In this document: one piece after another, positions 1 to 64,000 of the stretch
Position numbering within the stretch: the stretch's first letter is position 1
How the letters are laid out: every line of letters begins with the position of its first letter
Notes under the pieces: model-generated
What the model saw: the letters and a program-made list of their open reading frames with translations, nothing else
What the model was told of the DNA's origin: nothing
The model's database searches: none
NCBI GenBank assembly: GCA_035370405.1
Contig: DAOOVT010000001.1
Location: 485-64,484 of the forward strand
DNA length: 64,000 bases
Reading direction: 5' to 3'
From: Candidatus Dojkabacteria bacterium
GTDB taxonomy: Bacteria; Patescibacteriota; Dojkabacteria; SC72
Made by a program: the position numbers and the translations under genes

Positions 1-482
1 ATGTCGTCTCTTGAAACAAGAACTTCTGTAGCCATAGCAATAGCCAGAGCATCAGCAGCGTCATCTGGTCTTGGAAGTTCATCTAAACCATATAATAGTT
101 TTACATTCTCTTGAATTTGCATTTTATTTGCCTTTCCATATCCTGTTATTGAATTTTTGACTTGAAGAGGAGAGAACTCTTTAATTAGAACATTTGATTC
201 TTCCAATGCTAAGAGAATAACTCCCCTAGCCTCTCCCACAACAATACCTGTTTTAGCATTGTTACAAAAAAGTAGTGTCTCTATTCCTGCATATTCTGGT
301 TCATGAGTAGAAAGTATCTCTTTGGTATCATCGTATATTTCTTTTAATCTTCTATGTACTGACAATCCTTTTTCAGTAAAGATACAACCATAATCAATTA
401 TTTCAGGTTTTGAGTCACTGTCAAAGTCAACAACCGCCCATCCAGTTGTTGCTAGACCAGGATCTATTCCGAGGATTCTCAT
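1..482 (-). CDS. ruvC: Crossover junction endodeoxyribonuclease RuvC; the C-terminal part runs off the window start.
   Basis: The minus-strand translation starts MRILGIDPGLATTGWAVVDFDSD with an ATG at 480-482. This is the classic RuvC N-terminus. It lies 4 nt downstream of yebC, the conserved yebC-ruvC order. Confidence 0.85.
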   Translation of the reverse strand, partial: MRILGIDPGLATTGWAVVDFDSDSKPEIIDYGCIFTEKGLSVHRRLKEIYDDTKEILSTHEPEYAGIETLLFCNNAKTGIVVGEARGVILLALEESNVLIKEFSPLQVKNSITGYGKANKMQIQENVKLLYGLDELPRPDDAADALAIAMATEVLVSRDD

Positions 483-486
483 ATAG

Positions 487-1266
487 TTATTCTATATCAC
501 TCCAAACATTTTGAACATCATCATGTTCTTCTATTCTGCTTAATGCTTCGTTTACTTTATTAAGTTGTTCCTCCGTAAGTTTCTTTGTTACTCTTGCTTC
601 TTTTACCAATTCGGCATCTTTTAGAACTAGACCCAATTCTATTATCTTGTCTCTCACAGCTCCAAAATTTTCATATTTTGTGTACACAATAAAACCTTTC
701 TTCCCATCTTCTTCTATATCCTCAATATCGAGTACACCATCTAAGTCCATTAATGACAACATTACACTTTCAGGATCTTCCTCTACATATACGTCAGGTT
801 CTCCATACTTGGGTGATTTTTCCATATGTCCAGAATATATTTGTATATATCCTTTTGTTTCAAAATTCCAAGAGACTGCTCCATTCTCAGCCATATTTCC
901 TCCTATCTCTTCAAATATTTTTCTAAGATCAGCAACCGTTCTATTTTTGTTATCTGTTAATGTATCAACCACTATTTGAATTCCAAAAGGTCCAAATCCT
1001 TCATATGTTGCTTCTTCATATATGACTTTTTCTTCTCCCTCTCCCGTCCCTTTTTGAATAGCCTTCTCTATTTTATCCGTTGGAAATCCAAGTTCTTTCG
1101 CTTTCGCTATATGTAGACGAAGTGTTGGATTCATTTCTGGATCCCCACCACCTTGTTTCGCAGCATGCGATATTAAAGCAGATACCTTAGAGAAGCTTTT
1201 TCCTTTTTTAGCATCATTAATCGCTTTTTTGTGTTTAATTGTGTCCCATTTTGAATGTCCTGACAT
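487..1266 (-). CDS. yebC: YebC/PmpR family DNA-binding transcriptional regulator.
   Basis: The ORF track protein starts MSGHSKWDTIKHKK...GGGDPEMNPTLR at the internal Met, the hallmark YebC N-terminus. The ATG is at 1264-1266. Confidence 0.85.
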   Translation of the reverse strand: MSGHSKWDTIKHKKAINDAKKGKSFSKVSALISHAAKQGGGDPEMNPTLRLHIAKAKELGFPTDKIEKAIQKGTGEGEEKVIYEEATYEGFGPFGIQIVVDTLTDNKNRTVADLRKIFEEIGGNMAENGAVSWNFETKGYIQIYSGHMEKSPKYGEPDVYVEEDPESVMLSLMDLDGVLDIEDIEEDGKKGFIVYTKYENFGAVRDKIIELGLVLKDAELVKEARVTKKLTEEQLNKVNEALSRIEEHDDVQNVWSDIE

Positions 1267-1297
1267 AGTTTTTCCTTCGACACATATTTTACCACAA

Positions 1298-3784
1298 TTA
1301 TTGATGAGTATCAGCAGAAACTTCTTTTGACACAACTTCTTCTACCTCTTCTTGCTTTTTTTGATTATTCAACGAAATACTTCTATTACCCTTTTCGCTA
1401 TAGCTTTGATTACTCCATTTTGAAATTTTAGCCTCTATTTCTTCTTTTGACCTTCCATACTTAGTTCTGGAGAAATTGACTATTTCATCTCTTAATCCAA
1501 ACCTTTCATATCTGATTGGAAGTGATTTTGCACTAAATGGTACAGATGTCATTCCATCTATACATAGTTTTATATACATAGAGTATGCATCTAAGGAAAC
1601 TAAATCTCCTGCCGTTACCATTGGAGCAAATTCCTTTTCTAATATTGCAGCATCCGATTGGCTTACTACAAAAGATCCTAATGTTCCAACATTTCCAAAT
1701 ATTGCCTGTCTAACTGTTAAAGGAAGTTGATCTATATATTGGTTTGTCATTGTTAAATTAAGTTTGTATTTTCTAGCTTCTGAAAGTATTTTTGCAAATG
1801 ATTCTGTCGCAAAATTTTGAAACTCATCAACATACAAGAAGAAATCCTCTCTTTCCTCCTCAGGAATATCTACTCTTTCCATAGCAGTAGCCTGCAATCT
1901 TGTGATAATCATACCACCAAGCAAAGAGGCTGTTTCTTCGCCCAATTTCCCTTGTGCCAAATTAACAAGTAGTATTTTCTTGTTATCCATTATTTCCCTT
2001 AAGTCTATCGTTGATTTAACCTGTCCAATAATATTTCTTGTTACTGCGGAGGCTATGAATCTTCCAACCTTATTTTGTATTGGAGATACAGCTTCTGATA
2101 GCAATTTTGAATTTTGTGCCATTTTTGAAAACTCATCTGTCCAGAATTTGTACAATATCGGGTCATGTACCTGTTTTAGTATAAATTTTCGGTAGTTATT
2201 GTCTGTCAGAATTCTAGTAACAGCGAGAAGGGTTGTTCCTTGCGCTTCTAGTGCAGTAGCTACAGCATTAGTTAAGATATACTGAAGTCTAGGACCCCAT
2301 GAGTCTCCAAATTGCTTTTTAAATACCTCTACCACACCATCAGCTATTAAGTCTCTTTGTGATTTATCCTTAAGCTCAAGTAGGTTAAATCCAATAGGAT
2401 ATTCAACATCTGTCGGATTAAAATATACAACATCTTCTACCCTGTTAGGAGGAATATATTGCAGTAAATCCTCAACTGTATCTCCATGAGGGTCAACAAA
2501 ACAAGCTCCATCACCCGACAATACATCTGATATGAACATATTTTTAAACAGTGTAGATTTTCCACTTCCTGTTTTACCAAGAAGATAGAAATGCCTCTGT
2601 CTATCCTTTCTTTTCAGACCAAACTGGACTTTGACATCTCTATAGTCTGTTTCTCCAAATATTGTTACCCCATCATCTGTAGCTTTAGGCAAATTCATTG
2701 GAGGTTCCAATTTTCTTGCTCTACTCCAAGCTATATTTGGTGTTTCTACCGAAATATTTGGTAAATGATATACAGATGCTAATTCCTCAATATTCAAAAT
2801 GTCCTGTCCATCTTCCATATGCCTGCGAATATATTCATCATATATTTCTTTTCCAGATTTTGTTGGAGTAGCATGAATGAAATTATTAAGATGTGCTGTT
2901 GTGAACTGCTTAAAACTTGCAACTACATCACGTAAAATTTGCTCAGATCTAAATTGATCTTGTGCCTTCGATATTACCCTTATCTTAAATTCAAAACCAA
3001 CTTTTAGTGTCTTGTTCTCAATTTCACTTAATTCTTCTTCTTGCCCTGGAGCAAGCTTAACAACTTCTTTCTGAGGTTTCCCATCATCCGTTGTTGTTAA
3101 AGCCTTCCCTACTCCTCCAATTATCTTCCCTATTACTGCCCCGAAGGAATCTCCATTTGGATTCTTTCCTTCTTTTATCGCAGTGATATATTCCTTAGAT
3201 TTGGCCTGCCAATAGTTTGATACAGGCCTTATGATTATTTGAAGCCAAATTCCCTCTCCAATGTTTAATTTGGACATAGCACCAGTTATTGCAGCCAAAG
3301 GATCAACTTCAAAATTTCTAAAGGTTTTAATTGGAAAAATAGAATCTTTTTCCATTTCAATTTCACCTGCAGTAACAAAATTACCATTATCTCCAGTACT
3401 CTCCTTCGTATAGTCAGTAACAAGTTGAATATCTGCGTTAGGATATTGTGCATACACTTGCCCCTCTATAAACTTGGCAAGATGATTAGGAGCAACTATG
3501 TAAAATTTAATTCCTCCATCACTAACTGAGGCAATTTCTAGACTCACAAGATCTGTACATTTCTTATTTCCTTCTAAAATACCATGTATAGATGCAAACA
3601 TTTGTTCTGCCGCTAAAGCTGATTTATCATTTTCTCTAGGAACTAATATCTGCATAACACATGGATTTCTCAAATCTTCATAAATTTCAGCTTTTTCGAC
3701 GGTACTTCCTGCCCAAACCTTTAGAAAGGCTACAAAGAGAAGTGACATTACAAACAATATCAATATTACAATCAACATATGCAA
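1298..3784 (-). CDS. Membrane-anchored P-loop NTPase of the TraG/TraD/VirD4 coupling-protein-like (FtsK/HerA superfamily) type.
   Basis: An N-terminal TM helix (MHMLIVILILFVMSLLFVAF). Walker A is LLGKTGSGKST, followed by VDPHGD, which matches the DPxGE motif of T4SS coupling ATPases. Walker-B-like is FFLYVDEFQNF. Length 828 aa. Confidence 0.5.
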   Translation of the reverse strand: MHMLIVILILFVMSLLFVAFLKVWAGSTVEKAEIYEDLRNPCVMQILVPRENDKSALAAEQMFASIHGILEGNKKCTDLVSLEIASVSDGGIKFYIVAPNHLAKFIEGQVYAQYPNADIQLVTDYTKESTGDNGNFVTAGEIEMEKDSIFPIKTFRNFEVDPLAAITGAMSKLNIGEGIWLQIIIRPVSNYWQAKSKEYITAIKEGKNPNGDSFGAVIGKIIGGVGKALTTTDDGKPQKEVVKLAPGQEEELSEIENKTLKVGFEFKIRVISKAQDQFRSEQILRDVVASFKQFTTAHLNNFIHATPTKSGKEIYDEYIRRHMEDGQDILNIEELASVYHLPNISVETPNIAWSRARKLEPPMNLPKATDDGVTIFGETDYRDVKVQFGLKRKDRQRHFYLLGKTGSGKSTLFKNMFISDVLSGDGACFVDPHGDTVEDLLQYIPPNRVEDVVYFNPTDVEYPIGFNLLELKDKSQRDLIADGVVEVFKKQFGDSWGPRLQYILTNAVATALEAQGTTLLAVTRILTDNNYRKFILKQVHDPILYKFWTDEFSKMAQNSKLLSEAVSPIQNKVGRFIASAVTRNIIGQVKSTIDLREIMDNKKILLVNLAQGKLGEETASLLGGMIITRLQATAMERVDIPEEEREDFFLYVDEFQNFATESFAKILSEARKYKLNLTMTNQYIDQLPLTVRQAIFGNVGTLGSFVVSQSDAAILEKEFAPMVTAGDLVSLDAYSMYIKLCIDGMTSVPFSAKSLPIRYERFGLRDEIVNFSRTKYGRSKEEIEAKISKWSNQSYSEKGNRSISLNNQKKQEEVEEVVSKEVSADTHQ

Positions 3785-3819
3785 AGATTCTAAATTAAAA
3801 CAAATATGTTAGCAACACT

Positions 3820-5055
3820 CTAGAAACTATACAAAAACTTAATATCTTTACCTAGAATAATAACGATGTCACCAGTAGTCATAAATGATGGTCTTCCTTC
3901 AATAACTTCAAATCTTCCAGACAATATTTCAGATATTAAATTAAAAGAATTTTTGTAACCATTCATATTTGGCACATATATAGTAGTTTTCTCAATAGTT
4001 GATGGACTATTTCCATACCTAACAACATCGCCACCAGAATTAACTATTTTTCGACCAAGTTGGTATGCTATCCCATCAATTTCACTTCCATTGTATACCT
4101 CAATTCTTGCTCTCTCTTTCTCCACTGATGAATCTGCTGTATTTGAATAATGCTCTCTAAAAATCTCATCGTATCTTTGTGTGTTCAGCACTTTTATTTT
4201 TCCTCCACTTATAGAATCCTCTTCATCACAATATTTGGAATTACTTAAATCGATAATAAATATATCATTACTTCTTATTGCTCCATTTATATCTTTTAGT
4301 TCATTCAAAACATTTGTTAGAGATTTATTTGAGTATATTTTTCCATCTAATTTACCTATAGAGGAAGACTTTAATATGCTATCTAAAAGATTTATCCTTG
4401 ACGACAAAGAATTAAGAACTAACAACTCATCACTGTACTCCGTATCCCCAGAAGTGTAGATATTCTTCAAAGAACCATCTATATCATACATATTCCCATA
4501 GATACCGTTTAGGATATCAACCCCTTCAGATGTTATCCATATGTATTCATTGAACTTTGTCCCAAGAAGCTGAGCTAATTGCCACAAAGCATATTCGACT
4601 CCTCTGCCCTGCTGTAGATAATCCCCTGCATATCTTAATGATGACACAGGAATTTTATTCCCAAATTCCTCCTCTAGTCCATTAAAGTACAAACCTCCTG
4701 GTATATATATAATTAGTCCGCTCTTCTTTTTGTTATTTTTGATGTACAAATACACATCAGCTATCTTCCTCTCATTTTCATAACCATTTTCTATTAGAAT
4801 TAAAGTCTTTTCTTGCTCATTACTTTGTCTTCCTAGTATATAGCCCTCTGATGAATTTATTTGTGTATAGTCAATCGTTTTTGCAGAGGAAATATTAACT
4901 AACGCATATACTGTAAATGAAATAACAAGTATACAAAAGAGAAAAAACACAATTTTAGGTAGATATTTTAAATTAATCTTTTTCGGAGATTTCTTCTCAT
5001 ATCTTTTTTTATACTTTTTTTTGTAGTTTTCTCTTTTTTTTATACCTCGATTCAT
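3820..5055 (-). CDS. Membrane-anchored LytR-CpsA-Psr (LCP)-like protein.
   Basis: A basic N-terminus and a single TM (IVFFLFCILVISFTVYALV). The central region resembles an LCP domain in layout (IYIPGG...LRYAGDY...LLGTKFNEYIWITSEGVDIL). The C-terminal region is LytR_C-like. The assignment is weak. Confidence 0.4.
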   Translation of the reverse strand: MNRGIKKRENYKKKYKKRYEKKSPKKINLKYLPKIVFFLFCILVISFTVYALVNISSAKTIDYTQINSSEGYILGRQSNEQEKTLILIENGYENERKIADVYLYIKNNKKKSGLIIYIPGGLYFNGLEEEFGNKIPVSSLRYAGDYLQQGRGVEYALWQLAQLLGTKFNEYIWITSEGVDILNGIYGNMYDIDGSLKNIYTSGDTEYSDELLVLNSLSSRINLLDSILKSSSIGKLDGKIYSNKSLTNVLNELKDINGAIRSNDIFIIDLSNSKYCDEEDSISGGKIKVLNTQRYDEIFREHYSNTADSSVEKERARIEVYNGSEIDGIAYQLGRKIVNSGGDVVRYGNSPSTIEKTTIYVPNMNGYKNSFNLISEILSGRFEVIEGRPSFMTTGDIVIILGKDIKFLYSF

Positions 5056-6030
5056 CTAAATAAGAGATATAGTTAAAATATTTCCATCTAAATTCTTTAT
5101 TGAGAGCAGAATAGAAGTCAAGCATATTTTTTCAGGAATTCCACCCTTCCCTGTTTTTGTACTATATAATGTATCACCTTTTATATTTACTCCAAAGTAT
5201 TCTAAGACCGCTCTTATTTGATGCATCCTTCCTGTCTCTATTTTAATAATAAGCTCATTTTCAGAGATAGGTTTAATATATGTTAAAGAATATTTTGCTC
5301 CATTTCTAAAATATTTTGTGAACTTCATTTTCATTCTATTAGTTTCACTTCTTTTTATGTATCCCTCTACTTTTAACCATTGATCATCACATATAAATTT
5401 GTTCTTTTTCAGTTTACCAATTTCACTTTTTAAATTAAGATTATTCTTAGGAATATATTGGAGGAGTTGAGAATTATCCCTCTGATTATATTCTATCTGT
5501 GCATAATACACCTTCTGCACTAAATGATTTTCAAATTGATTTTGGAAATATCTTTGTGCTTTTTCATTCTTTGCAAACAGGATTAATCCAGAAACACCTT
5601 TATCAAGCCTGTGAATCACTCCACCTCTTTTAACTTTTGAATCAAATTCACCTTTTGCTTCCAGATATCCTTTTACATAGTTAGCCAATGTGTTTTGCTT
5701 ATTTCCAGAACCAGGATGTACAACTATCCCACTCTCTTTATTAATTACAAGACAATTTTCATCTTCATATATTATATCTAAATCCTTTTTCTGAGCTATC
5801 AGAGATTCTTCATTTGTTAAATTACTAACCAATCTTTTTAAATTTTCATAATCTATACTATATGTATCACCCTTCTTAAATTTGTATGATGGTTTTACTT
5901 CTCTATCATTCACTTTAAAAAATTTCACAAGATTTTCTGCGATAAAAGTCCTACTAAGAGCATTTTTTTCTAATTTCTCTTTTACGAAAACATCTGCTCT
6001 TTTTCCAATATTCTCATCGGTTATTTTCAT
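5056..6030 (-). CDS. RluA-family pseudouridine synthase (RluD-like) with an N-terminal S4-like region.
   Basis: Motifs GVIHRLDKGVSGLILFAKN and HPGSGNKQNTLANY are typical of RluA/RluD catalytic cores. Confidence 0.75.
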   Translation of the reverse strand: MKITDENIGKRADVFVKEKLEKNALSRTFIAENLVKFFKVNDREVKPSYKFKKGDTYSIDYENLKRLVSNLTNEESLIAQKKDLDIIYEDENCLVINKESGIVVHPGSGNKQNTLANYVKGYLEAKGEFDSKVKRGGVIHRLDKGVSGLILFAKNEKAQRYFQNQFENHLVQKVYYAQIEYNQRDNSQLLQYIPKNNLNLKSEIGKLKKNKFICDDQWLKVEGYIKRSETNRMKMKFTKYFRNGAKYSLTYIKPISENELIIKIETGRMHQIRAVLEYFGVNIKGDTLYSTKTGKGGIPEKICLTSILLSIKNLDGNILTISLI

Positions 6031-6869
6031 TTCTCTCTGGGTAATTTTATTGGCTTTCTAATATCATCTACAGAGACGTTTCTGACTGATGATAGCTTCT
6101 CTATTGTCACAGTCGCTTTTCTAGTATCAGCTATGTGGAAGAAAAGTCCCAAAAGAGACCAAGTAACAAAGGCTCCTAATCCTATTTTTTCTACATTCAA
6201 CATTTGTGAATTCATATATACTGTAATAATCACTGCTGTTGATATAACAACAAAAATAGAATCTAAGCAGACAAGTGCTTTCATTTCACCTAAACCTATG
6301 ATTGATTTGATTAAAATTGCCTTTACAATCCAAAAGACAAGAATTAGCACTATCATTATTAATCCTTGGGCAACCCATGTGTTATTTCCAGTTATTTTCC
6401 CTATTGAAAAAAAGGAGAACGCAAGAACTGTGAACGAAGATAGGTATATCGCAGGGAACAGATGACTCCATTTCCATTTTTTAACACGCAGAACCCACCA
6501 TGTACATACTAGACAAAATCCTAGAAGTAAAAACAGTATGTCTATCCCTAAATCCCATATTCTAAAAAATCTCCAAGGAAGAAGACGGAAGAGAAAGATT
6601 TCATTTCCATATCTCTCATATGGAAGCCAATACCAAATATATTTAGAGAACTCTCCCCAATTTCCAATAATGTAGAAGGCTCTTCCGAGTATTATTCCAG
6701 ATATAACTGAGATAAAAAAGGCGTCAAATACAGAAGAATTATTTTTTCTCGTTCTAGAACATTCCTTCCAAAATACATAAAGACATATGAATACTGTTAA
6801 AACAAAAAATGCAAGAGGACTCCAATTAGGAACAAATGATGCTATTTTTTGAGATATTTGCTCAAACAC
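6027..6869 (-). CDS. Polytopic membrane protein, possibly a divergent prolipoprotein diacylglyceryl transferase (Lgt-like).
   Basis: Multiple TM helices. LGRAFYIIGNW...LFRLLPWRFFRIWDLG resembles the Lgt GGRxGYVxxY...LFRVWDGG region, but the canonical GRLGNF signature is not evident. Confidence 0.35.
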   Translation of the reverse strand: MFEQISQKIASFVPNWSPLAFFVLTVFICLYVFWKECSRTRKNNSSVFDAFFISVISGIILGRAFYIIGNWGEFSKYIWYWLPYERYGNEIFLFRLLPWRFFRIWDLGIDILFLLLGFCLVCTWWVLRVKKWKWSHLFPAIYLSSFTVLAFSFFSIGKITGNNTWVAQGLIMIVLILVFWIVKAILIKSIIGLGEMKALVCLDSIFVVISTAVIITVYMNSQMLNVEKIGLGAFVTWSLLGLFFHIADTRKATVTIEKLSSVRNVSVDDIRKPIKLPREK

Positions 6870-6926
6870 GACTGCACAAAAACATTAGTTTAGTACAGTA
6901 ATAATACCATAATAAATTGATAAACA

Positions 6927-7673
6927 TTACCTATTTTTCTTCTTTTTTCTTTTCTTACGCTTTTTCTCTTTACTTGAAGGAACATTCACCGTATTTACTT
7001 CTGTATTTACTCCTACATTTTTTTCATCTTTATTTTTACTGACAAGGAAAATCGATCCTATTTTCGATGCAAATTCATTAAACTTTTCAGCTATTCCAAC
7101 TTCAGTTGCATATCTAATTCTTTTTGACTTAACAGCCTCTTGGACCTCCTCCTTTGATGTTTCAATTTGCTCTTTCATAACTTCCATTGTTGGAACAAGA
7201 TCAGGAGCAAATTCTGCATCATCTGCAATCGTACTTCCACAATTAGGACAATATGTGTTTCCTCTATCAACATATATTCCACAATGTGAACATTTCACTT
7301 TAAGCTCATACCTACAATTTGGACAATATATATACCCAGGAGCAAGTTGTGCCCCACACTGTGGACAATCTCCAAGTTCAGCAGTCTCATATTTAAGATA
7401 TCTTCTTTCTAAATCACCCCAATATATTTCTTCTATTGTACGACTTGGCCTTATGAGTAGATATATTATCAATCCAATTATATTTAATATTCCAACCAAC
7501 AACACATAACATATTTTTACAAATGTACTAGAAGACCTTTCGGAAGCATCAAACCAAACCCAATACAGTACGACAATCCAAAAAATCACCAGAATAATAC
7601 CAAGAAATTTTATAGCCGAATCAAAATTTATCTCTCCTATCGTATCAAAGAAATCTAGTATGAAATCCTCCAT
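6927..7673 (-). CDS. Membrane protein with a C-terminal zinc-ribbon domain.
   Basis: Two TM helices, then CPQCGAQL...CPNCRYEL...CSHCG...CPNCGS (four CxxC pairs) and a lysine-rich tail. The start is trimmed to the internal Met (MEDFILDFF) because the longer ORF overlaps tRNA-Leu. Confidence 0.45.
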   Translation of the reverse strand: MEDFILDFFDTIGEINFDSAIKFLGIILVIFWIVVLYWVWFDASERSSSTFVKICYVLLVGILNIIGLIIYLLIRPSRTIEEIYWGDLERRYLKYETAELGDCPQCGAQLAPGYIYCPNCRYELKVKCSHCGIYVDRGNTYCPNCGSTIADDAEFAPDLVPTMEVMKEQIETSKEEVQEAVKSKRIRYATEVGIAEKFNEFASKIGSIFLVSKNKDEKNVGVNTEVNTVNVPSSKEKKRKKRKKKKNR

Positions 7674-7697
7674 TTTTATACTTCTCGAATTAAAATA

Positions 7698-7783
7698 TGG
7701 TCGAGGAGGGAATCGAACCCTCATGCTATTTTATTAGCACGGGATTTTGAGTCCCGCGTGTCTGCCAATTCCACCACTCGACC
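7698..7783 (-). tRNA. tRNA-Leu (anticodon CAA).
   Basis: The reverse complement folds as a cloverleaf. Acceptor GGTCGAG/CTCGACC, anticodon loop CTCAAAA, a long variable arm (TGCTAATAAAATAGCA), T-loop TTCGATT. Confidence 0.8.
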
Positions 7784-7903
7784 ATCAGCTGATTATACAT
7801 CTGATATACATATTTTCTCAACACATACAAAATATTTATATCTCCCAAATACCAAATCGTGATAGACTACTATATACGAGTTGATTTAATAATAGGAAAA
7901 AAA

Positions 7904-8434
7904 ATGACAAAATACATATTGATATTCCTTCTGTTTTCATTCTTAGGATGGATAGTCGATACTACATATTCCTCACTCTTAAAAGGACAATACAAACCTT
8001 CTGGATATTATGAAAATATTCCGATCTGCCCAATATATGGCATTGGAGGAATTATTATCTTAAGTATTTTTTCTATTTTACAATCATATCCTCCGCAAAT
8101 AACTATCATCACTACTACTTTTGCAATCATAATGCTTGAGTATTTTGGTGGGATTTTTTGTACTGTATTTTTGAAGGAAAAGCTATGGGATTATTCATCC
8201 TCCAAATTTAACATAGGAGGACACATAGATCTTCTTCATTCTTTTTTCTGGCTTGTACTCATTACAATCGTCTATATGATTATAGATCCAATACTTCCAA
8301 ACATTACAACATATTTGAATACTGTAAACAATTCATTAGGGAAATTCGATTTCTACATAACAGTGGTCTTCTTATCTACTGTTATCATAATGACTATAAA
8401 CACGAGAGAAAAAAGATCCTTATCTATTCGCTAA
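7904..8434 (+). CDS. Small polytopic membrane protein of unknown function.
   Basis: Start MTKYILIFLLFSFLGWIVDTTYSS, preceded by AGGA. Four to five predicted TM helices. Vaguely reminiscent of PF06541-type putative transporter membrane proteins. Confidence 0.4.
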   Translation: MTKYILIFLLFSFLGWIVDTTYSSLLKGQYKPSGYYENIPICPIYGIGGIIILSIFSILQSYPPQITIITTTFAIIMLEYFGGIFCTVFLKEKLWDYSSSKFNIGGHIDLLHSFFWLVLITIVYMIIDPILPNITTYLNTVNNSLGKFDFYITVVFLSTVIIMTINTREKRSLSIR

Positions 8435-9526
8435 AATAACCATATAGTCACCATCTTGTACAATGTAATCTTTGCCGACACTTTTAATAAGACCTTTCTC
8501 TTTAGCTCCATTCCACCCTCCATTTTCAATAAGGACATCAACATTTACAACCTCTGCACTAATAAATCCATGCTCAAAATCAGTATGAATAACACCTGCA
8601 GCCTCCTTCGCAGTTGCTCCACTTTCTATACTCCAAGCATTACATTCTTTTGATGAGCCTGTATAAAAAGTTATTAAATTCAGAGTCTGATACATGTTAG
8701 ATATGATATCTTCCGCAGTTGCAGAATTTCCACTTAAAAGTTCTTGATACTCCTCCTTCTCTTCCTCATTCAAATTACTCATTTCATCTAAAATCTTAGC
8801 ATCAACTACTAATACCGTATCTCCAGTCTTTTGGATTAACTCTCCCTTCCATTCTTCAATTTTCTCAATATCCGAACCATCCTTACAATTTAATATAAAG
8901 AACCTTTTCTTCCCAGTAAGTAGGTGGAGATCATACAAAATATCATTTTCTTCTGCTGTCAAGTTCATATCAACAACTGGTATCCCTTTATTTAAGTTTT
9001 CTAATACCTTACTTAGTAAATCAACCTCTTTTTGAGCATTACTCTCCCCTATTCTCGCTAATTTCTCTACAATATCAAATCTCTTGCTTACACCCTCGAT
9101 ATCCTTGAGAATTAATTCGGACTGCACTATATCAAAATCATCTAAGGGAGAAATTCTTTCATACACATGTACAATACTTTTACTCTCAAAAGCCCTTAGT
9201 ATATACATGATCACATCCACCTCTCGAATATGTGCAAGAAATTGATTCCCAAGCCCTTCACCCCTAGAAGCACCTTTTACCAGTCCTGCAATATCAACAA
9301 AAGTCATGGCTGAAGGAACTACCTTTTGTGCATTAAAAAATTCTGCCATTTTTTTCAACCTATCATCAGGAATCTCTACCACTCCTACATTTTTATCTAT
9401 AGTACAAAAAGGAAAATTTTCAGCAGGAACTGACAACTTTGTTAATGCATTAAATATTGTCGATTTTCCAACATTAGGTAAACCTACAATACCAGAAGAA
9501 AAATTGTGAGATCTTTTTACCGCCAT
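8420..9526 (-). CDS. ychF: Ribosome-binding ATPase YchF (Obg-family GTPase, TGS domain).
   Basis: GIVGLPNVGKSTIFNALT (G1), DIAGLVKGAS (G3), and a C-terminal TGS-like region. Confidence 0.9.
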   Translation of the reverse strand: MAVKRSHNFSSGIVGLPNVGKSTIFNALTKLSVPAENFPFCTIDKNVGVVEIPDDRLKKMAEFFNAQKVVPSAMTFVDIAGLVKGASRGEGLGNQFLAHIREVDVIMYILRAFESKSIVHVYERISPLDDFDIVQSELILKDIEGVSKRFDIVEKLARIGESNAQKEVDLLSKVLENLNKGIPVVDMNLTAEENDILYDLHLLTGKKRFFILNCKDGSDIEKIEEWKGELIQKTGDTVLVVDAKILDEMSNLNEEEKEEYQELLSGNSATAEDIISNMYQTLNLITFYTGSSKECNAWSIESGATAKEAAGVIHTDFEHGFISAEVVNVDVLIENGGWNGAKEKGLIKSVGKDYIVQDGDYMVILANR

Positions 9527-9596
9527 AACTCGTTGATTATATAATAAATATAAAGATTATGATAATAAGAATAAAACATGGTATTATGATTAAGCT

Positions 9597-11507
9597 ATGA
9601 AATCAGTTTACAAGACAGTCACTACAGTCCTCATACTATTTTCTCTGATGATACATCCTTCTTTAGCATCTTCTAAAAAAGGAGACTTCATCATAGATAC
9701 AGATACTGAATTTTCATACACAACTGGAAATGACTATGTAACTGTAAAAACTGAGTATATTAGAGAAGTTCTAAACGAAAACTATTATCTACCTGCTCAA
9801 GGAGAAAGAATCTTCCATCTCCCAGATGCATCAGCAACATCTCAAGAAAAAGTAAATGAAGAAAGAGAATACAAACTCTCAACCCTTAAAGTTGTAAATG
9901 AACTTGGAACACCTTTGAAATATGAAGTAGAACAACTTAATATCGGAGAAGGAATCTACATTAAGGTTGGTAATTACCGAGACACTACTGTGAGTTCTCC
10001 ATACCATGTTACAGTGACATACAACACCCATGATTATGTCCTAAAGGCAGGAAATTACATAACCATAGTAGGAACATCTCTTCCAAAAGACATTAAATTT
10101 GAAGAGGTAGATGAGAACAATGGAACAACAACATATTACAACTATTATTTTAGAATAGTAACAGACAAAAATATTCCTCCGCTCAGCAAAATATTTCCCA
10201 AGTTTTCCAAATCAGAAAATAGCTCTCATGTATATTATGAATTTGCCCAAACTGACCGAATAGAAAATGCTCCTGTGCTAGAATTCGGAACAAATGCAAC
10301 ATACAAATTTGAACTTTCTTACACTACTCCCAAGACTGATAATATGACACCAACTGTGTATTCGGACATTTTCCAATCAGTATCTACTAATATATATGAG
10401 CTATCCCTTCCTAGAGAATTCTCTGAAACAAACCAACATGTTTACTTCGAGAATGTTTCCCCTCTTCCTAAAAGAATACATGTAGACAGTGAAGGAAACC
10501 TTTTAGCAACTTTCGAAGTACCAGCAAACAAAGAGAGTAATATAACAATAACAGGATATATCACTGTGCAGCAGAATGAATATGAAAAGCAAAATAACAA
10601 TGCTCTCTCAATAGAATTAACCGATTATTATTCTAAAATACAGCAATGGAGTACTTCAAATACCTATCTCAGACCCACAAAATTTTGGCAAAGTACTGAT
10701 CAATATATTGTACAAATTGCAAATTCTCTGCTTAAGGATCAAGCCACTTTACTCGATGTCATCAAAGCAGACTACAAGTTTGTGGGAGACACCTTAGAAT
10801 ATGACGATGAGAAAGCTAATTCTGATAACACAAGAATAGGTGCAGTTGCTGCCCTATCAGGTGGAAAATCAGTTTGTATGGAATACGCAGATTCGCTGAT
10901 TGCAATCCTAAGAGCACAAGGAATTCCTGCTAGAGCAGCACTAGGATACACCAATATTGTAGATCAAAGTGTTAAACAGATAAGGCACCAATGGGTTCAG
11001 ATATGGGTACCAGATTATGGATGGCTGTCAGTAGATCCAACATTTGAAAGCGAGAATATGAAAATAGGACCAATGATAGACAGAATACTCTGGGAAACAT
11101 TCAACGGAGATTCTCTTTCTAACATTATGATTTATTCTGCTGACAAGTTGCAAAATCTTAGTAATGAAGGCTTTTCATTAACAATATACTCTGCAGAAGA
11201 AACCTTCAATCCTGCCAACCTCATGACTTATACAGATTTACTAAAAGATCAACCAATAGAAAGTGCAGAGCAATACAGAGTATCCTACTGGTTAGACACT
11301 CTTCTAAAAGCCACTGTCCTAGGACGAGCCATACTCATCACAATACCAGTCATCATTTGTGTCTTAGTAGTTGTAATCATTATCACAATAATAAAAGAAA
11401 TTCGCAGAAAGATAAAAACAAAGAACATTAAAAGACAACTAACAAACAAAGACCAAAATGCAAACCTACTTAGGTATTCAGAAACTTCAGAAACTTCTAA
11501 AAAGTAA
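9597..11507 (+). CDS. Secreted transglutaminase-like cysteine-protease-domain protein with a C-terminal TM anchor.
   Basis: Signal peptide (MKSVYKTVTTVLILFSLMIHPSLASS). A Cys-His-Asp triad context (GGKSVCMEYADSL...RHQWVQIWVPDYGWLSVDPTF). C-terminal TM (ILITIPVIICVLVVVIIITII) and a basic tail. Confidence 0.7.
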   Translation: MKSVYKTVTTVLILFSLMIHPSLASSKKGDFIIDTDTEFSYTTGNDYVTVKTEYIREVLNENYYLPAQGERIFHLPDASATSQEKVNEEREYKLSTLKVVNELGTPLKYEVEQLNIGEGIYIKVGNYRDTTVSSPYHVTVTYNTHDYVLKAGNYITIVGTSLPKDIKFEEVDENNGTTTYYNYYFRIVTDKNIPPLSKIFPKFSKSENSSHVYYEFAQTDRIENAPVLEFGTNATYKFELSYTTPKTDNMTPTVYSDIFQSVSTNIYELSLPREFSETNQHVYFENVSPLPKRIHVDSEGNLLATFEVPANKESNITITGYITVQQNEYEKQNNNALSIELTDYYSKIQQWSTSNTYLRPTKFWQSTDQYIVQIANSLLKDQATLLDVIKADYKFVGDTLEYDDEKANSDNTRIGAVAALSGGKSVCMEYADSLIAILRAQGIPARAALGYTNIVDQSVKQIRHQWVQIWVPDYGWLSVDPTFESENMKIGPMIDRILWETFNGDSLSNIMIYSADKLQNLSNEGFSLTIYSAEETFNPANLMTYTDLLKDQPIESAEQYRVSYWLDTLLKATVLGRAILITIPVIICVLVVVIIITIIKEIRRKIKTKNIKRQLTNKDQNANLLRYSETSETSKK

Positions 11508-13005
11508 ATAACCTATCTATATCTAAGAAGCCTCTTCCTGCTAAAAGACGATTTTCTGTTGTCGCACATAATGTAAGTAAGGGTTCCCCTTTCTTCACAC
11601 TCTCTCCAGGCATTTTTTCTATACGAATTCCAGCCTCCTTTATAATAGGACTCCCTAAAGCTCTAGCTATAGTAACAAGAGAAACATTGTCTATTCTCTT
11701 AATTACACCATCTCTATCTGAAAGAAGTGAATATCTTAACTTTCCACCATGAATATCTGTAGAAACAACCCTTTTAGTTGCTCCCTGAGCAAAAGCTATT
11801 TCCCAAAACTTCTCTAAAGCTCTCCCAGAATCTAGTATCTCCTCTGCCATCTCTTTCCCCTCCCCTATCCTTGCCTTCTTAGTATTCTCAAAAATTTTTC
11901 CAGCCATCTCCAATATTACTTTCTCAAGTTCAAGACTCCTATTCTCTGTCCTTTCCAAAAGCCTAAGTGCTTCCCTTATTTCAAGATTGGGCCCTATACT
12001 CCTTCCATCAGGACCTTTAATTGGTCTCTTAATAGTCTCACATTCTATTCCGAATTTCTTAAAAAGCTTTCTAAATTGTCTATCTAGCATATCCACATCA
12101 TCAGGGCTCTCAACTTTTGAACCCTTTCCATATGGAAGATCTATGAGAACATTTGTTATTCCCATACAAACCTTCTTTGCAACAATACTCACCAGAACTT
12201 TCTGAAACTCTTGTATACGCAAAGACCTTTCTACATTAATAATCACATCATCTGCAGGAGACAATTTCAAAGACCCTCCCCAAAACATGCATCCTCCAGT
12301 CTTCTTCACTACATCTAAAACCTTGTCCTTATCCAAAGCTACAGGCATAACTACCTCCAAAATATCTGTAGTCCCAGCTGGAGAAGTAATAGCTCTCGTT
12401 GAAGTATTAGGGACAATTAAGCCACCCTCCACTAGTATGGGAACTAATGTAGGAGTTATAGCCTTCCCTGCAACACCACCTATTGAATGCTTATCTGCAA
12501 CTAAATCCCCATTTCCCCTTATCCCTTTAAAAGACAAAGTATCTCCAGATTCCGCCATCCCTTTAGTCATCCAGTAAATCTCATCATCATTAAAACCCGG
12601 ATTAAAAAAAGTCGATATAAAAAAGGCAATCTCCGTCTCTCTTAACTGCCTAGTACCAATATCCTTCATTATTCCTTCCAATTCATTTTTTGTAAGTGTC
12701 TTACCCATCAACTTCTTACTAATTGCATTAAGAGATGGACTTGGTTCATGCACATCAACAAAAATACTAGTCCCCTCATCTAAATCGTATTCCTTCCAAA
12801 TCTCTTCAAACAATCCTATACACCCTTCTGGAACCTTAGAATCCGTCTCCATCACATCAGCATACAACTCTACTTCTCCAAACCCTATCATTATCGATTC
12901 CCCTTCTCTAAACCCTATCCTTTCCGCATCTTTTCTATTCAAAACAATATTAAAATCATTATCTTCTCCCAAATCTAGATTTTTACTTTTCAAGTAGCAT
13001 CCCAT
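11497..13005 (-). CDS. AMP phosphorylase (archaeal-type DeoA-like thymidine phosphorylase family with an N-terminal extension).
   Basis: KHSIGGVAGKAITPTLVPILVEGG (the KHSTGG motif of the pyrimidine-nucleoside phosphorylase family). N-terminal domain IVLNRKDAERIGFREGESIMI is as in archaeal AMP phosphorylases. Confidence 0.75.
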   Translation of the reverse strand: MGCYLKSKNLDLGEDNDFNIVLNRKDAERIGFREGESIMIGFGEVELYADVMETDSKVPEGCIGLFEEIWKEYDLDEGTSIFVDVHEPSPSLNAISKKLMGKTLTKNELEGIMKDIGTRQLRETEIAFFISTFFNPGFNDDEIYWMTKGMAESGDTLSFKGIRGNGDLVADKHSIGGVAGKAITPTLVPILVEGGLIVPNTSTRAITSPAGTTDILEVVMPVALDKDKVLDVVKKTGGCMFWGGSLKLSPADDVIINVERSLRIQEFQKVLVSIVAKKVCMGITNVLIDLPYGKGSKVESPDDVDMLDRQFRKLFKKFGIECETIKRPIKGPDGRSIGPNLEIREALRLLERTENRSLELEKVILEMAGKIFENTKKARIGEGKEMAEEILDSGRALEKFWEIAFAQGATKRVVSTDIHGGKLRYSLLSDRDGVIKRIDNVSLVTIARALGSPIIKEAGIRIEKMPGESVKKGEPLLTLCATTENRLLAGRGFLDIDRLFTF

Positions 13006-13017
13006 TTATTTTATAGA

Positions 13018-13986
13018 TTAAATTAATTTATTAGAACTATTAACACTATCAAACATCCATGGATATTTAGCAAAAGCCTCCCGCTCCAAATCTTGAGGCT
13101 TTACTATTCCAGATTCAGTAACATATCCTGTAATCAATTCACTATCAACTATCTCAAAAGCAGGATTATACATCTCCAATTCAGCTGGAGCCTCACTCCA
13201 AAGTTCTCTGCTCTCTCTCACTTCTATTTTAGCAAACTTATCTGAACTCTTATCAAATTTAAGCATCGGAGAGACTACATACACTGGCTTATCTGCATAA
13301 TGGGCAGCCATGGCTATTCCCCAGCTACCAATCTTATTTATAGCATGCCCTCCCCTTGTTATTTGATCACACCCCAAAAATACAGCCTCTATTGGAACAT
13401 TACCTCTACCAATCACAAATGATTCTGCAGCACTATCTGCTATCATTGTCGTCTTAATCCTAGATTCAACAAGGCTTTTAGCTGTTTTCCTTCCTTGAAA
13501 CATTGGTCGTGTCTCTGTACAAACCACCTCAAATTTCTGATTCCCCTTTGCTAAAGACTTTATTAGTGAAACAGCGGTTGACGAATGACAATGTGTTAAA
13601 AGCTTATCAAAATGGGATAAATGTAATGTCCCAATACCAATCAAATCTCTTTTTGCCGTTTCAACCATGTCCAAATACTCATTACAAAGACTCTCAAGCT
13701 TTTGTTTCATAGTATCAACATATGGTAAAACAGAAAATTCCTTCTCAAAAGAATACTTAACAAATGTTACACCATTTCTAGCCAGTGGCTCATTCTCTCT
13801 GGTCTTAGCAAGCATATCCCCAACTTCAAAAAATTCATCTTTAAGCTTCTGTGAATCGTTTATCTCACTATTCTTCAGATACAACTTCATACCTTCGAAA
13901 CAAGCTATACACACATTAGTAGCCCCTTGTATGTTCAAATTTTTTATATCCTTTTGTATTTCTTCTATCTCGGCATATCTTTGCAT
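13018..13986 (-). CDS. eIF-2B alpha/beta/delta-family isomerase, likely ribose-1,5-bisphosphate isomerase.
   Basis: ETRPMFQGRKTAKSL...IADSAAESFV...AVFLGCDQITRGG is the eIF2B-like fold. It sits immediately downstream of the AMP phosphorylase. Confidence 0.55.
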   Translation of the reverse strand: MQRYAEIEEIQKDIKNLNIQGATNVCIACFEGMKLYLKNSEINDSQKLKDEFFEVGDMLAKTRENEPLARNGVTFVKYSFEKEFSVLPYVDTMKQKLESLCNEYLDMVETAKRDLIGIGTLHLSHFDKLLTHCHSSTAVSLIKSLAKGNQKFEVVCTETRPMFQGRKTAKSLVESRIKTTMIADSAAESFVIGRGNVPIEAVFLGCDQITRGGHAINKIGSWGIAMAAHYADKPVYVVSPMLKFDKSSDKFAKIEVRESRELWSEAPAELEMYNPAFEIVDSELITGYVTESGIVKPQDLEREAFAKYPWMFDSVNSSNKLI

Positions 13987-13995
13987 ATAATATTT

Positions 13996-15396
13996 TTACT
14001 CTAATCTAAATTCTTCCTGATAGTTTGGAATAGATATATCTATCTTAAACTCCTGCTTAATATTACTGGCAAAACTTTCTATGACATCTTCATCTCCATG
14101 AACCAAAAATATCTGTCTTGGAGAATGCCCAAACCCCCTCAGCCAATATCTCAAATCCCTTTGATCAGCATGCCCTGAAAATCCATTTAGAGTATATAGC
14201 TTCGCATTATTCTCCACCTCTGTTCCCATTATTCTCAAAATCTTCTCTCCATCAACAATTCTTCTTCCTAAAGTTCCTTTCACTTGGTATCCTACTATAA
14301 CCATACGAGTCTTTGGATCAGAAATATTATTCTTAATATGATGAACTATCCTTCCCCCATTGCACATTCCACTCCCAGCAATAATTGCTACGCCTTTCTT
14401 AGATATTAGTCTTTTCGATTCCTCCGCGGACTCTATTTTTATCAAACCTTCAAAATCAAATGGATCATCACCTTTCTTGAGAAGTCTTCTCGCATCCTCA
14501 TCATAGAAATCGGGATACCTTCTAAAAACTTCTGTCGCTTTGGACGCCATTGGACTATCGAGATAGACAGGCATTCCTGACAACAATCTATTTTCAAAAA
14601 ACAGGTTAATTTCGTACAGAACTTCCTGTGTCCTCTCTATAGCGAAGGAAGGTATAAGGACATTACCCCCTTCCTTTTGAGCCTCTTGCATTGCAGCAAG
14701 CAATTCTAAAACAGTTTCGTTTCTATCTTTATGCAATCTATTCCCATATGTAGATTCACAAATCACATAATCAGCCTCACGAATCATGTCCGTATCATTA
14801 ACTATTCTCGCTCCAGGCTGTCCTAGATCTCCAGAAAAAACCATCTTTCTTGTTCTTTCCGCCTCATTTTCTATCCAAAATTCAAATATTGATGAACCAA
14901 GAATATGGCCAGCATCTCTCATTCTAAACTCTAATTTTGGAGTTAGATTTACAGAATTTCCATATGGATACACTTCAAAGTACCTCATACATTCTTCCAC
15001 ATCTTGCTCTGTGAATAGCACTTTCTTCGTTGCTCCCTCCTCGCCTACTCCCTTACTCCTAGTCTCCCACCTCTTCATTTCCTCCTCCTGAAGATTGGCC
15101 GAATCTAAAAGAATTATTTTCGTTAAATCTCTCGTCGGCTGTGTACAAATTATCCTTCCTCTAAAACCTTGCTTAACAAGTTGTGGAATTCTACCAGAAT
15201 GATCAAAATGAGCATGTGTTAAGAACAAGAAATCTATATCTGCAGGATTAAACGGAAATGGATCATAGTTCATTTTTTCCAATTCCTCTCCTCCTTGAAA
15301 TGCTCCACAGTCAACAAGAAACTTAACCGAATCAGTTTGAACATAGAAGCATGACCCTGTTACAGTCTTTGTTGCTCCAAGAAATTGTATAGTCAT
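13996..15396 (-). CDS. MBL-fold beta-CASP RNA-metabolising hydrolase.
   Basis: LTHAHFDHSGRIP (HxHxDH metallo-beta-lactamase motif). A C-terminal beta-CASP-like region (LNGFSGHADQRDL). Confidence 0.7.
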   Translation of the reverse strand: MTIQFLGATKTVTGSCFYVQTDSVKFLVDCGAFQGGEELEKMNYDPFPFNPADIDFLFLTHAHFDHSGRIPQLVKQGFRGRIICTQPTRDLTKIILLDSANLQEEEMKRWETRSKGVGEEGATKKVLFTEQDVEECMRYFEVYPYGNSVNLTPKLEFRMRDAGHILGSSIFEFWIENEAERTRKMVFSGDLGQPGARIVNDTDMIREADYVICESTYGNRLHKDRNETVLELLAAMQEAQKEGGNVLIPSFAIERTQEVLYEINLFFENRLLSGMPVYLDSPMASKATEVFRRYPDFYDEDARRLLKKGDDPFDFEGLIKIESAEESKRLISKKGVAIIAGSGMCNGGRIVHHIKNNISDPKTRMVIVGYQVKGTLGRRIVDGEKILRIMGTEVENNAKLYTLNGFSGHADQRDLRYWLRGFGHSPRQIFLVHGDEDVIESFASNIKQEFKIDISIPNYQEEFRLE

Positions 15397-15450
15397 CTAG
15401 GCAGTAAATAAAATCTAAACTGATATATAATAGAGGATATCTTAATGTAA

Positions 15451-16887
15451 TTACAACTCTCCTCTATTTTTCTTCAAAGACAAGGCTTTTTTCACAAGCT
15501 CCTCTTTAGTATTGAGCATAGGATTATCTATAACCATATCTAGAAGTTCTCTAAGAATTAAACCCATTTCTGGACCTGTTTTTACTCCGATATTTGCTAA
15601 ATCATTCCCTGTTATCTTTAGATCGGTAACTTTCAGTGCCATATCTTTTTTCCTAACCTCAGATATCCTGTTTTGTAATTCTGTTATCTCCTCTGGACGG
15701 AAGTTAGAGCTTGAGTTTGAAATAGCATCTGCAAGTCTTAATTTGAAAAGATCTTCAATGTTTTCCTCCCCAACACGCTGTATAAACCTTCTTACTGCTG
15801 TATCACTCCACTCTTTTTCTCTAACTTTCTCTTTCTCCTCTTCTGACATATCTCCTTCTATGTGAGGATAATAGAACATATGGTTTAGTATCAATTTCTT
15901 AACCTTATTTATTTCATTTTGAGGGAATTTCATTCTTCTCATAATTTCTTCTGCCATTTTAGCTCCCATTAAGTCATGACCATAAAAATGTCCATTGTTC
16001 ATATCAGTTCGTGGTTTAGCTATATCATGCAGCAATGCAGCAAGTTTAACAGAATCATGAGCTACATCACATGTTTTAAGTGAATGCCAATACACATCAT
16101 CTGAATGATATAGTTTCTGTTGAACATTTATTCCCTCTAACAGTTCTGGCATGAACAAACTCAAAAGGCCTGTCTGTCTCATTAGCTCTATTCCTACCGA
16201 TGGTTTTGGTGAATTCAAAAGCATCTTCATAAACTCATCTCTAATTCTTTCCATAGAAACCATCGATGCTATAGGTAGAGATTGTTTAATTGCTTCAAAT
16301 GTTTCTTTCTCAATACTAAACCCATACTGAGATGCTAAGCGACAAGCCTTAAATGCTCTCAAACCATCTTCTTTAAATCTATCTATAGGTGTACCAACCG
16401 CCCTCACAAGCTTTTTTTGAATGTCTTCTATACCATTAAACGGATCATATATTTCGACCTCATATTTTTCCTTCCCACTCCCCAAATCAAGCAAACTTAA
16501 ATCAACAGCCATTGCATTAAATGTAAAATCCCTCCTTCCTAAATCTTTATCTATATCTTTCACAAATTTCACACTAGCAGGCCATCTACCATCGACATAA
16601 TCAGACTCACTCCTAAATGTTGTAACTTCAACTTCATGGGTTTCTCCAAACTCATCTTGTGCCAAAGCTATGACTGTACCAAATCGCACTCCAGTTGAAA
16701 CAGATTTAGGAAACAACTCTATCATCTCATCAGGCAGAGCATCAGTCGCTAAATCATAATCATGAGGATTTCCACCTATGACTATGTCTCTCAATGCCCC
16801 GCCAACCAAATAGCATTGATATCCATTATCTATTAACTTTTTAGCTGTGCTTTGCACATACTTTGGTATTGTTATTTCTATTTTCAT
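15451..16887 (-). CDS. cca: CCA-adding enzyme / tRNA nucleotidyltransferase with an HD domain.
   Basis: LVGGALRDIVIGGNPHDYDLAT (polymerase beta-like head). HD region LAALLHDIAKP. Start taken at MKIEIT. Confidence 0.8.
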   Translation of the reverse strand: MKIEITIPKYVQSTAKKLIDNGYQCYLVGGALRDIVIGGNPHDYDLATDALPDEMIELFPKSVSTGVRFGTVIALAQDEFGETHEVEVTTFRSESDYVDGRWPASVKFVKDIDKDLGRRDFTFNAMAVDLSLLDLGSGKEKYEVEIYDPFNGIEDIQKKLVRAVGTPIDRFKEDGLRAFKACRLASQYGFSIEKETFEAIKQSLPIASMVSMERIRDEFMKMLLNSPKPSVGIELMRQTGLLSLFMPELLEGINVQQKLYHSDDVYWHSLKTCDVAHDSVKLAALLHDIAKPRTDMNNGHFYGHDLMGAKMAEEIMRRMKFPQNEINKVKKLILNHMFYYPHIEGDMSEEEKEKVREKEWSDTAVRRFIQRVGEENIEDLFKLRLADAISNSSSNFRPEEITELQNRISEVRKKDMALKVTDLKITGNDLANIGVKTGPEMGLILRELLDMVIDNPMLNTKEELVKKALSLKKNRGEL

Positions 16888-18127
16888 AATTTTTCCTTTT
16901 TCTGACATAAGAATACCAAAGATACATATCAACAACAAGGAATATGATTAACTTTGTATTTTGTATAAATGTTTTTGGGAGAGAGAAATCCTCGGAATAT
17001 ACTCCAGATACCACCCCTTTTTCTTGCAAATCATTTTCTACAAGAAGATCCTCAAACATATAGTTCGGATTATTTTCAGGCATATTTGTAACATTATTAA
17101 TATCCTCACCGCTAGTTAAATCGACATACTCAATTGTATTTGAAGCCATGGTATACGGGATTATTGTTATACAGTAATTTCCTGTATTTGGATTCGTAAA
17201 TGCACCTCCTACAATCCCACCATCTAATCGGTAACTGAAAACAGGTACTGTATACAAACCTAATATCCTAAAATTCTCTTCTGCACCAACAGAGCATCTA
17301 GTAATACTATTTGGATTCTCTATGAAAATGTTTCCTAAATCGATTGCTCCTCCAGCATTTCTCACTGTACTATCTACCATATATTCTAATATTTTTTCTT
17401 CACCACCACTTAAGGTGAAATTTACAGAATAGTTCAGATGTCTTAGTACTAAATTTTCTAGTATATTGCTTGTATTATTCTTTACGGTTACTGCAATCTT
17501 AAAATTCTCTTCGCTTTTATCAACATGTATGTTTTCCATTTTCAAAGGATTTTTTACATACAACGAACCAATATTCATATTTCCTAATTCTCCATCCGCA
17601 ATTTTTGACACATCATCTATCTGAAGATATTTTCCATCTCTTACAAATGTTTGACCTGTCCTCAACATGCTTACACTCGTCTCCACGATATTCTCTTGTG
17701 TCTCAATTATCTCCGCTAAACCAAGATCCCCAGATAAATTAGAAGAAAGTGGTACTAAAATGTAGGAGAGATCAATTGCATGACCAGCACTGTTTTTATA
17801 CAAGTAGACTAAGTCTATTCTTGATTCTGGAGGAACAGATACTCTATCACCAATCCCTGGGATTGTTCTAGCACCATTAAAGTCAGTTACAGTATCAATA
17901 CTGTTAGAATCACGGAATGAAGAGGTGTCAACACCTATGATATTGTTTGTATCAAACTCAACTATCCTATTTATCTCAGATGATGGCAATGACCCTATTG
18001 TGTAAGCAACAGATTGATACAATCTATTTCCCGTATTATCTCCTGTATTATTAAACTCATCAGCTTGTACGATAGAAGGAAAAACTAGAAGAGCACCAAT
18101 CACCACCAGTATTTTTAAAAAATACAT
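16841..18127 (-). CDS. Secreted protein with a C-terminal TM anchor and a basic tail.
   Basis: Signal peptide MYFLKILVVIGALLVFPSIVQA. C-terminal TM LIIFLVVDMYLWYSY, then RKRKNYENR. Confidence 0.4.
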   Translation of the reverse strand: MYFLKILVVIGALLVFPSIVQADEFNNTGDNTGNRLYQSVAYTIGSLPSSEINRIVEFDTNNIIGVDTSSFRDSNSIDTVTDFNGARTIPGIGDRVSVPPESRIDLVYLYKNSAGHAIDLSYILVPLSSNLSGDLGLAEIIETQENIVETSVSMLRTGQTFVRDGKYLQIDDVSKIADGELGNMNIGSLYVKNPLKMENIHVDKSEENFKIAVTVKNNTSNILENLVLRHLNYSVNFTLSGGEEKILEYMVDSTVRNAGGAIDLGNIFIENPNSITRCSVGAEENFRILGLYTVPVFSYRLDGGIVGGAFTNPNTGNYCITIIPYTMASNTIEYVDLTSGEDINNVTNMPENNPNYMFEDLLVENDLQEKGVVSGVYSEDFSLPKTFIQNTKLIIFLVVDMYLWYSYVRKRKNYENRNNNTKVCAKHS

Positions 18128-18192
18128 AGATATGTTCCTGATAATTTAGCAGGAACATATTAATTTACTCACATTAAACTAAGATTAACTCT

Positions 18193-19839
18193 CTATGCTT
18201 TTTCCTTTATTCTAACCTTTTCGGTAACATAGAAATTCCTCTTGTACTTACCCAATCCTAGCATCATTTCTGTTACTGCTTGTACATATGGAATAAAGGA
18301 AAATGTAATCATATTTACAACTATCAAATATGTTTCTAAAAAATCCAGAACATATCTATACCATTTCCAACCTTTTGGAACAGGAGTTATTTTTCTCTTA
18401 AAAATCACTATTGCTATATTGGAAAGCATAATAATTGTGAAGACATAGCTAAGCATCTTTGGAAGATTATATGCGAACACTGTATATTGATAATCTTTAT
18501 TTAGTATCTGCATAATATTAAGACCAAAGGTAAGAACAAACACTACTGTTAGAAACCATAAATATTCAAGCATCATTTTCATCATAACTAACTTCCTTCT
18601 TGTTGGAAATTCATCTTTTTCTATAGATAGTTCTGCTAAAGTTATGGGATAGGTAATAATTCCCCAACCCCATCTGTACTGCTGTTTGTAAAAAGATACA
18701 TGAGACTTAACAAAATCTTCATTTTCAACAGCATCATTATATGTAGGAATGTACACAACCTCACTCTTGAATGTACCTTTACTTCGTGTCATAGAGTTCC
18801 AATAGAATGCAGTGTCATCATTTGGAATTTCGGGATCCCAAAATTCAATATCTTCTAATGTTTTTAGGTTGACAATGTATGAAGAAAAAGTTTCCTTTGA
18901 ACTTACCGTCTCCTTTGTAAAAGGTATTTTAAATGTCTGATCAAAAACCCATTGATGAAGCATTACAAGAGTAAGCATATTTGATTGATTTCTAATCAAT
19001 GGTGGAACATTCCATATGTTGTTATTAAATGTATGAACCGCAGAAGCATAGAATGTCATATTAGGATTCTCTGTAGTTAGATACTTATACATAACAGCAG
19101 ATAGATACTTCTCATGAGGTCTTAAATCAGAATCACATGTTATGAGCAGATATTTTGATATATCTTTACCTTCTTTTCTTAAATCCTCAACGAAGTGCCT
19201 AGAAGCCCAATTAATATTAGCACCCTTAACTCCTGATACCTCCCCTGGTATACCGCTTGGATGGATATAATAGTGCATACTCCCAAACTTCTTGCCATAC
19301 CTCTCTTTCAACTTCTTAAAATTCTCAATCTGAATATCCTGCTTTTTTTCTTCAATAGCCATAACAACATCAATCTTTTCTGCACCTATATCACTCTTTG
19401 ACCATGCTTTAAAAGAAGGATCCAGTATCTCTAAACTTTCAGAATATACTGGACATAAATACACAAACCGCATCTCTTTAAAAATCTTTTGCTTCTCTTT
19501 ACTTAATTTCTTTATTTCTGCTATCCAATCTGTTTCTAAATCCCTTTCCATCCGCTTAATTCCTATCCAGTCACCGATAACAAACTTCACTGTTCTAAAG
19601 AACCAGTACGCTACCAAGAAGGATATGTATATAACAAGAGCAGTATTAAGCTTAAATATTGCGAATATCACTGGAAGAAGCAAAAGAGTCCAAACATATA
19701 AACCTGGAAGTATTTCAAAAAACCTCCTTTTAGCATTCGACATTTGAACTGGGAATCCGCCATCTTTATCTTTTGGCTTATAGATATTGTCAGAATTAAC
19801 AACATTATCTTTTTTCATTTCCATACAGTAGTATATCAC
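18193..19839 (-). CDS. Membrane-embedded processive family-2 glycosyltransferase (cellulose/chitin/hyaluronan-synthase-like).
   Basis: N-terminal and C-terminal TM helices. ITCDSDLRP is DxD-like. QQYRWGWG matches the Q(Q/R)xRW motif of processive GT2 synthases. Confidence 0.65.
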   Translation of the reverse strand: MIYYCMEMKKDNVVNSDNIYKPKDKDGGFPVQMSNAKRRFFEILPGLYVWTLLLLPVIFAIFKLNTALVIYISFLVAYWFFRTVKFVIGDWIGIKRMERDLETDWIAEIKKLSKEKQKIFKEMRFVYLCPVYSESLEILDPSFKAWSKSDIGAEKIDVVMAIEEKKQDIQIENFKKLKERYGKKFGSMHYYIHPSGIPGEVSGVKGANINWASRHFVEDLRKEGKDISKYLLITCDSDLRPHEKYLSAVMYKYLTTENPNMTFYASAVHTFNNNIWNVPPLIRNQSNMLTLVMLHQWVFDQTFKIPFTKETVSSKETFSSYIVNLKTLEDIEFWDPEIPNDDTAFYWNSMTRSKGTFKSEVVYIPTYNDAVENEDFVKSHVSFYKQQYRWGWGIITYPITLAELSIEKDEFPTRRKLVMMKMMLEYLWFLTVVFVLTFGLNIMQILNKDYQYTVFAYNLPKMLSYVFTIIMLSNIAIVIFKRKITPVPKGWKWYRYVLDFLETYLIVVNMITFSFIPYVQAVTEMMLGLGKYKRNFYVTEKVRIKEKA

Positions 19840-19853
19840 ACATAAATTAGCAT

Positions 19854-20762
19854 TTAGATAGCTAAATCAACAGGATACACGCCCATATCACTTAGCTTCT
19901 TCAACCTTCGTCTCACATAATCAGCATCCTCCCTATATGTTACACCAAACCACTCACCATCACTTTGCATAGCTTTAAAACTCATTTCCCCTTTGGAAAT
20001 CATTTCATTGAATATCTCAGGAAGAAGGAATTCATCCTTCAAGGGATCTTTCATACTCTTCAAAAATTCCCCAAACCTCTTTTCTAAGTGTGAGAAAACA
20101 TTGGGATACACACTAAACATATTCATAGAGACATTATCATCATCATTCAACACTACCTCTGCCCCATCTAGCTTCACTCCATGTATCCTTCCATCTTCTT
20201 TTCTCTCAATCTCAAAAACCTCTTCAACTTCTTTTAGATAGCCATTTTCAACTTTACATATACCTCTTTTTACTGTACCGTTAGCACTCAGAACATTTTT
20301 CAGCTTGTATGTCGTTATCCCATATAGCTTTTCGCTACATTCTTGAGAAAGAAACCTAGCAGAAATTTCAAAAGCTTCTCTACCATAGAAATCATCACCA
20401 TTGATTATTAGACAAGGCTCTTTTATTACGTCTTTACCCATCAGTAAGGCATGTCCTGTTCCCCATGGCTTTTCTCTTTCAACAGAACTTTTATACCAAC
20501 CTGGGACTTTGTCACAAGATTGAAATACATAAGAGATATCTATTTTCCCTCTATATTTTGACATAAACACATCATTAAAAGCCTCCTCCATATCTGGCCT
20601 TATTACAAAAACAACCTTGTTAAAACCAGCAGACAACGCATCATATATAGAATAATCAATTATTGTTCCACCTCCAGGACCAAATTTTTCCATTTGCTTG
20701 AGACCTCCATATCTGCTTCCCATACCTGCAGCAAGGACAAAGAGTGTAATATTCTTTTCCAT
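19854..20762 (-). CDS. Sugar-phosphate nucleotidyltransferase (UDP-sugar pyrophosphorylase-like).
   Basis: N-terminal LAAGMGSRYGGLKQ, the nucleotidyltransferase G-x-G-x-R motif. About 300 aa. Confidence 0.7.
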   Translation of the reverse strand: MEKNITLFVLAAGMGSRYGGLKQMEKFGPGGGTIIDYSIYDALSAGFNKVVFVIRPDMEEAFNDVFMSKYRGKIDISYVFQSCDKVPGWYKSSVEREKPWGTGHALLMGKDVIKEPCLIINGDDFYGREAFEISARFLSQECSEKLYGITTYKLKNVLSANGTVKRGICKVENGYLKEVEEVFEIERKEDGRIHGVKLDGAEVVLNDDDNVSMNMFSVYPNVFSHLEKRFGEFLKSMKDPLKDEFLLPEIFNEMISKGEMSFKAMQSDGEWFGVTYREDADYVRRRLKKLSDMGVYPVDLAI

Positions 20763-20809
20763 TCTCTCATACCATTACAATTTAGCTATCTCAGAATTTC
20801 TCATAAAAC

Positions 20810-20895
20810 GGAGAGACAGGGATTCGAACCCTGGGTACGGAAACCCGTACAACGGTTTTCAAGACCGTCCCTTTCGACCGCTCAGGCATCTCTCC
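20810..20895 (-). tRNA. tRNA-Ser (anticodon UGA).
   Basis: The reverse complement is GGAGAGA...ACGGT-CTTGAAA-ACCGT, a long variable arm, T-loop GTTCGAATC, acceptor TCTCTCC+G. Confidence 0.8.
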
Positions 20896-20913
20896 ACAAA
20901 CAGTGCAATTATA

Positions 20914-21897
20914 TCATAACTGCTTATCCTTATCGCCAAAAACCTCTTTTATGACATCTTCCAAAGATGGCTCTTCAACATCTATGTCTGCTACTTCGAA
21001 AGTATCCAAAAATTTAGATATATTTTCCGCTGGGTTATTTTTTTCTATCAAGATAACACCCTCTGTGCCATCAAATGAGACTATTTCACCAAACCTTGCG
21101 ATTTCTTTTGCCTTTACCTTGTTCTTCAAAACAAATTTAAGATATTTCTTTCGTATAAAAGAACTTGTTAAAGATTCTAACTTTCCATCATACATTATTT
21201 CCCCCTTGTCTATCATAATTATTCTCTCGCATAAATCAGAAACATCTTGCATATTATGACTTGTCAAAACTATTGTTGCATTATATTTCTCCCTATACTC
21301 CCTTAAAAAATTTCTCAAACTCTGTTGAGAAATAACATCTAATCCTAGTGTAGGTTCATCTAGGAATATAACCTGAGGAGAATGTAGAAGAGATACAACA
21401 AGTTCACACTTCATTCTTTCACCCAAAGATAGCTTTCTCACAGGAATATCTATTATTTCACCAATTTCTAAAATATCTATCATTTTTGACAATACTTTCT
21501 TGTACTCATTGTCATTAACTTCATATATTTCCTTATTCAACAAAAAAGATTCTTTTGCAGGTAGTTCCCACCAAAGTTGACTTCTATTACCCATTACAAA
21601 TGATATCTTTCTCAAAAAATCTCGTTTTCTCTTAATCGGCTCATAACCTAAAACCTCTACCTTCCCCATATCAGGTTTAAGTAGACCACAAAGACATTTC
21701 ATTGTGGTGGTTTTACCAGCCCCATTAGGACCTACAAAACCAACAAACTCACCTTTCGAGATATCAAAAGATATTGATTTTAATGCTGTAATTTCCTTAT
21801 ACCTACTCCTAAAGATATTACCTTTCAATTTCTGTCCAACATCTTTTTTTACCTTAAACTCTTTTCCTAAACTATCTACCCTTATTACATTTTTCAT
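20914..21897 (-). CDS. ABC transporter ATP-binding protein (ABC-2/DrrA-like).
   Basis: Walker A GPNGAGKTT. Signature LSLGERMK. Walker B IFLDEPTLGLD. No permease gene is adjacent. Confidence 0.8.
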   Translation of the reverse strand: MKNVIRVDSLGKEFKVKKDVGQKLKGNIFRSRYKEITALKSISFDISKGEFVGFVGPNGAGKTTTMKCLCGLLKPDMGKVEVLGYEPIKRKRDFLRKISFVMGNRSQLWWELPAKESFLLNKEIYEVNDNEYKKVLSKMIDILEIGEIIDIPVRKLSLGERMKCELVVSLLHSPQVIFLDEPTLGLDVISQQSLRNFLREYREKYNATIVLTSHNMQDVSDLCERIIMIDKGEIMYDGKLESLTSSFIRKKYLKFVLKNKVKAKEIARFGEIVSFDGTEGVILIEKNNPAENISKFLDTFEVADIDVEEPSLEDVIKEVFGDKDKQL

Positions 21898-21939
21898 ATT
21901 GGTTGACTAATCATTACTACATTACATATTATATATATC

Positions 21940-23154
21940 ATGAAATCTACCCAAGTACATAAAATAATGAGTTTGTTTGTATCTCTCGCAGTACTTCCTA
22001 CACTCTTAATACCTGTACATGCAACTGATTTAAATTCTGCAAATTACAAAATTGTCGGAATAACAACAAATTCTGGTGGAGGCATTGCCAATTCAACTAA
22101 CTACAAATTAATGACAATAACAGGAGAAATATCTGCCAATCCAAGTAGTTACTCATCATCATACAAAATGAATTTAGATCCTTCTGCCAATTTTGTGGCA
22201 GAGATTCCAACCTTACAATGCTTTGAAACAAATACAGGAACAGGAGCTACTCAATGCACATCAGCACCAGCAGAAGTATTGAGCGGAGGTATGCAGGCTG
22301 TATGCGGACAGCCTGGATGCTACGATAGAGCAAGATTTGAAATAAATCCAATGACTAATCCTTCAGATACACTATATAGTGTAGAAATATCAACTGATAG
22401 TTTTGTCAGCGATATTAAGTGTATAAATGCCTCAACATTTACTCCTAAGACTGACTCTTGTAACATCAATGACTTTAGAACTGAGAGCTATTGGGAAAAT
22501 GAGCTATTTAATATTGTAGGACTTACATCGGGAACTACATACTATATTAGAGTAACTGCCCTTCATGGGGATTTTACTCAATCCAATTATTCAAAAACTT
22601 TGCAAGCGACAACATCCCCTGCTTCAATTACTTTTGATATTGATGTCGCAGATGTTAATGGAACTTCTGCAGAATCTAATTCACCCTACTCTATCTCCTT
22701 TTCAGGTTCAGATAAATTGACTTCAGGAGCTTTTGCGGTAACAGCACATAATTTAATATGGCTTGATTTAGATACTAATGCATATGGGGGAGCATCTGTT
22801 ATACAATTTGGCAAGAATGGTGGACTATACAGTCCAACTACTACATACAAAATAATTTCTGCTAATGAAGACCTTGATGTCATGAATGCAGAAGGTTTTG
22901 GATTTCAAAGTCACTATATTAATTTTACAAATAGCTCTAGTTTAACTGGAAGTATTACTGCAGAAGCCAATTATGCTGGTAGTGGAAATATTGTAGGAAT
23001 AATTGGACAAAATGCACTCCGTATATATCTAGCTGATGGAGCTATAGCAAATGGACGAATGGGAATTTATTTGAAGGCAAGAGCAGGAATGTCTGCTCCT
23101 CCAGCTACTGACTATGGAGAGGATATTTTCTTCACAGTTGTACCGTTATATTAA
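21940..23154 (+). CDS. Secreted protein of unknown function with short SxNYK repeats.
   Basis: Signal peptide MKSTQVHKIMSLFVSLAVLPTLLIPVHA. Repeats NSANYKIVG / NSTNYKLMT / SSYKMNL. It has its own promoter. Confidence 0.4.
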   Translation: MKSTQVHKIMSLFVSLAVLPTLLIPVHATDLNSANYKIVGITTNSGGGIANSTNYKLMTITGEISANPSSYSSSYKMNLDPSANFVAEIPTLQCFETNTGTGATQCTSAPAEVLSGGMQAVCGQPGCYDRARFEINPMTNPSDTLYSVEISTDSFVSDIKCINASTFTPKTDSCNINDFRTESYWENELFNIVGLTSGTTYYIRVTALHGDFTQSNYSKTLQATTSPASITFDIDVADVNGTSAESNSPYSISFSGSDKLTSGAFAVTAHNLIWLDLDTNAYGGASVIQFGKNGGLYSPTTTYKIISANEDLDVMNAEGFGFQSHYINFTNSSSLTGSITAEANYAGSGNIVGIIGQNALRIYLADGAIANGRMGIYLKARAGMSAPPATDYGEDIFFTVVPLY

Positions 23155-23217
23155 GAAATTTTGCCTCCCCCTTAGTAATTAGTAATTTAGTAATATTGTT
23201 AATACCACTACAAAAAT

Positions 23218-23246
23218 TTGACATCATACTCACCAATAGTATATAT
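23218..23246 (+). promoter_or_regulatory. Near-consensus sigma70-type promoter upstream of the 23285 gene.
   Basis: TTGACA, a 16-17 nt spacer, then TATATA/ATATAT, about 40 nt upstream of the ATG. A TTAGTAA x3 tandem mini-repeat precedes it. Confidence 0.5.
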
Positions 23247-23284
23247 TTTTAATATTAAATAAAATGTCTGCCTAAAATACGCAT

Positions 23285-24421
23285 ATGAAAAAGAAGAAGC
23301 TCCTCGGTAACTTCAAAGGGTTTCTAACTTTAGCCTTAGTGGCTATCCTTTTGACCAGTTCGTTTGTATTCAAATCAAATGCAAACGCTTTAACATCAGC
23401 CTATCTGTATCTAAGCCGAATGAAGGTAAATATTACGGGAGCAGGAGCAGATACGCTTGAATACGTATTGGCATTCTCTACTTCTCAGACTATTCCAACT
23501 GGCGGAACGGTTACTTTGACTTTTCCTGACGACGATGATGGATTTTGGTGTAAGACGGCTGGAGCATTAACCGTTACAGGAGTAACTTCATCTTCTTCTG
23601 ATCTAGCTGGTACAAATTGGGCTATTGATGCTGCTCTACCAGCTGCAACAACCTTAACCGCATCATGTACTAAAGGATCAGGTGCAGGATCCGCAGACAA
23701 GATCACTATATCAAGTGTTGGAGCAATTTCTACTAGTACCACATATGGAGTAAAGCTCGCTAATGGAACAACAGCTGGGGTACTTGGTACTGATGACACT
23801 GCAGGGAATCACAATGTAACAATAGAGGTTAGAAATGGTACAGTTTCTGATTCTTCTACATTTGGTATTCGACTTATTGCAGATGATAGGGTTGTCATAT
23901 CAGCTACAGTTTCTGCAACTCCGTCTGTAACTTGCTCACTGAGTACAAATACAGTGAATCTTGGTTCACTTTACCCAGGGGGAGCCTTCACAACAGGACA
24001 ACATACAATTTCAACAACTACATCCGATACTGCTGGTGGATATTACTGGGCTGTATATGGTACAGGAAATGGTACAGATGCTGGACTTTACAAGAGTTCT
24101 GCAACAACATATTTAATACCATCAACTGGTTCTACAACTGTAGACCTAAGAGGAGTTGGAACTGAAGGTTTTGGAATGACTGCGTCTGATCCTGATGCAG
24201 CTTCGTCTGCAACAGTTTCTGCTAACTTTAGTGATGGGACATTGGGAGTTTTTGGAGCTTTAGACCCCGGAGTTTCAGGAGCTAAGCTTCTTCTGTCTCA
24301 ACAAGGAGCGCAAACATCAGCTGAGTCGTCTACAATTACATATGGTGCCAAAGCAGGAGCTTCAGCACAAACTGGGTCATATCAAGAAACAGTGACATTT
24401 ATATGTGGTGGTTACTATTAG
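23285..24421 (+). CDS. Secreted Thr/Ser/Gly/Ala-rich surface protein.
   Basis: Sec-type signal peptide with an ANA cleavage site. Extremely T/S/G-rich mature region. No LPxTG, and no pilin-type Glu at +5. Confidence 0.4.
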   Translation: MKKKKLLGNFKGFLTLALVAILLTSSFVFKSNANALTSAYLYLSRMKVNITGAGADTLEYVLAFSTSQTIPTGGTVTLTFPDDDDGFWCKTAGALTVTGVTSSSSDLAGTNWAIDAALPAATTLTASCTKGSGAGSADKITISSVGAISTSTTYGVKLANGTTAGVLGTDDTAGNHNVTIEVRNGTVSDSSTFGIRLIADDRVVISATVSATPSVTCSLSTNTVNLGSLYPGGAFTTGQHTISTTTSDTAGGYYWAVYGTGNGTDAGLYKSSATTYLIPSTGSTTVDLRGVGTEGFGMTASDPDAASSATVSANFSDGTLGVFGALDPGVSGAKLLLSQQGAQTSAESSTITYGAKAGASAQTGSYQETVTFICGGYY

Positions 24422-24440
24422 ACTAATATGAGGCAAATAC

Positions 24441-25421
24441 ATGCAAATATTTTACATTAGAAAACTTCCAATTGTTGTACTGCCTCTATTCCTGATAACC
24501 TTTTTTGGTATACTTTCACCACTTAAGGTATTTGCACAAGAAGATGTATCAATAGGCATGTCACCAACATACCAGAATCTAAAACTACAGCCTGGTTCTA
24601 AATATACAGGGGAATTAGTAACTTGGAATCTCTCACAAGAGTCTGCAAAATACAAAATTCTTGTAAAAGGATTTAAACAAATAGAAAACACTCCTGGGAC
24701 TGCCGTTTTGCTATCTGATGAAGAGGAACAAAAAGCACTCTACTCTGCTGCCTCCTGGATAACTGTAAATAGAGATACCATAGAATTAGTTCCTAACAAA
24801 AATGAAAAGATACTTTATGAAATAAATGTTCCTCAAAATGCCACAAAGGGAGAATATCACGCAATGATATCTCTAATTTCGGAAAATTATGCAAAATCCC
24901 CCGACTCTGCAACATTTACAAATGTCTCCTCCGGTATGCCAATACTCATAAAAATTGGTGATAATTTTGTTGAAAGTGCTGAACTCATATCATTCAAAAC
25001 TACCAAAAACATATATGAAAAACCCTCAGTATCATTTACAACAATCATAAATAACACAGGAGACACACACATCTCTCCTACTGGAGAAATCGTCCTTACG
25101 AATATATTTAATAAAGAAATTGCACGAATTAAATTCAATGCAAATTCTCAAAGTCTCCTAAGAGACAATACAGGGAACTATACAACTCAATGGACAGACA
25201 AGCTCATCACAGAAAACAAACAGCTTGCAATTGGTCCAATCAAAGCAGAACTAATAGTTACATACAGAGAATTACAACCTGGCTTCGCTCCGCTAATTGC
25301 ACAAACCTCTTTCTATATAATTCCATGGAAATGGATCCTGCTATTTGCAATCGTAATAGTTTTAATAGTAGTATTAGTAAGAGTAAAAAAACATAAAAAA
25401 AGACTAAATTCACATAAATAG
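24441..25421 (+). CDS. Cell-surface protein with a signal peptide and a C-terminal TM anchor.
   Basis: Signal peptide ending VFAQED. C-terminal TM WILLFAIVIVLIVVLV followed by RVKKHKKR. The architecture resembles DUF916/DUF3324-type surface-complex proteins. Confidence 0.4.
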   Translation: MQIFYIRKLPIVVLPLFLITFFGILSPLKVFAQEDVSIGMSPTYQNLKLQPGSKYTGELVTWNLSQESAKYKILVKGFKQIENTPGTAVLLSDEEEQKALYSAASWITVNRDTIELVPNKNEKILYEINVPQNATKGEYHAMISLISENYAKSPDSATFTNVSSGMPILIKIGDNFVESAELISFKTTKNIYEKPSVSFTTIINNTGDTHISPTGEIVLTNIFNKEIARIKFNANSQSLLRDNTGNYTTQWTDKLITENKQLAIGPIKAELIVTYRELQPGFAPLIAQTSFYIIPWKWILLFAIVIVLIVVLVRVKKHKKRLNSHK

Positions 25422-26336
25422 TTGGAAATGTCCAAGAGAAAACTGCCATTGGCAATGCTAGTCCTTGCCTTCATCTTTGTATCAATCACAAAGGAGTCTT
25501 TTGCATCTATGCAACTCTCTCCATTCACAAATGAGGTAATCGTAACAAATCAGCAATCAATCAATGGACAATTAACACTCCATAATGATGAAAACAAAGA
25601 CATCACAATAACTCCAGTAGTCTTTCTCTACGACCCTCAAAATCAAAGAATGATTGATACCATAACTAACATCTTCGTACAAACAAAACAAAAAACATAT
25701 ACCGTTCCCTCTGGAGAAACAACACAAATAGACTACACAATAACGCCATCTAAAGACCTCCCTGATGGTACATACTTTAATTTAATCGTGCTAAAAACCA
25801 CTTTAGACGACAACTCATCATCTACTGAATCAAAAGTTGGCTTAACTGCAAATATGTCGCACCTTGTGGTAATGCATAAAATTACAGATGAACAAAAATC
25901 AGTACAGTACAATACACAAGTAGAAATCCCAAACCATGGAATTCCATTCCTAAAACCAATAAAGGTAACCTACACAATTCAAAACACCTCAGGATATGTA
26001 CTAAAACCTTCTGGTGAAATACAAATATTCAACAACAAATCACACCAGCAACCAATCTACCTTAAAATAAATGAACAAGAAGAAAAAGTATATCCAGGAG
26101 GAAAACTACAACAAGAGTTCACAGTAAGTCAATGGTCTATACAAGACATCTTTTTCCCAAGACAGATAAATGCATACTTCTACAATGGCATAGATCAAAA
26201 CTATAATCTTGTATCAATACAAGAAAAAGTAAACCCAGTAATACAAATCATTTTAATACTAATTCCAGTATTCATAATCTCCTTTATCATCATTCTCATC
26301 AAAGACCTGCAAAAAGGAAAGAAACAAAAAAGTTAA
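25422..26336 (+). CDS. Cell-surface protein with a signal peptide and a C-terminal TM anchor.
   Basis: Signal peptide MEMSKRKLPLAMLVLAFIFVSITKESFA. C-terminal TM VIQIILILIPVFIISFIIILI, then KDLQKGKKQKS. Same architecture as the upstream neighbour, and the two genes abut (25421/25422). Confidence 0.4.
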   Translation: MEMSKRKLPLAMLVLAFIFVSITKESFASMQLSPFTNEVIVTNQQSINGQLTLHNDENKDITITPVVFLYDPQNQRMIDTITNIFVQTKQKTYTVPSGETTQIDYTITPSKDLPDGTYFNLIVLKTTLDDNSSSTESKVGLTANMSHLVVMHKITDEQKSVQYNTQVEIPNHGIPFLKPIKVTYTIQNTSGYVLKPSGEIQIFNNKSHQQPIYLKINEQEEKVYPGGKLQQEFTVSQWSIQDIFFPRQINAYFYNGIDQNYNLVSIQEKVNPVIQIILILIPVFIISFIIILIKDLQKGKKQKS

Positions 26337-27220
26337 TCTACAGAAAGAACTCTCTTGGTAGTTTTAAATGTCACCTTTGCAACCTTACTCAATTCCTTTT
26401 CCCCATACCTCACCACAAAATTCTTGGCAAAATCAATAACATCAGATGCACCTTTTGGAAACTCTAACCCATATTTTTCATTCATTTTCTTCATTTCACT
26501 AAGAAAAATTCCCCTAGCTAATACAGAAGCACCTGCAACAGCAATATCTGATTCTCCCCTGTGAAATTGATACACTTTAATACTTTTTCCCAATACACCA
26601 AGCTCACTGGACACCCTGCTTTTTGTGTTGGAAAATTGGTCTATTACTACATAGTCACACTTCACTCCTTTAGCTTTCAAATCCTTTAATGCAATCTCAA
26701 TAACCTTAGAATGCTGTCTTGCTAACACAATTGCCACATTCCCAATATCCCTAACCAACTCATTATATTCTTGCGGATACACAATAGATGAATAGTAATA
26801 TGGATACTCCTTAAGTTCTAAAAACATCCTTAATATTTTTTCATCAGATAACCTCTTTGAATCCATAATTCCTAAAGAACAAAACCTATCCATAAAATCA
26901 GAATTCACAAAACACCCAACCACAACAAGAGGACCAAAATAATCACCCTTCCCTACCTCATCTACACCTAAATGAGGACTAATCTTCTTTACATCACTCT
27001 CTTTAATTAAGCTCACTATCCCTTCAAAACTTTCTCTCCCTTGAAAAACAATCTTCCCTGTCGAATATACAGTACATACTGACCCCATCCTGTTTTTCAT
27101 AAACAAAACAACATATCTATTGGGAGAATCATGCTTAACCCAGCCATTACCAGCTAACACGCTCTCAACCTTCTTTACCTCTTCATCACTTAATTGTAAA
27201 CTCAATACATTCTGTTCCAT
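26333..27220 (-). CDS. rnhC: Ribonuclease HIII.
   Basis: An N-terminal approximately 80 aa TBP-like domain, then GVDEVGKGDYFGPLVVVGCFV (the RNase HII/HIII catalytic DE motif). Confidence 0.7.
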   Translation of the reverse strand: MEQNVLSLQLSDEEVKKVESVLAGNGWVKHDSPNRYVVLFMKNRMGSVCTVYSTGKIVFQGRESFEGIVSLIKESDVKKISPHLGVDEVGKGDYFGPLVVVGCFVNSDFMDRFCSLGIMDSKRLSDEKILRMFLELKEYPYYYSSIVYPQEYNELVRDIGNVAIVLARQHSKVIEIALKDLKAKGVKCDYVVIDQFSNTKSRVSSELGVLGKSIKVYQFHRGESDIAVAGASVLARGIFLSEMKKMNEKYGLEFPKGASDVIDFAKNFVVRYGEKELSKVAKVTFKTTKRVLSVD

Positions 27221-27222
27221 CT

Positions 27223-28683
27223 TTAAATTCTTTTAACACTCTGACCAGAAGGTGAATCTATCACCATATACCCAAACCCTTCTATTTTTTTACGAATAGC
27301 ATCCGCTTTGTCATAATCCTTACTTAATTTAGCCTCCTGCCTCTCTTTCAACAAAGTATCCAATTCCATATTCTGTCCTTCTTTGTACTCTTCTGATCCA
27401 TTCTCAATTAAACTCCCTTTGATATTAAGCCCTAAAACCCTATCAAAATCTAATATCGTTGCCAATTTATCCTTATTTTCCTCATTGGAATGTAGCATCT
27501 CATTAACAACTGCAAGAACTCCAGACATATTTAAATTATTCTCCAATTCCTTTTTAAACAAATCAACATATACTGGAATAACACTCCCTATATCATCTCC
27601 TAAATCTTTTACCTTACTAAAAAGTGAAAGCCTAGAATTCCTTGCTCCCTCTAAAGCACTGAGTGAAAAATTAATCCTACTATGGTAATTAACAGCCATA
27701 AAAAAGTACCTAATATCCATAGGATTATATCCTTTCTTCAAAATTTCATTCAATGTATCAGCTCCTCTACTCTTTGAAAGCTTTTCATTATCCTTATTCA
27801 CAAGCCATTCATTATGAATCCAATACTTAACAACAGGATGTCCAAAAGCAGCAATATTCTGAGCTCTTTCATTAGTATGATGAACTGGAATATGATCAAC
27901 ACCACCAGTATGAATATCAATATGCTCTCCAAGAACAGATGTACCCATAGCTGAACACTCAATATGCCAACCAGGAAAACCATTCCCCCACGGAGAATCC
28001 CAATTCATAATATGATTCTTGTATCTCCCCACCCTCTTCATCCACAACACAAAATCTGCTGAATTCCTCTTCTTTGGATCAACATTTACACCCTCTCTAA
28101 TCCCTTCAGCTTTCTCAGCAAGTTCCTGCCCAGTAAATATCGTATAGTCAGGAATTTTAGAAACATCGAAATACAAAGCTTGATCAGTCTCATATGTATA
28201 TCCATTCCTTTCTATTTTTTCTATCATAGAAATCATCTCTCCGATATACTCAGTAGCTCTAGTCCATCCATACTTCCCGATATTTGTATGATTCATACTC
28301 TCAGAAATTTCCTCTCCACTTGGAGTAAGAATGTTCAACAATCTAAAATCATTTAGCACCGAATCTATGTACTTATTTGCAATATCTAGTGGTGCAAGCC
28401 CCTCCTTAAGAGCTTCTTTATCCATTTTCTCTTCTCCAAAATCACTACCATAATCGTTACTAGATGTCATATGCCCCACATCAGTAATATTCATAATACG
28501 CTTAACATTATACCCACAATATACAAACGCTCTATGCAATATATCCCAATCAACATATGCCCTAATATTACCCAAATGCATATCATAATACACTGTTGGT
28601 CCACAACTATATATCTTCACCTCATGAGGATTATCCGTAATTATATCAACAACTTTTCCTTCCAAAGAAGAATACAACTTCAT
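27223..28683 (-). CDS. cysS: Cysteine--tRNA ligase.
   Basis: YSCGPTVYYDMHLGN (the HIGH region of CysRS) and KLSKSRG (KMSKS). Confidence 0.9.
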   Translation of the reverse strand: MKLYSSLEGKVVDIITDNPHEVKIYSCGPTVYYDMHLGNIRAYVDWDILHRAFVYCGYNVKRIMNITDVGHMTSSNDYGSDFGEEKMDKEALKEGLAPLDIANKYIDSVLNDFRLLNILTPSGEEISESMNHTNIGKYGWTRATEYIGEMISMIEKIERNGYTYETDQALYFDVSKIPDYTIFTGQELAEKAEGIREGVNVDPKKRNSADFVLWMKRVGRYKNHIMNWDSPWGNGFPGWHIECSAMGTSVLGEHIDIHTGGVDHIPVHHTNERAQNIAAFGHPVVKYWIHNEWLVNKDNEKLSKSRGADTLNEILKKGYNPMDIRYFFMAVNYHSRINFSLSALEGARNSRLSLFSKVKDLGDDIGSVIPVYVDLFKKELENNLNMSGVLAVVNEMLHSNEENKDKLATILDFDRVLGLNIKGSLIENGSEEYKEGQNMELDTLLKERQEAKLSKDYDKADAIRKKIEGFGYMVIDSPSGQSVKRI

Positions 28684-29306
28684 TAAATATTCCTCCTTCC
28701 TTCTAAAGCCCTTTTTAATGTTAATCTATCAGCATATTCAAGATCAGCTCCAGTAGGTAATCCCATTGCTAACCTTGTTACTCTAACTTTATTACTCTTA
28801 ACCAAATCTCCAAGCAAATCCATCACATATCCAGCAGTTGCTTCTCCTTCCAAGCTAGGATTTGTGGCAATTATCACTTCAATCTCATCCTCCTTCTCCA
28901 ACAATTCCATAACCCTCCTCTTCAATTGTGGAAAACGAAGCTCCTCTGCCCCTATACCTTCTGCAGGAGAAATCACCCCTCCTAACACAAAATAAACACC
29001 ATCATATATTCCAGAATTCTCAAAAGCTACAACATCTAGAGGTTCCTCTACAACACACACTTTATTACTCTTTCTCAAAGGACTAGAACAAATATCACAC
29101 ACCTCCTTATCAGTCACATTAAAACACTTAGGACAAGTTCTTACACTATTCTCCATCTCTATCAATGCATTTGCCAATTTAGAAGCATCCTTATTTGAAG
29201 ATCTTAAATAGTGATACACCATTCTCGATGCAGACTTAGGGCCAACGCCTGGAAGACGTCCAAACTCCTCTATTACTTTTTCAACACTAGAAGGTAATAC
29301 TGACAT
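28683..29306 (-). CDS. recR: Recombination protein RecR.
   Basis: LPGVGPKSASRM (HhH), a C4 zinc finger (CPKCFNVTDKEVCDIC), and a Toprim region. Confidence 0.9.
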   Translation of the reverse strand: MSVLPSSVEKVIEEFGRLPGVGPKSASRMVYHYLRSSNKDASKLANALIEMENSVRTCPKCFNVTDKEVCDICSSPLRKSNKVCVVEEPLDVVAFENSGIYDGVYFVLGGVISPAEGIGAEELRFPQLKRRVMELLEKEDEIEVIIATNPSLEGEATAGYVMDLLGDLVKSNKVRVTRLAMGLPTGADLEYADRLTLKRALEGRRNI

Positions 29307-29313
29307 ATCTTCC

Positions 29314-29604
29314 TTACTTAAACATATTTTTCAATTGATCTATATCCATATCTTGCACCATCTCCTTTTGAAGCCTCTTCTGATAATCCTTAAACGCCTC
29401 CTTAAAACCTTTCCTTATCTCATCTTCCATTCCAACTTCCAAATATTGCTCATCTATATGAATATCCTCCAATTCCTGAGCTCCATTCATATAGATACAA
29501 ATCAAACCATTCTTCGACTCACCCTTAATCTTCTTCTCTCTCATTTTACTTTGAAGTTTCTTAGCTTCATTTTGCATCTTTATTATCTCAACAGGATTCA
29601 ACAT
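29314..29604 (-). CDS. ybaB: YbaB/EbfC nucleoid-associated protein.
   Basis: 96 aa, MQNEAKKLQSKM... It sits between dnaX and recR, the conserved operon position. Confidence 0.8.
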   Translation of the reverse strand: MLNPVEIIKMQNEAKKLQSKMREKKIKGESKNGLICIYMNGAQELEDIHIDEQYLEVGMEDEIRKGFKEAFKDYQKRLQKEMVQDMDIDQLKNMFK

Positions 29605-29665
29605 ATCATTGAAAATATTAATTTATATTACTCTCCATACATTATATCAGGAAAAACAACAAAAC

Positions 29666-31225
29666 TTACACACCATCAAATATTGCTTCTATCTTCTTAT
29701 TAAAATTTCTTGGACTAGGTTTAACATCTTTTTTCACATCGCTTTTTTCTGAACTTGGTAAATTCCTCAAAACAAACTCTGCATCCGATTTATCAACTGG
29801 CTTAATAGACGCATTCACTTTACAACTAACACTACATGTTGTTCCATAGACCCTATTGAACACCTCTGATATTATATTCCTACTCTTTGGAATCTCTATC
29901 CTTTCCTTATGAAATTCAAAAGGAACCTCTAAATTAATGACACCCTTTTCAAAAGAAATTATATTTGCTCCACCAAGAAATGCGTACAAATGCCCATTAT
30001 ATGGTTTTATCTCCGCAATGAAAGTATCCCACTTCGCCCTAACTTCATTGACTGAAATACTACAATTATCAGAAGGCTCATGCTTCTCACTACTCTCTTT
30101 CACCTCCGTTCTTTTAATCTTATTCTTCACATCTTTATTAATCATTGCTATATCAGTATTTACTACTGGCTTCATCATCTCTGGAATAATCATCTCCAAT
30201 ACCAACATTTGATTCCCCGCATACTTAATTCTATTCTCAGCCTCCAAAAACAAATTTATCAACTTGTGTACTGTATGAATATCACACTCCTCCATAAACC
30301 TATATTCCTTCCTCATGCTCCCCCTTATCTTCTCGGAAAGAATCTCTTGAAGTATATCCAAAACATACTCTGTAAATTGTTGCAAATTTGTTCCCGACTC
30401 CTCCAAAGAATTCAAAATATCTAGACATTTGGAACCATTTCCCTCAATCAAATATTTTAGCAAAAGCATTACCTTTTCAGACTCAGGTAATCCCAAAACT
30501 TTCCTAACCTCCTCGATTGTTATTTCATTATCTTTAACATCCTGCCCACTATATACAACATCCAAAATAGACAAAGCATCTCTATAACTGCCTTCAGCTT
30601 TTCTAACTATTATATCCACAGCTTCATCAGGCATCAAAATTTTTTCACTTTTCAAAACCTTTTTTATTAAATTCCTAACCTCTTCATCAGTACCAAGTCT
30701 AAAATCATACCTCTGACACCTCGACAATATTGTTGGAGGAAGCTTATATACATCTGTAGTAGCCAATATGAAAACTACATGAGCAGGTGGCTCCTCTAAA
30801 GTCTTAAGAAGAGCATTAAAAGCCTCTGTTGTAAGCATATGGACTTCATCTATTATATATACCTTATACTTTCCTTCAGATGGTGAAAATTCTATCTTCT
30901 CTTTTAACTCTCGTATCTGATCAATCCCTCTATTTGAAGCTGCATCTATTTCAATTAAATCCAAAAACCTTCCATCTGTTATACTCCTACAATTCTCGCA
31001 TTCATTACATGGATTACCATCTCTCTGAGGATTAAGACAATTTATTGCTTTCGCTAAAATTCTTGCTGTAGAAGTTTTCCCAGTCCCTCTAGAACCAACA
31101 AATAGATAAGCTTGAGCTATCTTATTCTTTCTTACAGCATTCTTAAGAAGCCTTACAACATTCTCTTGCCCATACAATTCATCAAAATTTTGAGCTCTGT
31201 ATTTTTGGTATAAAACAGAAGACAT
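29666..31225 (-). CDS. dnaX: DNA polymerase III subunit gamma/tau.
   Basis: AYLFVGSRGTGKTSTARILAKAINC (AAA+ Walker A plus the zinc module CNECENC). Clamp-loader box VYIIDEVHMLT. Confidence 0.9.
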   Translation of the reverse strand: MSSVLYQKYRAQNFDELYGQENVVRLLKNAVRKNKIAQAYLFVGSRGTGKTSTARILAKAINCLNPQRDGNPCNECENCRSITDGRFLDLIEIDAASNRGIDQIRELKEKIEFSPSEGKYKVYIIDEVHMLTTEAFNALLKTLEEPPAHVVFILATTDVYKLPPTILSRCQRYDFRLGTDEEVRNLIKKVLKSEKILMPDEAVDIIVRKAEGSYRDALSILDVVYSGQDVKDNEITIEEVRKVLGLPESEKVMLLLKYLIEGNGSKCLDILNSLEESGTNLQQFTEYVLDILQEILSEKIRGSMRKEYRFMEECDIHTVHKLINLFLEAENRIKYAGNQMLVLEMIIPEMMKPVVNTDIAMINKDVKNKIKRTEVKESSEKHEPSDNCSISVNEVRAKWDTFIAEIKPYNGHLYAFLGGANIISFEKGVINLEVPFEFHKERIEIPKSRNIISEVFNRVYGTTCSVSCKVNASIKPVDKSDAEFVLRNLPSSEKSDVKKDVKPSPRNFNKKIEAIFDGV

Positions 31226-31270
31226 GATGTGTATATACTAAACGAACCGAAACCATTTGCCAAGTGAACT

Positions 31271-33694
31271 TTATTTACTCACAGGCTTTAGCCTTGATAC
31301 TGCCTCATTAAGCATCTCTGTATACAGACCATAACCAACCGAATTAATAGCCCCTGACTGATTCCTCCCTAAAATATCACCCGCTCCTCTGATTTCTAAA
31401 TCTTTATTTGAAAGCAAGAAACCAGATCCAAGCTCCTGCGAATTTCTTATCGCATCAAGCCTCAACCTTGCATTCCCCTTTAATTTCTCATAGTAGAAAT
31501 AAGCATATGCTTGAACTTTAGATCTTCCTATCCTTCCTCTTATCTGATATGCCTGAGAAAGCCCTAACATTGTCATATCGTCTACTATTAAAGTATTAAC
31601 ATTTGGAATATCTAACCCATTCTCTATTATCGTAGTACAAAGCAAAATATCTATATCTCCATCAATAAACTGGGTCATTACATCAGATAAATTTTGTACA
31701 CTCATTTGCCCATGAGCAATAGCCACCTTATGATGAGGGAACATTTTAATCAATTCGTTATACACATACTCTATAGTTCCAATCCTATTATGCAAAAAAT
31801 ACACTTGCCCACCTCTTTTCAATTCAAATTCAATTGCATTTTTAACACTTTCCCAATTGAATTTTTCGAACCTGTTAATTATTTCCAACCTACCAAGAGG
31901 AGGTGTTGCCAATACAGAAATATCCCGAATTCCAAGAAGTGCCATATTCAAAGTCCTTGGAATTGGTGTAGCAGTTAATGATAATACATTACACATAATC
32001 CTCTTTGACTTAATTTTTTCTTTCTGCTTAACTCCAAATTTCTGCTCTTCATCAACAATTAATAATCCTAAATTTTTGAAATCTACAGAATCATCTAAAA
32101 GACTATGCGTCCCTACCACAATATCAATCACCCCATCTTTCAAATCATTCAAAACTTTAGACCTCTCCTTTGATCGTACAAATCTAGACAAACAAGCTAT
32201 TTTAAATGGATAATTTTTAAATCTATCCTGCAAAGTTCGATAATGCTGTTGCGTCAATATCGTAGTAGGGGCCAAAAAAACAACCTGATATCCAGCATTT
32301 ACAGCTGCAAATATGGCACGCATTGCAATTTCTGTCTTCCCATAGCCTACATCTCCTACAAGAAGTCTATCCATAGGCTTACTTCTTTGAAAATCAGAAA
32401 CTATGTGCATAGTTGCTAAAATCTGATCATCGGTATCTTCAAATCTAAACTGCTTTACAAACAAATTCAACTCCTCTATATCACTTTTATCCTTAATAAC
32501 TGGTTCAACTTTTTGTGTCTCCCTGAGAGAATATAGCTGAAGCAATTCTCTAGCAACTTCTTCTGCTCTCTCCTTTGCCTTTTTAGAAATTCTTCGCCAT
32601 AACCCACTATTCAAACCTGTAAGAATTGGCTTTCCTCTACCTGCTCCAATATATTTGGTAATTTTCCCAGATGCACTTGGAGGAACAAAAAGTCTATCTT
32701 CACCAGCATAAGCTATTTCTAAATAATATCTAGAATCCCTTTCTTTTATTCCAACATATTTACCAATTCCATGATCCTTATGTACAACATAATCACCTGG
32801 AACTATTTTCTTTAAAATTTCAGCCGTAGATAAATCCGTCGTATTTTTGAAATCTTCAAAATCAGATAAATCTATCTCTCCTGCGACCTCTCTATCCGTT
32901 AAAACTACAATTTTGGATATTCCAGAAACAAAGCCTTCACTAATGTTATGTTGCTCTGAATCTTTTCTTAAAATCACTTCATCTATGCATGACTCTTCAT
33001 ATTCATAATTATCTGTGTTGCTTGTAAAATAAACAATCTTGTACCCACGTGTTTTGTAATTTTGAATGATTTTCCAAATATTTTTAGGAGAATAATAGCT
33101 TTGAGCACCAGGTATTTTGTCTATTTTTAAATTGATACTTTTTGATTGGTCTTCTTCATCTTTTGCGATGTATATACGGATATAATCATTGTGTTCATCA
33201 TTTCCTATGACTACAGAAGAGCAATTATCTAGGAATAGTTTTCTTTTCAATTCCCCGATTTTTTTCCTGCTAAGGACCTCTATGATGTCCATGGTTTCAA
33301 TATTTTTGCCCAAGAGTGAGAATCTGATTAAATTATCAGAATTGAATGGCCAGATTACTATAACATCTCCTAGTATGGATATTTCGCCTTCATTCCATAC
33401 TCTTTCTACTCTTTGATATCCTAGCTTTATGAAGTCATCGAGAATGAATTTATCCCCTACACTTAAAAGCAATTGAGAGGTTTGTGGATTTTCCAAGTTA
33501 TTACTGCTTGATTCCAAAATCCACACATTTTTGTTTAAGATTTCACCAAGAAGTTCGGAGGCAAGTTGATAGAAGTCGGGATCAATCCCCGAAATTTTCT
33601 TAAGCGAGAGAATGTCCTCCGCTAAATGTTGGTATCCCTCGGCAAGCGACTTCAATAGCAATTTATATCCTGTATTAATACTTTCCACAGGCAT
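31271..33694 (-). CDS. mfd: Transcription-repair coupling factor Mfd, short form (807 aa).
   Basis: CarD/TRCF domain (GDYVVHKDHGIGKYVGI). SF2 helicase motifs (LLVGDVGYGKTEIAMRA; LLIVDEEQKFG). C-terminal TRCF region. It lacks most of the UvrB-homology N-terminal domains. Confidence 0.7.
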   Translation of the reverse strand: MPVESINTGYKLLLKSLAEGYQHLAEDILSLKKISGIDPDFYQLASELLGEILNKNVWILESSSNNLENPQTSQLLLSVGDKFILDDFIKLGYQRVERVWNEGEISILGDVIVIWPFNSDNLIRFSLLGKNIETMDIIEVLSRKKIGELKRKLFLDNCSSVVIGNDEHNDYIRIYIAKDEEDQSKSINLKIDKIPGAQSYYSPKNIWKIIQNYKTRGYKIVYFTSNTDNYEYEESCIDEVILRKDSEQHNISEGFVSGISKIVVLTDREVAGEIDLSDFEDFKNTTDLSTAEILKKIVPGDYVVHKDHGIGKYVGIKERDSRYYLEIAYAGEDRLFVPPSASGKITKYIGAGRGKPILTGLNSGLWRRISKKAKERAEEVARELLQLYSLRETQKVEPVIKDKSDIEELNLFVKQFRFEDTDDQILATMHIVSDFQRSKPMDRLLVGDVGYGKTEIAMRAIFAAVNAGYQVVFLAPTTILTQQHYRTLQDRFKNYPFKIACLSRFVRSKERSKVLNDLKDGVIDIVVGTHSLLDDSVDFKNLGLLIVDEEQKFGVKQKEKIKSKRIMCNVLSLTATPIPRTLNMALLGIRDISVLATPPLGRLEIINRFEKFNWESVKNAIEFELKRGGQVYFLHNRIGTIEYVYNELIKMFPHHKVAIAHGQMSVQNLSDVMTQFIDGDIDILLCTTIIENGLDIPNVNTLIVDDMTMLGLSQAYQIRGRIGRSKVQAYAYFYYEKLKGNARLRLDAIRNSQELGSGFLLSNKDLEIRGAGDILGRNQSGAINSVGYGLYTEMLNEAVSRLKPVSK

Positions 33695-33710
33695 ATTTTA
33701 TCACACTCAA

Positions 33711-34023
33711 GGTTCTACCTGGGTATAACAAGAGTTTAGTTATTGCGAATGTAAAGAGGTTTTCGCAATATTCGAACTCCAAAATGTTCGAGGTGAAAAA
33801 TGAATAATCCATATCTTTTTCCTTTTAGAACGGCTTTATTTCCTCTTTTAGGGTGAGCCTAGGTTCACCCTTTACATTAAGTTTTTCCTATTCCCACACA
33901 ATTTTTTCTAAAAATTACTTTGATTTTTTCCTGTTTTTGTGCACCTCCTACTAGCATCAATAATACTTATATGTAGGCATATTTACACATATTATTAGCT
34001 TTAGGTTGGACCTAGGTAGAACC
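33711..34023. repeat. A 13-bp inverted repeat pair bracketing an approximately 300 bp intergenic segment, with an internal CCTAGG-centred palindrome.
   Basis: GGTTCTACCTGGG at 33711-33723 against CCTAGGTAGAACC at 34011-34023, with one mismatch. GGGTGAgCCTAGGtTCACCC at 33851-33870. ATTGCGAA-N13-TTCGCAAT at about 33742-33770. Confidence 0.4.
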
Positions 34024-34088
34024 TGGCCTAAATTGTAGCGAACTGTAGTATAATGATCTATTAATTTAAAACCATTCAGTCTTCATCA

Positions 34089-35288
34089 ATGATTATCGCA
34101 CACGCGCCGATAGCTTACATATCAAACCAAATCATCCAGAAAAAAAGGATACGATCCTTAAAAACTCAGGAGCAATATATTATCTCTCTTCTCTCTTTAT
34201 TTTTTGGGATATTACCTGATTTCGATTTTTTTCTAGCGTTACTTCTAAATATTCCAACTTATCAGCACCACCAAATGCTCACTCATTTCCCTATTCTCTA
34301 TATATCATTATGGATTCTTCTCAAACTTTTTACGAAGCCAATATTTAACATAATCAACAAAAAGAATCAGAATGCCATTTCTCTCAATTTTTTGAATATA
34401 ATTGCAGATACATTTCTAATTTCTACCATGTCACATTTACTTACAGATACTAGCATAGCATTTCTATATCCTTTCTTAGACATTAAATTTGGCATACTTG
34501 ACTTAGTCAACATAGAAAATCTCTTCATCCCATACATTCTTTCTCCCCTATTCGCACTAGAAATCCTTGCAATTTTTGTATTCATTACAATGATTTACAA
34601 AAAAATCCTGAAAACTAATCGTTTTGTGAATGTAGTTTTAAAGGTATTCACTTGCATTTCCATCGTTTTCTTCATATTTATGATGATAGTATCTCAGTAC
34701 ACATACAATAATACACAGATGAAAGATGCTAACAACGATATAGATTATGATAAATTAATAGATTCGGAGGATATGGATATCGGGAATGATGGAAAAAACA
34801 ACCTGTTAAAAGCCGATCCTGTCAATATATCTGATTGTGCACTAAATATTGTAAATTCGCATAAATGGACAAATAATCCAAAAACTCATTATTTCTTTGG
34901 AGGATTTGATGCATATAGATTGATATCTCAAACATATTTTGATGCTCATCTTCCTATGGAGCCAGTACTTAATGACTATATTGTAAAAAGTAGTGATAAC
35001 AAAGGATATCCTCCGAAGAATACTAATTATGTAACTACACTATTCAATTATTTCCAGAGTCAGGATAATTTAATTGAATTGAATACTGAGCAATCAGTTG
35101 GACTTCCTTATGGCAAATTAATATTTATCCAAGAAAATTCAGGAACTATTATTAATGTAGGAATTACACTTGAAGGTAATAATATAGCTATTGTCCTTCC
35201 TGATGACAAGGTATTACAAATGCACGGATACAACATACTTCTTGAAATGTACGCTAAAGAGGACAACAAAATCTATATTCAAAAATAA
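34089..35288 (+). CDS. Membrane protein with an N-terminal DUF457/YdjM-like (membrane-bound metal-dependent hydrolase-like) domain and a C-terminal soluble domain.
   Basis: LPDFDFF and HHQMLTHFP resemble the YdjM family LPDIDH...H..THS motifs, though partly degenerate. Five TM helices. A TATAAT box at 34049-34054. Confidence 0.35.
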   Translation: MIIAHAPIAYISNQIIQKKRIRSLKTQEQYIISLLSLFFGILPDFDFFLALLLNIPTYQHHQMLTHFPILYISLWILLKLFTKPIFNIINKKNQNAISLNFLNIIADTFLISTMSHLLTDTSIAFLYPFLDIKFGILDLVNIENLFIPYILSPLFALEILAIFVFITMIYKKILKTNRFVNVVLKVFTCISIVFFIFMMIVSQYTYNNTQMKDANNDIDYDKLIDSEDMDIGNDGKNNLLKADPVNISDCALNIVNSHKWTNNPKTHYFFGGFDAYRLISQTYFDAHLPMEPVLNDYIVKSSDNKGYPPKNTNYVTTLFNYFQSQDNLIELNTEQSVGLPYGKLIFIQENSGTIINVGITLEGNNIAIVLPDDKVLQMHGYNILLEMYAKEDNKIYIQK

Positions 35289-35852
35289 TTAGCTTAGTAT
35301 TAAAGGTATTATACTCTCGATTGTTTTTTCAATTACATTATCTAGGATTTTTCTCTCTTCCTCTGTAAAATTCATTAGCACAAAATCTTCTCCATTAATT
35401 TCATCATCAATCCTACTTTCAATTCCAATCCTAATGCTAGTAAATTCATCCGTTTTAAGCCTGTTAATTATATCATTAACACCATTATGCCCATGAGGAC
35501 CTTTTCCTACTTGGATCTTAGATTTTCCAAGCTCTATATCTAAATCATCATGTATCAGCATAAAATTATTCTTCAAATCTAGGACTTTATGAATTTTAAT
35601 TAACTTCAAAACTGCACTACCAGAATTGTTCATATATGTTTGAGGCTTTTGCAATATCGCTTTCACTTCACTTCCCAACTTTAAAAAAGAAGTTTCAGAA
35701 TTAGAAAATTTATCCTGCTTCCATTCTGTCATGTAAAATTCATTTAGACTATTTAGCCTTTCATACAAAGAGTCTATGCAGATAAATCCTGCATTATGTC
35801 TTGTGTTTTTGTATTTTTCTCCCGGATTTCCCAACCCCGTTATTAATTTCAT
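35289..35852 (-). CDS. pth: Peptidyl-tRNA hydrolase.
   Basis: MKLITGLGNPGEKYKNTRHNAGF, the canonical Pth N-terminus. Confidence 0.9.
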   Translation of the reverse strand: MKLITGLGNPGEKYKNTRHNAGFICIDSLYERLNSLNEFYMTEWKQDKFSNSETSFLKLGSEVKAILQKPQTYMNNSGSAVLKLIKIHKVLDLKNNFMLIHDDLDIELGKSKIQVGKGPHGHNGVNDIINRLKTDEFTSIRIGIESRIDDEINGEDFVLMNFTEEERKILDNVIEKTIESIIPLILS

Positions 35853-36282
35853 TTTGTATATTTTGTAATATATTTTCTTGCATTACAAACATTTCTTCTA
35901 ATTCCACACTTCTTTCATCGAACCCATCATTATGATTATATCCTGAAATATGGAGAATTCCATGAATAATATTGCGTAGAATTTCATCTTCAAAATTTTT
36001 CTCTCCAATATTTGCATACACAAATTCAGGGCATACATATACTTCCGCAGGAAGTCCCTGTCCATAAGGGTCAAAAGATAACACATCTGTAACACAATCT
36101 TGTTTCCTAAACTGTTTGTTAAGCCCCTTTATATACTCAGAACTAACAAATATGATATTCACACAGGAAATATTTTGTACATCAAAATTCTTCTCTAACA
36201 AAAGGCTTAAATTATCCTTTGAAAATCCAACAATATTTGATACTCTTAGCAATTCTTGCCAATTGAAAATCTTTACTTCCAT
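35794..36282 (-). CDS. ybeY: rRNA maturation endoribonuclease YbeY.
   Basis: HGILHISGYNH (the H3xH5xH zinc motif). The 3' end overlaps the pth start by 59 nt. Confidence 0.8.
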   Translation of the reverse strand: MEVKIFNWQELLRVSNIVGFSKDNLSLLLEKNFDVQNISCVNIIFVSSEYIKGLNKQFRKQDCVTDVLSFDPYGQGLPAEVYVCPEFVYANIGEKNFEDEILRNIIHGILHISGYNHNDGFDERSVELEEMFVMQENILQNIQNEINNGVGKSGRKIQKHKT

Positions 36283-36290
36283 ACTATTCG

Positions 36291-36725
36291 TTATTTTAGT
36301 AGTGATTCCACAATACTTTTTACCATACTACCATCTGCTCTTCCTTTCACTTCTTTCATAACCGCTCCTATAATCTTCCCAATATTATCATCACCCATTT
36401 CTTTAATTTTTTCTAATGCCAAATCTTTAATCGCATCCTCACTCATAGGCTCAGGAAGATATTTTTTCAAAAGATCTAATTGTTCCTTTTCTACTTCCAA
36501 CAAATCCTTTCTCCCCATTTTCTCAAATTGTTCTATCGAATCAACTATTTTTTTCGTTTCTCTTTTAATCTCCTCTATTATTTCTTCTTCATTCAGAGTA
36601 TGACCAATTTCAACCTCTTTATTTTTAATCTCAGATAAAACAATCCTAAGAATATTAGCCTTATTTTCTTGGCCATTCTTTGCAAAATCAAACATATTTT
36701 TTCGCAGACTTTCCACTGACAACAT
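36291..36725 (-). CDS. GatB/YqeY domain protein.
   Basis: 144 aa, typical YqeY length and composition. It sits immediately downstream of rpsU, a conserved pairing. Confidence 0.7.
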   Translation of the reverse strand: MLSVESLRKNMFDFAKNGQENKANILRIVLSEIKNKEVEIGHTLNEEEIIEEIKRETKKIVDSIEQFEKMGRKDLLEVEKEQLDLLKKYLPEPMSEDAIKDLALEKIKEMGDDNIGKIIGAVMKEVKGRADGSMVKSIVESLLK

Positions 36726-36744
36726 AGCTAGAGATAACTACAAC

Positions 36745-36945
36745 TTATCTTGCCCTTCTAGATGCAGCCCTTCTTCTTCTCTTCATTTTCGCCCATTCTC
36801 TTCTCTTTGCAATTTTCAAATCTGCTTTTTTGATTCTGTAAGCCTTGTTTTTATAGGTCTCAAGAATCTTTTCTCTTAGAACTTCCCTATGGAGCCTTTT
36901 AAGCGCACTATCTATATTTTCATTAGAGTGTACTATTACTGACAT
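36745..36945 (-). CDS. rpsU: 30S ribosomal protein S21.
   Basis: 66 aa. A basic C-terminus KRREWAKMKRRRRAASRRAR. N-terminus MSVIVHSNENIDSALKRL. Confidence 0.85.
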   Translation of the reverse strand: MSVIVHSNENIDSALKRLHREVLREKILETYKNKAYRIKKADLKIAKRREWAKMKRRRRAASRRAR

Positions 36946-37010
36946 ATAACCTCCTTTTAATTAATATCTTCCGTGGATTATATCATACAAGAATCAAGTT
37001 CACTACATAT

Positions 37011-38171
37011 TTAACCAAACATGCTTTTAATTTCATCTATGTTTAAGATATCCTTTACCATAACTGCAACAGTCAAAAGCATCAAAAATATGAAGCTGAG
37101 ATTGATAATTATAGCTTCAATATTCTTGTTCAAATCTTTTCTAAACAGGCCCTCCAGAAACAAAATAAATACTCTTCCCCCATCTAATGCTGGTATAGGA
37201 AGAATATTCATAATGGCTAATGACAAAGAAAGATCAGCAACTACCCCTAAGAATGCAATAATTCCATCTTTTTTGAAACTACTAAGTACATAATACATAC
37301 CAATTGGACCAGAGACTGAATTGGATAAATCAGAATAATCACCAGTGCTTTTCGCCTCTGTAAACATATCAGATAGCAATATCCCCATTAATCGAACATT
37401 ATTAATTAGATGAGAAAATCCTGCACTCCCCTTATGCTCCGAATAGGAAACAAAGTACACATAATTTGGAACAGTGATAATTCCTATAAATCCTTCAGAT
37501 GATACTTGAACATTATAATCTTGGCATATTTTCTCCGCATCAACTGTACACACATTCATACTAATAACTTCATCTTTATTCTCTTTGATGATCTTCGAAA
37601 TATCATCACTGTATTCAACACTAATGCCATCTATTGAAACAATACTCCCTTTCGCTGGCATTCCTGCTTTCTCTGCATTACCACCCTCCTTTAGTTCAAT
37701 ATACTCTGCATCACCTACCTTCTCTCTCCCTATACTTGCTCCTACTGCACTAAAATTTGATAAATCAATACTAACATACAATTTCCACCCAGAATTTCCT
37801 AAAACAATATAATACACAGATACCGCTAACAACAAATTCATTGCTACACCAGCCAGCATCACATAAATTTGCTGTATCTTACTCCTTGTTGCTAAATTTG
37901 CATTTTTTAAAAGCTCTTTGCTCACTTTCTCTTCTTCTCCAGGATCACCATCTCCCAAAATCTTCACATAACCACCAATTGGAAAAGCACGAATACAATA
38001 AAGAGTCCCTTTATGCCTTTTCCCAACAATTTTAGGACCAAAACCCAATGAAAATTCAAACACTTTCACACCTATTGATCTAGCAGCTAAAAAATGGCCG
38101 AACTCGTGTATAAAAACAAGAAGCCCAAGAACAACAACAACCAAAAGTATATTAATTATGAAATCAAACAT
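37011..38171 (-). CDS. rseP: RIP metalloprotease RseP (site-2 protease, M50 family) with a PDZ domain.
   Basis: HEFGHFLAAR (HExxH in TM1), a PDZ-like middle region, and a C-terminal LDGG motif. Confidence 0.85.
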   Translation of the reverse strand: MFDFIINILLVVVVLGLLVFIHEFGHFLAARSIGVKVFEFSLGFGPKIVGKRHKGTLYCIRAFPIGGYVKILGDGDPGEEEKVSKELLKNANLATRSKIQQIYVMLAGVAMNLLLAVSVYYIVLGNSGWKLYVSIDLSNFSAVGASIGREKVGDAEYIELKEGGNAEKAGMPAKGSIVSIDGISVEYSDDISKIIKENKDEVISMNVCTVDAEKICQDYNVQVSSEGFIGIITVPNYVYFVSYSEHKGSAGFSHLINNVRLMGILLSDMFTEAKSTGDYSDLSNSVSGPIGMYYVLSSFKKDGIIAFLGVVADLSLSLAIMNILPIPALDGGRVFILFLEGLFRKDLNKNIEAIIINLSFIFLMLLTVAVMVKDILNIDEIKSMFG

Positions 38172-38187
38172 ATTTGTACATCACATA

Positions 38188-38733
38188 TTATATCGTCAAT
38201 AAGTCCTTCTCCTTATCTTCCCTCATTTCCTCTATCAAAGCATTTGTATCCTTTACAATCTTCTCTATCTCATTGCGCAGTCTATCAGCTTCATCTTCTG
38301 ACAATCCACTCTTCTCCTCCTCATCAACTTCCTTCATATATTTCTGCCTAACTTGGCGAACTGCTATTCGCCCATCTTCTATCCTATCCTTCATAATTTT
38401 TACATACTCCCTTCTTCTCTCTTCTGTCAAATCAGGTATTTTTACTAGCACTCTGTCACCCTCTATTATTGTCGAAAATCCTAGATTAGCAGAAGTAATA
38501 CCTTTCCCTATATTCTCAACTATTCCCTTATCCCAAGGCTGTATACATATCGTCTTAGAATCAATTATACTTATACTAGCAAGATTCTTGACAGGGGACT
38601 CAGTCTCATAGGCTTTAACTAGAATATCTTCTACTAATTCATTCGTAGCCCTCCCCGTTCGTATTTGTGAGAGGTCCTCTTTAATGTGGGAAACACACCT
38701 ATCTATATCTCTTTGAAAGGCTGTTAAATCCAT
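38188..38733 (-). CDS. frr: Ribosome recycling factor.
   Basis: 181 aa. RTGRATNELVEDILV...ISIIDSKTICIQPWD. Conserved position after tsf. Confidence 0.9.
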   Translation of the reverse strand: MDLTAFQRDIDRCVSHIKEDLSQIRTGRATNELVEDILVKAYETESPVKNLASISIIDSKTICIQPWDKGIVENIGKGITSANLGFSTIIEGDRVLVKIPDLTEERRREYVKIMKDRIEDGRIAVRQVRQKYMKEVDEEEKSGLSEDEADRLRNEIEKIVKDTNALIEEMREDKEKDLLTI

Positions 38734-38798
38734 ATATTTATATGTAAAATATTATGGATTCATTGTATACTAAATAGCACAATTCAACAAGCGGAATA

Positions 38799-39506
38799 CT
38801 ATTTCCCAAGCTCCCAGACAAGAATTCTAGAAATTTTTATAGGTTCTCCAAATTTTTGAATATTCTCATCCAAAAGAGACTGAATTGTTTTAGATTCATC
38901 CTTAAACCACTTTTGATCTAACAAACACTTTTCTGAATAGTACTTATTCAATTTTCCTTCAACAATTTTAGCAATCATTTCCTTTGGTTTATTCTCCTCT
39001 TCCGCTTCTCTTTGAAAAATTCCTTTAAGCTCCTCTATCTTTTCATTTGGGATATCATCCCTCTTAACGAATTCGGGCTTCATTGCTGCAACCTGAAGTG
39101 CGATCTCATGAGCAAATGCTCTAAAACCATCATTCTTTGAAACAAAATCTGTCTTACAATCAACCTCAGCAAGAGATACCAATCTTCCATCTTTCCCATG
39201 CACATAACACTCTATAACTCCCTCTACTTTCTCATCCTCTTCTACAGGAGAATCCCATCCTCTCTCTTTTATAATTTCCACTGCCTTCTCAAAATCCTTC
39301 CCAGCATCATCATAGGCTATCTTACACAACCCAATTTTTGCACCAGTCAAATTCCTTAACCTACTGATAACATCACTCCTTGCATTTACATACTCAACAG
39401 CTTTATTAAAATCACCGCCACTTTGCTCTAATGCTTCCTTACATAAACTAATACCAGCAGACGTTTTATCCCTCAAAGCTTTAATATCTTCTAATGATAC
39501 ACCCAT
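38799..39506 (-). CDS. tsf: Elongation factor Ts with a duplicated N-terminal UBA-like domain.
   Basis: Two tandem copies of the EF-Tu-binding N-terminal motif (IKALRDKTSAGISLCKEALEQSGGDFNKAVEY, then ISRLRNLTGAKIGLCKIAYDDAGKDFEKAVEI), followed by the EF-Ts core. Confidence 0.8.
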   Translation of the reverse strand: MGVSLEDIKALRDKTSAGISLCKEALEQSGGDFNKAVEYVNARSDVISRLRNLTGAKIGLCKIAYDDAGKDFEKAVEIIKERGWDSPVEEDEKVEGVIECYVHGKDGRLVSLAEVDCKTDFVSKNDGFRAFAHEIALQVAAMKPEFVKRDDIPNEKIEELKGIFQREAEEENKPKEMIAKIVEGKLNKYYSEKCLLDQKWFKDESKTIQSLLDENIQKFGEPIKISRILVWELGK

Positions 39507-39523
39507 AAAACTTGTATAATAAT

Positions 39524-40660
39524 TTATTTTATAGCTTTCTCTATTTCTTCCAACGCTTTATCACCAATCCCCTTGATATTCTTTAATTCTTCCTTCTTCA
39601 TATTTTTCAACAAGCCAACACTCGAAACTCCTGCTTCCATCAAAGACTTTACTACACGCGGTGACAAATTAAGCTCTTCAACCGATTTCTCATCTTCCGC
39701 TGCCTTCACCTTCTCTGCAGCCTCTATTTCGGCATCTATATTCTTCTCTTTTTTCACTATTCTGACAACGGAAAACTCCTTATCAACCTTAACCTTACCT
39801 TCTCTCAAAGCCTTCATTCTCTCTCTGTCATCCTCCTCCATCTTCTGTCTCCTCTCCTTCTCTTCCAAATACTCTTTATGAAGTTTAGCTAATCTTGCTT
39901 CATGATCTCTTCTTAATGAAGTCACCGATTCGGCCTTCTTTGTCTTTCCACAAATACTTCCGAAAATATTTACAAATAGATTAATACTCTTAATGGAATC
40001 ATCATTAGCAGGTATAGGATAATCAATTAAATCAGGATTACAATTAGTATCTATCAACCCTATTATAGGAATATTCATATTTCTGGCTTCTTTTATAGCA
40101 TTCTCTTCAACTTTGCTATCTATAACAATCATTGCGGAAGGAAGTTCATCCATAAATTTAATTCCACTATATATTCTATTAAGTCTATCAACCTCTTTCT
40201 GCATAACAAGCATCTCCTTCTTAACTCGTCCTTCACCTCCTTTTGCCAAATCCTCCTCCATTTTCAAAAGATTTTCTACACTTCTCTTAATCGCATCAAA
40301 GTTGGTAAAAAGACCTCCCGGCCATCTTCTATTTATGTAAAACATACCATTTTGAAGTGCTATATTCTGAACTATTGTTGCAGCTTGACCTTTAGTTCCA
40401 ACAATAAGTATATTTCCTCTCTCACTAAATTTTGACAATGCATTCAATGCTTTCTCTAACTCCTCATTTGTCTTAACCAAATCAATTATATGAATCCCAT
40501 TTCTTTCTTCATATATATACTTTTCCATTCTTGGATCCCAAGCACTCTTCTTATGTCCGAAATGACATCCTGCCTTTAGTAAATCTATTAACTCTGGTAA
40601 TTGAAAACTCTTATTTTTAGTCTCAGTCTTCTCGGAGACTTCTTTTTTGGTTTCTACCAT
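39524..40660 (-). CDS. rpsB: 30S ribosomal protein S2 with an approximately 170 aa C-terminal extension ending in an HhH-like module.
   Basis: S2 core (LLKAGCHFGHKKSAWDPRM...GLIDTNCNPD). Start at 40660 is preceded by AGGAAAGGA. The C-terminus SPRVVKSLMEAGVSSVGLL...GIGDKALEEI is helix-hairpin-helix-like. Confidence 0.85.
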   Translation of the reverse strand: MVETKKEVSEKTETKNKSFQLPELIDLLKAGCHFGHKKSAWDPRMEKYIYEERNGIHIIDLVKTNEELEKALNALSKFSERGNILIVGTKGQAATIVQNIALQNGMFYINRRWPGGLFTNFDAIKRSVENLLKMEEDLAKGGEGRVKKEMLVMQKEVDRLNRIYSGIKFMDELPSAMIVIDSKVEENAIKEARNMNIPIIGLIDTNCNPDLIDYPIPANDDSIKSINLFVNIFGSICGKTKKAESVTSLRRDHEARLAKLHKEYLEEKERRQKMEEDDRERMKALREGKVKVDKEFSVVRIVKKEKNIDAEIEAAEKVKAAEDEKSVEELNLSPRVVKSLMEAGVSSVGLLKNMKKEELKNIKGIGDKALEEIEKAIK

Positions 40661-40794
40661 ATTTTTTTCCTTTCCTTTTAAAAAATATTTCTGAAGGGGA
40701 ATATACTTTCCATATATCACCCAGGATCGGTCAGAAATATATGAGATATTAAACAGCACGATTATACATATCAAAGGCCGTTAATGCAAATAAA

Positions 40795-41430
40795 TTAAAC
40801 CTCTATCCGTTTCCATTCATTTCTCCCTATAACTATATGATCTAACAAAGTAATACCAACTAAATCCATTCCCATCTTCAACTTCTTTGTAATAGCCTCA
40901 TCCTCCCTGCTTGGCATAGGATCTCCAGAAGGATGATTATGCGCGATAATAACACTATTGGCATTTAATTCTAATGCTGGAATTAAAATATCCCTAGGGG
41001 TAATTGACACCCCATCTATACTACCTATACATATAGTTCTTCTCTTTATCAATTCAAATCTAGAATTCAAAAAAAGGCCAACAACATACTCCTGCTTTTT
41101 TCTCCCAATATCTTTAAGAACCTCATATGCATCTGAAGAATCGCGTACAAAACGCTTACTAGAATCCTGAGGCTCATACAATCTCCTACCCAACTCTATA
41201 CCGCACAAAATCCTCATAGCTACAACTGGCCCTATTCCACAAATAGACTCCATATCTAATATTGAAATTTTCTGTCCATCTTCAAGCTTCTTTCTCACCA
41301 AATACAATGTACTCTTCGCAACAGACATAAAATCCTTTCCTTTAACCCCCTTGCCTACAACAATGGCTATCAATTCCATATCAGACAAATTATCAATACC
41401 AAATTTCAAACATTTTTCCCTTGGAAACAT
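40795..41430 (-). CDS. radC: RadC-family JAB-domain protein.
   Basis: HNHPSGDPMPSREDEAITKKL (JAMM motif). An N-terminal HhH. Confidence 0.8.
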   Translation of the reverse strand: MFPREKCLKFGIDNLSDMELIAIVVGKGVKGKDFMSVAKSTLYLVRKKLEDGQKISILDMESICGIGPVVAMRILCGIELGRRLYEPQDSSKRFVRDSSDAYEVLKDIGRKKQEYVVGLFLNSRFELIKRRTICIGSIDGVSITPRDILIPALELNANSVIIAHNHPSGDPMPSREDEAITKKLKMGMDLVGITLLDHIVIGRNEWKRIEV

Positions 41431-41466
41431 ATATCTACACCATACAAACCAACTATGAAAAAATTC

Positions 41467-43656
41467 TTAACTTGCCCTTTTCCTTCGCTTACGTTCCTTT
41501 TTAATATACTTACACTCTGGATAATTACTACATCCAATAAACATACGTCCCCATTTACTTCTTTTCTCTACTAAATTACTTCCACATTTAGGACATTTTT
41601 CATTAAGCAAAAGAGGAACTATACCTTTACACTTTGGATAATTCTCACAAGCCCAAAACTTACCATACTTACCACTCTTAAGAACAAGATTTGACTTACA
41701 CAAAGGACACTCTGTCGGATGAGCATACTTTTCAAAATCTAAACTCTCAACTGCCCCAGAGATATCTTTCATACCTTTACACTCAGGGAACTTTGCACAA
41801 CTCAAAAATTTCCCGTACCTTCCAACCCTTACAACCATTTTTCCTCCACATACAGGACATTTCTCCTCCGAATCTCCAAGTATCACCACATCCTCTTTGT
41901 TTACACCATTCAACGCTTTCGATATATTCTCCATCAAAGGCTTGTATTGTGCATCTATCACAGGAATATATTTTTTCTTACCTAAAGCAATACCATCTAG
42001 CTCATCTTCTACTTCAGCTGTATATTTGTAATCCACTAACTTCTTAAAATTATTCCTTAGAAAATTAGTAACAACCCTCCCAACATCTGTTGGATACATA
42101 GACTTTCCATCTTTTGCTACATACCCTCTTGCAGAAATTGTTGAAATTATAGTGGCGTATGTAGATGGTCTTCCAATCCCAAGTTCTTCTAACTTTTTAA
42201 TTAAAGAAGCCTCTGTATACCTTGCTGGAGGAACCGTGAATTTTTGCTCACTTGCAAAACTAAGTAACTCCAATTCATCTCCTTTTTCAATTCTAGATAT
42301 TTTCTGCATATTATCATCACTACTTCTTCCCCCTCCGAGAACTTTTCTAAATCCATCAAAAATTATTCTTTCTCCACTCATCACAAATATGTATTCAGGA
42401 GATTTAACATCAACAGGTGTTGTATATACAGTAAGTTGCTCAACTTCTTTATTTCTCATTTGACTCGAAACAGCCCTTTTCCAAATTAGAGAATACAATC
42501 TCGCAGCTTGAGTCCCAAGTTCTTTAGCAATCTTTTCCTCTGATACATTGAAATCAGTAGCCCTAATTGCCTCGTGAGCTTCCTGCGCATTTTTTGACTT
42601 AGTTTTGTAATAGTTTGGCTTCTCTGGAAGATATTCTTTTCCATATCTTTTTTCAACTAATTTTCGAATGCTATCTACCGCTTTACTGCTCAAAAAAAAT
42701 GAATCTGTTCTCATATATGTTATATATCCAGCCTGATACAGGATCTGAGCTAAATCCATAGTCCTCTTTGCACTAAAACCAAGTACATTGTATGCCGATT
42801 GCTGAAGTGTTGAGGTTGTAAATGGTGGATATGCATGCTTACTTACATTTCTCCTTTTTACATCCTTTGCGACAAACTTACTCTCTCCAATAGTTCTTTC
42901 TATCTCATCTACCTCTTCTTTGCTCTTTGGTACATATTTTTTCCCATCTTTCCTACTTAACTGTGCTACCATTATTTTCTTTGATGAATCTTTGAGTTTT
43001 ACCGAAACTTCCCAATACTCCTCAGATTTGAACAATTCTCTTTCCTCCTCCTTCTCTACGACAAGTCTTAAAGCCACCGATTGAACCCTTCCAGCCGAAA
43101 GACCATACCATATTTTTTTCCAAATCAACTCTGATAGCTTGTAACCTACAAGTCTATCTAAAACTCTTCTAGCCTTTTGAGCATTAACCAAATCTACATT
43201 TATTTCTCCGGTATTTTTAATTGCCTCTTTTATTGCATCTTCTGTAATTTCATGAAAGGTTACTCTCTTAGGGTTCTCTAACTTTAATACATTCGCTACA
43301 TGCCAGGCTATGGCTTCTCCTTCTCTATCAGGGTCCATTGCTAGATATACATTACCATCTTCGGGAATAGCTTTCTTCAAATCCTTTATAATCTTTCCCT
43401 TGCCATATATATTCTCATACATTGGCTCATATCCGTTATCTATATCTACGCCGAGTTTACTCTTTGGAAGATCAATAACATGACCAACCGTCGCCATAAC
43501 TTTATAATCAGATCCCAGATATTTGTTTATTGTCTTAGCCTTTGAAGGTGATTCAACAATCAGCAGATTTTTGTACGAATGCTTACTTTGTCGTTTAGAT
43601 AATGTCTTTTTCTTTGTTTTTTTGCTCTTTTCCATATTTGTAATGGTTGCAATCAT
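41467..43656 (-). CDS. topA: DNA topoisomerase I with C-terminal zinc ribbons.
   Basis: Toprim (LLIVESPSKAKTINKYLG). An active-site Tyr region. Three C4 zinc-ribbon repeats (CPVCGGKM...CAKFPEC). Confidence 0.9.
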   Translation of the reverse strand: MIATITNMEKSKKTKKKTLSKRQSKHSYKNLLIVESPSKAKTINKYLGSDYKVMATVGHVIDLPKSKLGVDIDNGYEPMYENIYGKGKIIKDLKKAIPEDGNVYLAMDPDREGEAIAWHVANVLKLENPKRVTFHEITEDAIKEAIKNTGEINVDLVNAQKARRVLDRLVGYKLSELIWKKIWYGLSAGRVQSVALRLVVEKEEERELFKSEEYWEVSVKLKDSSKKIMVAQLSRKDGKKYVPKSKEEVDEIERTIGESKFVAKDVKRRNVSKHAYPPFTTSTLQQSAYNVLGFSAKRTMDLAQILYQAGYITYMRTDSFFLSSKAVDSIRKLVEKRYGKEYLPEKPNYYKTKSKNAQEAHEAIRATDFNVSEEKIAKELGTQAARLYSLIWKRAVSSQMRNKEVEQLTVYTTPVDVKSPEYIFVMSGERIIFDGFRKVLGGGRSSDDNMQKISRIEKGDELELLSFASEQKFTVPPARYTEASLIKKLEELGIGRPSTYATIISTISARGYVAKDGKSMYPTDVGRVVTNFLRNNFKKLVDYKYTAEVEDELDGIALGKKKYIPVIDAQYKPLMENISKALNGVNKEDVVILGDSEEKCPVCGGKMVVRVGRYGKFLSCAKFPECKGMKDISGAVESLDFEKYAHPTECPLCKSNLVLKSGKYGKFWACENYPKCKGIVPLLLNEKCPKCGSNLVEKRSKWGRMFIGCSNYPECKYIKKERKRRKRAS

Positions 43657-43720
43657 ATATCACAGTTTACTTGAAAGCAAACCAATGACTATTCTGTTCA
43701 ACTCGTTTTATCATTATATA

Positions 43721-44389
43721 CTAGAATTTAATTGGAATTTTGTACTGTCCCTTGCTAAGCCCCATTAATTCATAGAAATCATCAGCCCTGCATAAAATAT
43801 TTGCTCCTTGTTTAGCTAACTCATTGCATCCTGCAGATACATTACTAAATATACTACCTGGGACTATGTGTACATTACGATTATTCTCTAGTGCATACTT
43901 CGCAGTGATTAGAGAACCGCTTTGCAGACCTGCCTCTATGACGACACAGTGCATCGATAATCCTGCAATTATCCTATTTCTTAAAACAAACATATATTTT
44001 TGCACAATTGTCTTGCTAGGAAACTCAGAAAGTACAAGCCCATCATTCTTTATAATCTCTCTTAGTGTCTCATTCCTGAAATTTAATACCCCCGTGGGTA
44101 TAACCGCAATTGTTTTAATCTTCTTTCTCAAGCAAGTACTATGAGTAAATTCATCAACACCCCTCGCTAAACCACTAACAACGGCTATATTAATATCACA
44201 AAAATCTGTAATTAAGAAATTCTCAATCACATTTCTTCCATAACTTGTCATATTTCGTGTTCCAACGACAGAGATATGATTGTAATTCAAAAGATCAACA
44301 TTTCCCCAACAATACAGCCTCTTGGGAGGATCATATATTTGCTTAAGCAGATATGGATACCTGCTATCACTATATCCCACTATTGTCAT
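43721..44389 (-). CDS. dprA: DNA processing protein DprA (Rossmann-fold core only).
   Basis: VVSGLARGVDEFTH...AGLQSGSLITAKYALE. Upstream of topA, the conserved order. Confidence 0.8.
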   Translation of the reverse strand: MTIVGYSDSRYPYLLKQIYDPPKRLYCWGNVDLLNYNHISVVGTRNMTSYGRNVIENFLITDFCDINIAVVSGLARGVDEFTHSTCLRKKIKTIAVIPTGVLNFRNETLREIIKNDGLVLSEFPSKTIVQKYMFVLRNRIIAGLSMHCVVIEAGLQSGSLITAKYALENNRNVHIVPGSIFSNVSAGCNELAKQGANILCRADDFYELMGLSKGQYKIPIKF

Positions 44390-44423
44390 AGCTTTACGGT
44401 ACTCTGTCTTTATGAAAATTTCG

Positions 44424-46427
44424 TTAAATCAAACCATTTGATATCATCCAATCAATCATCGCTCTAGCAATAGCTACTGCATTGTAACTCTGCCCACCAT
44501 CTTCCAAAAATATGGTAAGAACATATTTGGGGTTTTCATATGGGAAAAATGTTGTAACCCAAGCATGTGTATGCTCATACTCTCCATCTTTGTTCAATTT
44601 CCCGAACTCTGCTGTCCCAGTTTTTGCAGCAACTTTAATCCTCATTCCTGCAACACCAGTTATAGTTGCCCTTCCTCCATTAACAGCATTAAACATTCCC
44701 TCTCTTACAACTTGCAAAGCATCAGCACTCACGATATTCTCATCTATATCCTCAAATGACACAAACTCCTCCTCTTTATTTTCATTAACAAAATATTTTG
44801 CCAAATGAGGCCTATGCAATGTTCCACCATTTGCAATAGCTGAAGTCCAATTTGCCATCTGCAATGGTGTTACCAATGTAATACCTTGTCCTATTACAGA
44901 ATTACAAGAGTCTCCTTCTGGATACCATACAGGTTCTAACCAAGGACTCGTTGTATTTGCCAACGCAATTTTATTTGCTGGGGACGGAAGTCTTCCAGGA
45001 GCTTCTCCTGGAAGATCTATACCTGTATATTTCCCTATCCCAAACCTTTCAAGGTACGGAACAAGAGCATTCATATCCCAATGACGAATCAACTCACAAA
45101 AATAAATATTTGAAGAAACAGATAGAGCATCAATCATATTTAAAGCTCCATACGCATGATTCCCATATTCCTGAAATGGTGCCCCACTTGAAAATGTATA
45201 CCCTGCACTACTAACATACACAGTATTTTTTGTTACAACTCCTGCATCCAAAGCTCCTGCTGCAACTATGGTCTTAAACGTAGAACCAGGAGGAACTTGT
45301 GCTGCTATTGCCCTATTAAGAAGAGGATTCTTGGGATCGTTTAACAATGCATCATATTCGCTTTTTGAAATACCTCCTACAAATGGATTGTTATCATATC
45401 CTGGAAACGAAACTAAAGACAAAATTTCTCCATTTGTAACATCTTCGAGTATTCCAGCTCCTCCAATTGCTTTGTAATCACTAATCCCCTCCTCTAAAAG
45501 AGAGTACAACTCTTTCTGTGCATTAATATCTATTGTTAAATACAAATTCTCTCCTGCTACAGGTTCTCTGAGAGTATATGGCTCATCTGACACTGTCTTC
45601 CCTACAGCATTCACCTCCCACGCAACTTGTCCATGTTCACCCAAAAGTTTTTCATCATACTCCCTCTCTATCCCAGTTATACCTATTGTATCAGTTATAT
45701 CTACATAATCCTTCTTCTCAAGATCTTCTGCTGTAACATCTCCCGTGTATCCCAAAACATGAGAGATTACATTCCCCGCAGGATAGTATCTTTTACTCCC
45801 ATCATCTATATACACACCTACTAGTTTATCTAAATTTGCCTTCACTTTTATCGCAGTATCATTATCTATATCTGTAGCTATTAGTATCTCTTGGAAATAT
45901 GGACTTTCTTTATGCACAGAAAGTATCTTTTCCATTATGGAAGAATACTCTGATTTTCCATCACCCTTGTTCTTCTTCCAATTATCTCCAAGTATTTCGG
46001 AAAGGGAATCAACCGTCTTCTGTAATTTTTCAGCCTCTATATATCCATCAGAATCTAAATAGTTTTCAATTAGAATATATACATTCATAGATGACACATT
46101 TTGTGCCAAAGCTATACCATTCCTATCTAAGATTGCACCTCTCAAAGCAGGTTCCGTTTTAATTTTCACCTTATTGGTCAGTGATTTATCAAGCATCTCT
46201 TCTCCTAATGCTACTTGTAGTGTAACTAAATCCTTTATTAAGATACCGAAGATACCTATGAATAGTAGGAACAAGGCAATGTAATTCCATGCTGGATTGA
46301 TATTATCCTCATGATTTTTTTTAACCGAATTGCGTAAATTTACTGCAAAGTATTTCCTACTTATGCGTATTCGAAATTTTTCTTTTTTCTTTTTCGGTTC
46401 AATTTTTTTAGAAATCTTTAAGTCCAT
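44424..46427 (-). CDS. mrdA: Penicillin-binding protein 2 (peptidoglycan D,D-transpeptidase).
   Basis: An N-terminal TM. STFKTI (SxxK), SVSSN (SxN), KTGTAE (KTG). Confidence 0.85.
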   Translation of the reverse strand: MDLKISKKIEPKKKKEKFRIRISRKYFAVNLRNSVKKNHEDNINPAWNYIALFLLFIGIFGILIKDLVTLQVALGEEMLDKSLTNKVKIKTEPALRGAILDRNGIALAQNVSSMNVYILIENYLDSDGYIEAEKLQKTVDSLSEILGDNWKKNKGDGKSEYSSIMEKILSVHKESPYFQEILIATDIDNDTAIKVKANLDKLVGVYIDDGSKRYYPAGNVISHVLGYTGDVTAEDLEKKDYVDITDTIGITGIEREYDEKLLGEHGQVAWEVNAVGKTVSDEPYTLREPVAGENLYLTIDINAQKELYSLLEEGISDYKAIGGAGILEDVTNGEILSLVSFPGYDNNPFVGGISKSEYDALLNDPKNPLLNRAIAAQVPPGSTFKTIVAAGALDAGVVTKNTVYVSSAGYTFSSGAPFQEYGNHAYGALNMIDALSVSSNIYFCELIRHWDMNALVPYLERFGIGKYTGIDLPGEAPGRLPSPANKIALANTTSPWLEPVWYPEGDSCNSVIGQGITLVTPLQMANWTSAIANGGTLHRPHLAKYFVNENKEEEFVSFEDIDENIVSADALQVVREGMFNAVNGGRATITGVAGMRIKVAAKTGTAEFGKLNKDGEYEHTHAWVTTFFPYENPKYVLTIFLEDGGQSYNAVAIARAMIDWMISNGLI

Positions 46428-46430
46428 AGT

Positions 46431-46934
46431 TTATGACAGTTTTATGTTTGATCTATTACCCTCTTTTCTAAATCTACTAGTAAATATTTCACATAGTATA
46501 ATTATTATCAAAGAAATAGCTGAGTACAAGACACAATTTTTTAATTCTGCTGAAGTTACGAGAGTAAACGCTCTATTCAAAAATAACGATGGAAGCATGG
46601 AAAAAAGAATGTAATATACCAGTAGGGTGAAGAATTTGACACCCCAAGAAAGTATTCCCACCTCTGTAGAAAAAAATATCGATACCAAAGAGAAGAATAT
46701 CAAGGCTAATAAGGCTGTTAAAAAATTAGTTCCTAACATGTAATGAGATGTAACATCAATAATGAGACATATTATGAACATCAAAGGAAAAAGAATTTTC
46801 CAATCAACTTTCCTATACAAAAACAAGAAGAAAACAAATGCGATATTTATACCAAGCAAATTAGAAAAAAAACTTTCCAAAAATATGAAGAGAAAAATCC
46901 CAACTATTGTGTATATTAGTTTTAATACAATCAT
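46431..46934 (-). CDS. mreD: Rod shape-determining protein MreD.
   Basis: A 167 aa polytopic membrane protein between mreC and mrdA. Confidence 0.6.
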   Translation of the reverse strand: MIVLKLIYTIVGIFLFIFLESFFSNLLGINIAFVFFLFLYRKVDWKILFPLMFIICLIIDVTSHYMLGTNFLTALLALIFFSLVSIFFSTEVGILSWGVKFFTLLVYYILFSMLPSLFLNRAFTLVTSAELKNCVLYSAISLIIIILCEIFTSRFRKEGNRSNIKLS

Positions 46935-46940
46935 ATTGTT

Positions 46941-47780
46941 CTATATTTCAACAAATACAGTAATTAAATTATCATAATTGATTAATGGATTTACATAACC
47001 AGTTTTTGATGTATTCGCTGGATTGTCAGATAGCCCTACTAGATATCCAAGTACTAGGTAATTTCCAATTTTTTCATCGTTAAGCACAACAACATCTCCC
47101 TCTTTAACATTTGCATCAGCAGACATATTTTCCACTTTGATACCATTGCCTGTCCCTATGACAACTGCTTTGCTTAGAATCGGTGGTTCAGAGGAAATGA
47201 CTGCATTCTCAACACCTGGTTGAGTGATTATTGCTTCAAAATTATTTCCTTTAGACAAGGGTAATTTTACTAGAGATCCAGTTTTATCCGATTTTATAAC
47301 TTGCCCAACATATACATTACCAATACTTACAACATTGTCCTGCTTCACTCCATCATCACTTCCAGCATTTATTTTTATATATTCGGAGTCATTTCTACCA
47401 AGCACTTTACAAGTAACATATTTTTTTGATATATCAGAAAGGTTTAATTGTTTTTTCAAAGAGTCATTCTCTTCCTTTAAGATTAAGTAGTAGGAATTGT
47501 TAATATCTTTTTCATACATATCAATTTTTAAGTTATTGTAATCTTCCATAAATTCACCCATCTTCACAAAATTTTGGAAATACCTCCTTACTCCCGTACC
47601 AATTTCCGCTCCATTATATGCCAAAGGCTCAAATACATATGATATTCCATTTCTAAGAGAGGTTACTAATCCAATACTATCTAGTAGTACAAAAATTATT
47701 CCTGCAAGTATACTCACAGATATATATACATATGTATTGTCAAAAACAGATTGAGTCTTTCTCATTTTCAAACAAAACAC
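46941..47780 (-). CDS. mreC: Rod shape-determining protein MreC.
   Basis: An N-terminal TM, a coiled-coil (LKKQLNLSD), and a beta-rich C-terminus. Position after mreB. Confidence 0.7.
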   Translation of the reverse strand: MFCLKMRKTQSVFDNTYVYISVSILAGIIFVLLDSIGLVTSLRNGISYVFEPLAYNGAEIGTGVRRYFQNFVKMGEFMEDYNNLKIDMYEKDINNSYYLILKEENDSLKKQLNLSDISKKYVTCKVLGRNDSEYIKINAGSDDGVKQDNVVSIGNVYVGQVIKSDKTGSLVKLPLSKGNNFEAIITQPGVENAVISSEPPILSKAVVIGTGNGIKVENMSADANVKEGDVVVLNDEKIGNYLVLGYLVGLSDNPANTSKTGYVNPLINYDNLITVFVEI

Positions 47781-47786
47781 ATTTAA

Positions 47787-48842
47787 TTAAACCAGCTCAT
47801 CCCATGATTTTTGTATTCTTTGGAGTAGATCTATGTGATCGAGCATTAGTGCTGTACCTTTAGCTGTTACAGACATAGGTTCATCAACTATTTTAACTGG
47901 CATATTAAGTTCTTCACTAAGGTATACATCCATTCCTCTTATCAATGCGCCCCCACCAGTAAGATATACACCTGAAGTAAGTAAATCCTTCAGAAGTTCT
48001 GGCGGAGTATCTTCTATGGCATCTTTTACAGATTCTGTTATTATTCCAATGGTATTCATGATTGCTTCTCTTATCTCTATGCTGTTAATTTCAACAGTTT
48101 TGGGTAATCCGGTAAGCAAATCACGTCCTTGCACACCCTGTTTCTTTTCCTTTTTTAGAGGAATAGCTGAACCCATGAGTATTTTAATATCTTCTGAACT
48201 TCTCTCACCTATCAGAACATTGTATTTATTCCTTATGTAATTAACGATATCCTCATCCATTTCATCTCCAGCCACTTTCATTGTTTTGTCAACAACAATA
48301 TCTCCGAGTGAAAATACTGCTATATCCGTAGTCCCTCCCCCTATATCAACAATCATGCTCCCTGAAGCATCTTCAACAGGAAGACCAGCCCCTACTGCAG
48401 CAGCCATAGATTCTTCAACTATGAAAACTTCCCTAGCTCCAGCAGTTTTTACTGCATCTATAACTGCTTGTCTTTCAACTTCGGTAACAGATGATGTTAC
48501 TCCAACAATAACTCTTGGCCTTGGTATCTTAAACCCCTTACTAAAGTATGTGTGAGCTTTCTTTATGAAGTGAGAAATCATTGCCTGTGTTGTATCAAAA
48601 TCTGAGATAACTCCATCTCTAAGAGGTCTTACTGCAACTATATTAGCTGGAGTTCTCCCTATCATCTGACGAGCTTCCTTCCCTACAGCAAGTACCATTT
48701 TTGTCCGCTTATCAACAGCTACAACTGAGGGTTCAGAGACAACAACACCATGATTTCTCATGTACACCATAGTATTGGCAGTACCTAAATCTATTCCAAA
48801 ATCATATGTAACTAATTCCCATAGGGAATCAAGCATACCCAT
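47787..48842 (-). CDS. mreB: Rod shape-determining protein MreB (actin-like ATPase).
   Basis: FGIDLGTANTMVY (phosphate 1), IVDIGGGTTDIAV (phosphate 2). Confidence 0.9.
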   Translation of the reverse strand: MGMLDSLWELVTYDFGIDLGTANTMVYMRNHGVVVSEPSVVAVDKRTKMVLAVGKEARQMIGRTPANIVAVRPLRDGVISDFDTTQAMISHFIKKAHTYFSKGFKIPRPRVIVGVTSSVTEVERQAVIDAVKTAGAREVFIVEESMAAAVGAGLPVEDASGSMIVDIGGGTTDIAVFSLGDIVVDKTMKVAGDEMDEDIVNYIRNKYNVLIGERSSEDIKILMGSAIPLKKEKKQGVQGRDLLTGLPKTVEINSIEIREAIMNTIGIITESVKDAIEDTPPELLKDLLTSGVYLTGGGALIRGMDVYLSEELNMPVKIVDEPMSVTAKGTALMLDHIDLLQRIQKSWDELV

Positions 48843-48942
48843 CGTTTAATCATTTAATCGTTTAAATAATATACGACATTATACAACAAAAACTGTTCAT
48901 TTAAGAACCAAAAGAGTAAAAATTTCTTTGAAAAATGTAAAA

Positions 48943-49158
48943 CTACTTTAATACTTCCTTTTGAAGCTTCTTGTAGCACTTCATACAAACAGTAAGTTTC
49001 GTAGGGATACCATCAACCTCCACTTCAACTGTACGAAGATTAGGCTTAAAGGCCCTCTTTGTTTTTGGAGCTTTGTATCTCCACCCAACAGAGTGCTTGT
49101 GCTGTATCCTATTACCAGACACTGTAGATTTTAAACATAAATCGCATCCTTTTGACAT
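48943..49158 (-). CDS. rpmB: 50S ribosomal protein L28.
   Basis: MSKGCDLCLKSTVSGNRIQHKHSVGWRYKAPKTKRAFKPNL, the L28 signature. Start trimmed to the internal Met. Confidence 0.8.
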   Translation of the reverse strand: MSKGCDLCLKSTVSGNRIQHKHSVGWRYKAPKTKRAFKPNLRTVEVEVDGIPTKLTVCMKCYKKLQKEVLK

Positions 49159-49224
49159 AGTCCGTGCATTATATATTAAAACAAGCGACGACGCAACCAT
49201 TTCATTCACATATCTGTATCACAG

Positions 49225-49246
49225 AATATACCCCACGGGGTATATT
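49225..49246. promoter_or_regulatory. A 22-bp near-perfect palindrome in the divergent rpmB / M50-protease promoter region; candidate operator.
   Basis: AATATACCCC-AC-GGGGTATATT, with 10-bp arms. Confidence 0.35.
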
Positions 49247-49279
49247 ATCTCTTCTTTTCTCTAATCAGCATAGTGTATA

Positions 49280-49903
49280 ATGACGACAACTATGTTTGAT
49301 ATCACATGGATGGTCTTTGCGTTACCATCAATAATTCTAGCGTCAGCAGTACACGAATATGCTCATGCTGCGACTGCATACAAGCTCGGAGATCCAACAG
49401 CAAAAGCAGAAGGAAGAATGACATTAAACCCCCTTGCTCATATCGACCCCATGGGTATTTTGTGTATGGTTCTTTTTCGATTCGGATGGAGCAAACCAGT
49501 TCCAATAAATGAAAATAATTTCACAAATAAAAAGCTTGGAATGGCACTCTCCGCTCTATCTGGACCAGTGTCAAATTTCATTCTCTTACTACTCACAGCC
49601 TTACTCAATTATTTACTAAAACCTAGTATCTCCTCTCCCATTTATCTTTTCCTATTTGTCTTCGCCATAGTAAATTGTTCTCTCTCCATATTCAATTTAA
49701 TTCCAATACCACCACTTGACGGGCATAAAATTGTCGGAGGATTACTGCCAAATCGCCTATCATACTATTGGGATGATCTTGAGAAATACTCTCTTCTACT
49801 AATCATAGTTCTTGTCCTTCCAATTTTTCCTTTTGGATCTTTAGCCTCATACATCATCTCATCGGCTATTGGAAATATAATGGTGCTACTAGGCTTTTAC
49901 TAA
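49280..49903 (+). CDS. Site-2-protease-family (M50B) zinc metalloprotease. The true start may be the Met at 49292 (leaderless).
   Basis: AVHEYAHAATAYKLGD (HExxH) ...GRMTLNPLAHIDPMG. Four TM helices. A TGTATAAT box at 49274-49281 overlaps the first ATG. Confidence 0.75.
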   Translation: MTTTMFDITWMVFALPSIILASAVHEYAHAATAYKLGDPTAKAEGRMTLNPLAHIDPMGILCMVLFRFGWSKPVPINENNFTNKKLGMALSALSGPVSNFILLLLTALLNYLLKPSISSPIYLFLFVFAIVNCSLSIFNLIPIPPLDGHKIVGGLLPNRLSYYWDDLEKYSLLLIIVLVLPIFPFGSLASYIISSAIGNIMVLLGFY

Positions 49904-50044
49904 AAGAATTACTAACGGCTCAAATATATTTGTTTTATCTTTCCCATCAATATATAATGAAGTTGCTCTGATTGGATATAGGCGGTTTCATAGCTCCATA
50001 TTGTAGAGCTTGGGATCCCAAACAGTGTAAATCGCTCAGTCCTG

Positions 50045-50079
50045 TGGGATTGAGTTGAGGGAACCCACTTGTTCTTTTT
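50045..50079 (+). terminator. GC-rich hairpin followed by a T-tract; possible intrinsic terminator or structured element upstream of the tRNA promoter.
   Basis: GTGGG-N15-CCCAC, then TTGTTCTTTTT. A TGGGATCCCA palindrome lies at about 50000. Confidence 0.3.
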
Positions 50080-50126
50080 GAGCTCTATGACTCTGCCTCC
50101 TTTCAGGGCATTCATTCCCTACTCTT

Positions 50127-50155
50127 TTGCATTGACTATTTCTCCATTGTATAAT
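50127..50155 (+). promoter_or_regulatory. Sigma70-type promoter for the tRNA-Thr/Tyr transcript.
   Basis: TTGCAT, a 17 nt spacer, then TATAAT (50150-50155), ending 16 nt upstream of the tRNA 5' end. Confidence 0.6.
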
Positions 50156-50171
50156 AGACTTCTTTCAGGAT

Positions 50172-50248
50172 GCCGAAGTAGCTCAGTTGGTCAGAGCAGC
50201 TGTTTTGTAAACAGCAGGTCAAGAGTCCGAGTCTCTTCTTCGGCTCCA
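50172..50248 (+). tRNA. tRNA-Thr (anticodon UGU), with an unusual C at T-loop position 55.
   Basis: Acceptor GCCGAAG/CTTCGGC. Anticodon stem GCTGT/ACAGC with loop TTTGTAA. CCA encoded. T-loop TCCGAGT instead of TTCGAxT. Confidence 0.7.
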
Positions 50249-50252
50249 TTGT

Positions 50253-50338
50253 GCAGAGATGGCGGAGCGGTCAAACGCGGTGGACTGTAAATCCACTCCC
50301 TTCGGGGTTCATTGGTTCGAATCCAATTCTCTGCACCA
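50253..50338 (+). tRNA. tRNA-Tyr (anticodon GUA).
   Basis: Acceptor GCAGAGA/TCTCTGC. Anticodon stem GTGGA/TCCAC with loop CTGTAAA. Long variable arm. T-loop TTCGAAT. CCA encoded. Confidence 0.8.
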
Positions 50339-50369
50339 TCTATTATATATGTAACTTTATCTTCATCCC

Positions 50370-50378
50370 TGATATAAT
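50370..50378 (+). promoter_or_regulatory. Extended -10 promoter (TGaTATAAT) immediately upstream of tRNA-Thr(GGU).
   Basis: TGATATAAT ends 9 nt before the tRNA 5' end. Confidence 0.5.
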
Positions 50379-50387
50379 CGATTCACT

Positions 50388-50461
50388 GCTGGATTAGCTC
50401 AGTTGGTTAGAGCACATTCATGGTAAGAATGAGGTCCTGAGTTCGACTCTCAGATCCAGCT
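50388..50461 (+). tRNA. tRNA-Thr (anticodon GGU).
   Basis: Acceptor GCTGGAT/ATCCAGC. Anticodon stem CATTC/GAATG with loop ATGGTAA. T-loop TTCGACT. CCA not encoded. Confidence 0.8.
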
Positions 50462-50578
50462 CTCTCTTTAAGAAAAGAATATCGTACGAAATTATTTGAC
50501 CTGTGGAAATATTTCCAATATAATACGGCGATATTTCCCAATATACATAAATAAATCGTAATTTGCACAACTGTAAAA

Positions 50579-50743
50579 ATGGCTAAAGTAAAAAGGGACA
50601 TAATAGCTTTTAAGTGCTCAGAGTGTGGAGAAAGGAATTACACTCAGTTTAAAACTAAGAATGTCAAAGAAAAAATAGAAAAAAGAAAGTACTGTCCAGT
50701 ATGTAAAAAACATACAGTACACAAGGAGACCAAAATAAAATAA
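50579..50743 (+). CDS. rpmG: 50S ribosomal protein L33 (54 aa; below the ORF-track length cut-off).
   Basis: Translation MAKVKRDIIAFKCSECGERNYTQFKTKNVKEKIEKRKYCPVCKKHTVHKETKIK. The CxxC...CxxC zinc ribbon is typical of L33. Confidence 0.8.
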   Translation: MAKVKRDIIAFKCSECGERNYTQFKTKNVKEKIEKRKYCPVCKKHTVHKETKIK

Positions 50744-50766
50744 ATGGCTTGGCTCTTTACCAAGAT

Positions 50767-50842
50767 GGGCTCATAGTTTCAATTGGTAAAACAGCGGTCT
50801 CCAAAACCGTAGTTCACCGTTCGAGTCGGTGTGGGCCTGCCA
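50767..50842 (+). tRNA. tRNA-Trp (anticodon CCA).
   Basis: Acceptor GGGCTCA/TGGGCCT with two G-U pairs. Anticodon stem GCGGT/ACCGT with loop CTCCAAA. T-loop TTCGAGT. CCA encoded. Confidence 0.75.
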
Positions 50843-50858
50843 AAAAGAATATAGAGTG

Positions 50859-51032
50859 ATGAAAATAATAAAAAATATAATAAATGAAGCGAAGAACACC
50901 AAATGGCCTTCAATGAGAGATGTAGCCACTATGACAATATATACACTAATCGTCTGTGGTATAATTTCCCTAATTATGGCAGGGCTAGACTTAGTCTTAG
51001 CAAAATTAAGAGACCTATTCCTTAACATGTAA
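50859..51032 (+). CDS. secE: Preprotein translocase subunit SecE.
   Basis: A 57 aa single-TM protein (KWPSMRDVATMTIYTLIVCGIISLIMAGLDL), immediately upstream of nusG. The start is placed after tRNA-Trp. Confidence 0.75.
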   Translation: MKIIKNIINEAKNTKWPSMRDVATMTIYTLIVCGIISLIMAGLDLVLAKLRDLFLNM

Positions 51033-51042
51033 ATTAAAAAAA

Positions 51043-51606
51043 ATGAGCAAAAAGATTGAGAAAAAAGAAAAGAAAGAGAACCCAAATGCAAAATGGTATG
51101 TACTAAACATAAGAACAGGATACGAGAACAGTGTTCAAAAAGAAATAATGCAAAGAGCAACAGCAACTGGAATGCAAGATAAAATAGTAGACATGCTAGT
51201 TCCCATACAAAAGAAGATCGTTGTAAAGAAAGGGAAACAAGATGTAAAAGAAGAAAAAATATTTCCAGGCTATGTTCTCATTAAAATGGAGCTTGATAAC
51301 GCAACATGGGACTTAGTTCAAAACACAGAAGGAGTCAGAGGATTTGTAAAAACAGACAGATATCCCAAGCCATTAGCAGAATCAGAAGTAAAAGCAATAA
51401 CAAAATTCATGGAAATTGAACAACCTTCATATCAAAGCTCATTTAGTATTGGAGAAGCAGTTAAAATTACTGATGGTGCATTTGCTGACTTCATAGGAAG
51501 CGTACAGGAAATTGACACTACCAAGGGTAAGATAAAAGTCCTCATCTCATTCTTAGGTAGAGAAGCTCCTGTAGAATTAGAGCTTTCTCAAGTTTCTAAA
51601 CTTTAG
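51043..51606 (+). CDS. nusG: Transcription termination/antitermination factor NusG.
   Basis: NGN domain (WYVLNIRTGYENSV). KOW motif (IGEAVKITDGAFADFIGSVQEID). Confidence 0.9.
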   Translation: MSKKIEKKEKKENPNAKWYVLNIRTGYENSVQKEIMQRATATGMQDKIVDMLVPIQKKIVVKKGKQDVKEEKIFPGYVLIKMELDNATWDLVQNTEGVRGFVKTDRYPKPLAESEVKAITKFMEIEQPSYQSSFSIGEAVKITDGAFADFIGSVQEIDTTKGKIKVLISFLGREAPVELELSQVSKL

Positions 51607-51627
51607 TAAAATTAAAAATATTCAGAT

Positions 51628-52056
51628 ATGGCAAAAGAAATTAAAAAAATAATAAAGATAACTATCCCTGCAGGAATGGCTACAATGGCACCCCCCATAG
51701 GCCCTACCCTAGCCCCATATGGGATAAACACACAAGATTTTTGTGCTCAATTCAATGAAAAAACAAAAGAAAATGGTGGAATATTAACACCAGTCGTTTT
51801 AACTATCTATGAAGACAGAAGTTTTGATTTCATACTCAAAACTCCACCAACTTCTGAATTAATTAGAAGAGAATTAAAAATTAAGAAAGGATCAGGAAAA
51901 CCAAATCTTGAAAAGGTAGGGAAAATTTCAAAAGAACAAATTGCAAAGATTGCAGAGATAAAGATGCCAGACTTAAACACATCAGACCCTAAACAGGCAG
52001 CAAAAATAATTGCTGGTACTGCTAAACAGATGGGCGTTGAGACTGATATTAAATAA
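51628..52056 (+). CDS. rplK: 50S ribosomal protein L11.
   Basis: IKITIPAGMATMAPPIGPTLAPYGIN, the L11 signature. Confidence 0.9.
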   Translation: MAKEIKKIIKITIPAGMATMAPPIGPTLAPYGINTQDFCAQFNEKTKENGGILTPVVLTIYEDRSFDFILKTPPTSELIRRELKIKKGSGKPNLEKVGKISKEQIAKIAEIKMPDLNTSDPKQAAKIIAGTAKQMGVETDIK

Positions 52057-52076
52057 TAATTGTTACCAAAATAACT

Positions 52077-52760
52077 ATGAAAAGAGGAAAAAAATATAAA
52101 AAGATAACACAAGATTTGGATAGAAGTGCTTCATACACACTACAACAAGGAATAAAAAAGATTAAGACCCTCTCCTACTCCAAATTTCCAGGAACACTTG
52201 AATTACACATTGATTTGAAAATACCAAAAGATAAAGATCCAAAATCCTTAAAAGGAGCGGTTTCACTTCCCAATGCTACAAATACTAAAAACATTAAAGT
52301 CGCAGTATTTTGTACTCCTGATAAAGAAGAAGAAGCAAAAAGTGCAGGAGCAGATTTTGTTGGATTAGATAGCTTAATAAAAGAGATAAAAGAAAATGGC
52401 CCTCACTTTGATGTTGCAATTGCAACACCATCTGTTATGCCTAAAATAGCTGTCTTAGGAAAAGAATTAGGTCCAAAAGGCTTAATGCCAAATCCTAAAA
52501 ATGGAACAGTAACAGAAAATATTTCCAAAGCTGTTTCCGAATACAAAAAAGGAAAACAAACATTCGCATGTGATCCATCTGGAGTAGTACATATGGCAGT
52601 AGGATCATTAGACATGGAAGATCAAAAATTAGAAGAAAATATCCATACAGCAATATCAGCAATTTCTGAAGTTGTTGGGAAATCTTATGATCAAATTATA
52701 CAGAGAATGTACATCTGTCCTACAATGGGACCAAGTATAAAGATCAATTATTCCAGATAG
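52077..52760 (+). CDS. rplA: 50S ribosomal protein L1.
   Basis: 227 aa. FPGTLELHIDLKIPKDKD...AVFCTPDKEEEAKSAGADFVG. Confidence 0.9.
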   Translation: MKRGKKYKKITQDLDRSASYTLQQGIKKIKTLSYSKFPGTLELHIDLKIPKDKDPKSLKGAVSLPNATNTKNIKVAVFCTPDKEEEAKSAGADFVGLDSLIKEIKENGPHFDVAIATPSVMPKIAVLGKELGPKGLMPNPKNGTVTENISKAVSEYKKGKQTFACDPSGVVHMAVGSLDMEDQKLEENIHTAISAISEVVGKSYDQIIQRMYICPTMGPSIKINYSR

Positions 52761-52874
52761 CCTTACAACCCTCTTCTACAGCAAACATATCATAGGGAGT
52801 TTACAAGTTTGGCAATACAAACTACAATTATTCTGTCTGCTCTTACAAAACAGAAAAAATGAAAGGAGGCTCAA

Positions 52875-53087
52875 TTGTTAGCTAAAGGAAAGTGGATACT
52901 CATTTATGATAATGGATATAGATATCTAGTATCAATCGCTGGAGATCATTATGAAAGACTAGAAATCATATCAGTAATATCGGAAAACAGTGGTATTGCA
53001 AGAGATGTTAATACTGGAAAGTATTATGAGTACAATAATGAATCTGGTTCTCTCTTTCTCAAAGAATCATTTATCCCATCGGATTAA
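52875..53087 (+). CDS. Small 70-aa hypothetical protein (TTG start) inserted between rplA and rplJ.
   Basis: A perfect Shine-Dalgarno AAAGGAGG at 52862-52869, 5 nt before a TTG start. An ORF of 70 codons. No recognisable family. Confidence 0.4.
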   Translation: MLAKGKWILIYDNGYRYLVSIAGDHYERLEIISVISENSGIARDVNTGKYYEYNNESGSLFLKESFIPSD

Positions 53088-53106
53088 ACTGTTTTGTAGA
53101 GCACTC

Positions 53107-53166
53107 TTAGTGAGTCTAATAAGAAATGTAAATTCATTTTTACTTCTGCCCTATTAGACTCACTAA
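53107..53166 (+). terminator. A 15-bp perfect-stem hairpin (attenuator, terminator, or rplJ-leader structure).
   Basis: TTAGTGAGTCTAATA (53107-53121) pairs with TATTAGACTCACTAA (53152-53166), with a 30-nt loop. A T-rich tract follows. Confidence 0.4.
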
Positions 53167-53204
53167 TAATATTCTGTGTATTTGTTGATTGATATTAAAT
53201 CATC

Positions 53205-53213
53205 TGATATAAT
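53205..53213 (+). promoter_or_regulatory. Extended -10 promoter (TGaTATAAT) upstream of rplJ.
   Basis: TGATATAAT lies 88 nt upstream of the rplJ ATG. An internal L10 promoter at this position is known from E. coli. Confidence 0.45.
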
Positions 53214-53301
53214 GCACGAGACTTACCGAAGAAATAAGGTACAAAAATAAATCCTTACGAGGCAAGTGTATGTTCAACTATAATTATTAACTATAACAAA
53301 T

Positions 53302-53823
53302 ATGGCGAAAAGTCACTTACAAAAGGTTGATTTACTAGATAAATATAAACATATCATTCAGAATAAAAAAGGCTACCTACTAGTCAATTCTGACAAAGTC
53401 AATGCTTCTGATGTTGCAAAATTAAAAATACAACTAAAGGAGGCTAATGCTGACTATGCAGTTTTGAAAAACACAGTCTTTAAAATAGCTCTTCAAGAGA
53501 CTAACCAACCACTGCAAACACAGGAAGTAGATGGACCTACAGCAATCATATATTTTGATGAAGATCCTACTTCTCCAGCGAAATTAATAAAGCAGATTCA
53601 AAAAGAAAAAGGCCTTCTCTCAGCAAAATTTGGTGTATTTGAAAATGAATTCCTTTCAAGTGAAAGAGTTATGGAATTAGCAGATATTCCATCGAGAGAT
53701 GTTCTACTTTCAAGGCTTGCAGGATCTATGAATGCATCATTAACAGGATTTATGAACACAATCACAGGAAATATCAAAGGTCTAACTTTGGTTCTTAAAG
53801 GCATTTCTGAAAAAAGTGCTTAA
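53302..53823 (+). CDS. rplJ: 50S ribosomal protein L10.
   Basis: 173 aa, MAKSHLQKVDLLDKYK...YLLVNSDKVNASDVAKLK. Precedes rplL. Confidence 0.9.
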   Translation: MAKSHLQKVDLLDKYKHIIQNKKGYLLVNSDKVNASDVAKLKIQLKEANADYAVLKNTVFKIALQETNQPLQTQEVDGPTAIIYFDEDPTSPAKLIKQIQKEKGLLSAKFGVFENEFLSSERVMELADIPSRDVLLSRLAGSMNASLTGFMNTITGNIKGLTLVLKGISEKSA

Positions 53824-53859
53824 TTTAGAAACAATTAATTAACTTAATTCTTTAAAAAT

Positions 53860-54261
53860 ATGGCAGACGAAGCAAAAACACTACCCGAATTGTCAGAAAA
53901 TGGCAAAAAGGTTCTCGAAATAGTCGAAAAAATGACTGTTTTAGAACTCTCTGATTTGGTAAAAGTCATGGAAGACAAATTCGGAGTATCAGCCTCTGCA
54001 CCTGTTGCTATTGCAGCACCAGTTGAGGCTGCACCTGCTGAAGAGGAGAAAACAATGTTCAACATTCTCCTTAAAGATGCAGGAGCAAACAAGATTGGAG
54101 TCATAAAAGCAGTAAGAGAAGTAACAGAACTCGGCTTAAAAGAGGCAAAAGATCTTGTTGATGCTGCACCTCAAGTAGTTAAGGAAAATGTCAAGAAAGA
54201 GGATGCTGAAGCTATAAAAGCAAAATTTGAAGAAGCAGGAGCAACTGTTGAATTACAGTAA
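53860..54261 (+). CDS. rplL: 50S ribosomal protein L7/L12.
   Basis: An Ala/Glu-rich hinge ([17 protein letters not shown]). C-terminal domain [27 protein letters not shown]. Confidence 0.95.
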
Positions 54262-54287
54262 GCTACACTACTCTACTTTAAAGAATG

Positions 54288-54320
54288 AAGGGACTGTTTT
54301 TGGACAGTCCTTTTCTTTAT
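54288..54320 (+). terminator. Rho-independent terminator after rplL.
   Basis: AAGGGACTGT-TTTTGG-ACAGTCCTTT stem-loop (10 bp including one G-U pair), followed by TTTTCTTTATT. Confidence 0.7.
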
Positions 54321-54336
54321 TAAATACTAATAAACC

Positions 54337-54366
54337 TTGCTTCTTTCATATTCATTGGAATATAAT
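54337..54366 (+). promoter_or_regulatory. Sigma70-type promoter for the 7TM/ATP-grasp operon.
   Basis: TTGCTT, an 18 nt spacer, then TATAAT (54361-54366), 47 nt upstream of the ATG at 54413. A second TGATATAGC box lies at 54401-54409. Confidence 0.5.
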
Positions 54367-54412
54367 TACCTGTGTGATTTTGATATCTAAAATTATCATC
54401 TGATATAGCGAG

Positions 54413-55081
54413 ATGACATATTCCCCATTTACTTCATGGATTCTAGATAATGGTGTCTCTCAACAGACATTAGAACTTCTAGTATCTATAACTGTTGTTG
54501 CAACAATCGTAAGCATATTCAGATACATTTTTGGAGGAAAATCATATGGTATATATTCCCCAATTATTTTAGCAATAGCATACTCATATACTGGTCTTAA
54601 ATATGGACTAGCCATAACTGCCGTTGTCATAATAACAACCCTTGTCTCCTACTCGGTACTGAAAAAGATAAGAATGCATTACATTACAAGAATTGCAATA
54701 AATTACTGCCTTCTAGTAATTGCAATTCTCATGCTCATAATAGCTACCTACAAATATGATTTGGGCTTAAAAAATACATCTATGATATCCCCTCTAGCAC
54801 TTGTATCCATTGCAACTCTTTCTGATTTCTTTGTAAAACAATTTACCCAAAAATCCTTAAAAACTTCATTCTCTCCTCTCATAGGAACAATCGTAATAGC
54901 ATCAATCGGTTGGTACATAATAACTTCTGAGCAAATATCACAGTACATGATTAACAACCTCTGGATAATACCTCTACTCATATTCATAAATATACTCATA
55001 GGACAATTCAAAGAACTTAGAATTAAGGAAATCCTCAGATTTAATTCCATAGTTGGGAACAAGGACAATGCTCAAAAGTAA
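54413..55081 (+). CDS. Seven-transmembrane membrane protein, the membrane partner of an alpha-L-glutamate-ligase-like system.
   Basis: Seven predicted TM helices in 222 aa. The 3' end overlaps the start of the downstream ATP-grasp gene by 29 nt. No transglutaminase-like domain is present. Confidence 0.55.
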   Translation: MTYSPFTSWILDNGVSQQTLELLVSITVVATIVSIFRYIFGGKSYGIYSPIILAIAYSYTGLKYGLAITAVVIITTLVSYSVLKKIRMHYITRIAINYCLLVIAILMLIIATYKYDLGLKNTSMISPLALVSIATLSDFFVKQFTQKSLKTSFSPLIGTIVIASIGWYIITSEQISQYMINNLWIIPLLIFINILIGQFKELRIKEILRFNSIVGNKDNAQK

Positions 55082-56525
55082 AGGTTACAAAGAAATATTA
55101 GGTATCAACAGAAGGAATCAGGAATACATCCGTCCGTATAACTCTGCTAGAGCTAAAAATATTGCAGACAACAAAATTCTTACAAAAAAAATACTAACTG
55201 AAAATGGAATCTTAACACCTAAAATTTACAAAGTTGTAAAAGACAGAAAACAATTAGAATTTTTGAATTGGGATTCACTTCCTAAAAGTTTTGTAATTAA
55301 ACCTAACAAAGGCACAGGAGGCAATGGCATCATTATATTCTACGGGAAGAAAAAAGGACAAACAGCTTGGATAAGACCAAACGGAACTGTAATGTCTAAA
55401 TATGACATCTCCTTACATATTGCAAATATTCTTGATGGAAGATACTCCATGGGAAATAAAAAAGATACAGCAATCATAGAAGAAAGAGTCAAAACAGACC
55501 CTTTTCTTAAGCAATATTCATACAAAGGAGTTCCTGATATAAGGGTAATATGCTTCAAAGGAGTACCCATAATGGCCATGATACGAATTCCAACTAAAAG
55601 ATCAAATGGAACTGCAAATCTACATTCTGGAGCAATATGCACTGGTATAGATATAGCTACAGGAATTACCACATATTCTATGCAAATGGATACAAAAAGT
55701 ATATTTAGTGATGTATATGAAGATATAGAATATACTACAGACCTAGAAGATAATAAAAAGCTCAGTGGTATAACTATTCCTGATTGGAACAAAATACTCG
55801 AAATAGCTCTAAAGTGCCAAAAGGTTACAAAACTTGGATACATTGGAGTAGACATATCAATAGATGCAGAAAAAGGTCCTGTTGTTTTTGAATTAAACGC
55901 TAGACCAGGATTAGGAATACAAGTCGCCAATAAAGCAGGATTAAGATCTAGACTAGAACTAATAAAAGAGGTTGATGTAAAAAGTATCAGACACGGTATA
56001 AAGATTGCAAAAGATCTTTTTGGTGGAGAAATTGAGGAGAGTATAGAATCAATAAGTGGAAGAAAAGTAGTTAATATTATTGAAAAGGTAACATTATTTG
56101 ATAGACAAGCACTTTCTGTCAAAAAGAAAAATAAGAATAATAAACAACCCTCTAAGGTTTTTATGGATACAAGTATTCTCACATCTAGAATTACAGAAGC
56201 AACAGCAAATAGAATTGGTTTCCTTTCAACCACAAAATATTTTAATTCCTTAAACGTTCCTGAAAAATTCAATACACTTAAAGATGCTCAGAAGTATATT
56301 GATGAAAATATTCAAGCACTGACATTAGAAGAAGGAATAAAGAGGATTGCCAAAATTGCAGATGGCAATGATGTGAAGATACGCCCTGTAATAGAAATAT
56401 CTATGGAAATAGCTGAACAGGTTAGATCTCTCGATGTTATAATCGTCCCAGATTTAGAGTATCCTATATCTATGGGAAGAAATGAATTGAAAGGATATTT
56501 AATTGATACCACACATACTTTTTAA
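55053..56525 (+). CDS. Alpha-L-glutamate-ligase-like (RimK-related, TIGR02291-like) ATP-grasp enzyme fused to a C-terminal retropepsin-like (RimB/DUF785-like) domain.
   Basis: The N-terminal half has ILGINRRNQEYIRPYN...FVIKPNKGTGGNGIIIF...YKGVPDIRVICFKGVPIMAMIRIPTKRSNGTANLHSGAICTGID...ELNARPGLGIQVANKAGLRSRLELIKE. This matches my memory of Pseudomonas/Vibrio alpha-L-glutamate ligase-like proteins. The C-terminal approximately 170 aa has VFMDTSILTSRITEA and IRPVIEISMEIAEQVRSLDVIIVPDLEYPISMGRNELKGYLID, matching the retropepsin-like putative zinc protease family. Confidence 0.65.
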   Translation: MGTRTMLKSKGYKEILGINRRNQEYIRPYNSARAKNIADNKILTKKILTENGILTPKIYKVVKDRKQLEFLNWDSLPKSFVIKPNKGTGGNGIIIFYGKKKGQTAWIRPNGTVMSKYDISLHIANILDGRYSMGNKKDTAIIEERVKTDPFLKQYSYKGVPDIRVICFKGVPIMAMIRIPTKRSNGTANLHSGAICTGIDIATGITTYSMQMDTKSIFSDVYEDIEYTTDLEDNKKLSGITIPDWNKILEIALKCQKVTKLGYIGVDISIDAEKGPVVFELNARPGLGIQVANKAGLRSRLELIKEVDVKSIRHGIKIAKDLFGGEIEESIESISGRKVVNIIEKVTLFDRQALSVKKKNKNNKQPSKVFMDTSILTSRITEATANRIGFLSTTKYFNSLNVPEKFNTLKDAQKYIDENIQALTLEEGIKRIAKIADGNDVKIRPVIEISMEIAEQVRSLDVIIVPDLEYPISMGRNELKGYLIDTTHTF

Positions 56526-56527
56526 AT

Positions 56528-57520
56528 ATGAAGAAATATGAGGAATATTTGAAAGAGTGTGGAAATGTACATTTAGCATATTACATTTGGGCTGCTAATA
56601 AACTTGGAATTCACTATGAAGTTTTAGTAAAAGGACTCCTTGCACAATTTAGTGATGGAAATGCAATATGGCATATAATAAATACAGCTACTCCATTAAC
56701 AACAACTACGTCAACAACAATATGTAAGAGGAAGAATTTAACTCATATGGTTCTCGAGAGGAATTGTATCGCTGTCCCAAGACAAAAGACCCTACTCTCT
56801 TCCTCCGATGCTGTGAATTTTTTTAATGAATATAAAGATATAGTTATTAAGCCAACACAACAACTTGGAGGAAAGGGAGTATCTATCCTCCCACAGAGCG
56901 AACAAGAAGCATCTGAGGCTTTCGAAAGAGCATCATTAGCCTCTCATTCAAAAACATCTTCCAAAGTTATTGCAGAGCAATTTGTGCATGGACAAAATTA
57001 CAGATTTCTAGTTCTAGGGGATAGTGTTATAGCAGTAGCAAGAAGAAAATCAGCCCATGTTATAGGTGATGGAAAAAGTAATATCAAACAGCTCATAGAA
57101 CAAACAAACATAATTCGTAAAAATTCTTTGTTAAAGCCTATCATCATAGATGATGAGGTTAATCTAAAGCTAAAAAGAGATTTCCTATCATTGGACACTG
57201 TACCAAAAGCTGGACAAGAAATAATATTAAGATATAACTGCAATTTGACTACAGGAGGAACTACAGAAGAATGCATGAGTGAAGTTGACAATTACTATAA
57301 GGAAGTTGCTATAAACGCAGTTAAAATAGTAGGTGCAGAATTTGGAGGAGTAGACATTATTGCAAAAGACATATCCTCCATCGGAGAATTTGCTGTAAAT
57401 GAAATCAACTACAACCCTGGATTAAGACTCCATTACAAAGTTGATAAAGGTAATATTACTGATGTTGCTGTCCCAATAATGCAGTACATTAGAGATAAAT
57501 ATATAAACTTACCAAAATAG
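56528..57520 (+). CDS. Cyanophycin-synthetase-like ATP-grasp ligase (CphA G-domain homolog; no Mur-ligase domain).
   Basis: IVIKPTQQLGGKGVSI...NYRFLVLGDSVIAVARRKSAHVIGDGKSNIKQLIEQTN...YNCNLTTGGTTEE...GVDIIAKDIS...AVNEINYNPGLRLH. This parallels the CphA ATP-grasp motifs (VVVKP..GNHGRG; YRLLVVG..VAAARR.PA.V.GDG..T...LIE..N; NLSTGG; VEVNAGPGLRMH). Confidence 0.6.
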   Translation: MKKYEEYLKECGNVHLAYYIWAANKLGIHYEVLVKGLLAQFSDGNAIWHIINTATPLTTTTSTTICKRKNLTHMVLERNCIAVPRQKTLLSSSDAVNFFNEYKDIVIKPTQQLGGKGVSILPQSEQEASEAFERASLASHSKTSSKVIAEQFVHGQNYRFLVLGDSVIAVARRKSAHVIGDGKSNIKQLIEQTNIIRKNSLLKPIIIDDEVNLKLKRDFLSLDTVPKAGQEIILRYNCNLTTGGTTEECMSEVDNYYKEVAINAVKIVGAEFGGVDIIAKDISSIGEFAVNEINYNPGLRLHYKVDKGNITDVAVPIMQYIRDKYINLPK

Positions 57521-57527
57521 TACAAAA

Positions 57528-59234
57528 ATGCAAAAAAACACACAAGTACTGCAAGGGTTAAACCTCCTTTCGACAACTTCTCTAGTCACAATAAAAATTC
57601 AAAACAAAGAAAATGTAGAAAAACTACTAAAACAAATAACCTCCTACCACCCAATATTCATAGATAAATACCACTTTGAACAAAATAATCTCTTAATAGA
57701 AACCGCTATCCCATTCGTATGGAGAGAAGCATCAACATATATTCAAAAGCTATCGCAGGGAGAGCTATCATACAAAGATTGTAAGAAGAAAATAGTAGAA
57801 GACATAATAACCCGAAGACTAGCATCTATGTCTACTATTCCTGTTCTCCATTCAGCACACAAACAACAAAAAGAGATAACTCCAACAATAATCTCCGATT
57901 ACAACTCCTCGAAGAATAAGGCTACAGAATCTAAAGGATTTAATAGATATTACACATTAGGCTGTGGTAAGGAATCCCAAGTAATATATTCAATATCCTC
58001 TAGCAAAGATTCAAAAACTGCAAAACAAATACAAAGAGACAAATGGAGCACCAATATGCTAATGGAAAGACTTGGTCTTCCAATACCGAAATGGCAACTA
58101 GTAGGAAGCAAGGCTGATATAGACAAAATCTGGGATAGTTACACAAAACCAGTAGTCATAAAACCTACAGGCCTTGCAGGAGGTAATGGAGTAGTTCTAG
58201 GAATCAAAACAAAAGAACAATGCAAAAAAGCATTTGACTTTGCTCAAAAGGCAACAAATACATTTCCAAGAAGTGCATGGCAGAAAAAAATTATGATACA
58301 AGAACAAGTTCAAGGAGAAGATTACAGACTACTAATAGTCGATGGCAAATTTGAAGTAGGTACAAAAAGAATTCCAGCATTCGTAACTGGTGATGGAAAA
58401 AACAGCATAAAGAAATTAATAGAAGAAGCAAATAAAGATCCAAAAAGAGACCTATCTAACCCATCTCACACACTAAAACCAATAATCATTGACGATCCTC
58501 TACTAGATTATCTAAAACAACAAAAGCTATCTCTCGAAGAAATCCCTCAAAAGGGACAAAAAATACAACTTAGAAAAGTTGCAAGCATGAGTCAAGGAGG
58601 TATCACTGAAGATGTCACAGACCTTGTTGGAGCAGAAATTAGATACATCGCAGAAAGCATAGCTCAATCAATACATGCATTCACTCTGGGTGTAGATGTA
58701 CTTTGCAAAGACATCACTAAACCACTCACAAAGGAAAATGGAGCAATACTCGAGGTAAACACTATGCCAGAAGTATATCTCAACATATTCCCAGTAATAG
58801 GAGAAGAAAAAACAAATGTAATAGACACATATGTAGACAAACTTCTTTCTGGAAATAACACTAAAAGAATTGTAGTTGTAGGGAATCCATCAATAGATAT
58901 CTCTACAATGTTAAAAAGAAAAACATTCATCTGCTCATACTTAAAACAAGATGACGTCGTCGGAGAATATAGAGACAAAGAATTAAGAATAAATGGCCTT
59001 ACAATAAACAAAGAGCTAAAAAAAGAAAAAGCTCTTGAGGCACTAAAAATAAATGCTGCATTAGATGCAATAATACTACATCATAGAAATTGGGAAGAAG
59101 TAGAAGAAACAGGTTTAGGTTTTGAAAAAATAGACCTATTAATAATTACAAAAGATATGAGAAAAGACAAAAGATTTAATCAAATTTTGAGATACAGACT
59201 AAGAGGACTAATTACAAAGATTAAAATTATTTAA
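57528..59234 (+). CDS. Cyanophycin-synthetase-like ATP-grasp ligase with a unique approximately 160 aa N-terminal domain (CphA N+G-domain-like; no Mur-ligase domain).
   Basis: VVIKPTGLAGGNGVVLGI...DYRLLIVDGKFEVGTKRIPAFVTGDGKNSIKKLIEEANKDPKR...ASMSQGGITEDVTDLVGAEIRYIAESIA...GVDVLCKDITKPLTKENGAILEVNTMPEV. This is a strong resemblance to the CphA G-domain, including the DPRRG-like NKDPKRD loop. Confidence 0.65.
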   Translation: MQKNTQVLQGLNLLSTTSLVTIKIQNKENVEKLLKQITSYHPIFIDKYHFEQNNLLIETAIPFVWREASTYIQKLSQGELSYKDCKKKIVEDIITRRLASMSTIPVLHSAHKQQKEITPTIISDYNSSKNKATESKGFNRYYTLGCGKESQVIYSISSSKDSKTAKQIQRDKWSTNMLMERLGLPIPKWQLVGSKADIDKIWDSYTKPVVIKPTGLAGGNGVVLGIKTKEQCKKAFDFAQKATNTFPRSAWQKKIMIQEQVQGEDYRLLIVDGKFEVGTKRIPAFVTGDGKNSIKKLIEEANKDPKRDLSNPSHTLKPIIIDDPLLDYLKQQKLSLEEIPQKGQKIQLRKVASMSQGGITEDVTDLVGAEIRYIAESIAQSIHAFTLGVDVLCKDITKPLTKENGAILEVNTMPEVYLNIFPVIGEEKTNVIDTYVDKLLSGNNTKRIVVVGNPSIDISTMLKRKTFICSYLKQDDVVGEYRDKELRINGLTINKELKKEKALEALKINAALDAIILHHRNWEEVEETGLGFEKIDLLIITKDMRKDKRFNQILRYRLRGLITKIKII

Positions 59235-59269
59235 ACAAACATAATTAATTTATTAGGAAATATAAATCT

Positions 59270-60238
59270 ATGCGATTCTTAATTATTGAAAAAAGACAAA
59301 GGATCAATAATAACAGATTCAAAACAGATATACCAACAGGCTCTGAGAGACTAATAGAGGAACTGAAAAAAAGAAATATAGAATATGATTTCATATACAA
59401 TGATCAGCTAGAATTCATCTTTAAACCATATACTATGAATATCCTTGCAAATGGGAAAGATATTCTGGAATACTCCCATATACTATTCAGAGGACACGCC
59501 CTTCACAATGACAAAGAATACCATTTCAAACGATATATCATAGATTATGTTGACAATTACAATAAAAAAAATACAAATAACAAAATTCTTGTACAAAATG
59601 CAGATGCAATAAAAAAACTCCCATACTATAACAAGATAGCAATGGCACAACTATGCTATGAAAATAATCTCCCCTACTTCACCACATATTATAGACCAGA
59701 TGGAAATTACTCCAATTCACAAAGAAGCATTCTAAATGAATATCCTTTAGTTATAAAGGAATACACAGGAGAGAATAGAATAGAATTAATTGATGGAGTT
59801 GAAAAAATCAAAAAGAATGTCTTCAAGCTTAACAATTTAGATGATTATTCACAACAAGGACTTAAAGATCAAAACCTAGCTAATTTCTTCATTCAAGAAT
59901 TTTCCAATGCAGGAGAAGACTACAGGATATTTGTAAAACTTGGAAAAGTTGTCGCTGGATGGAAAAGAAAAAGCACCAAGAATTTTATAACTGTAAATCA
60001 AGGAGAATATGAAATATACAATGAACCCAATGAAGAAATAAAGACTATTGCAGAAAGAATGAGCAATGTCTTAAACGCTGATTTTGTAGCAGTCGACTTT
60101 ATGTATATAGGAGACAAACCATATATACAAGAGCTTTCCCTACACCCTGGATACAAAGCTTACGAAACAAAAGCAAAGGGAACTCCCATAAATATTGCAG
60201 AACAAATAATATCGGCTTTTAAAGTCCCACCTTTCTAA
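59270..60238 (+). CDS. RimK/LysX/GshB-type ATP-grasp ligase.
   Basis: GEDYRIFVKLGKVVAGWKRKS...VNQGEYEIYN...DFVAVDFMYIGDKPYIQELSLHPGYKAY, the ATP-grasp C-terminal core with an RimK-like DxRxxV...NxxxG layout. Confidence 0.55.
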   Translation: MRFLIIEKRQRINNNRFKTDIPTGSERLIEELKKRNIEYDFIYNDQLEFIFKPYTMNILANGKDILEYSHILFRGHALHNDKEYHFKRYIIDYVDNYNKKNTNNKILVQNADAIKKLPYYNKIAMAQLCYENNLPYFTTYYRPDGNYSNSQRSILNEYPLVIKEYTGENRIELIDGVEKIKKNVFKLNNLDDYSQQGLKDQNLANFFIQEFSNAGEDYRIFVKLGKVVAGWKRKSTKNFITVNQGEYEIYNEPNEEIKTIAERMSNVLNADFVAVDFMYIGDKPYIQELSLHPGYKAYETKAKGTPINIAEQIISAFKVPPF

Positions 60239-61379
60239 ACATACTAAGCCACTGATCTTTTGTAGGAACATTAGATGCTCTTGGAATTAAACCATCTTCT
60301 ACCCATTCACACTGTTTAATAGAAATTTTCCCAGAATAAAGACTATTGTACAATGATGGATTCTTTGCAATACTAGAAGATACTTTTCTAAAACCTCTAA
60401 AATACACTATATCTTTTACATATATTCCAGCTTTTGATGTATCAGAAAGCCCTCTTTTCACCCTATACGCAACATTAAACGCTGACTGCTTCGGAAATAT
60501 TCCATGTAAACAGTTATACAATTCTCTAAACGAAAGATTCCCTCCTACATATATCGCATATGTTAAAGCAACCTTCCTTTTTAAACTACTTTCAGTCAAA
60601 ACATTTACATTACTTTCATTCCACGTAGCAAGTCCCTCTTCTGCATCTAAATAGGCTGGTAAATTTGAGTTACCTAGAGCAGGAAACCCAGTATTTAGAC
60701 CATTAACAGTTCTCAAAACATGTGTTCCGACCTCATGAATTAATGTTTTCTTTAACATAAGAGCATCTCTCTTTATTCCTTCATCAACAAAAATCTCTTT
60801 GCTCTTTATCCCTACTCTAACAGAATTCTTTCGAATATTTGATGATTTTTCTACTTTCCAACCATTCAAATTCAACATCGTAAATATATTTTGAAAAATT
60901 CCCAATATCTCATCATACTCATACAATCTTCTATCCTTTGATTTATCTACCTTTACAAGATTGTAACTTTTGGTATTACCTCTAAGTACTCTACATGAAT
61001 TTCTAAATAGCTTCCCGCTTGGAAATCCGAATCTTTCAATGGAGATATCTGTAATAGCTTCATTATTCCCAACTGAGTTAATAAGATCATTAGCTTGTTT
61101 CTTAGATGATATTAATGATATGTAAAAATCAGAAATTCTTGGATCTACATCTATTATTTCCTCTACAGACAGAAGTTTTCTGAAAATTTCATCATTCCTG
61201 TTTCGAACGGTTTTGTATTTAAAAACAGGATTATATGTATCAGATTCAAAAAATTTCTCTTCCTCCTCTTCCAAATTAATAGGAGTAAGTACAAATGAAG
61301 TAGGAATTCTCAATTGACCAAGAAGTACAGATACTTCATCTAGTTTCATTTGTTTTATACTTTTATTCAATATTTTCAT
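60219..61379 (-). CDS. DUF1704/QEGLA-motif gluzincin metallopeptidase (MATCAP-like carboxypeptidase family).
   Basis: HEVGTH (HExxH), then about 27 residues later AEEGLATW (the QEGLA-type third zinc ligand). 386 aa. Convergent with, and overlapping by 20 nt, the 3' end of the ATP-grasp operon. Confidence 0.6.
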   Translation of the reverse strand: MKILNKSIKQMKLDEVSVLLGQLRIPTSFVLTPINLEEEEEKFFESDTYNPVFKYKTVRNRNDEIFRKLLSVEEIIDVDPRISDFYISLISSKKQANDLINSVGNNEAITDISIERFGFPSGKLFRNSCRVLRGNTKSYNLVKVDKSKDRRLYEYDEILGIFQNIFTMLNLNGWKVEKSSNIRKNSVRVGIKSKEIFVDEGIKRDALMLKKTLIHEVGTHVLRTVNGLNTGFPALGNSNLPAYLDAEEGLATWNESNVNVLTESSLKRKVALTYAIYVGGNLSFRELYNCLHGIFPKQSAFNVAYRVKRGLSDTSKAGIYVKDIVYFRGFRKVSSSIAKNPSLYNSLYSGKISIKQCEWVEDGLIPRASNVPTKDQWLSMFRKVGL

Positions 61380-61395
61380 ATACTATAACTAAACA

Positions 61396-62415
61396 TTATT
61401 TCCTAAAATCACGATTAAAAGTAAATGTTCTTTCTCCTCTGGCTATTAATTCTAAAGCTATCCCTGTTCCCTTTACAACGCAATATATAGGCTCATCAGC
61501 TACATGTGAAGGAACACCTGTTGCTCTGGAAAATAACTTATCTAAATTTCTCAACTCTGATGTTCCGCCACTCATAACCATTCCCCTATCTATTATATCG
61601 GCTGAAAGTTCTGGAGGAGTTTTTTCCAATACATTTCTAATACTTCTAATAATTGATTTAAGTGGAAAATCTATTGCTTTTGCAACATCATTTGAATCAA
61701 CAATTATCGATTTTGGCATACCGGCCCCAACATCTCTTCCTCTCACCTCCATCTGTGCAGGATCTCTAACTTCAACAGCAGACCCTATTTTTATTTTAAT
61801 ATTCTCAGCTGTCTGCTCACCGATCATAATCCCTTTCTTCTTCCTCATATATGAAATTATTGCTTCGTTCAAAGAATCCCCTGCAACACGCAATGACTCA
61901 TACTCAACTATTCCATCAAGTGACATAACTGCAATTTCTGTAGTTCCTCCACCCATATTCACAATCATATTTCCAGAAGATGTATGTATCGGAAGTTGAG
62001 CTCCTAATGCAGCAAGAAGTGGTTCGGGTAGTAATGTTATACTTTTCGCTCCAACAGAGTTTGCCGCTTTTAATACAGCTCTCTCCTCAACAGAAGTAAT
62101 TCCTGCAGGTACACTTATAACCACATCAGGCTTAAAAAATCTAGACTTTCCTAGTGCTTTATCAAAAAAATATCTCAACAAAGCCTCTGTAACCCTAGAA
62201 TCTGCTATTACTCCACTTCTTAGTGGCCTTTTAGCAATAATATTCTCAGGGGTCTTTCCAATCATTTCTTTTGCCTCCTTTCCAACTGCTATTACTGTGT
62301 ATGTATTTACATCAATAGCTACAACAGTAGGTTCAGAGAGCACAATCCCCTCTCCCTGTACAAAAACCACAGAGTTCGCAGTTCCTAAATCTAACCCTAA
62401 CTTCTTTCCAAGCAT
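61396..62415 (-). CDS. Second MreB-like actin-family ATPase paralog.
   Basis: LGLDLGTANSVVFV and IVNMGGGTTEIAV (actin-fold phosphate motifs). 339 aa. Its stop lies 16 nt upstream of the DUF1704 peptidase start. Confidence 0.8.
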   Translation of the reverse strand: MLGKKLGLDLGTANSVVFVQGEGIVLSEPTVVAIDVNTYTVIAVGKEAKEMIGKTPENIIAKRPLRSGVIADSRVTEALLRYFFDKALGKSRFFKPDVVISVPAGITSVEERAVLKAANSVGAKSITLLPEPLLAALGAQLPIHTSSGNMIVNMGGGTTEIAVMSLDGIVEYESLRVAGDSLNEAIISYMRKKKGIMIGEQTAENIKIKIGSAVEVRDPAQMEVRGRDVGAGMPKSIIVDSNDVAKAIDFPLKSIIRSIRNVLEKTPPELSADIIDRGMVMSGGTSELRNLDKLFSRATGVPSHVADEPIYCVVKGTGIALELIARGERTFTFNRDFRK

Positions 62416-62445
62416 TTCAGAAAAAACTACAAGTTATTTATTATC

Positions 62446-63477
62446 CTATTCAAAATTCAAAAGCATTGCTTCCTTCATTGCATCAGCAGTCTCTCTAGCA
62501 ATCTTGGAAACTTTAAGACTACTTTCTAAAGCACTATCCAGCAATTCTTGCTTTTTCTTCTCAGCTTCAATTCTTCTCTCCCTTATGGGACTTAATTTTT
62601 GATTCATTACTTCAAACAATCTTTGCTTAACCTCTATGTCTTTAATATTTCCCTCTCTATACCTCCTTTTCATCTCTTCCACTTCATCTTTATCATCATT
62701 AAAAAAGTCATGATACATGAATGCTACATTACCTTCTACTCTACCTGGATCACTTGCATGCACTCTATTTGGGTCCGTGTACACCTTAAAAACCTTTTCC
62801 TTAAGTTCCTCTTCACTATCAGACAAATAGATGCAATTACCAAGACTTTTTCCCATCTTTTCTGCACCATCAATTCCGGGAACATTCACAGATGTCCCTA
62901 GCAATGCTTCTGGGAGATTCAAAACATCTTTCCCATAGGCTGAATTAAACTTCCTAGCTATCTCCCTTGCATCCTCTATCATTGGAAGTTGGTCTTTTCC
63001 AACAGGAACTAAATCAGCATTTACACTTAATATATCAGCAGCTTGATGAACAGGATACAGAAAGAAACCAAGTGGAGTTGAATCAGAAAACCCCTTTTGT
63101 AAAAGTTCTGTTTTAATCGTTGGATTATGTTTAACCTTCTGTACCGTGGTAAAATTTGACAAATATATGAATATCTCATCTATTTGCGGTACTTCACTCT
63201 GAATAAAGACAGAAGTCTTCTCAAAATCTATACCACACGCATAATAATCACACAAAAGTTCATATACGCTCTCCCTTATCTTTTCTGGATTATTTGCATT
63301 GTCTGTAAAAGCTTGAATATTAGCAATTTCTACAAATGTCTCATACTCATCTTGCAACTTAACTCTGTTCTGTATAGAACCAATAAAATGACCAATGTGC
63401 AATTTACCAGTTGGTCTATCTCCTGTCAATATTCTTTTCCTCTTCTGAATTTCTTTCATAGCTAAGTATTTTAACAA
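62446..63477 (-). CDS. trpS: Tryptophan--tRNA ligase.
   Basis: TGDRPTGKLHIGHFIGS (HIGH) and KMGKSLGN (KMSKS). 343 aa. Confidence 0.9.
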   Translation of the reverse strand: MLKYLAMKEIQKRKRILTGDRPTGKLHIGHFIGSIQNRVKLQDEYETFVEIANIQAFTDNANNPEKIRESVYELLCDYYACGIDFEKTSVFIQSEVPQIDEIFIYLSNFTTVQKVKHNPTIKTELLQKGFSDSTPLGFFLYPVHQAADILSVNADLVPVGKDQLPMIEDAREIARKFNSAYGKDVLNLPEALLGTSVNVPGIDGAEKMGKSLGNCIYLSDSEEELKEKVFKVYTDPNRVHASDPGRVEGNVAFMYHDFFNDDKDEVEEMKRRYREGNIKDIEVKQRLFEVMNQKLSPIRERRIEAEKKKQELLDSALESSLKVSKIARETADAMKEAMLLNFE

Positions 63478-63508
63478 CTAATCGATGATTATGCTATACT
63501 TTCCACAA

Positions 63509-64000
63509 ATGAAGGAAGTCATCAGAAAAAATCTAGCTATAGTCATGAGAATCTCTATGATAGTTTGTGTTGTACTACTTACCGTGTTTATCTACTACTA
63601 CTCGAAGGGCTATAGGATAAATATACACAATCAGGAAATTACAAAGACAGGGATATTAAACGTAAAGGCAGATCCATTCTGGTCTGACATATATGTTGAT
63701 GGAGAAAATATAGGAAAATCACCTAAGAGCAAGACATTAAGTATAGGCGTACACAATGTTGAGATAAAGAAGGAAGGATACAAAACATGGACCAAACAAG
63801 TAGAGATATTTGATGAAAGATCAACAATAATAGTCCCATGGCTCCTTCTTCAGAAGCCAGAAAAAACAATAAGCTGGGATTCCCAAGGTATTTTTCAAAA
63901 ATCATGGATAGATAAATCTTCTCAAGTTGCCCTTGTTTTGATAAAAGATTCTAATACTACATCTTCACTATGGGCATATAGGACTACGGTTCCATTTTTA
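63509..64000 (+). CDS. Membrane-anchored PEGA-domain protein (partial; runs off the window end).
   Basis: Translation MKEVIRKNLAIVMRISMIVCVVLLTVFIYY (TM), then VKADPFWSDIYVDGENIGKSPKSKTLSIGVHNVEIKKEGYKTW (a PEGA-like beta-sandwich). No stop before 64000. An alternative ATG at 63485. Confidence 0.55.
   Translation, partial: MKEVIRKNLAIVMRISMIVCVVLLTVFIYYYSKGYRINIHNQEITKTGILNVKADPFWSDIYVDGENIGKSPKSKTLSIGVHNVEIKKEGYKTWTKQVEIFDERSTIIVPWLLLQKPEKTISWDSQGIFQKSWIDKSSQVALVLIKDSNTTSSLWAYRTTVPFL

What the first reader, a model, noticed from the sequence alone, without database searches (positions are those of the whole stretch)
55053..56525. RimK-related ligase fused to a RimB-like retropepsin domain in one polypeptide.
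In Pseudomonas the alpha-L-glutamate-ligase-like or RimK protein and the small retropepsin-like putative protease (RimB/DUF785) are separate adjacent genes. Here the two homologous regions sit in one 490-aa ORF with no stop between them.

The ligase-like region is roughly residues 1-300. The protease-like region is roughly residues 320-490 and has DTS in place of DTG at the putative catalytic Asp.

This is a Rosetta-stone fusion that supports a functional link between the two. The protease-like domain may be a non-catalytic regulatory module.
Basis: partly seen in the sequence, partly recalled or inferred. Interest (0 to 1): 0.75.

Follow-up and report, generated by a model that had tools for sequence, protein, structure and literature searches.

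The report
Ligase fused to divergent retropepsin-like domain
A candidate-phylum bacterium (Dojkabacteria) encodes in one protein a peptide-tail-building ligase and a distant relative of the bacterial HIV-protease-like enzymes RimB/RloA. The fusion is real and conserved, but it is a variant of pairings and fusions already described rather than something new in kind.

Summary
The ORF at 55053-56525 (+) is real. It is 490 aa from TTG; the conserved start is ATG 55068, giving 485 aa.

- **Ligase half.** Residues 11-305 are an RloC-type ATP-grasp ligase: PF14397 at 5e-71, and TIGR02291 at 298.7 bits against a cutoff of 314.2.
- **C-terminal half.** Stronger evidence still supports the call:
  - The family profile reaches PF05618-passing relatives (hhalign 99.7%, E 5e-26).
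  - Those relatives match RloA crystal-structure sequences at about 1e-9.
- **Not an artefact.** 71 of 76 Dojkabacteria species genomes carry one uninterrupted ORF in the same gene cluster. The other five are cut by contig ends or a gap.
- **DTS is real** (D372-T373-S374), but 69 of 76 species have DTG.
- **Prior knowledge.** RimB-RimK hybrids (opposite domain order) and the rloABC operon were published in 2025. Pfam-recognised PF14397+PF05618 fusions exist in other Patescibacteria.

Verdict: interpretation supported; a new variant of a known kind; moderate interest. Whether this allele is catalytic is unresolved.

The parts
54413..55081 (+). RloB-like membrane partner: the 7TM_transglut domain only (222 aa), with no transglutaminase-like domain.
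   Evidence: PF14402 at 2.3e-18. NF052267 RloB matches model positions 310-506 of 508 only. It lies directly upstream of the fusion in 68 of 76 Dojkabacteria loci and in the distant locus L006.
55053..56525 (+). The fusion gene, 490 aa from TTG. The likely real start is ATG 55068 (485 aa).
   Evidence: (P0018, 100% identity, 485 aa).
55083..55967 (+). RloC-type ATP-grasp amidoligase domain (residues 11-305).
   Evidence: PF14397 at 5.1e-71 and TIGR02291 at 4.2e-89. Foldseek's best solved relatives are ArgX/LysX and RimK. The KPNKGTGGNG and FELNARPG motifs are nearly invariant.
56019..56066 (+). Acidic linker FGGEIEESIESISGRK (residues 323-338). It is nearly invariant but predicted to be flexible.
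   Evidence: G, G, E, I, E and G are invariant across 129 sequences. GGE[VI]EESIE..SG[RK] is present in the 76 loci and recognisably in distant fusions. pLDDT is below 50 for model residues 322-334.
56052..56522 (+). Divergent RimB/RloA-family (PF05618-related) retropepsin-like domain (residues ~334-490).
56166..56174 (+). D372-T373-S374 at the position of the catalytic DTG motif.
   Evidence: AGT (Ser) stands where orthologs encode Gly. The same allele is present in P0018, P0026 and P0027.
56196..56321 (+). Helix-loop-helix insertion where canonical retropepsins have the beta-hairpin flap (residues ~382-423).
   Evidence: DSSP on both models. It is shared with the standalone and fused relatives of the subfamily.
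56528..57520 (+). Cyanophycin-synthetase-like ATP-grasp ligase, 330 aa (cluster member).
   Evidence: NF010623 at 8e-65, far below the family cutoff. Conserved downstream in 74 of 76 loci.
57528..59234 (+). Second cyanophycin-synthetase-like ATP-grasp ligase, 568 aa (cluster member).
   Evidence: NF010623 at 1e-72, far below the family cutoff. Present in 72 of 76 loci.
59270..60238 (+). RimK-like ATP-grasp ligase, 322 aa (cluster member).
   Evidence: PF08443 at 4e-9 and TIGR00768 at 1.5e-13, below cutoff. Present in 61 of 76 loci; the absences are at contig ends.
60219..61379 (-). MATCAP / DUF1704 (QEGLA) family gene, 386 aa, convergent with the cluster. The metallopeptidase role is inferred from the family name.
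   Evidence: PF08014 at 5e-27 and TIGR02421 at 5.5e-31. Present in 53 of 76 loci. It is fused to the ligase-retropepsin protein in P0173 / L006.

Best explanation
SHOWN. The gene encodes a genuine two-domain protein that is conserved across Candidatus Dojkabacteria (WS6, Patescibacteria).
- The N-terminal ~305 aa are an RloC-type (PF14397 / TIGR02291-like) ATP-grasp amidoligase with intact nucleotide- and Mg-binding motifs.
- The C-terminal ~155 aa are a very divergent member of the RimB/RloA (PF05618) retropepsin-like family. A helix-loop-helix replaces the beta-hairpin flap.
- The two halves are joined by a nearly invariant acidic linker.
- The gene sits in a fixed cluster: 7TM RloB-like membrane protein, this fusion, two cyanophycin-synthetase-like ligases, a RimK-like ligase, and a MATCAP-like peptidase.

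INFERRED by analogy with RimK/RimB and the rloABC genetics. This is a compact, all-cytoplasmic 'writer-eraser' unit.
- The ligase domain adds acidic residues (most likely alpha-L-glutamate) to a C-terminus or builds an oligo- or polypeptide.
- Two fused chains pair through their retropepsin domains to form the Asp dyad.
- That dyad trims or limits the product and/or stimulates the ligase, as RimB does for RimK.
- The 7TM protein couples the unit to the membrane.

In most species (DTG) the domain is probably catalytic. In this window's allele (DTS) activity may be weakened, with the domain retained for pairing, regulation or substrate binding.
For: - **ORF and domains:**
- **Full-length architecture:** more than 120 protein clusters at 63-76% identity. 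A single ORF in 71 of 76 species genomes, with identical synteny.
- **Homology chain:**
  - The Dojkabacteria-domain profile gets 96 hits at E<=1e-3 among 1.84 billion proteins.
  - Six of ten standalone ~140-160 aa hits scanned pass the PF05618 gathering score. So do the retropepsin domains of the fused hits P0141, P0144, P0167 and P0173.
  - hhalign gives 99.7%, E 4.7e-26.
  - That subfamily matches RloA2 / RloA / 2pma sequences at 4.6e-10 / 1.1e-9 / 1.9e-8.
- **Split form:** a 295-aa ATPgrasp_ST gene followed directly by a 146-aa RimB-like gene.
- **Triple fusion:** ligase + RimB-like + MATCAP next to a 7TM gene.
- **Catalytic motif:** D and T are almost invariant and G is present in 69 of 76 species, although domain identity to the window falls to ~40%.
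- **No decay:** non-DTG lineages show no extra divergence of the domain.
- **Published function:**
  - RimB cleaves polyGlu tails and stimulates RimK, and a RimBK hybrid is proteolytically active (PMC11957791).
  - RloA cleaves polyGlu. rloB/rloC deletions suppress the rloA1-3 mutant (PMC12239564).
Against: - There is no direct Pfam or NCBIfam hit for the C-terminal domain.
- The window allele has DTS. Close relatives have DTT, DTA or DTV, and one has NTG.
- Two of the four conserved polyGlu-coordinating basic residues of RloA are absent from the whole Dojkabacteria family. K46 is Phe here. R137, whose Ala mutant fails to rescue the rloA1-3 mutant and strongly reduces activity in vitro, has no equivalent. 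My mapping rests. Substrate specificity may therefore differ, or proteolysis may be lost.
- Dimerisation, ligase substrate and proteolysis were not testable here.
- TIGR02291 scores just under its cutoff: 298.7 against 314.2.
- That RloC itself belongs to TIGR02291 rests on my own knowledge plus the adjacent RloB-like gene, not on a direct comparison.
Confidence: 0.6

Rival explanations
1. Pseudo-protease. The C-terminal domain keeps the retropepsin fold but is non-catalytic in Dojkabacteria, or at least in this lineage. It would act as a dimerisation, ligase-activating or acidic-tail-binding module.
For: - DTS in the window. DTT, DTA, DTV and NTG occur in near relatives.
- DTS also recurs in distant ligase-retropepsin-MATCAP fusions.
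- The equivalents of K46 and R137 of RloA are lost family-wide.
- The flap is replaced by helices.
- RimB has a non-proteolytic role in stimulating RimK (PMC11957791).
- The domain is no more divergent in non-DTG lineages, so it stays under selection without the Gly.
Against: - Asp is present in 75 of 76 species and Thr in all of them; Gly is present in 69 of 76. This holds at only ~40-60% domain identity, which is hard to explain without catalysis. A structural 'fireman's grip' role could contribute, though.
- The RPV Arg (R114 equivalent) is retained.
Confidence: 0.25
2. Self-processing polyprotein. The invariant acidic linker (GGEIEESIE) is the protease domain's own cleavage site. The fusion would be cut into a free ligase and a free retropepsin, as retroviral proteases excise themselves.
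For: - The linker is nearly invariant in 76 species and recognisable in distant fusions, yet it is predicted to be disordered.
- RimB and RloA cut internal acidic stretches.
- Split and fused forms coexist in nature.
Against: - RloA needs 8 or more contiguous Glu and does not cut a mixed Asp/Glu (DDDDEEEDDD) stretch. The linker has only E-x-E-E-x-x-E.
- The linker may instead be the conserved C-terminal part of the ligase plus the first strand of the protease domain.
- There are no experimental data.
Confidence: 0.1
3. Artefact. A sequencing or assembly frameshift or a lost stop codon near 56000 joined two separate genes, or the C-terminal similarity to retropepsins is chance.
For: - There is no Pfam hit to PF05618.
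- Several metagenomic contigs end inside, or have a gap in, this gene.
Against: - The same single ORF occurs in 71 of 76 independent species assemblies and in more than 120 protein clusters.
- The junction is the most conserved part of the protein.
- The fold and profile evidence is consistent and significant.
Confidence: 0.02

Closest known systems
RimBK hybrid enzyme (e.g. Desulfotalea psychrophila DP2392; Little et al. 2025, J Biol Chem, PMC11957791)
   Same: One polypeptide combines a PF05618 retropepsin-like domain with an ATP-grasp alpha-L-glutamate-ligase-type domain. The retropepsin part of RimBK is shown to be proteolytically active on polyglutamylated RpsF.
   Different: - Domain order is reversed: RimB is N-terminal in RimBK, whereas the protease-like domain is C-terminal here.
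- The ligase is RimK proper in RimBK. Here it is the PF14397 / TIGR02291 (RloC-type) family, and TIGR00768 scores only 53.6 against a cutoff of 143.4.
- RimBK occurs mainly in Flavobacteriales and Rhodobacterales; this protein is in Patescibacteria.
- This protein sits next to a 7TM gene and three further ligases.
rloABC operon of Pseudomonas (Lormand et al. 2025, mBio, PMC12239564)
   Same: The same three protein families are linked: a retropepsin-like peptidase (RloA), a PF14402 7TM protein (RloB) and a PF14397-type ATP-grasp (RloC). The adjacent 7TM gene and the ligase family make this the nearest system.
   Different: - RloA is a separate, secreted protein with a signal peptide, a disulfide and a beta-hairpin flap. 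Here the domain is fused to the cytoplasmic ligase, has no signal peptide, has a helical 'flap', and lacks the equivalents of K46 and R137.
- RloB carries a periplasmic inactive transglutaminase domain. Here only the 7TM part exists (222 aa).
- Here the cluster also holds two CphA-like ligases, a RimK-like ligase and a MATCAP-like peptidase.
RimB/RimK of Pseudomonas fluorescens
   Same: A cytoplasmic retropepsin-like peptidase is physically and functionally coupled to an ATP-grasp glutamate ligase. The peptidase trims the ligase's product and stimulates the ligase.
   Different: They are separate genes and proteins. The known target is ribosomal protein S6. The ligase belongs to a different ATP-grasp family. 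No membrane partner is involved.
Pfam-recognised PF14397+PF05618 fusions in other Patescibacteria (P0141, P0144, P0240, P0252, P0266; database entries named 'RimK/LysX family protein'), and the standalone helical-flap PF05618 proteins of Patescibacteria and Woesearchaeota
   Same: Same domain order, same linker motif, and same helical insertion after DTG. hhalign gives 99.7%.
   Different: Those relatives keep K-x-D-T-G-A and D-R...Y..GR, and they pass the PF05618 threshold. The Dojkabacteria clade has F-M-D-T-G-[VI], lacks the D-R arginine, and falls below every curated model. I found no paper describing these fusions.

Membership tests
PF05618 (RimB-like / 'Zn_protease', DUF785) retropepsin-like peptidases | Scores above the Pfam gathering threshold (27 bits). 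| tested here: not met
   PF05618 does not appear at E<=1 for the whole protein or at E<=10 for the C-terminal 195 aa alone. NCBIfam gives nothing either.
PF05618 (RimB-like / 'Zn_protease', DUF785) retropepsin-like peptidases | Statistically supported homology to bona fide members. | tested here: met
   The profile of the domain hits proteins that pass PF05618. hhalign gives 99.7%, E 4.7e-26. Those proteins match RloA2 / RloA / 2pma at 4.6e-10 to 1.9e-8. The direct profile against PDB puts RloA2 and RloA on top, but weakly (E 0.012 and 0.05).
PF05618 (RimB-like / 'Zn_protease', DUF785) retropepsin-like peptidases | Retropepsin (clan AA) fold. | tested here: met
PF05618 (RimB-like / 'Zn_protease', DUF785) retropepsin-like peptidases | Catalytic D-T/S-G motif. 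| tested here: inconclusive
   The window has D372-T373-S374, so Asp and Thr are kept and Gly is replaced by Ser. Among 76 species the motif is DTG 69, DTS 2, DTA 1, DTT 1, NTG 1, with 2 unscored.
PF05618 (RimB-like / 'Zn_protease', DUF785) retropepsin-like peptidases | Conserved basic residues that coordinate polyglutamate (RloA K46, R114, R137). | tested here: not met
   K46 is Phe here (F-M-D). R114 is kept as the Arg of 'RPV'. R137, the Arg of 'DR..YP', is absent. This is my mapping. One of the three residues is retained.
PF05618 (RimB-like / 'Zn_protease', DUF785) retropepsin-like peptidases | Homodimer that forms the Asp dyad; peptidase activity. | not testable with these tools
   No multimer prediction or biochemistry was available.
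RloC-type ATP-grasp (PF14397 ATPgrasp_ST / TIGR02291 alpha-L-glutamate ligase-like) | Pfam PF14397 above the gathering score. | tested here: met
   239.6 bits against a cutoff of 31.4, covering profile positions 1-277 of 278.
RloC-type ATP-grasp (PF14397 ATPgrasp_ST / TIGR02291 alpha-L-glutamate ligase-like) | TIGR02291 above NCBI's curated cutoff. | tested here: not met
   298.7 bits against a cutoff of 314.2. This is a near miss, and TIGR02291 is by far the best-scoring model.
RloC-type ATP-grasp (PF14397 ATPgrasp_ST / TIGR02291 alpha-L-glutamate ligase-like) | ATP-grasp nucleotide- and Mg-binding motifs intact. | tested here: met
   KPNKGTGGNG and FELNARPG are nearly invariant in 129 sequences. 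The fold matches ArgX/LysX, RimK and Ddl.
rloABC system | Secreted RloA carrying a signal peptide. | tested here: not met
   The domain is C-terminal to a cytoplasmic ligase. The protein starts MLKSKGYKEILGINRRN, with no hydrophobic leader (read).
rloABC system | RloB is an inactive transglutaminase domain plus 7TM. | tested here: not met
   The neighbour is 222 aa and matches only the 7TM part: PF14402 positions 52-247 and NF052267 positions 310-506 of 508.
rloABC system | Retropepsin-like, 7TM and PF14397-ligase functions encoded together. | tested here: met
   The arrangement is conserved in 68 of 76 loci and in L006.
RimBK hybrid | RimB domain N-terminal to a RimK-family ligase. | tested here: not met
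   The domain order is reversed. TIGR00768 scores 53.6 against a cutoff of 143.4, and NF007764 (RimK) scores 21.6 against 331.

The most novel reading that the evidence does not exclude
In Dojkabacteria the retropepsin domain has been re-tooled rather than merely fused. Its features are a helical flap, loss of two RloA polyGlu-binding residues, and an invariant acidic tether. It could be a self-regulated trimming module with a new specificity for a so-far unknown membrane-associated poly-amino-acid. That polymer would be built by the four ATP-grasp ligases of the cluster (RloC-type, two CphA-like, RimK-like) and handed to the 7TM protein. This would make the cluster a new polymer pathway of CPR bacteria and a minimal model for what the rlo system makes.
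Probability: 0.15. Interest if true: 0.7.

Novelty: new variant of a known kind. Interest (0 to 1): 0.4.

Why it matters
- **Placement of the protease.** The product of the rlo system and the reason a cytoplasmic ligase is paired with a periplasmic protease in Pseudomonas are open questions (PMC12239564). A lineage with tiny genomes keeps the ligase and the protease-like domain in one cytoplasmic chain. Its partner is a 7TM protein that lacks the periplasmic transglutaminase-like domain. This argues that the core of the system is ligase + retropepsin + 7TM, and that a cytoplasmic protease is a viable, possibly ancestral, arrangement.
- **Annotation.** The result adds a domain call for a protein currently named only 'ATP-grasp domain-containing' or 'alpha-L-glutamate ligase-like' in about 76 species.
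- **MATCAP.** The triple fusion links the MATCAP/DUF1704 family to the same process.
- **Limit.** None of this overturns current views. The functional link itself was already known.

Tried and rejected
- Direct Pfam and NCBIfam scans of the C-terminal 195 aa at E<=10 gave only noise: PF13793 at 0.13 and NF046054 at 0.087.
- A single-sequence phmmer search against PDB sequences returned only spurious designed armadillo-repeat hits to the helical insert.
- Fold search with the full-length model returned only ATP-grasp enzymes. The domain had to be modelled alone.
- The afdb50 fold library was unavailable.
- The Iyer et al. 2009 amidoligase paper (PMC3268129) is not held. I could not check whether it already noted this fusion.
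- A megablast against E. coli genomes was pointless and found nothing.
- I considered recoded stop codons as the reason the first C-terminal-domain hits were short (228-283 aa). This was rejected: the short hits whose contigs I looked up are truncated by contig ends or an N gap, and full-length orthologs are abundant.
- No paralog of the domain exists elsewhere in the window. An hmmsearch of all ORFs gave only a 10-bit hit to rplL.
- Faster decay of the domain in non-DTG lineages was tested and not seen.
Full report
**Observation**

An in-frame ATG at 55068 gives a 485-aa product. That product is identical to database protein P0018 and matches the start of the orthologs, so it is the likelier start. 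No stop or frame change separates the two halves.

**N-terminal half**

Residues 11-305 are an ATP-grasp ligase of the PF14397 family (5.1e-71, 239.6 bits). The best NCBIfam model is TIGR02291, 'alpha-L-glutamate ligase-like protein' (4.2e-89, 298.7 bits), just under its 314.2 cutoff. RimK proper (TIGR00768, NF007764) scores far below its cutoffs. The glycine-rich KPNKGTGGNG and the FELNARPG motifs are nearly invariant in 129 aligned sequences. The full-length AlphaFold model (pLDDT 82.8) finds ArgX/LysX, RimK and D-Ala-D-Ala ligases as its nearest solved folds.

**C-terminal half: the direct test fails**

Formally this is what happens. PF05618 is absent from the whole-protein scan at E<=1, and from a scan of the last 195 aa alone at E<=10. 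NCBIfam gives nothing either. A single-sequence search of PDB sequences gives only spurious hits.

**C-terminal half: more sensitive evidence**

- **Direct profile against PDB.** A profile of the Dojkabacteria domain puts RloA2 and RloA on top, weakly (E 0.012 and 0.05). Both the DTG strand and the C-terminal 'RPV...YP..GR...D' block align in the right order.
- **Profile against 1.84 billion proteins.** The same profile gives 96 hits at E<=1e-3.
  - Six of ten standalone 136-176 aa hits scanned pass the PF05618 gathering score.
  - So do the C-terminal domains of other PF14397 fusions (P0141 at 35.9 bits, P0144 at 37.4, P0173 at 38.1, P0167 at 28.9).
  - hhalign between the Dojkabacteria domain and these standalone proteins gives 99.7%, E 4.7e-26 over 144 columns.
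  - The standalone set matches the RloA2, RloA and 2pma crystal sequences at 4.6e-10, 1.1e-9 and 1.9e-8.
- **Split form.** A 295-aa PF14397 gene is followed directly by a 146-aa RimB-like gene.

The domain is therefore a divergent member of the RimB/RloA family, below the reach of the curated models.

**Not an artefact**

- More than 120 protein clusters of 482-497 aa cover 97-99% of the query at 63-76% identity.
- A scan of species-representative genomes found 76 loci. Those with an informative label are Candidatus Dojkabacteria / WS6 or allied Patescibacteria. The nearest is DAOOVU010000013.1 at 83% in the domain.
- In 71 of the 76, one uninterrupted ORF carries both the ligase N-terminus and the protease-like end. 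The other five are cut by contig ends or a gap.
- The gene order rplL, 7TM, fusion, 330-aa ligase, 568-aa ligase, 322-aa ligase, MATCAP (minus strand) is the same wherever the contig reaches.
- The junction is the best-conserved part of the protein.

**Anatomy of the domain**

- After the DTG strand, canonical retropepsins have a beta-hairpin flap. Here both models predict two helices (residues ~382-399 and ~409-423). These helices carry invariant residues (R387, G389, F406, Q413). The standalone and fused relatives in other Patescibacteria and in Woesearchaeota share this insertion.
- The linker FGGE[IV]EESIE..SG[RK] is nearly invariant in Dojkabacteria and recognisable in distant fusions. 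It is nevertheless predicted to be flexible, with pLDDT below 50.

**Catalytic status**

- Among the 76 species the motif is DTG in 69, DTS in 2, DTA in 1, DTT in 1 and NTG in 1; 2 were unscored.
- The window and its nearest relatives carry the non-Gly variants.
- Non-DTG lineages do not show extra divergence of the domain: C-domain identity is 0.52-0.62 against 0.52-0.55 at the same ligase identity. The domain therefore stays under selection.
- The RloA paper names K46, R92, R114 and R137 as polyGlu-coordinating residues. The R114A and R137A mutants fail to rescue the rloA1-3 mutant.
- By my alignment-based mapping, K46 (K-x-D) is Phe in Dojkabacteria, R114 is the retained Arg of 'RPV', and R137 (the 'DR' before Y-P) has no equivalent. 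The more distant relatives keep all three.
- I conclude that most orthologs are probably still peptidases, possibly with altered specificity. This window's DTS allele is uncertain.

**What is already known**

- Little et al. 2025 (PMC11957791) show that RimB is a retropepsin-like endopeptidase. It removes polyGlu tails, cuts internal polyGlu and stimulates RimK.
- They also describe a RimBK hybrid, with the RimB domain N-terminal to RimK, present in 12% of rim-bearing genomes. The D. psychrophila protein is proteolytically active.
- Lormand et al. 2025 (PMC12239564) describe rloABC: a secreted RloA, an inactive-transglutaminase-7TM RloB, and an ATP-grasp RloC. Deleting rloB or rloC suppresses the rloA1-3 mutant.
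- The main text of that paper mentions no fusion involving RloC.
- Pfam-recognised PF14397+PF05618 fusions exist in Moranbacteria and other Patescibacteria under the name 'RimK/LysX family protein'.
- I could not retrieve Iyer et al. 2009, which may have noted such contexts.

**Most likely mechanism**

The points below are inferred. The gene is the ligase-plus-eraser core of a compact rlo-like system.
- The neighbouring 222-aa protein matches only the 7TM part of RloB.
- The fused protein has no signal peptide, so the protease-like domain must act in the cytoplasm, as RimB does.
- The ligase would add acidic residues to a C-terminus or build a peptide.
- Paired retropepsin domains of two chains would trim it and/or stimulate the ligase.
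- The MATCAP-like peptidase belongs to the same process. It is fused to the ligase-retropepsin protein in P0173, next to a 216-aa 7TM gene.
- The two cyanophycin-synthetase-like ligases and the RimK-like ligase are fixed members of the cluster. The product may therefore be more complex than polyGlu.

Rivals are a pseudo-protease module, self-processing at the acidic linker, and an artefact. The last is excluded.

**Verdict**

- It is a new variant of a known kind: reversed domain order relative to RimBK, an RloC-type ligase, a helical flap, a partner lacking the transglutaminase-like domain, and a CPR host.
- Interest is moderate. The main value is a better annotation and a natural minimal version of the rlo system. 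It is not a surprise in kind.

Noticed in passing
L006:731-3481 (P0173, 916 aa); also P0205, P0206, P0210, P0217, P0221, P0222 and P0229 (784-817 aa): P0173 is a triple fusion of ATPgrasp_ST, RimB-like and MATCAP, lying next to a 216-aa 7TM gene. The ~790-aa proteins resemble it. P0205, the only one scanned, has PF14397 + MATCAP, with a short DTS-type segment matched by the domain profile between them. This ties the MATCAP/DUF1704 (QEGLA) family to the same pathway.
   Followed up: partly
P0167 (688 aa) and P0178 (703 aa): P0167 has ATPgrasp_ST + RimB-like + a YdjC-like domain. P0178 has a RimB-like domain at residues 105-239, followed by about 460 aa with no Pfam match.
   Followed up: no
window 56528-60238 (+): Three further ATP-grasp ligase genes follow the fusion. 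Two resemble the cyanophycin-synthetase ATP-grasp region (330 and 568 aa, far below the family cutoffs) and one is RimK-like (322 aa). They are conserved in order across Dojkabacteria, and their product is unknown.
   Followed up: partly
window 60219-61379 (-): The MATCAP/DUF1704 homolog converges on the RimK-like ligase gene, and their 3' ends overlap by 20 bp (60219-60238).
   Followed up: no
L001, L002, L004, L005 (contig ends); L003:5257-6432 (run of N); L010, L018, L041, L046, L052, L055, L056, L072: Many metagenomic contigs end inside or just before the ligase half of this gene, and one scaffold has a gap there. The cause could be strain heterogeneity or paralogous ATP-grasp sequence. 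It was not examined.
   Followed up: no
window 56019-56066: The linker FGGEIEESIESISGRK is nearly invariant from Dojkabacteria to distant fusions, yet it is predicted to be disordered. It could be a tether, a pseudosubstrate or a processing site.
   Followed up: partly
window 50172-50335 and 50767-50839 (+): Three tRNA genes lie upstream of the run of ORFs I read as secE-nusG-rplK-rplA-rplJ-rplL (not scanned against families), which directly precedes the cluster.
   Followed up: no
window 52761-53301: A 540-bp spacer lies between the ORFs I read as rplA and rplJ, and it holds a 70-aa ORF (52875-53087). No Rfam family, such as an L10 leader, reached its gathering score there. A relative (L003) has a 115-aa minus-strand ORF at the matching place.
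   Followed up: no
P0279, P0281, P0287, P0299: Small (108-144 aa) PF05618 proteins are common in Candidatus Woesearchaeota (DPANN archaea), and some occur on many contigs. The retropepsin-like family is therefore well represented in both groups of ultra-small organisms.
   Followed up: no

Follow-up and report, generated by a model that had tools for sequence, protein, structure and literature searches.

The closest described relative of the locus analysed here is the rloABC operon of Pseudomonas aeruginosa, in which RloB consists of an inactive transglutaminase joined to a seven-helix (7TM) membrane part (mBio 2025, PMC12239564). In this species, the rloA1-3 triple mutant is suppressed when either rloB or rloC is deleted; polyglutamate is cleaved by both RloA and RimB, and 96% of RloB hits fall in Proteobacteria (PMC12239564). 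An earlier note on this DNA had stated that the proteobacterial membrane component is a 7TM protein fused to an inactive transglutaminase-like domain; the published description (PMC12239564) and the Pfam name of PF14402 (7TM_transglut) both confirm this. A second related system is the RimK-RimB pair, made up of a ribosomal protein S6 polyglutamylase and a retropepsin. Among the papers searched, none mentions PF14402 or PF14397.

We compared with these systems a locus of Candidatus Dojkabacteria, a CPR bacterium, contained in a stretch of 64,000 nucleotides that is referred to below as the window (Table 1). The locus represents, within the CPR, a variant of a system that is already described but whose mechanism has yet to be solved, and its 7TM protein is the PF14402 seven-helix module of RloB alone, the membrane subunit of a CPR version of Rlo.

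Table 1. Features of the window discussed in the text.
Feature	Position	Strand	Description
Surface transglutaminase-like protein	9597–11507	+	636 aa; signal peptide, PF01841 core, C-terminal TM anchor
Intrinsic-terminator-like hairpin with T-run	54287–54314	+	after rplL; 12-bp stem, 4-nt loop, T-rich tail
Stand-alone PF14402 7TM membrane protein	54413–55081	+	222 aa, ATG start; RloB-type transmembrane module without ectodomain
RloC-type ATP-grasp ligase (aa 11–305) with C-terminal retropepsin domain	55068–56525	+	PF14397, TIGR02291
Retropepsin domain (RloA/RimB, PF05618-type)	56076–56495	+	within the ligase, aa ~337–476
ATP-grasp ligase like the cyanophycin synthetase G domain	56528–57520	+	330 aa; PRK14016 positions 167–470, E 8e-65; 71/80 loci
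Second cyanophycin-synthetase-G-domain-like ATP-grasp ligase	57528–59234	+	568 aa; 63/80 loci
RimK-family-like ATP-grasp ligase	59270–60238	+	322 aa; PF08443, E 4e-9; 59/80 loci
MATCAP/QEGLA-family (PF08014) metallopeptidase	60219–61379	−	HEVGTH and EEGLA motifs; convergent with the ligase genes; 53/80 loci

The HMM search with PF14402 that the earlier note had proposed gave a clear match to the 7TM protein (E = 2.3e-18, 67 bits against a cut-off of 25) over profile positions 52–247 of 248, and the same Pfam search matched it to no other family, PF14400 and PF01841 included. The NCBIfam RloB model (NF052267, osmotic stress tolerance membrane protein) aligns with it only at positions 310–506 of 508, so the N-terminal ectodomain is absent, and its score of 54.1 bits falls below the curated cut-off of 900 for full-length RloB. 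About 20 residues precede TM1 with no periplasmic inactive transglutaminase domain, and the alignment to fused relatives begins at the juxtamembrane segment, which is where the 7TM protein itself starts. The statement that this 222-residue protein has no soluble domain therefore holds, and the suggestion of a minimal version of the system gains support from a 7TM-only protein that begins at the juxtamembrane segment of its fused relatives. More than 400 homologues were found, the orthologues all being 220–226 aa long with the same Met start; 852 representative clusters matched at E ≤ 1e-3, and the profile of the family retrieved no solved structure. The identical public protein is annotated by NCBI as '7TM domain-containing protein [Candidatus Dojkabacteria]'.

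Hydropathy resolves six hydrophobic blocks, whether calculated for the protein alone or as a mean across 49 diverse homologues of the stand-alone type. One block (residues 45–79) is twice the usual length, its turn marked by the conserved Gly61 and Gly65, and this gives seven TM helices. The count in the earlier description of seven clear helices thus fits the family, while the word clear was slightly generous, with TM2 and TM3 forming one continuous hairpin block. K+R per sequence amounts to 3.2 in the TM3-4 loop, 2.2 in the TM5-6 loop, and 5.2 in the C-tail, compared with 0.6 in the acidic N-terminus; by the positive-inside rule, this distribution predicts an N-out/C-in topology, in which the short acidic N-terminus lies on the outer side of the membrane and the basic C-tail on the inner side. 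Signal-peptide ectodomains of the fused relatives stand N-terminal to TM1. When the stand-alone homologues are aligned, the predicted cytoplasmic segments prove to contain many of the residues with the highest conservation (R37, Y38, G41, K43; H89, Y90; K147; G197, L202, R203, R209, F210), and conserved polar residues are found inside the predicted helices (T31, T159, N182, N193).

The 7TM stop and the ligase start overlap by 14 nt in the window, and an overlap of 8–17 nt is kept in 40 of 42 evaluable loci, so that, judging from the sequence, the 7TM gene is translationally coupled to the ligase gene, the start of the latter overlapping the stop of the former. A survey of loci retrieved at the level of Dojkabacteria, covering 80 species genomes, gave the order 7TM, ligase in 73 of them, and the same order occurs in the divergent lineages L081, L083, L084, L085, L087, and L088. 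On the upstream side, a terminator-like hairpin stands between the ribosomal-protein operon and the 7TM gene (two such sites found versus 0.4 expected in shuffles); promoter-like matches upstream of the 7TM gene were no commoner than in shuffled sequence. Some genomes carry inserts of 2–8 kb between rplL and the 7TM gene, in which a hidden ectodomain or transglutaminase gene was sought and none was found; the inserts contain unrelated genes, mainly on the opposite strand (an HTH membrane protein, a glycosyltransferase-like protein, and one 1,708-aa protein).

These data also bear on the idea that what happens to lie beside the ligase genes is only a small transporter of an unrelated kind, or a hydrophobic ORF arisen by chance. 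The small size of the 7TM protein would fit such a view, to which we give practically no credence: adjacency and overlap with the ligase are strict across lineages sharing only 30–40% identity, and PF14402, matched well above threshold, is the one family recovered. Neither Pfam nor the structure profile gave a confident match to an unrelated transporter family, the outcome that the earlier note had named as fatal to its own proposal. The chance or unrelated ORF was accordingly refuted by the PF14402 match, the 852 clusters, synteny, and overlap.

The gene following the 7TM gene is, from its sequence and structural models, an RloC-type ATP-grasp amino-acid ligase with a C-terminal RimB/RloA-type retropepsin protease, both activities being predicted. 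The start used by public gene calls (ATG 55068) gives a protein of 485 aa, with TTG 55053 as a possible earlier start. The ligase matched PF14397 with E = 5e-71 and 239.6 bits (cut-off 31.4) and scored 298.7 bits with TIGR02291 (E = 4e-89), just under the trusted cut-off of 314.2; with TIGR00768 it reached 53.6 bits against a cut-off of 143.4 and is not a member of the RimK family.

The retropepsin domain alone remains below the Pfam reporting threshold for PF05618, and the isolated C-terminal region gave no protease match; over its entire length, the window ligase aligns with the ligase of L088, in which the C-terminal part scores above that threshold. The motifs FMDTS (Asp367) and RPV...YP..GR are present together with a two-helix insertion, the domain profile matches PDB 9g59 (E = 0.0045) and 9g58 (E = 0.013), and hhalign against the retropepsin of P0389 gave a probability of 81%. 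A separate AF2 model of the C-terminal domain (pLDDT 85.8) placed 2pma, 9g58 (RloA), and 9g59 (RloA2) at the top of the Foldseek order, followed by Ddi1 and HIV protease, whereas the full-length ligase model recovered ATP-grasp enzymes only from the PDB. The 72 complete Dojkabacteria ligase ORFs are 482–490 aa long and carry D-T-G in 66 cases; the window copy has D-T-S in place of D-T-G as its active-site motif. The Arg of the 'TDR' motif is missing from the window domain. This residue appears, by our mapping of the numbering, to correspond to the polyE-binding R137 of RloA, and therefore polyE may not be a substrate of the window retropepsin. The fused retropepsin in the gene next to the 7TM gene is a component that the earlier note had overlooked.

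The domain has no signal peptide and forms the C-terminal part of a soluble ATP-grasp protein, a position that would place the protease in the cytoplasm. With the retropepsin fused to the ligase and the ligase coupled to the 7TM protein, all three Rlo functions are held in two genes, and with the protease so placed, this pair has no extracytoplasmic component.

Among the 150 top representative clusters of the 7TM family, 55 are stand-alone forms and 47 are longer than 470 aa. Of the latter, 43 carry PKD domains and one carries Transglut_core, with PF14400 absent from all 47; one 377-aa relative carries a retropepsin. Thus, on domain content, the ectodomain of the PF14402 family is interchangeable or absent. 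Pairwise fusions of the parts are found as retropepsin with 7TM in P0389, ligase with retropepsin in the window protein and its relatives, and transglutaminase with 7TM in RloB (PMC12239564). P0339 and P0386 likewise carry a transglutaminase-core domain fused to the 7TM module, and both of these inspected domains have lost the triad Asp (C-H-C in P0339, Ser in P0386).

The earlier note had pointed to a secreted, membrane-anchored transglutaminase-like protein with an intact triad about 43 kb away, and this description proved accurate. The protein has a signal-like hydrophobic segment at residues 7–25 (...SLA/SS) and a strong TM segment at 578–596 followed by a basic tail; Cys427, His464, and Asp480 are 100% conserved in 121 orthologues, and the distance to the 7TM gene is 42.9 kb. 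It matched PF01841 Transglut_core with E = 3.6e-19 and 69.5 bits (cut-off 23), and the solved relative closest in sequence is PDB 6g49, a protein-glutamine gamma-glutamyltransferase. As in generic PF01841 surface proteins such as 6g49, it combines a Cys-His-Asp Transglut_core with a membrane anchor and faces outward, differing from them by its large, unassigned N-terminal region and single C-terminal anchor.

The note had further considered a split system, in which this protein would supply the detached RloB ectodomain in trans at the outer face of the membrane. Both proteins are indeed membrane-embedded, the transglutaminase portion faces outward, and a transglutaminase core is fused to the 7TM module in some lineages (RloB, PMC12239564; P0339, P0386). 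Orthologues of the two genes are widespread in Dojkabacteria, which counts in favour of such a partnership but at the same time makes their co-occurrence there uninformative. Location argues the other way: in none of the 80 Dojkabacteria loci do the ±10 kb around the 7TM gene contain a homologue of the transglutaminase-like gene, although the rest of the cluster is rigidly syntenic there, and the transglutaminase-like gene keeps a conserved housekeeping context of its own (YchF - TGase - AMP/thymidine phosphorylase - IF-2B-like, in the window and one relative). Ribosomal protein S6, the RimK substrate, is present near the transglutaminase gene in a relative and was not found at 4900–8000 of the window. 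The protein matches generic PF01841 only, with no match to PF14400 (whole protein at E ≤ 0.01, core at E ≤ 1) or to the NCBIfam RloB model, and its invariant triad stands against the Asp lost in the two fused domains. The 27% identity of its core to that of P0339 over 124 residues is ordinary superfamily similarity. In architecture, too, the protein does not resemble the RloB ectodomain, being 636 aa long with an anchor of its own at the C-terminus and a large N-terminal region that is not transglutaminase, and the nearest 7TM relatives have PKD domains or nothing at the ectodomain position. The split arrangement is therefore very improbable, and we judge the transglutaminase-like protein, from its sequence features, to be an independent, catalytically competent surface enzyme that is not a component of the 7TM/ligase system.

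Downstream of the ligase-retropepsin gene, the cluster continues with three further ATP-grasp genes and a convergent metallopeptidase gene (Table 1). The extra N- and C-terminal regions of the second cyanophycin-synthetase-like ligase gave no family match, and the RimK-like ligase scored 50.7 bits with TIGR00768, under the cut-off. The extra ligases are missing from L085 and L087, lineages that keep the 7TM/ligase pair. With regard to the role of the Rlo system in tolerance of hypo-osmotic stress, in morphology, and in biofilm, the one observation from the sequence is that paralogues of mreB adjoin the cluster.

In another reading, the 7TM protein would be mainly a transporter, exporting to the surface a peptide or polymer produced by the four ATP-grasp ligases, with no more than control of chain length left to the retropepsin and the MATCAP-like peptidase. 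Synteny of the ligase-rich cluster speaks for it, as do the conserved polar residues within the predicted helices. In P. aeruginosa, a periplasmic protease handles the product, and the loss of the proteases is suppressed when RloB or RloC is lost as well (PMC12239564); these genetics imply that RloB is the route by which the product of RloC, or else its effect, gets to the periplasm. We nevertheless regard a mainly transporting role as unlikely. The 7TM protein has no similarity to a known transporter family or solved structure, and an energy-coupling component is not evident; much of its conservation is on the predicted cytoplasmic face and not along a pore, and L085 and L087 dispense with the extra ligases. 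The protease of the Dojkabacteria lineage is, moreover, cytoplasmic by its position, which weakens the simple model of export followed by degradation outside that was drawn from Pseudomonas genetics.

Somewhat more doubtful still is the wider proposal that the whole cluster is one membrane-associated machine, in which the 7TM protein, the RloC-type ligase-retropepsin, the two cyanophycin-synthetase-like ligases, the RimK-like ligase, and the MATCAP-like carboxypeptidase would make and edit a non-ribosomal poly-amino-acid, delivering it to the ultra-small CPR cell's surface or tagging a membrane or ribosomal protein, with the 7TM protein as conduit or acceptor. If true, the 7TM module would represent a novel type of translocase or acceptor for peptides, and the locus would be a minimal model for the unsolved Pseudomonas Rlo system.

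Overall, we favour, with a probability of roughly 0.65, the reading in which the 7TM protein is the membrane subunit of a CPR version of Rlo, coupled to the ligase-retropepsin and with the distant transglutaminase independent of both. If RimK and the polyE cleavage by RloA and RimB are a guide, the ligase would build an acidic peptide or peptide tail resembling poly-alpha-glutamate, which the fused retropepsin would trim. The 7TM protein may dock the ligase-protease at the membrane via its conserved cytoplasmic loops and tail, and it might either pass the product across the membrane or couple enzyme activity to the state of the envelope; we infer these docking and transport roles. What Proteobacteria have in addition, a secreted protease and an inactive transglutaminase domain in the periplasm, would then be lineage-specific additions, or else would have been lost in Dojkabacteria. 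Cells of the CPR, presumably Dojkabacteria among them, are not known to have a periplasm, and either course fits such a cell.

Taken together, our results suggest that the core function does not need the inactive transglutaminase ectodomain, that the protease can work on the cytoplasmic side, and that the seven-helix module, ligase, and retropepsin form one functional unit, because the three parts are found fused in different pairwise combinations. The two-protein minimal system suits co-folding, reconstitution, and structural work. The family also reaches well past Proteobacteria, to which RloB was previously thought to be almost confined. For annotation, the 7TM/ligase system should be kept apart from the transglutaminase gene 43 kb distant.

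Compared with RloB, the Dojkabacteria protein has a homologous PF14402 seven-helix module and a gene directly beside an RloC-type (PF14397/TIGR02291) ATP-grasp gene, with an RloA/RimB-type retropepsin in the unit; it differs in having neither the N-terminal signal anchor nor the inactive transglutaminase ectodomain, in its size (222 versus about 508 aa), and in its CPR host. Other PF14402 architectures (PKD+7TM, signal peptide+linker+7TM, and retropepsin+7TM proteins) have the 7TM module in common with it, and where this was checked, in L085, a downstream ligase::retropepsin gene is likewise present; they bear an extracytoplasmic N-terminal domain or linker, whereas in the Dojkabacteria protein nothing precedes the juxtamembrane segment.

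The window ligase domain belongs to the same Pfam family as RloC and comes near its TIGRFAM family, and the C-terminal domain has the fold, the D-T-G/S motif, and the RPV...YP..G(R) motif in common with RloA (PDB 9g58, 9g59), but the window combines in one polypeptide what RloA and RloC divide between two. Unlike RloA, the window protease has a two-helix insertion and has neither the 'TDR' arginine nor the N-terminal signal peptide for secretion that sets RloA apart from RimB. In pairing a cytoplasmic ATP-grasp ligase with a cytoplasmic PF05618 retropepsin that would trim the ligase product, the locus resembles RimK-RimB; it differs in that its ligase is not of the RimK family, has a dedicated 7TM partner, and has no S6 link that we could see, the RimK-like gene of the window cluster being a separate one.

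The 222-aa protein has a single Pfam match, to the family PF14402 (7TM_transglut), which covers positions 52–247 of the 248-position profile with E = 2.3e-18 and 67 bits, the cut-off being 25. The NCBIfam model of RloB, in which an inactive transglutaminase is combined with a 7TM module (PMC12239564), is aligned only at positions 310–506 of 508 (score 54 bits, cut-off 900). A sequence search of solved structures with a profile of 49 diverse homologues gave no match, the best hit (E = 0.84) being at chance level. With PF14402 as the sole Pfam match and no structure matched, these searches gave no confident match to an unrelated transporter family, the outcome that the earlier note had named as refuting its reading. 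A word-indexed search returned more than 400 homologues at E ≤ 1e-3, the best 120 of which are 220–226 aa long and 61–100% identical; the start Met is common to all aligned homologues. An identical protein is present in public databases under the NCBI name '7TM domain-containing protein [Candidatus Dojkabacteria]', a lineage once called candidate division WS6 that belongs to the Candidate Phyla Radiation (CPR); the G+C content of the window is 34%.

Topology was analysed by Kyte–Doolittle hydropathy of the single sequence and of a column-averaged profile of 49 stand-alone homologues. Hydrophobic blocks lie at about residues 16–40, at 45–79 (double length, with a turn at the conserved Gly61 and Gly65), 95–116, 124–138, 155–170, and 181–197, and the mean K+R content per sequence is 3.2 in the TM3–4 loop, 2.2 in the TM5–6 loop, and 5.2 in the C-tail, with 0.6 K+R and 2.2 D+E in the N-terminal 21 residues. 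On this basis, seven helices with an N-out/C-in orientation are predicted, consistent with the fused relatives, whose ectodomain bears a signal peptide and lies N-terminal to TM1. Many of the best-conserved residues of the stand-alone homologues (R37, Y38, G41, K43, H89, Y90, K147, G197, L202, R203, R209, and F210) fall in the predicted cytoplasmic segments. Hydropathy and the C-terminal-only alignment to the RloB model bear out the earlier description of a seven-helix protein devoid of a soluble domain; it is a PF14402 module without an ectodomain.

Features of the region (nucleotide positions in the window)
Feature	Position	Strand	Remark
Transglutaminase-like protein, 636 aa	9597–11507		signal-like N-terminus, strong C-terminal TM
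MreB paralogue	47787–48842	−	
secE-nusG-rplK-rplA-rplJ-rplL, then 7TM gene	51043–55081		
70-aa ORF	52875–53087		no Pfam match
7TM protein, 222 aa	54413–55081	+	ATG start; PF14402
RloC-type ATP-grasp ligase + C-terminal retropepsin	55068–56525 (from 55053 with upstream TTG)	+	PF14397; predicted RloA-type fold
Retropepsin motif D-T-S	56166–56174		aa 367–369 of 485
Cyanophycin-synthetase-G-domain-like ATP-grasp (330 + 568 aa), RimK-like (322 aa), MATCAP/QEGLA peptidase	56528–61379		
568-aa ligase, N-terminal ~140 residues	57528–57950		no family match, E ≤ 0.1
568-aa ligase, C-terminal ~130 residues	58830–59234		no family match, E ≤ 0.1
MreB paralogue	61396–62415	−	

When 1.84 billion representative proteins were searched exhaustively, 852 clusters reached E ≤ 1e-3, and the best 150 of these were divided by length: 55 are stand-alone 7TM proteins (200–265 aa), 27 mostly consist of a signal peptide, a low-complexity linker, and the 7TM module (266–340 aa), 7 have 341–470 aa, 47 exceed 470 aa, and 14 (<200 aa) are likely fragments. 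Among the 47 longest, PKD is found in 43, Transglut_core in one, and PF14400 in none. Other fusions include P0389 (377 aa; locus L086, 2938–4071), in which a signal anchor and an N-terminal PF05618 retropepsin accompany the 7TM module, and P0339 (locus L089, 1213–2829), in which Transglut_core is joined to the module with Cys and His kept and Asp replaced by Cys; in L089, a gene for a 1088-aa protein follows. The Pfam family name states 'usually fused'. According to this breakdown, the 7TM module commonly stands alone, its ectodomain being a variable accessory. The bare observation of a stand-alone 7TM protein is therefore ordinary, given also its existing generic annotation.

The earlier note had further described a secreted, membrane-anchored transglutaminase-like protein with an intact Cys-His-Asp triad and suggested that the system may be split or minimal. 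The description is correct, as indicated by its termini, a PF01841 match (E = 3.6e-19), and a triad (Cys427/His464/Asp480) with 100% conservation across 121 orthologues; the split reading, in which this protein would be the detached RloB domain, should be dropped. In none of 80 loci did tblastn place this gene at ±10 kb or less from the 7TM gene, and the ORF has its own neighbourhood, flanked in the window and in one relative by YchF on one side and an AMP/thymidine-phosphorylase-like gene on the other. The RloB model is not matched, and neither is PF14400, even when the core is searched at E ≤ 1; among solved structures, the protein-glutamine gamma-glutamyltransferase 6g49 is nearest in sequence, and the similarity of the ORF to the P0339 core (27% over 124 residues) is of the ordinary superfamily level. 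In contrast to its intact triad, both 7TM-fused transglutaminase domains inspected have lost the Asp (P0339, ...WVPFCPT; P0386, ...LSPF). Co-occurrence within Dojkabacteria is uninformative because orthologues of both genes are widespread there.

The 7TM gene is translationally coupled to the ligase–retropepsin gene, and the synteny is conserved. In 80 species-representative Dojkabacteria loci, many of which are cut short at contig ends, the order is rplJ, rplL, 7TM (80/80), ligase–retropepsin (73/80), two cyanophycin-synthetase-G-domain-like ATP-grasp genes (71/80 and 63/80), and a RimK-like ATP-grasp gene (59/80), followed on the reverse strand by a MATCAP/QEGLA metallopeptidase (53/80), convergent with the ligase genes and carrying HEVGTH and EEGLA motifs, and by mreB (59/80). 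In 40 of the 42 loci that could be evaluated, the 7TM stop and ligase start overlap by 8–17 nt (14 nt in the window), and all 72 complete ligase ORFs have 482–490 aa. A terminator-like hairpin lies 3' of rplL in the window, and where additional genes separate rplL from the 7TM gene, as in some genomes, they are unrelated and mostly lie on the opposite strand. In bacteria, rpoBC usually follows rplL. The pair is kept in lineages whose 7TM proteins share only 30–40% identity, and in L081, L083, L087, and L088 it directly follows rplL in the same secE-to-rplL order as in the window; L085 has a PKD+7TM relative with a fused ligase–retropepsin downstream. The downstream ligase/peptidase block, syntenic in 53–71 of the 80 Dojkabacteria genomes, is missing from other lineages with the pair.

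Two MreB paralogues flank the region, and the downstream mreB also adjoins the cluster in L087 and L088, an adjacency that may be meaningful, as rlo mutants of Pseudomonas show defects in cell shape. The 70-aa ORF in the 540-nt rplA–rplJ gap may not be a gene; this spacing differs widely among the 80 loci.

Residues 11–305 of the ligase form an RloC-type ATP-grasp domain (PF14397, E = 5e-71; TIGR02291 slightly below its cut-off, 298.7 against 314.2 bits). The further ~180 residues, without a Pfam match, are kept in all orthologues (482–497 aa long). Their profile matches the RloA-type crystal structures 9g59 (E = 0.0045) and 9g58 (E = 0.013), labelled 'putative ATP-dependent zinc protease domain', with the FMDTG..TSR and RPVI...YP..GR motifs both aligned, and hhalign gives 81% probability against the P0389 retropepsin. 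The AF2 model (mean pLDDT 85.8) is closest to 2pma (DUF785/PF05618), 9g58 (RloA), and 9g59 (RloA2), with E values between 4e-6 and 7e-5; Ddi1 and HIV proteases come next. The L088 ligase aligns end to end with that of the window (35% identity, E = 1e-84), and its C-terminus, like that of L085, scores above the PF05618 gathering threshold along the whole model; PF05618 is matched in the L084, L087, and L088 ligases. These profile and model comparisons identify the domain as a divergent retropepsin of the RloA/RimB type that carries a two-helix insertion; the third Rlo component is thus encoded in the gene adjoining the 7TM gene. The domain is probably cytoplasmic, since it lacks its own signal peptide and is the C-terminal part of a soluble ATP-grasp enzyme.

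In the window motif, Ser takes the place of the Gly in D-T-G, a motif present in 66 of the 72 complete Dojkabacteria ORFs. The Dojkabacteria domain keeps the 'RPV' arginine and lacks the 'TDR' arginine; the 'TDR' and 'RPV' arginines would correspond to the polyE-binding R137 and R114 of RloA. Because the former is absent, the substrate may not be plain polyE, and together with D-T-S this may point to a substrate or activity differing from RloA/RimB.

In the published account of the Rlo system (PMC12239564), the ATP-grasp protein RloC is located in the cytoplasm and the polyglutamate-cleaving RloA proteases in the periplasm, and RimB trims RimK-made polyglutamate in the cytoplasm. Deletion of rloB or rloC suppresses the rloA1-3 phenotypes (PMC12239564), and therefore the two gene products work jointly and upstream of the protease. 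The three pairwise fusions (transglutaminase–7TM, retropepsin–7TM, and ligase–retropepsin) argue for a single functional unit made up of these parts. We propose that the ligase would make an acidic peptide or tail, which the fused retropepsin would trim, and that the 7TM protein would dock the enzyme at the membrane via its conserved cytoplasmic face and then either pass the product outward or couple enzyme activity to the envelope state.

The literature searched contains no mention of PF14402 or PF14397 and no description of the CPR-type arrangement, namely an ectodomain-free 7TM protein with a ligase–retropepsin fusion and no secreted part, placed next to mreB and immediately behind the rplKAJL genes, and joined in the Dojkabacteria form by a MATCAP-like peptidase and three more ATP-grasp ligases. 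Proteobacteria are the source of 96% of RloB hits (PMC12239564), and the value of the Dojkabacteria pair lies chiefly in providing a minimal model for this unsolved system.

Follow-up and report, generated by a model that had tools for sequence, protein, structure and literature searches.

A conserved six-gene cluster of Dojkabacteria with two cyanophycin-synthetase-like ATP-grasp ligases: a possible membrane-associated system for peptide or polymer assembly and trimming

RimK adds tails to ribosomal protein S6, and the TTL/TTLL enzymes add tails to tubulin; several of the Pfam families found in the locus described here were reportedly defined by Iyer and colleagues in 2009. In Pseudomonas aeruginosa, the 7TM protein RloB and the ATP-grasp protein RloC belong to one pathway together with a retropepsin-like protease, and this Rlo system has been linked to osmotic stress tolerance. 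In the cyanophycin synthetase TeCphA1, the substrate Asp is bound by R323, N394, S396, G456, and R458 (PMC9427784). CphA2 has been described as a cyanobacterial enzyme that relies on the polymer made by CphA1, and the N393A mutant of StCphA2 is inactive. Metal binding in MATCAP is defined by the HExxxH and EEG(LA) motifs (PMC10499314). Cyanophycin has also been predicted from a CPR genome, that of a member of Gracilibacteria (PMC6851277), which contradicts the premise of the original prediction that cyanophycin-like polymers are not described in reduced genomes.

The ATP-grasp pair studied here lies in a 64-kb window, which is the whole stretch of Dojkabacteria DNA analyzed. Both ORFs are intact and adjacent, and the coordinates originally given for the pair are exact (Table 1). 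Their description as standalone genes was misleading because both belong to a compact cluster of six genes (54413-61379), as its third and fourth members. The cluster encodes, in this order, a 7TM protein, an ATPgrasp_ST ligase with a fused RimB-type retropepsin-like domain, the ligases of 330 and 568 aa, a RimK-like ligase, and a MATCAP-type carboxypeptidase, i.e., four ATP-grasp ligases, two predicted peptide-trimming activities, and one membrane protein. Gene spacing is tight or overlapping throughout; the 7TM gene overlaps the ATPgrasp_ST gene by 29 nt, and the convergent RimK-like and MATCAP genes overlap by 20 nt. Upstream, rplL ends at position 54261, and the terminator-like hairpin that follows it marks the boundary of the cluster, so assignment of the cluster to the rplJL operon was rejected. 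On the other side, the MATCAP gene forms an operon with mreB2 and trpS on the minus strand, mreB2 being apparently co-transcribed, and a canonical mreB-mreC-PBP2 operon is located elsewhere in the window. A promoter scan of the cluster was uninformative because its signal did not exceed the shuffled expectation, and none of the six cluster proteins matched any PADLOC defence-system model.

Table 1. Features of the cluster and its borders, with positions counted from the first nucleotide of the 64-kb window.
Feature	Position	Strand	Length or residues	Basis or remark
Terminator-like hairpin	54287-54314	+		12-bp stem, then T run; 3' of rplL
7TM membrane protein, RloB type	54413-55081	+	222 aa	PF14402 7TM_transglut
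ATPgrasp_ST / alpha-L-glutamate-ligase-like ATP-grasp ligase with RimB/RloA-type retropepsin-like domain	55053-56525	+	490 aa	PF14397, TIGR02291
G-only ATP-grasp ligase, CphA-G/GshF clade	56528-57520	+	330 aa	NF010623, PDB phmmer, Foldseek
CphA2-architecture ligase	57528-59234	+	568 aa	NF010623, fold matches
N domain of the 568-aa ligase	57528-57947	+	aa 1-140	
G domain of the 568-aa ligase	57948-58862	+	aa 141-445	
Vestigial M domain of the 568-aa ligase	58863-59234	+	aa 446-568	
RimK-family-like ATP-grasp ligase	59270-60238	+	322 aa	PF08443
MATCAP/DUF1704/QEGLA-type metallocarboxypeptidase	60219-61379	-	386 aa	PF08014
Second MreB paralogue (mreB2)	61396-62415	-		Directly upstream of the MATCAP gene; system membership uncertain

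The same gene order and orientation were found in approximately 80 species-level Dojkabacteria genomes. In all genomes examined, rplL flanks the cluster on one side and an mreB paralogue on the other, and the adjacency of the MATCAP gene and mreB2 is kept in essentially all loci that reach that far. Across approximately 80 species and over 100 protein clusters, both central ligases are of constant length with 45-85% identity, and the truncated form, without an active M domain, is the conserved state throughout the phylum. Analogous clusters of other CPR bacteria contain a PKD-7TM protein, an ATPgrasp_ST plus RimB-like component, and three to five further CphA-G-like or RimK-like ligases, with five to six distinct ligases in Parcubacteria; paralogues within one such cluster share the catalytic residues and differ at specificity positions. 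Other CPR bacteria also have ATPgrasp_ST(-RimB-like)-MATCAP fusions; these proteins of approximately 800 aa are common, with at least 120 protein clusters. CphA2-length relatives in Estrella lausannensis and a Campylobacterales MAG have gene contexts unrelated to the cluster. A literature search on Dojkabacteria together with cyanophycin and cyanophycin-synthetase-like enzymes found no earlier description of the cluster.

Both ORFs are intact ATP-grasp ligases of the CphA-G/GshF clade, which bears out the CphA-G type originally proposed. The best HMM of both is NF010623 (cyanophycin synthetase), with 219 bits (E 8e-65; model positions 167-470, the G domain) for the 330-aa protein and 245 bits (E 1e-72; model positions 185-573) for the 568-aa protein, followed by GshAB and then by N-acetylglutaminylglutamine synthetase (Ngg). 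The top HMM, PDB-sequence, and fold matches are all CphA1, CphA2, or GshF, and ATP-grasp enzymes outside the clade are more than 10 orders of magnitude worse in E-value. Identity to CphA1 and CphA2 is approximately 30%, no higher than that between the two ligases, and the scores of 219-245 bits are far below the cut-offs for full-length cyanophycin synthetase (TIGR02068 / NF010623; 850 and 877 bits). In alignments of 27 and 30 orthologues, K220, K261, R309, R323, D363, and R390 (TeCphA1 numbering) show no or almost no variation, R390 being Lys in one sequence of each family, and the Mg-binding D...ExN residues are among the invariant alignment columns of both families. The predicted CphA motif series is largely present, as VIGDGKSNIKQLIE and VTGDGKNSIKKLIE, NLTTGG and SMSQGG, and EINYNPG and EVNTMPE; the DP(K/R)R motif assigned to both ORFs occurs as DPKR in the 568-aa protein and is missing from the 330-aa protein. 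Both proteins lack the catalytic Arg-adding, Mur-ligase-like M domain that is active in CphA1, as predicted; the 330-aa protein has no M domain at all, whereas the 568-aa protein, contrary to the original statement that neither has the domain, keeps a truncated one without a P-loop. The annotation given in databases is “cyanophycin synthetase”.

The 330-aa protein spans the whole G domain of CphA1 (Gcore, Glid, and Gomega; 7WAC/7WAE and 7LG5), without an N or M domain. Its top PDB match by phmmer is TeCphA1 (7WAC, E 2.7e-32), and its identity to CphA1 is 28-32%. The AlphaFold2 model (pLDDT 84) matched the G domains of CphA1 and CphA2 in Foldseek with E-values of 3e-23 to 1e-21 and a TMq of up to 0.79, the latter against substrate-bound TeCphA1, which agrees with the structural likeness to CphA originally expected. 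The top Foldseek match, however, was the ATP-grasp module of GshF (E 7e-24), which fits about as well as CphA1: the TM-scores are higher for CphA than for GshF, whereas the E-values of CphA are behind by no more than approximately one to two orders of magnitude. Hence, the expectation that CphA would outrank all other ATP-grasp enzymes held for the HMMs of both proteins and failed for this model; its membership of the clade is firm, and a preference for CphA over GshF is not. In the residue alignment, R173, N239, T241, G298, and R300 correspond to CphA1 R323, N394, S396, G456, and R458, so that the Asp-binding residues are kept (S396 as Thr), together with the acyl-phosphate Arg309. In contrast, H267 of CphA1 is replaced by Gly, and the polymer-Arg-binding E215 is Thr in the 330-aa family.

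The 568-aa protein has its best structural and profile matches in CphA2 (7TA5 from Gloeothece citriformis and 8FXH/8FXI from Stanieria sp.), with which it shares the arrangement of an N domain, a G domain, and a truncated, P-loop-less M domain. The structure supported the CphA-like N domain originally predicted, which, as in CphA2, is devoid of the Cx19HxxEH peptidase motif. Residues from approximately 446 to 568 align to the first part of the CphA2 M domain (7TA5 to 576 and 8FXH to 579) and also to the start of the CphA1 M domain (7LGM to 571). In this remnant, GNPSIDIS stands where a Mur ligase has its P-loop GTNGKT, and the M domain is therefore vestigial, as in CphA2; Pfam searches with the isolated N domain and vestigial M domain of the window's protein gave nothing significant. 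Because the protein matches the CphA2 architecture, the precedent is polymerization of pre-made units, rather than the bare poly-Asp backbone of the original prediction. The ATP- and carboxylate-binding residues of CphA2 are kept. R458 of CphA1 is the Arg that holds the incoming alpha-carboxylate; Y417 occupies its position in the 568-aa protein, and CphA2 also has an aromatic residue (F or Y) there. On the other hand, the protein is shorter than CphA2 (568 versus about 630-640 aa), its G domain is approximately 30% identical, its host is a member of Dojkabacteria rather than a cyanobacterium, and its gene lies in an operon of 7TM, multiple ATP-grasp, and peptidase genes instead of among cyanophycin genes. 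The P-loop His of CphA1 and CphA2 is absent (H267 is Gly), and the CphA oxyanion Gly (G456 in CphA1 and G455 in CphA2) is an invariant Glu in the family, so the chemistry may differ from that of CphA. Of the chain-binding residues of StCphA2 (D212, H208, and R308), only R308 is conserved; H208 is mostly Lys, and the Arg-binding D212 is variable (E12, T6, Q5, and K3 among 27 sequences; Q in the window's protein). At the proposed beta-Asp-Arg site (StCphA2 D362, R389, N393, and S395), D322, R349, and S355 are kept, whereas N393 is replaced by an invariant Ser (Ser353).

Among the neighbouring genes, the 7TM protein matches PF14402 with 67 bits (cut-off 25) and covers positions 310-506 alone of the RloB model NF052267, i.e., the C-terminal 7TM part, without the extracytoplasmic inactive-transglutaminase domain. 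In the next protein, the ATPgrasp_ST domain occupies aa 1-305 (PF14397, 240 bits versus a cut-off of 31; TIGR02291, 298.7 bits, slightly under its cut-off of 314.2), and the retropepsin-like domain occupies aa about 306-490. The RimB-type identity of this extension was obtained through orthologues only: in orthologues and in homologues from Parcubacteria, the C-terminal domain is matched by PF05618 with 25-42 bits (E 2e-5 to 8e-11), a Pfam search with the window's own extension gave no significant match, and the latter is 75% identical to a PF05618-detected orthologue. The retropepsin motif is DTG in 61 of the 66 orthologues; the window copy may be inactive because DTS replaces DTG. The 322-aa protein passes PF08443 (36.8 bits versus a cut-off of 21), whereas TIGR00768 (50.7 bits versus 143.4) and the MptN model span its full length below their cut-offs, and it is thus best called RimK-like rather than a demonstrated member of the RimK family; 67 of 71 orthologues have ExS in place of the canonical ExN Mg site. 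The MATCAP-type protein matches PF08014 (95 bits versus a cut-off of 27) and, under its cut-off, TIGR02421 (108 bits). It aligns to human MATCAP (7Z5G) across HExxxH (HEVGTH) and EEGLA, and both motifs are invariant in 63 orthologues. Its conserved adjacency and the fusions in other phyla suggest that it may act together with the ligases.

Based on these results, we propose with moderate confidence that the cluster encodes a membrane-associated ATP-grasp system for the assembly and trimming of a peptide or polymer, in which the two ORFs would be functional ligases. A peptide or poly-amino-acid chain would be built independently of the ribosome, each ligase using ATP to phosphorylate a terminal carboxylate, to which the amine of the next unit would then be joined. 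The 330-aa enzyme, with its complete CphA1 aspartate pocket, may add an Asp-like acidic residue, and the N domain of the 568-aa enzyme could hold the polymer while the chain is lengthened by a bulkier, probably pre-assembled unit. The retropepsin-like domain and the MATCAP-like carboxypeptidase may trim or recycle the product, which is probably not canonical Asp-Arg cyanophycin. These individual ligase roles are read from a handful of aligned residues. The analysis shows the fold, clade, and architecture of the ligases, their intact catalytic residues, the conservation of the cluster, and the fusion of ligase and peptidase in relatives; from these we infer the substrates, the order of action, whether a polymer or a defined peptide is made, and what the 7TM protein does. 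The clade and architecture, the catalytic and specificity residues, the synteny in approximately 80 species, the analogous CPR clusters, the ligase-peptidase fusions, the invariant MATCAP active-site motifs, the Rlo precedent, and one related cluster with a full N-G-M CphA-like enzyme argue for this proposal. Against it, the 568-aa protein departs from CphA at the P-loop His and the oxyanion Gly, and identity to CphA1 and CphA2 is only approximately 30%; the RimK, RimB, and MATCAP families are best known for action at protein C-termini, which favours the tailing of a protein; the MATCAP gene is transcribed in the direction opposite to the ligase genes, together with mreB2 and trpS; and the window's retropepsin-like domain has DTS.

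Because the RimK-, RimB-, and MATCAP-like neighbours come from families that write or erase C-terminal protein tails, the original suggestion of a protein acceptor stays alive. The four ligases could then add Glu, Asp, and possibly aromatic residues to a protein C-terminus, and the RimB-like and MATCAP-like domains could remove them; the ligase-MATCAP fusions resemble a writer-eraser pair, and the borders of the cluster in every genome examined are rplL and the gene of a cytoskeletal MreB paralogue. Nevertheless, we consider this possibility doubtful. No candidate acceptor was found: the tail of MreB2 is unsupported because its extreme C-terminus is not conserved (RR, N, or T), and the hairpin parts rplL from the cluster. 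In addition, the 568-aa enzyme has a CphA-type N domain and a truncated M domain, both of which are typical of synthetases that make a free polymer. Tailing of a cytosolic protein needs no 7TM partner, and the Parcubacteria clusters, with their five to six distinct ligases, resemble an assembly line more than a system that writes tails.

A small defined peptide, such as an osmolyte, a cofactor tail, or an envelope precursor, in which each ligase would add one residue as in GshF and Ngg, is unlikely. The Foldseek result for the 330-aa model, the rank of the GshAB and Ngg models for both proteins, the divergence of paralogues at specificity positions, and the link of Rlo to osmotic stress are consistent with such a product; in contrast, the N and truncated M domains of the 568-aa protein are features of a polymerase rather than a dipeptide ligase, the presence of two peptidase activities and of a RimK-like ligase of the poly-Glu type points to chains that vary in length, and the partner domains fused in GshF and Ngg (GshA and GNAT) are absent here. 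Even less probable is true cyanophycin metabolism, with the 568-aa protein as a CphA2 orthologue that re-polymerizes beta-Asp-Arg and the 330-aa protein supplying or priming poly-Asp. The CphA2 matches, the aromatic residue at the R458 position, the conserved D362, R389, and S395 equivalents, and the database annotations fit this scheme, but the polymer-Arg-binding acidic residue (E215 or D212) varies among E, T, Q, and K in the 568-aa family and is Thr in the 330-aa family, Ser always takes the place of N393, which StCphA2 requires, the P-loop His is lost, G456 is Glu, and the score reaches 245 of the 877 bits set by NCBIfam. Moreover, a search of the 64-kb window and of ±10 kb around the loci of relatives found neither a cyanophycinase-like gene nor a CphA1 with an active M domain, and the cyanobacterial distribution described for CphA2 and its reliance on polymer from CphA1 also speak against this scheme. 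Finally, the M domain of the 568-aa protein is vestigial, and one related cluster of another organism has a complete CphA-like enzyme (N-G-M) adjoining an ST490-like gene, which might point to decay from a full-length cyanophycin synthetase; this reading is effectively refuted, since the short form, its length, its sequence, and its catalytic residues are conserved in approximately 80 species, and neither gene is thus a degraded copy.

For the proposed assembly and trimming system, the retention of six adjacent genes with four ATP-consuming ligases at the same position in every genome examined, despite genomes of only approximately 0.7 Mb, argues for an important and unrecognized cell function, probably at the envelope. 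The CphA2-type architecture, described as cyanobacterial, is now also seen in a CPR phylum, where the substrate pocket clearly differs, and the system would therefore be a candidate source of new cyanophycin-like biopolymers. RloB/RloC, the RimB-like retropepsins, and DUF1704/MATCAP are joined in one conserved module, in which each gains a testable context. More tentatively, the cluster and the related ones of Parcubacteria, Peregrinibacteria, and further CPR bacteria might constitute an ATP-grasp-only assembly line for a new non-ribosomal poly-amino acid or peptide at the membrane of ultra-small bacteria, with a CphA2-like polymerase acting on a new monomer and a ligase/MATCAP writer-eraser pair as the bacterial counterpart of the tubulin-tail cycle.

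Compared with known systems, the cluster resembles RloABC of P. aeruginosa in that a 7TM_transglut protein adjoins an ATPgrasp_ST/TIGR02291-type ligase and is accompanied by a PF05618 retropepsin-like protease. However, its 7TM protein differs from RloB in having no inactive transglutaminase domain, its protease domain is fused to a cytoplasmic ligase whereas RloA is separate and secreted, and it has a MATCAP-like peptidase and three more ligases. The combination of a RimK-family ligase with a PF05618 retropepsin-like protease also recalls the RimK-RimB pair. In the eukaryotic tubulin tail cycle (TTL/TTLL and MATCAP/TMCP), as in the cluster, an ATP-grasp ligase is paired with a metallocarboxypeptidase of the MATCAP family (HExxxH...EEG), and in other CPR bacteria the two parts are fused in a single protein. 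The ligases of the tubulin cycle are of the TTL family, whereas ATPgrasp_ST, RimK, and CphA-G are the families of the bacterial ones, and no tubulin-like acceptor is known. The resemblance is an analogy of logic rather than a demonstrated orthology of pathways.

The window is AT-rich (GC content about 34%), and all of its closest relatives belong to Candidatus Dojkabacteria (WS6, a phylum of the CPR/Patescibacteria). The two ORFs lie where the original prediction placed them, 7 nt apart, and the CphA-type ATP-grasp character ascribed to them is real and far beyond chance: the cyanophycin synthetase model of NCBIfam is the top match of both the 330-aa protein (219 bits, E 8e-65, model positions 167-470) and the 568-aa protein (245 bits, E 1e-72, model positions 185-573), followed by the ATP-grasp modules of bifunctional GshAB and N-acetylglutaminylglutamine synthetase. 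These cyanophycin synthetase matches are confined to the ATP-grasp (G) part, and all NCBIfam scores are far under the full-length cut-offs, so that neither protein qualifies as a cyanophycin synthetase by curated standards. In the PDB-sequence search, the check for a better match to another ATP-grasp clade returned only CphA1, CphA2, and GshF as top matches of both proteins, with D-Ala-D-Ala ligase, RimK, PurD, and others more than 10 orders of magnitude behind.

The absence of an M domain, claimed for both proteins, holds for the 330-aa protein, which is a complete G domain and nothing more. Foldseek with its AlphaFold2 model (pLDDT 84) retrieved the GshF ATP-grasp module first (E 7e-24) and the G domains of CphA1 and CphA2 as a close second (most 3e-23 to 1e-21), with a TM-score of up to 0.79 to substrate-bound TeCphA1; the protein belongs firmly to the CphA-G/GshF clade, its scores being alike for the CphA and GshF sides. 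For the 568-aa protein the claim does not strictly hold, because a vestigial M domain aligns to CphA2 and CphA1. Its best PDB-sequence match is 7TA5 (cyanophycin synthetase 2 of Gloeothece citriformis), in which residues 174-555 align to 204-576 of the 629-residue chain, spanning the truncated M domain. A profile built from 27 family members has StCphA2 (8FXH) as its top match (E 5e-53, to chain residue 579) and extends into the M domain of SuCphA1. The alignments span about 490-610 positions of CphA1 chains, only 333-385 of GshF, and about 235 of ordinary ATP-grasp enzymes, the surplus coming from the N domain and M vestige. In the 568-aa protein, GNPSIDIS replaces GTNGKT, the Mur-ligase P-loop of CphA1, which is degenerate in CphA2 as well; at the sequence level, its N domain bears no detectable resemblance to CphA N domains and, like CphA2, lacks the Cx19HxxEH peptidase motif of primer-independent CphA1. 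Together, these features give the 568-aa protein the N-G-truncated-M layout of CphA2, in which catalysis is left to the G domain, a beta-Asp-Arg polymerase, and the N and M domains play no catalytic part (PMC10273328).

Functional residues established by structure and mutagenesis for TeCphA1 (PMC9427784) and StCphA2 (PMC10273328) were mapped onto both families. The ATP, acyl-phosphate, and core residues K220, K261, R309, R323, D363, and R390 of TeCphA1 are invariant, except for R390 to K in one sequence of each family, and the Mg-binding D...ExN residues are among the invariant columns of both alignments. The P-loop His, H267, is Gly in both, and E215 (D212 in CphA2), which binds the Arg side chains of cyanophycin, is Thr in the 330-aa family and variable (E, T, Q, K) in the 568-aa family. 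The incoming-Asp pocket (R323, N394, S396, G456, R458) is complete in the 330-aa family as R173, N239, T241, G298, and R300, and the 568-aa family carries three invariant replacements, Ser353 for N394, Glu415 for G456, and Tyr417 for R458, the last position being F or Y in CphA2. On this reading, both proteins would be active ligases, the 330-aa enzyme probably using an Asp-like acidic amino acid and the 568-aa enzyme a bulkier one, as with CphA2, and neither appears tuned to an Arg-decorated chain. Pairwise identities among the 330-aa protein, the 568-aa protein, CphA1, and CphA2 are 28-32%, compared with 37-42% between CphA1 and CphA2, which makes both window proteins deep branches rather than recent offshoots of either.

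Far from standalone, as originally described, the two ORFs are the third and fourth genes of a packed cluster.

Features of the ligase cluster and other notable features of the window
Feature	Position	Strand	Remarks
TrwB/VirD4-type protein	1298-3784	-	828 aa; coupling-protein and HerA-like ATPase domains
Transglut_core protein	9597-11507	+	636 aa; away from cluster
AMP or thymidine phosphorylase-like and ribose-1,5-bisphosphate isomerase-like (IF-2B family) genes	11497-13986	-	Adjoining; nucleotide salvage pair typical of CPR bacteria
Four successive ORFs	21940-26336	+	304-404 aa; no Pfam match; GC skew deviates from strongly negative surroundings
Ribosomal protein S2	39524-40774	-	416 aa; unusual fusion, C-terminal RNA polymerase alpha-subunit CTD match (PF03118, E 7e-13)
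mreB-mreC-(mreD)-PBP2 operon	44424-48842	-	Canonical; window thus has two MreB genes
Terminator-like hairpin	54287-54314		Between rplL and cluster
7TM protein	54413-55081	+	PF14402; matches membrane half of RloB
ATPgrasp_ST ligase	55053-56525	+	490 aa, with 185-residue C-terminal extension; TIGR02291 'alpha-L-glutamate ligase-like'
DTS motif	56163-56174		aa 371-374 of ATPgrasp_ST ligase
330-aa ligase	56528-57520	+	CphA-G/GshF clade
568-aa ligase	57528-59234	+	N-G-truncated-M
RimK-like ligase	59270-60238	+	PF08443; ExS for canonical ATP-grasp ExN Mg-binding motif (67 of 71 aligned sequences)
MATCAP/DUF1704/QEGLA metallopeptidase	60219-61379	-	PF08014; convergent
MreB2 (second MreB paralogue)	61396-62415	-	Always between MATCAP-like gene and trpS; very strongly conserved (71-99% identity across scanned loci)
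TrpRS (class Ic)	62446-63477	-	Convergent to cluster

Judged from its orthologues, the extension of the ATPgrasp_ST ligase is a RimB/RloA-type retropepsin domain: PF05618 is matched by the extensions of orthologues and Parcubacteria homologues (25-42 bits, E 2e-5 to 8e-11), which carry AKIDTGA or FMDTG and a C-terminal (I/L)GRxxL, and the window's own extension, searched alone, was undetected by Pfam. Among 66 aligned sequences, the window included, 61 have the catalytic DTG and three, the window again included, have DTS; the domain may be inactive in the lineage of the window and its closest relative, L004. Alignment of the MATCAP homologue with human MATCAP covers HExxxH and EEGLA; both are invariant in 63 orthologues, and PMC10499314 defines them as the metal-binding motifs of TMCP/MATCAP. 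The 7TM protein is without the transglutaminase-like domain of its proteobacterial homologues, which makes the distant Transglut_core protein notable.

A locus scan in which a single genome represented each GTDB species turned up 95 stretches encoding relatives, of which 80 loci were kept. These are labelled as Dojkabacteria or placeholder-named MAGs ('uncultured Candidatus Saccharibacteria bacterium', 'uncultured bacterium', Patescibacteria group, Microgenomates), three only as 'bacterium', and none is assigned to a non-CPR phylum. By tblastn with the window proteins (identities 42-91%), gene order and orientation are constant wherever the contig reaches: rplL, 7TM, ATPgrasp_ST ligase, 330-aa, 568-aa, RimK-like, MATCAP(-), mreB(-). 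In an exhaustive HMMER search covering 1.84 billion representatives, the 515-590-aa N-G-short-tail type came up in only about a dozen clusters. Where these carry a source name (two out of four divergent clusters checked, and members of the main family), it is always Dojkabacteria. The phylum thus retains both genes stably, and the truncated or degraded copy that the original prediction had allowed for is excluded.

Parcubacteria-type genomes carry short G-only ligases within analogous clusters. One (L084) encodes PKD-PKD-7TM, ATPgrasp_ST with a RimB-like domain, a RimK-like ligase, and four further ATP-grasp genes; another (L088) encodes PKD-7TM, an 800-aa ATPgrasp_ST-RimB-like-MATCAP fusion, two CphA-G-like ligases, a second MATCAP, and another ligase. 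Fusions of this kind are common, with Patescibacteria and Peregrinibacteria accounting for at least 120 protein clusters of about 790-800 aa, and they link the function of the MATCAP-like peptidase to that of the ATPgrasp_ST ligase. CphA-G-like paralogues inside one cluster share catalytic residues and differ at specificity positions, as expected if each adds a different unit. In both phyla, a class Ic aminoacyl-tRNA synthetase gene converges on the ligase cluster, TrpRS two genes past it in Dojkabacteria and TyrRS directly after the last ligase in Parcubacteria-type clusters (L084 12162-13346, L088 10818-12005). This adjacency may be coincidental or, as Tyr/Phe carboxypeptidases make up the MATCAP family, may reflect a connection with aromatic amino acids. 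In L086, from another uncultured bacterium, a gene like the 490-aa ATPgrasp_ST ligase precedes one for a full N-G-M CphA-like enzyme that has an intact GTNGKT (960-3635; 895-aa ORF, called gene 891 aa) and two more for G-only ligases; such clusters can thus hold a complete M domain, of which the Dojkabacteria version is a truncated form. The G domain of this enzyme has an atypical NARPDIDMHHYP motif, and DUF3541 and glycosyltransferases are encoded nearby. CphA2-length relatives in a Campylobacterales MAG and Estrella lausannensis, in contexts unrelated to the cluster, indicate that the truncated-M layout is not unique to cyanobacteria or Dojkabacteria. Some large proteins (P0253-P0258, P0260-P0266, P0272, P0281; 750-2400 aa) combine two or three CphA-G-like modules, often with an acylphosphatase-like end or an adenylation-domain start, and have the look of a multi-ATP-grasp enzyme class not yet characterised.

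Among relatives of the 7TM and ATPgrasp_ST pair, only RloB/RloC of P. aeruginosa has been studied; there, the hypo-osmotic lethality of mutants lacking the retropepsin-like Rlo proteases is rescued by loss of RloB or RloC, and their cell-shape and antibiotic phenotypes are rescued partly. The ligase and membrane protein thus make something that the protease must process. Enzymes of the CphA-G clade activate a C-terminal carboxylate as acyl-phosphate. A membrane-associated ATP-grasp system that would build, and then trim, a peptide or polymer is the best-supported explanation, drawing on the Rlo result, CphA-G chemistry, the polymerase-type N domain, the paralogue-specific pockets, and two trimming activities; as a whole mechanism it is held with middling confidence, and the statements on clade, architecture, and cluster are much firmer. 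That the ligases write tails onto protein C-termini has precedents in RimK, RimB, and MATCAP, but a search for an acceptor found none and the MreB2 tail is not conserved, leaving this a rather unlikely alternative. A small defined peptide metabolite, for which GshF and Ngg are same-clade precedents, is more doubtful still. Authentic cyanophycin metabolism is very improbable: the pocket residues contradict it, and no genes for it lie nearby. Cyanophycin itself has been predicted once from a CPR genome (Gracilibacteria, PMC6851277). Gene decay, given the conservation, deserves practically no credence. The parts of the cluster all come from known families, and it is not categorically new. These proteins are labelled 'hypothetical', 'cyanophycin synthetase', or 'D-Ala-D-Ala ligase-like' in databases, and literature searches found no prior publication on the cluster or these Dojkabacteria proteins. 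What has no characterised counterpart is the combination: an altered-pocket CphA2-type polymerase that belongs to a conserved module of four ligases, two peptidases, and a 7TM protein, carried by a 0.7-Mb genome.
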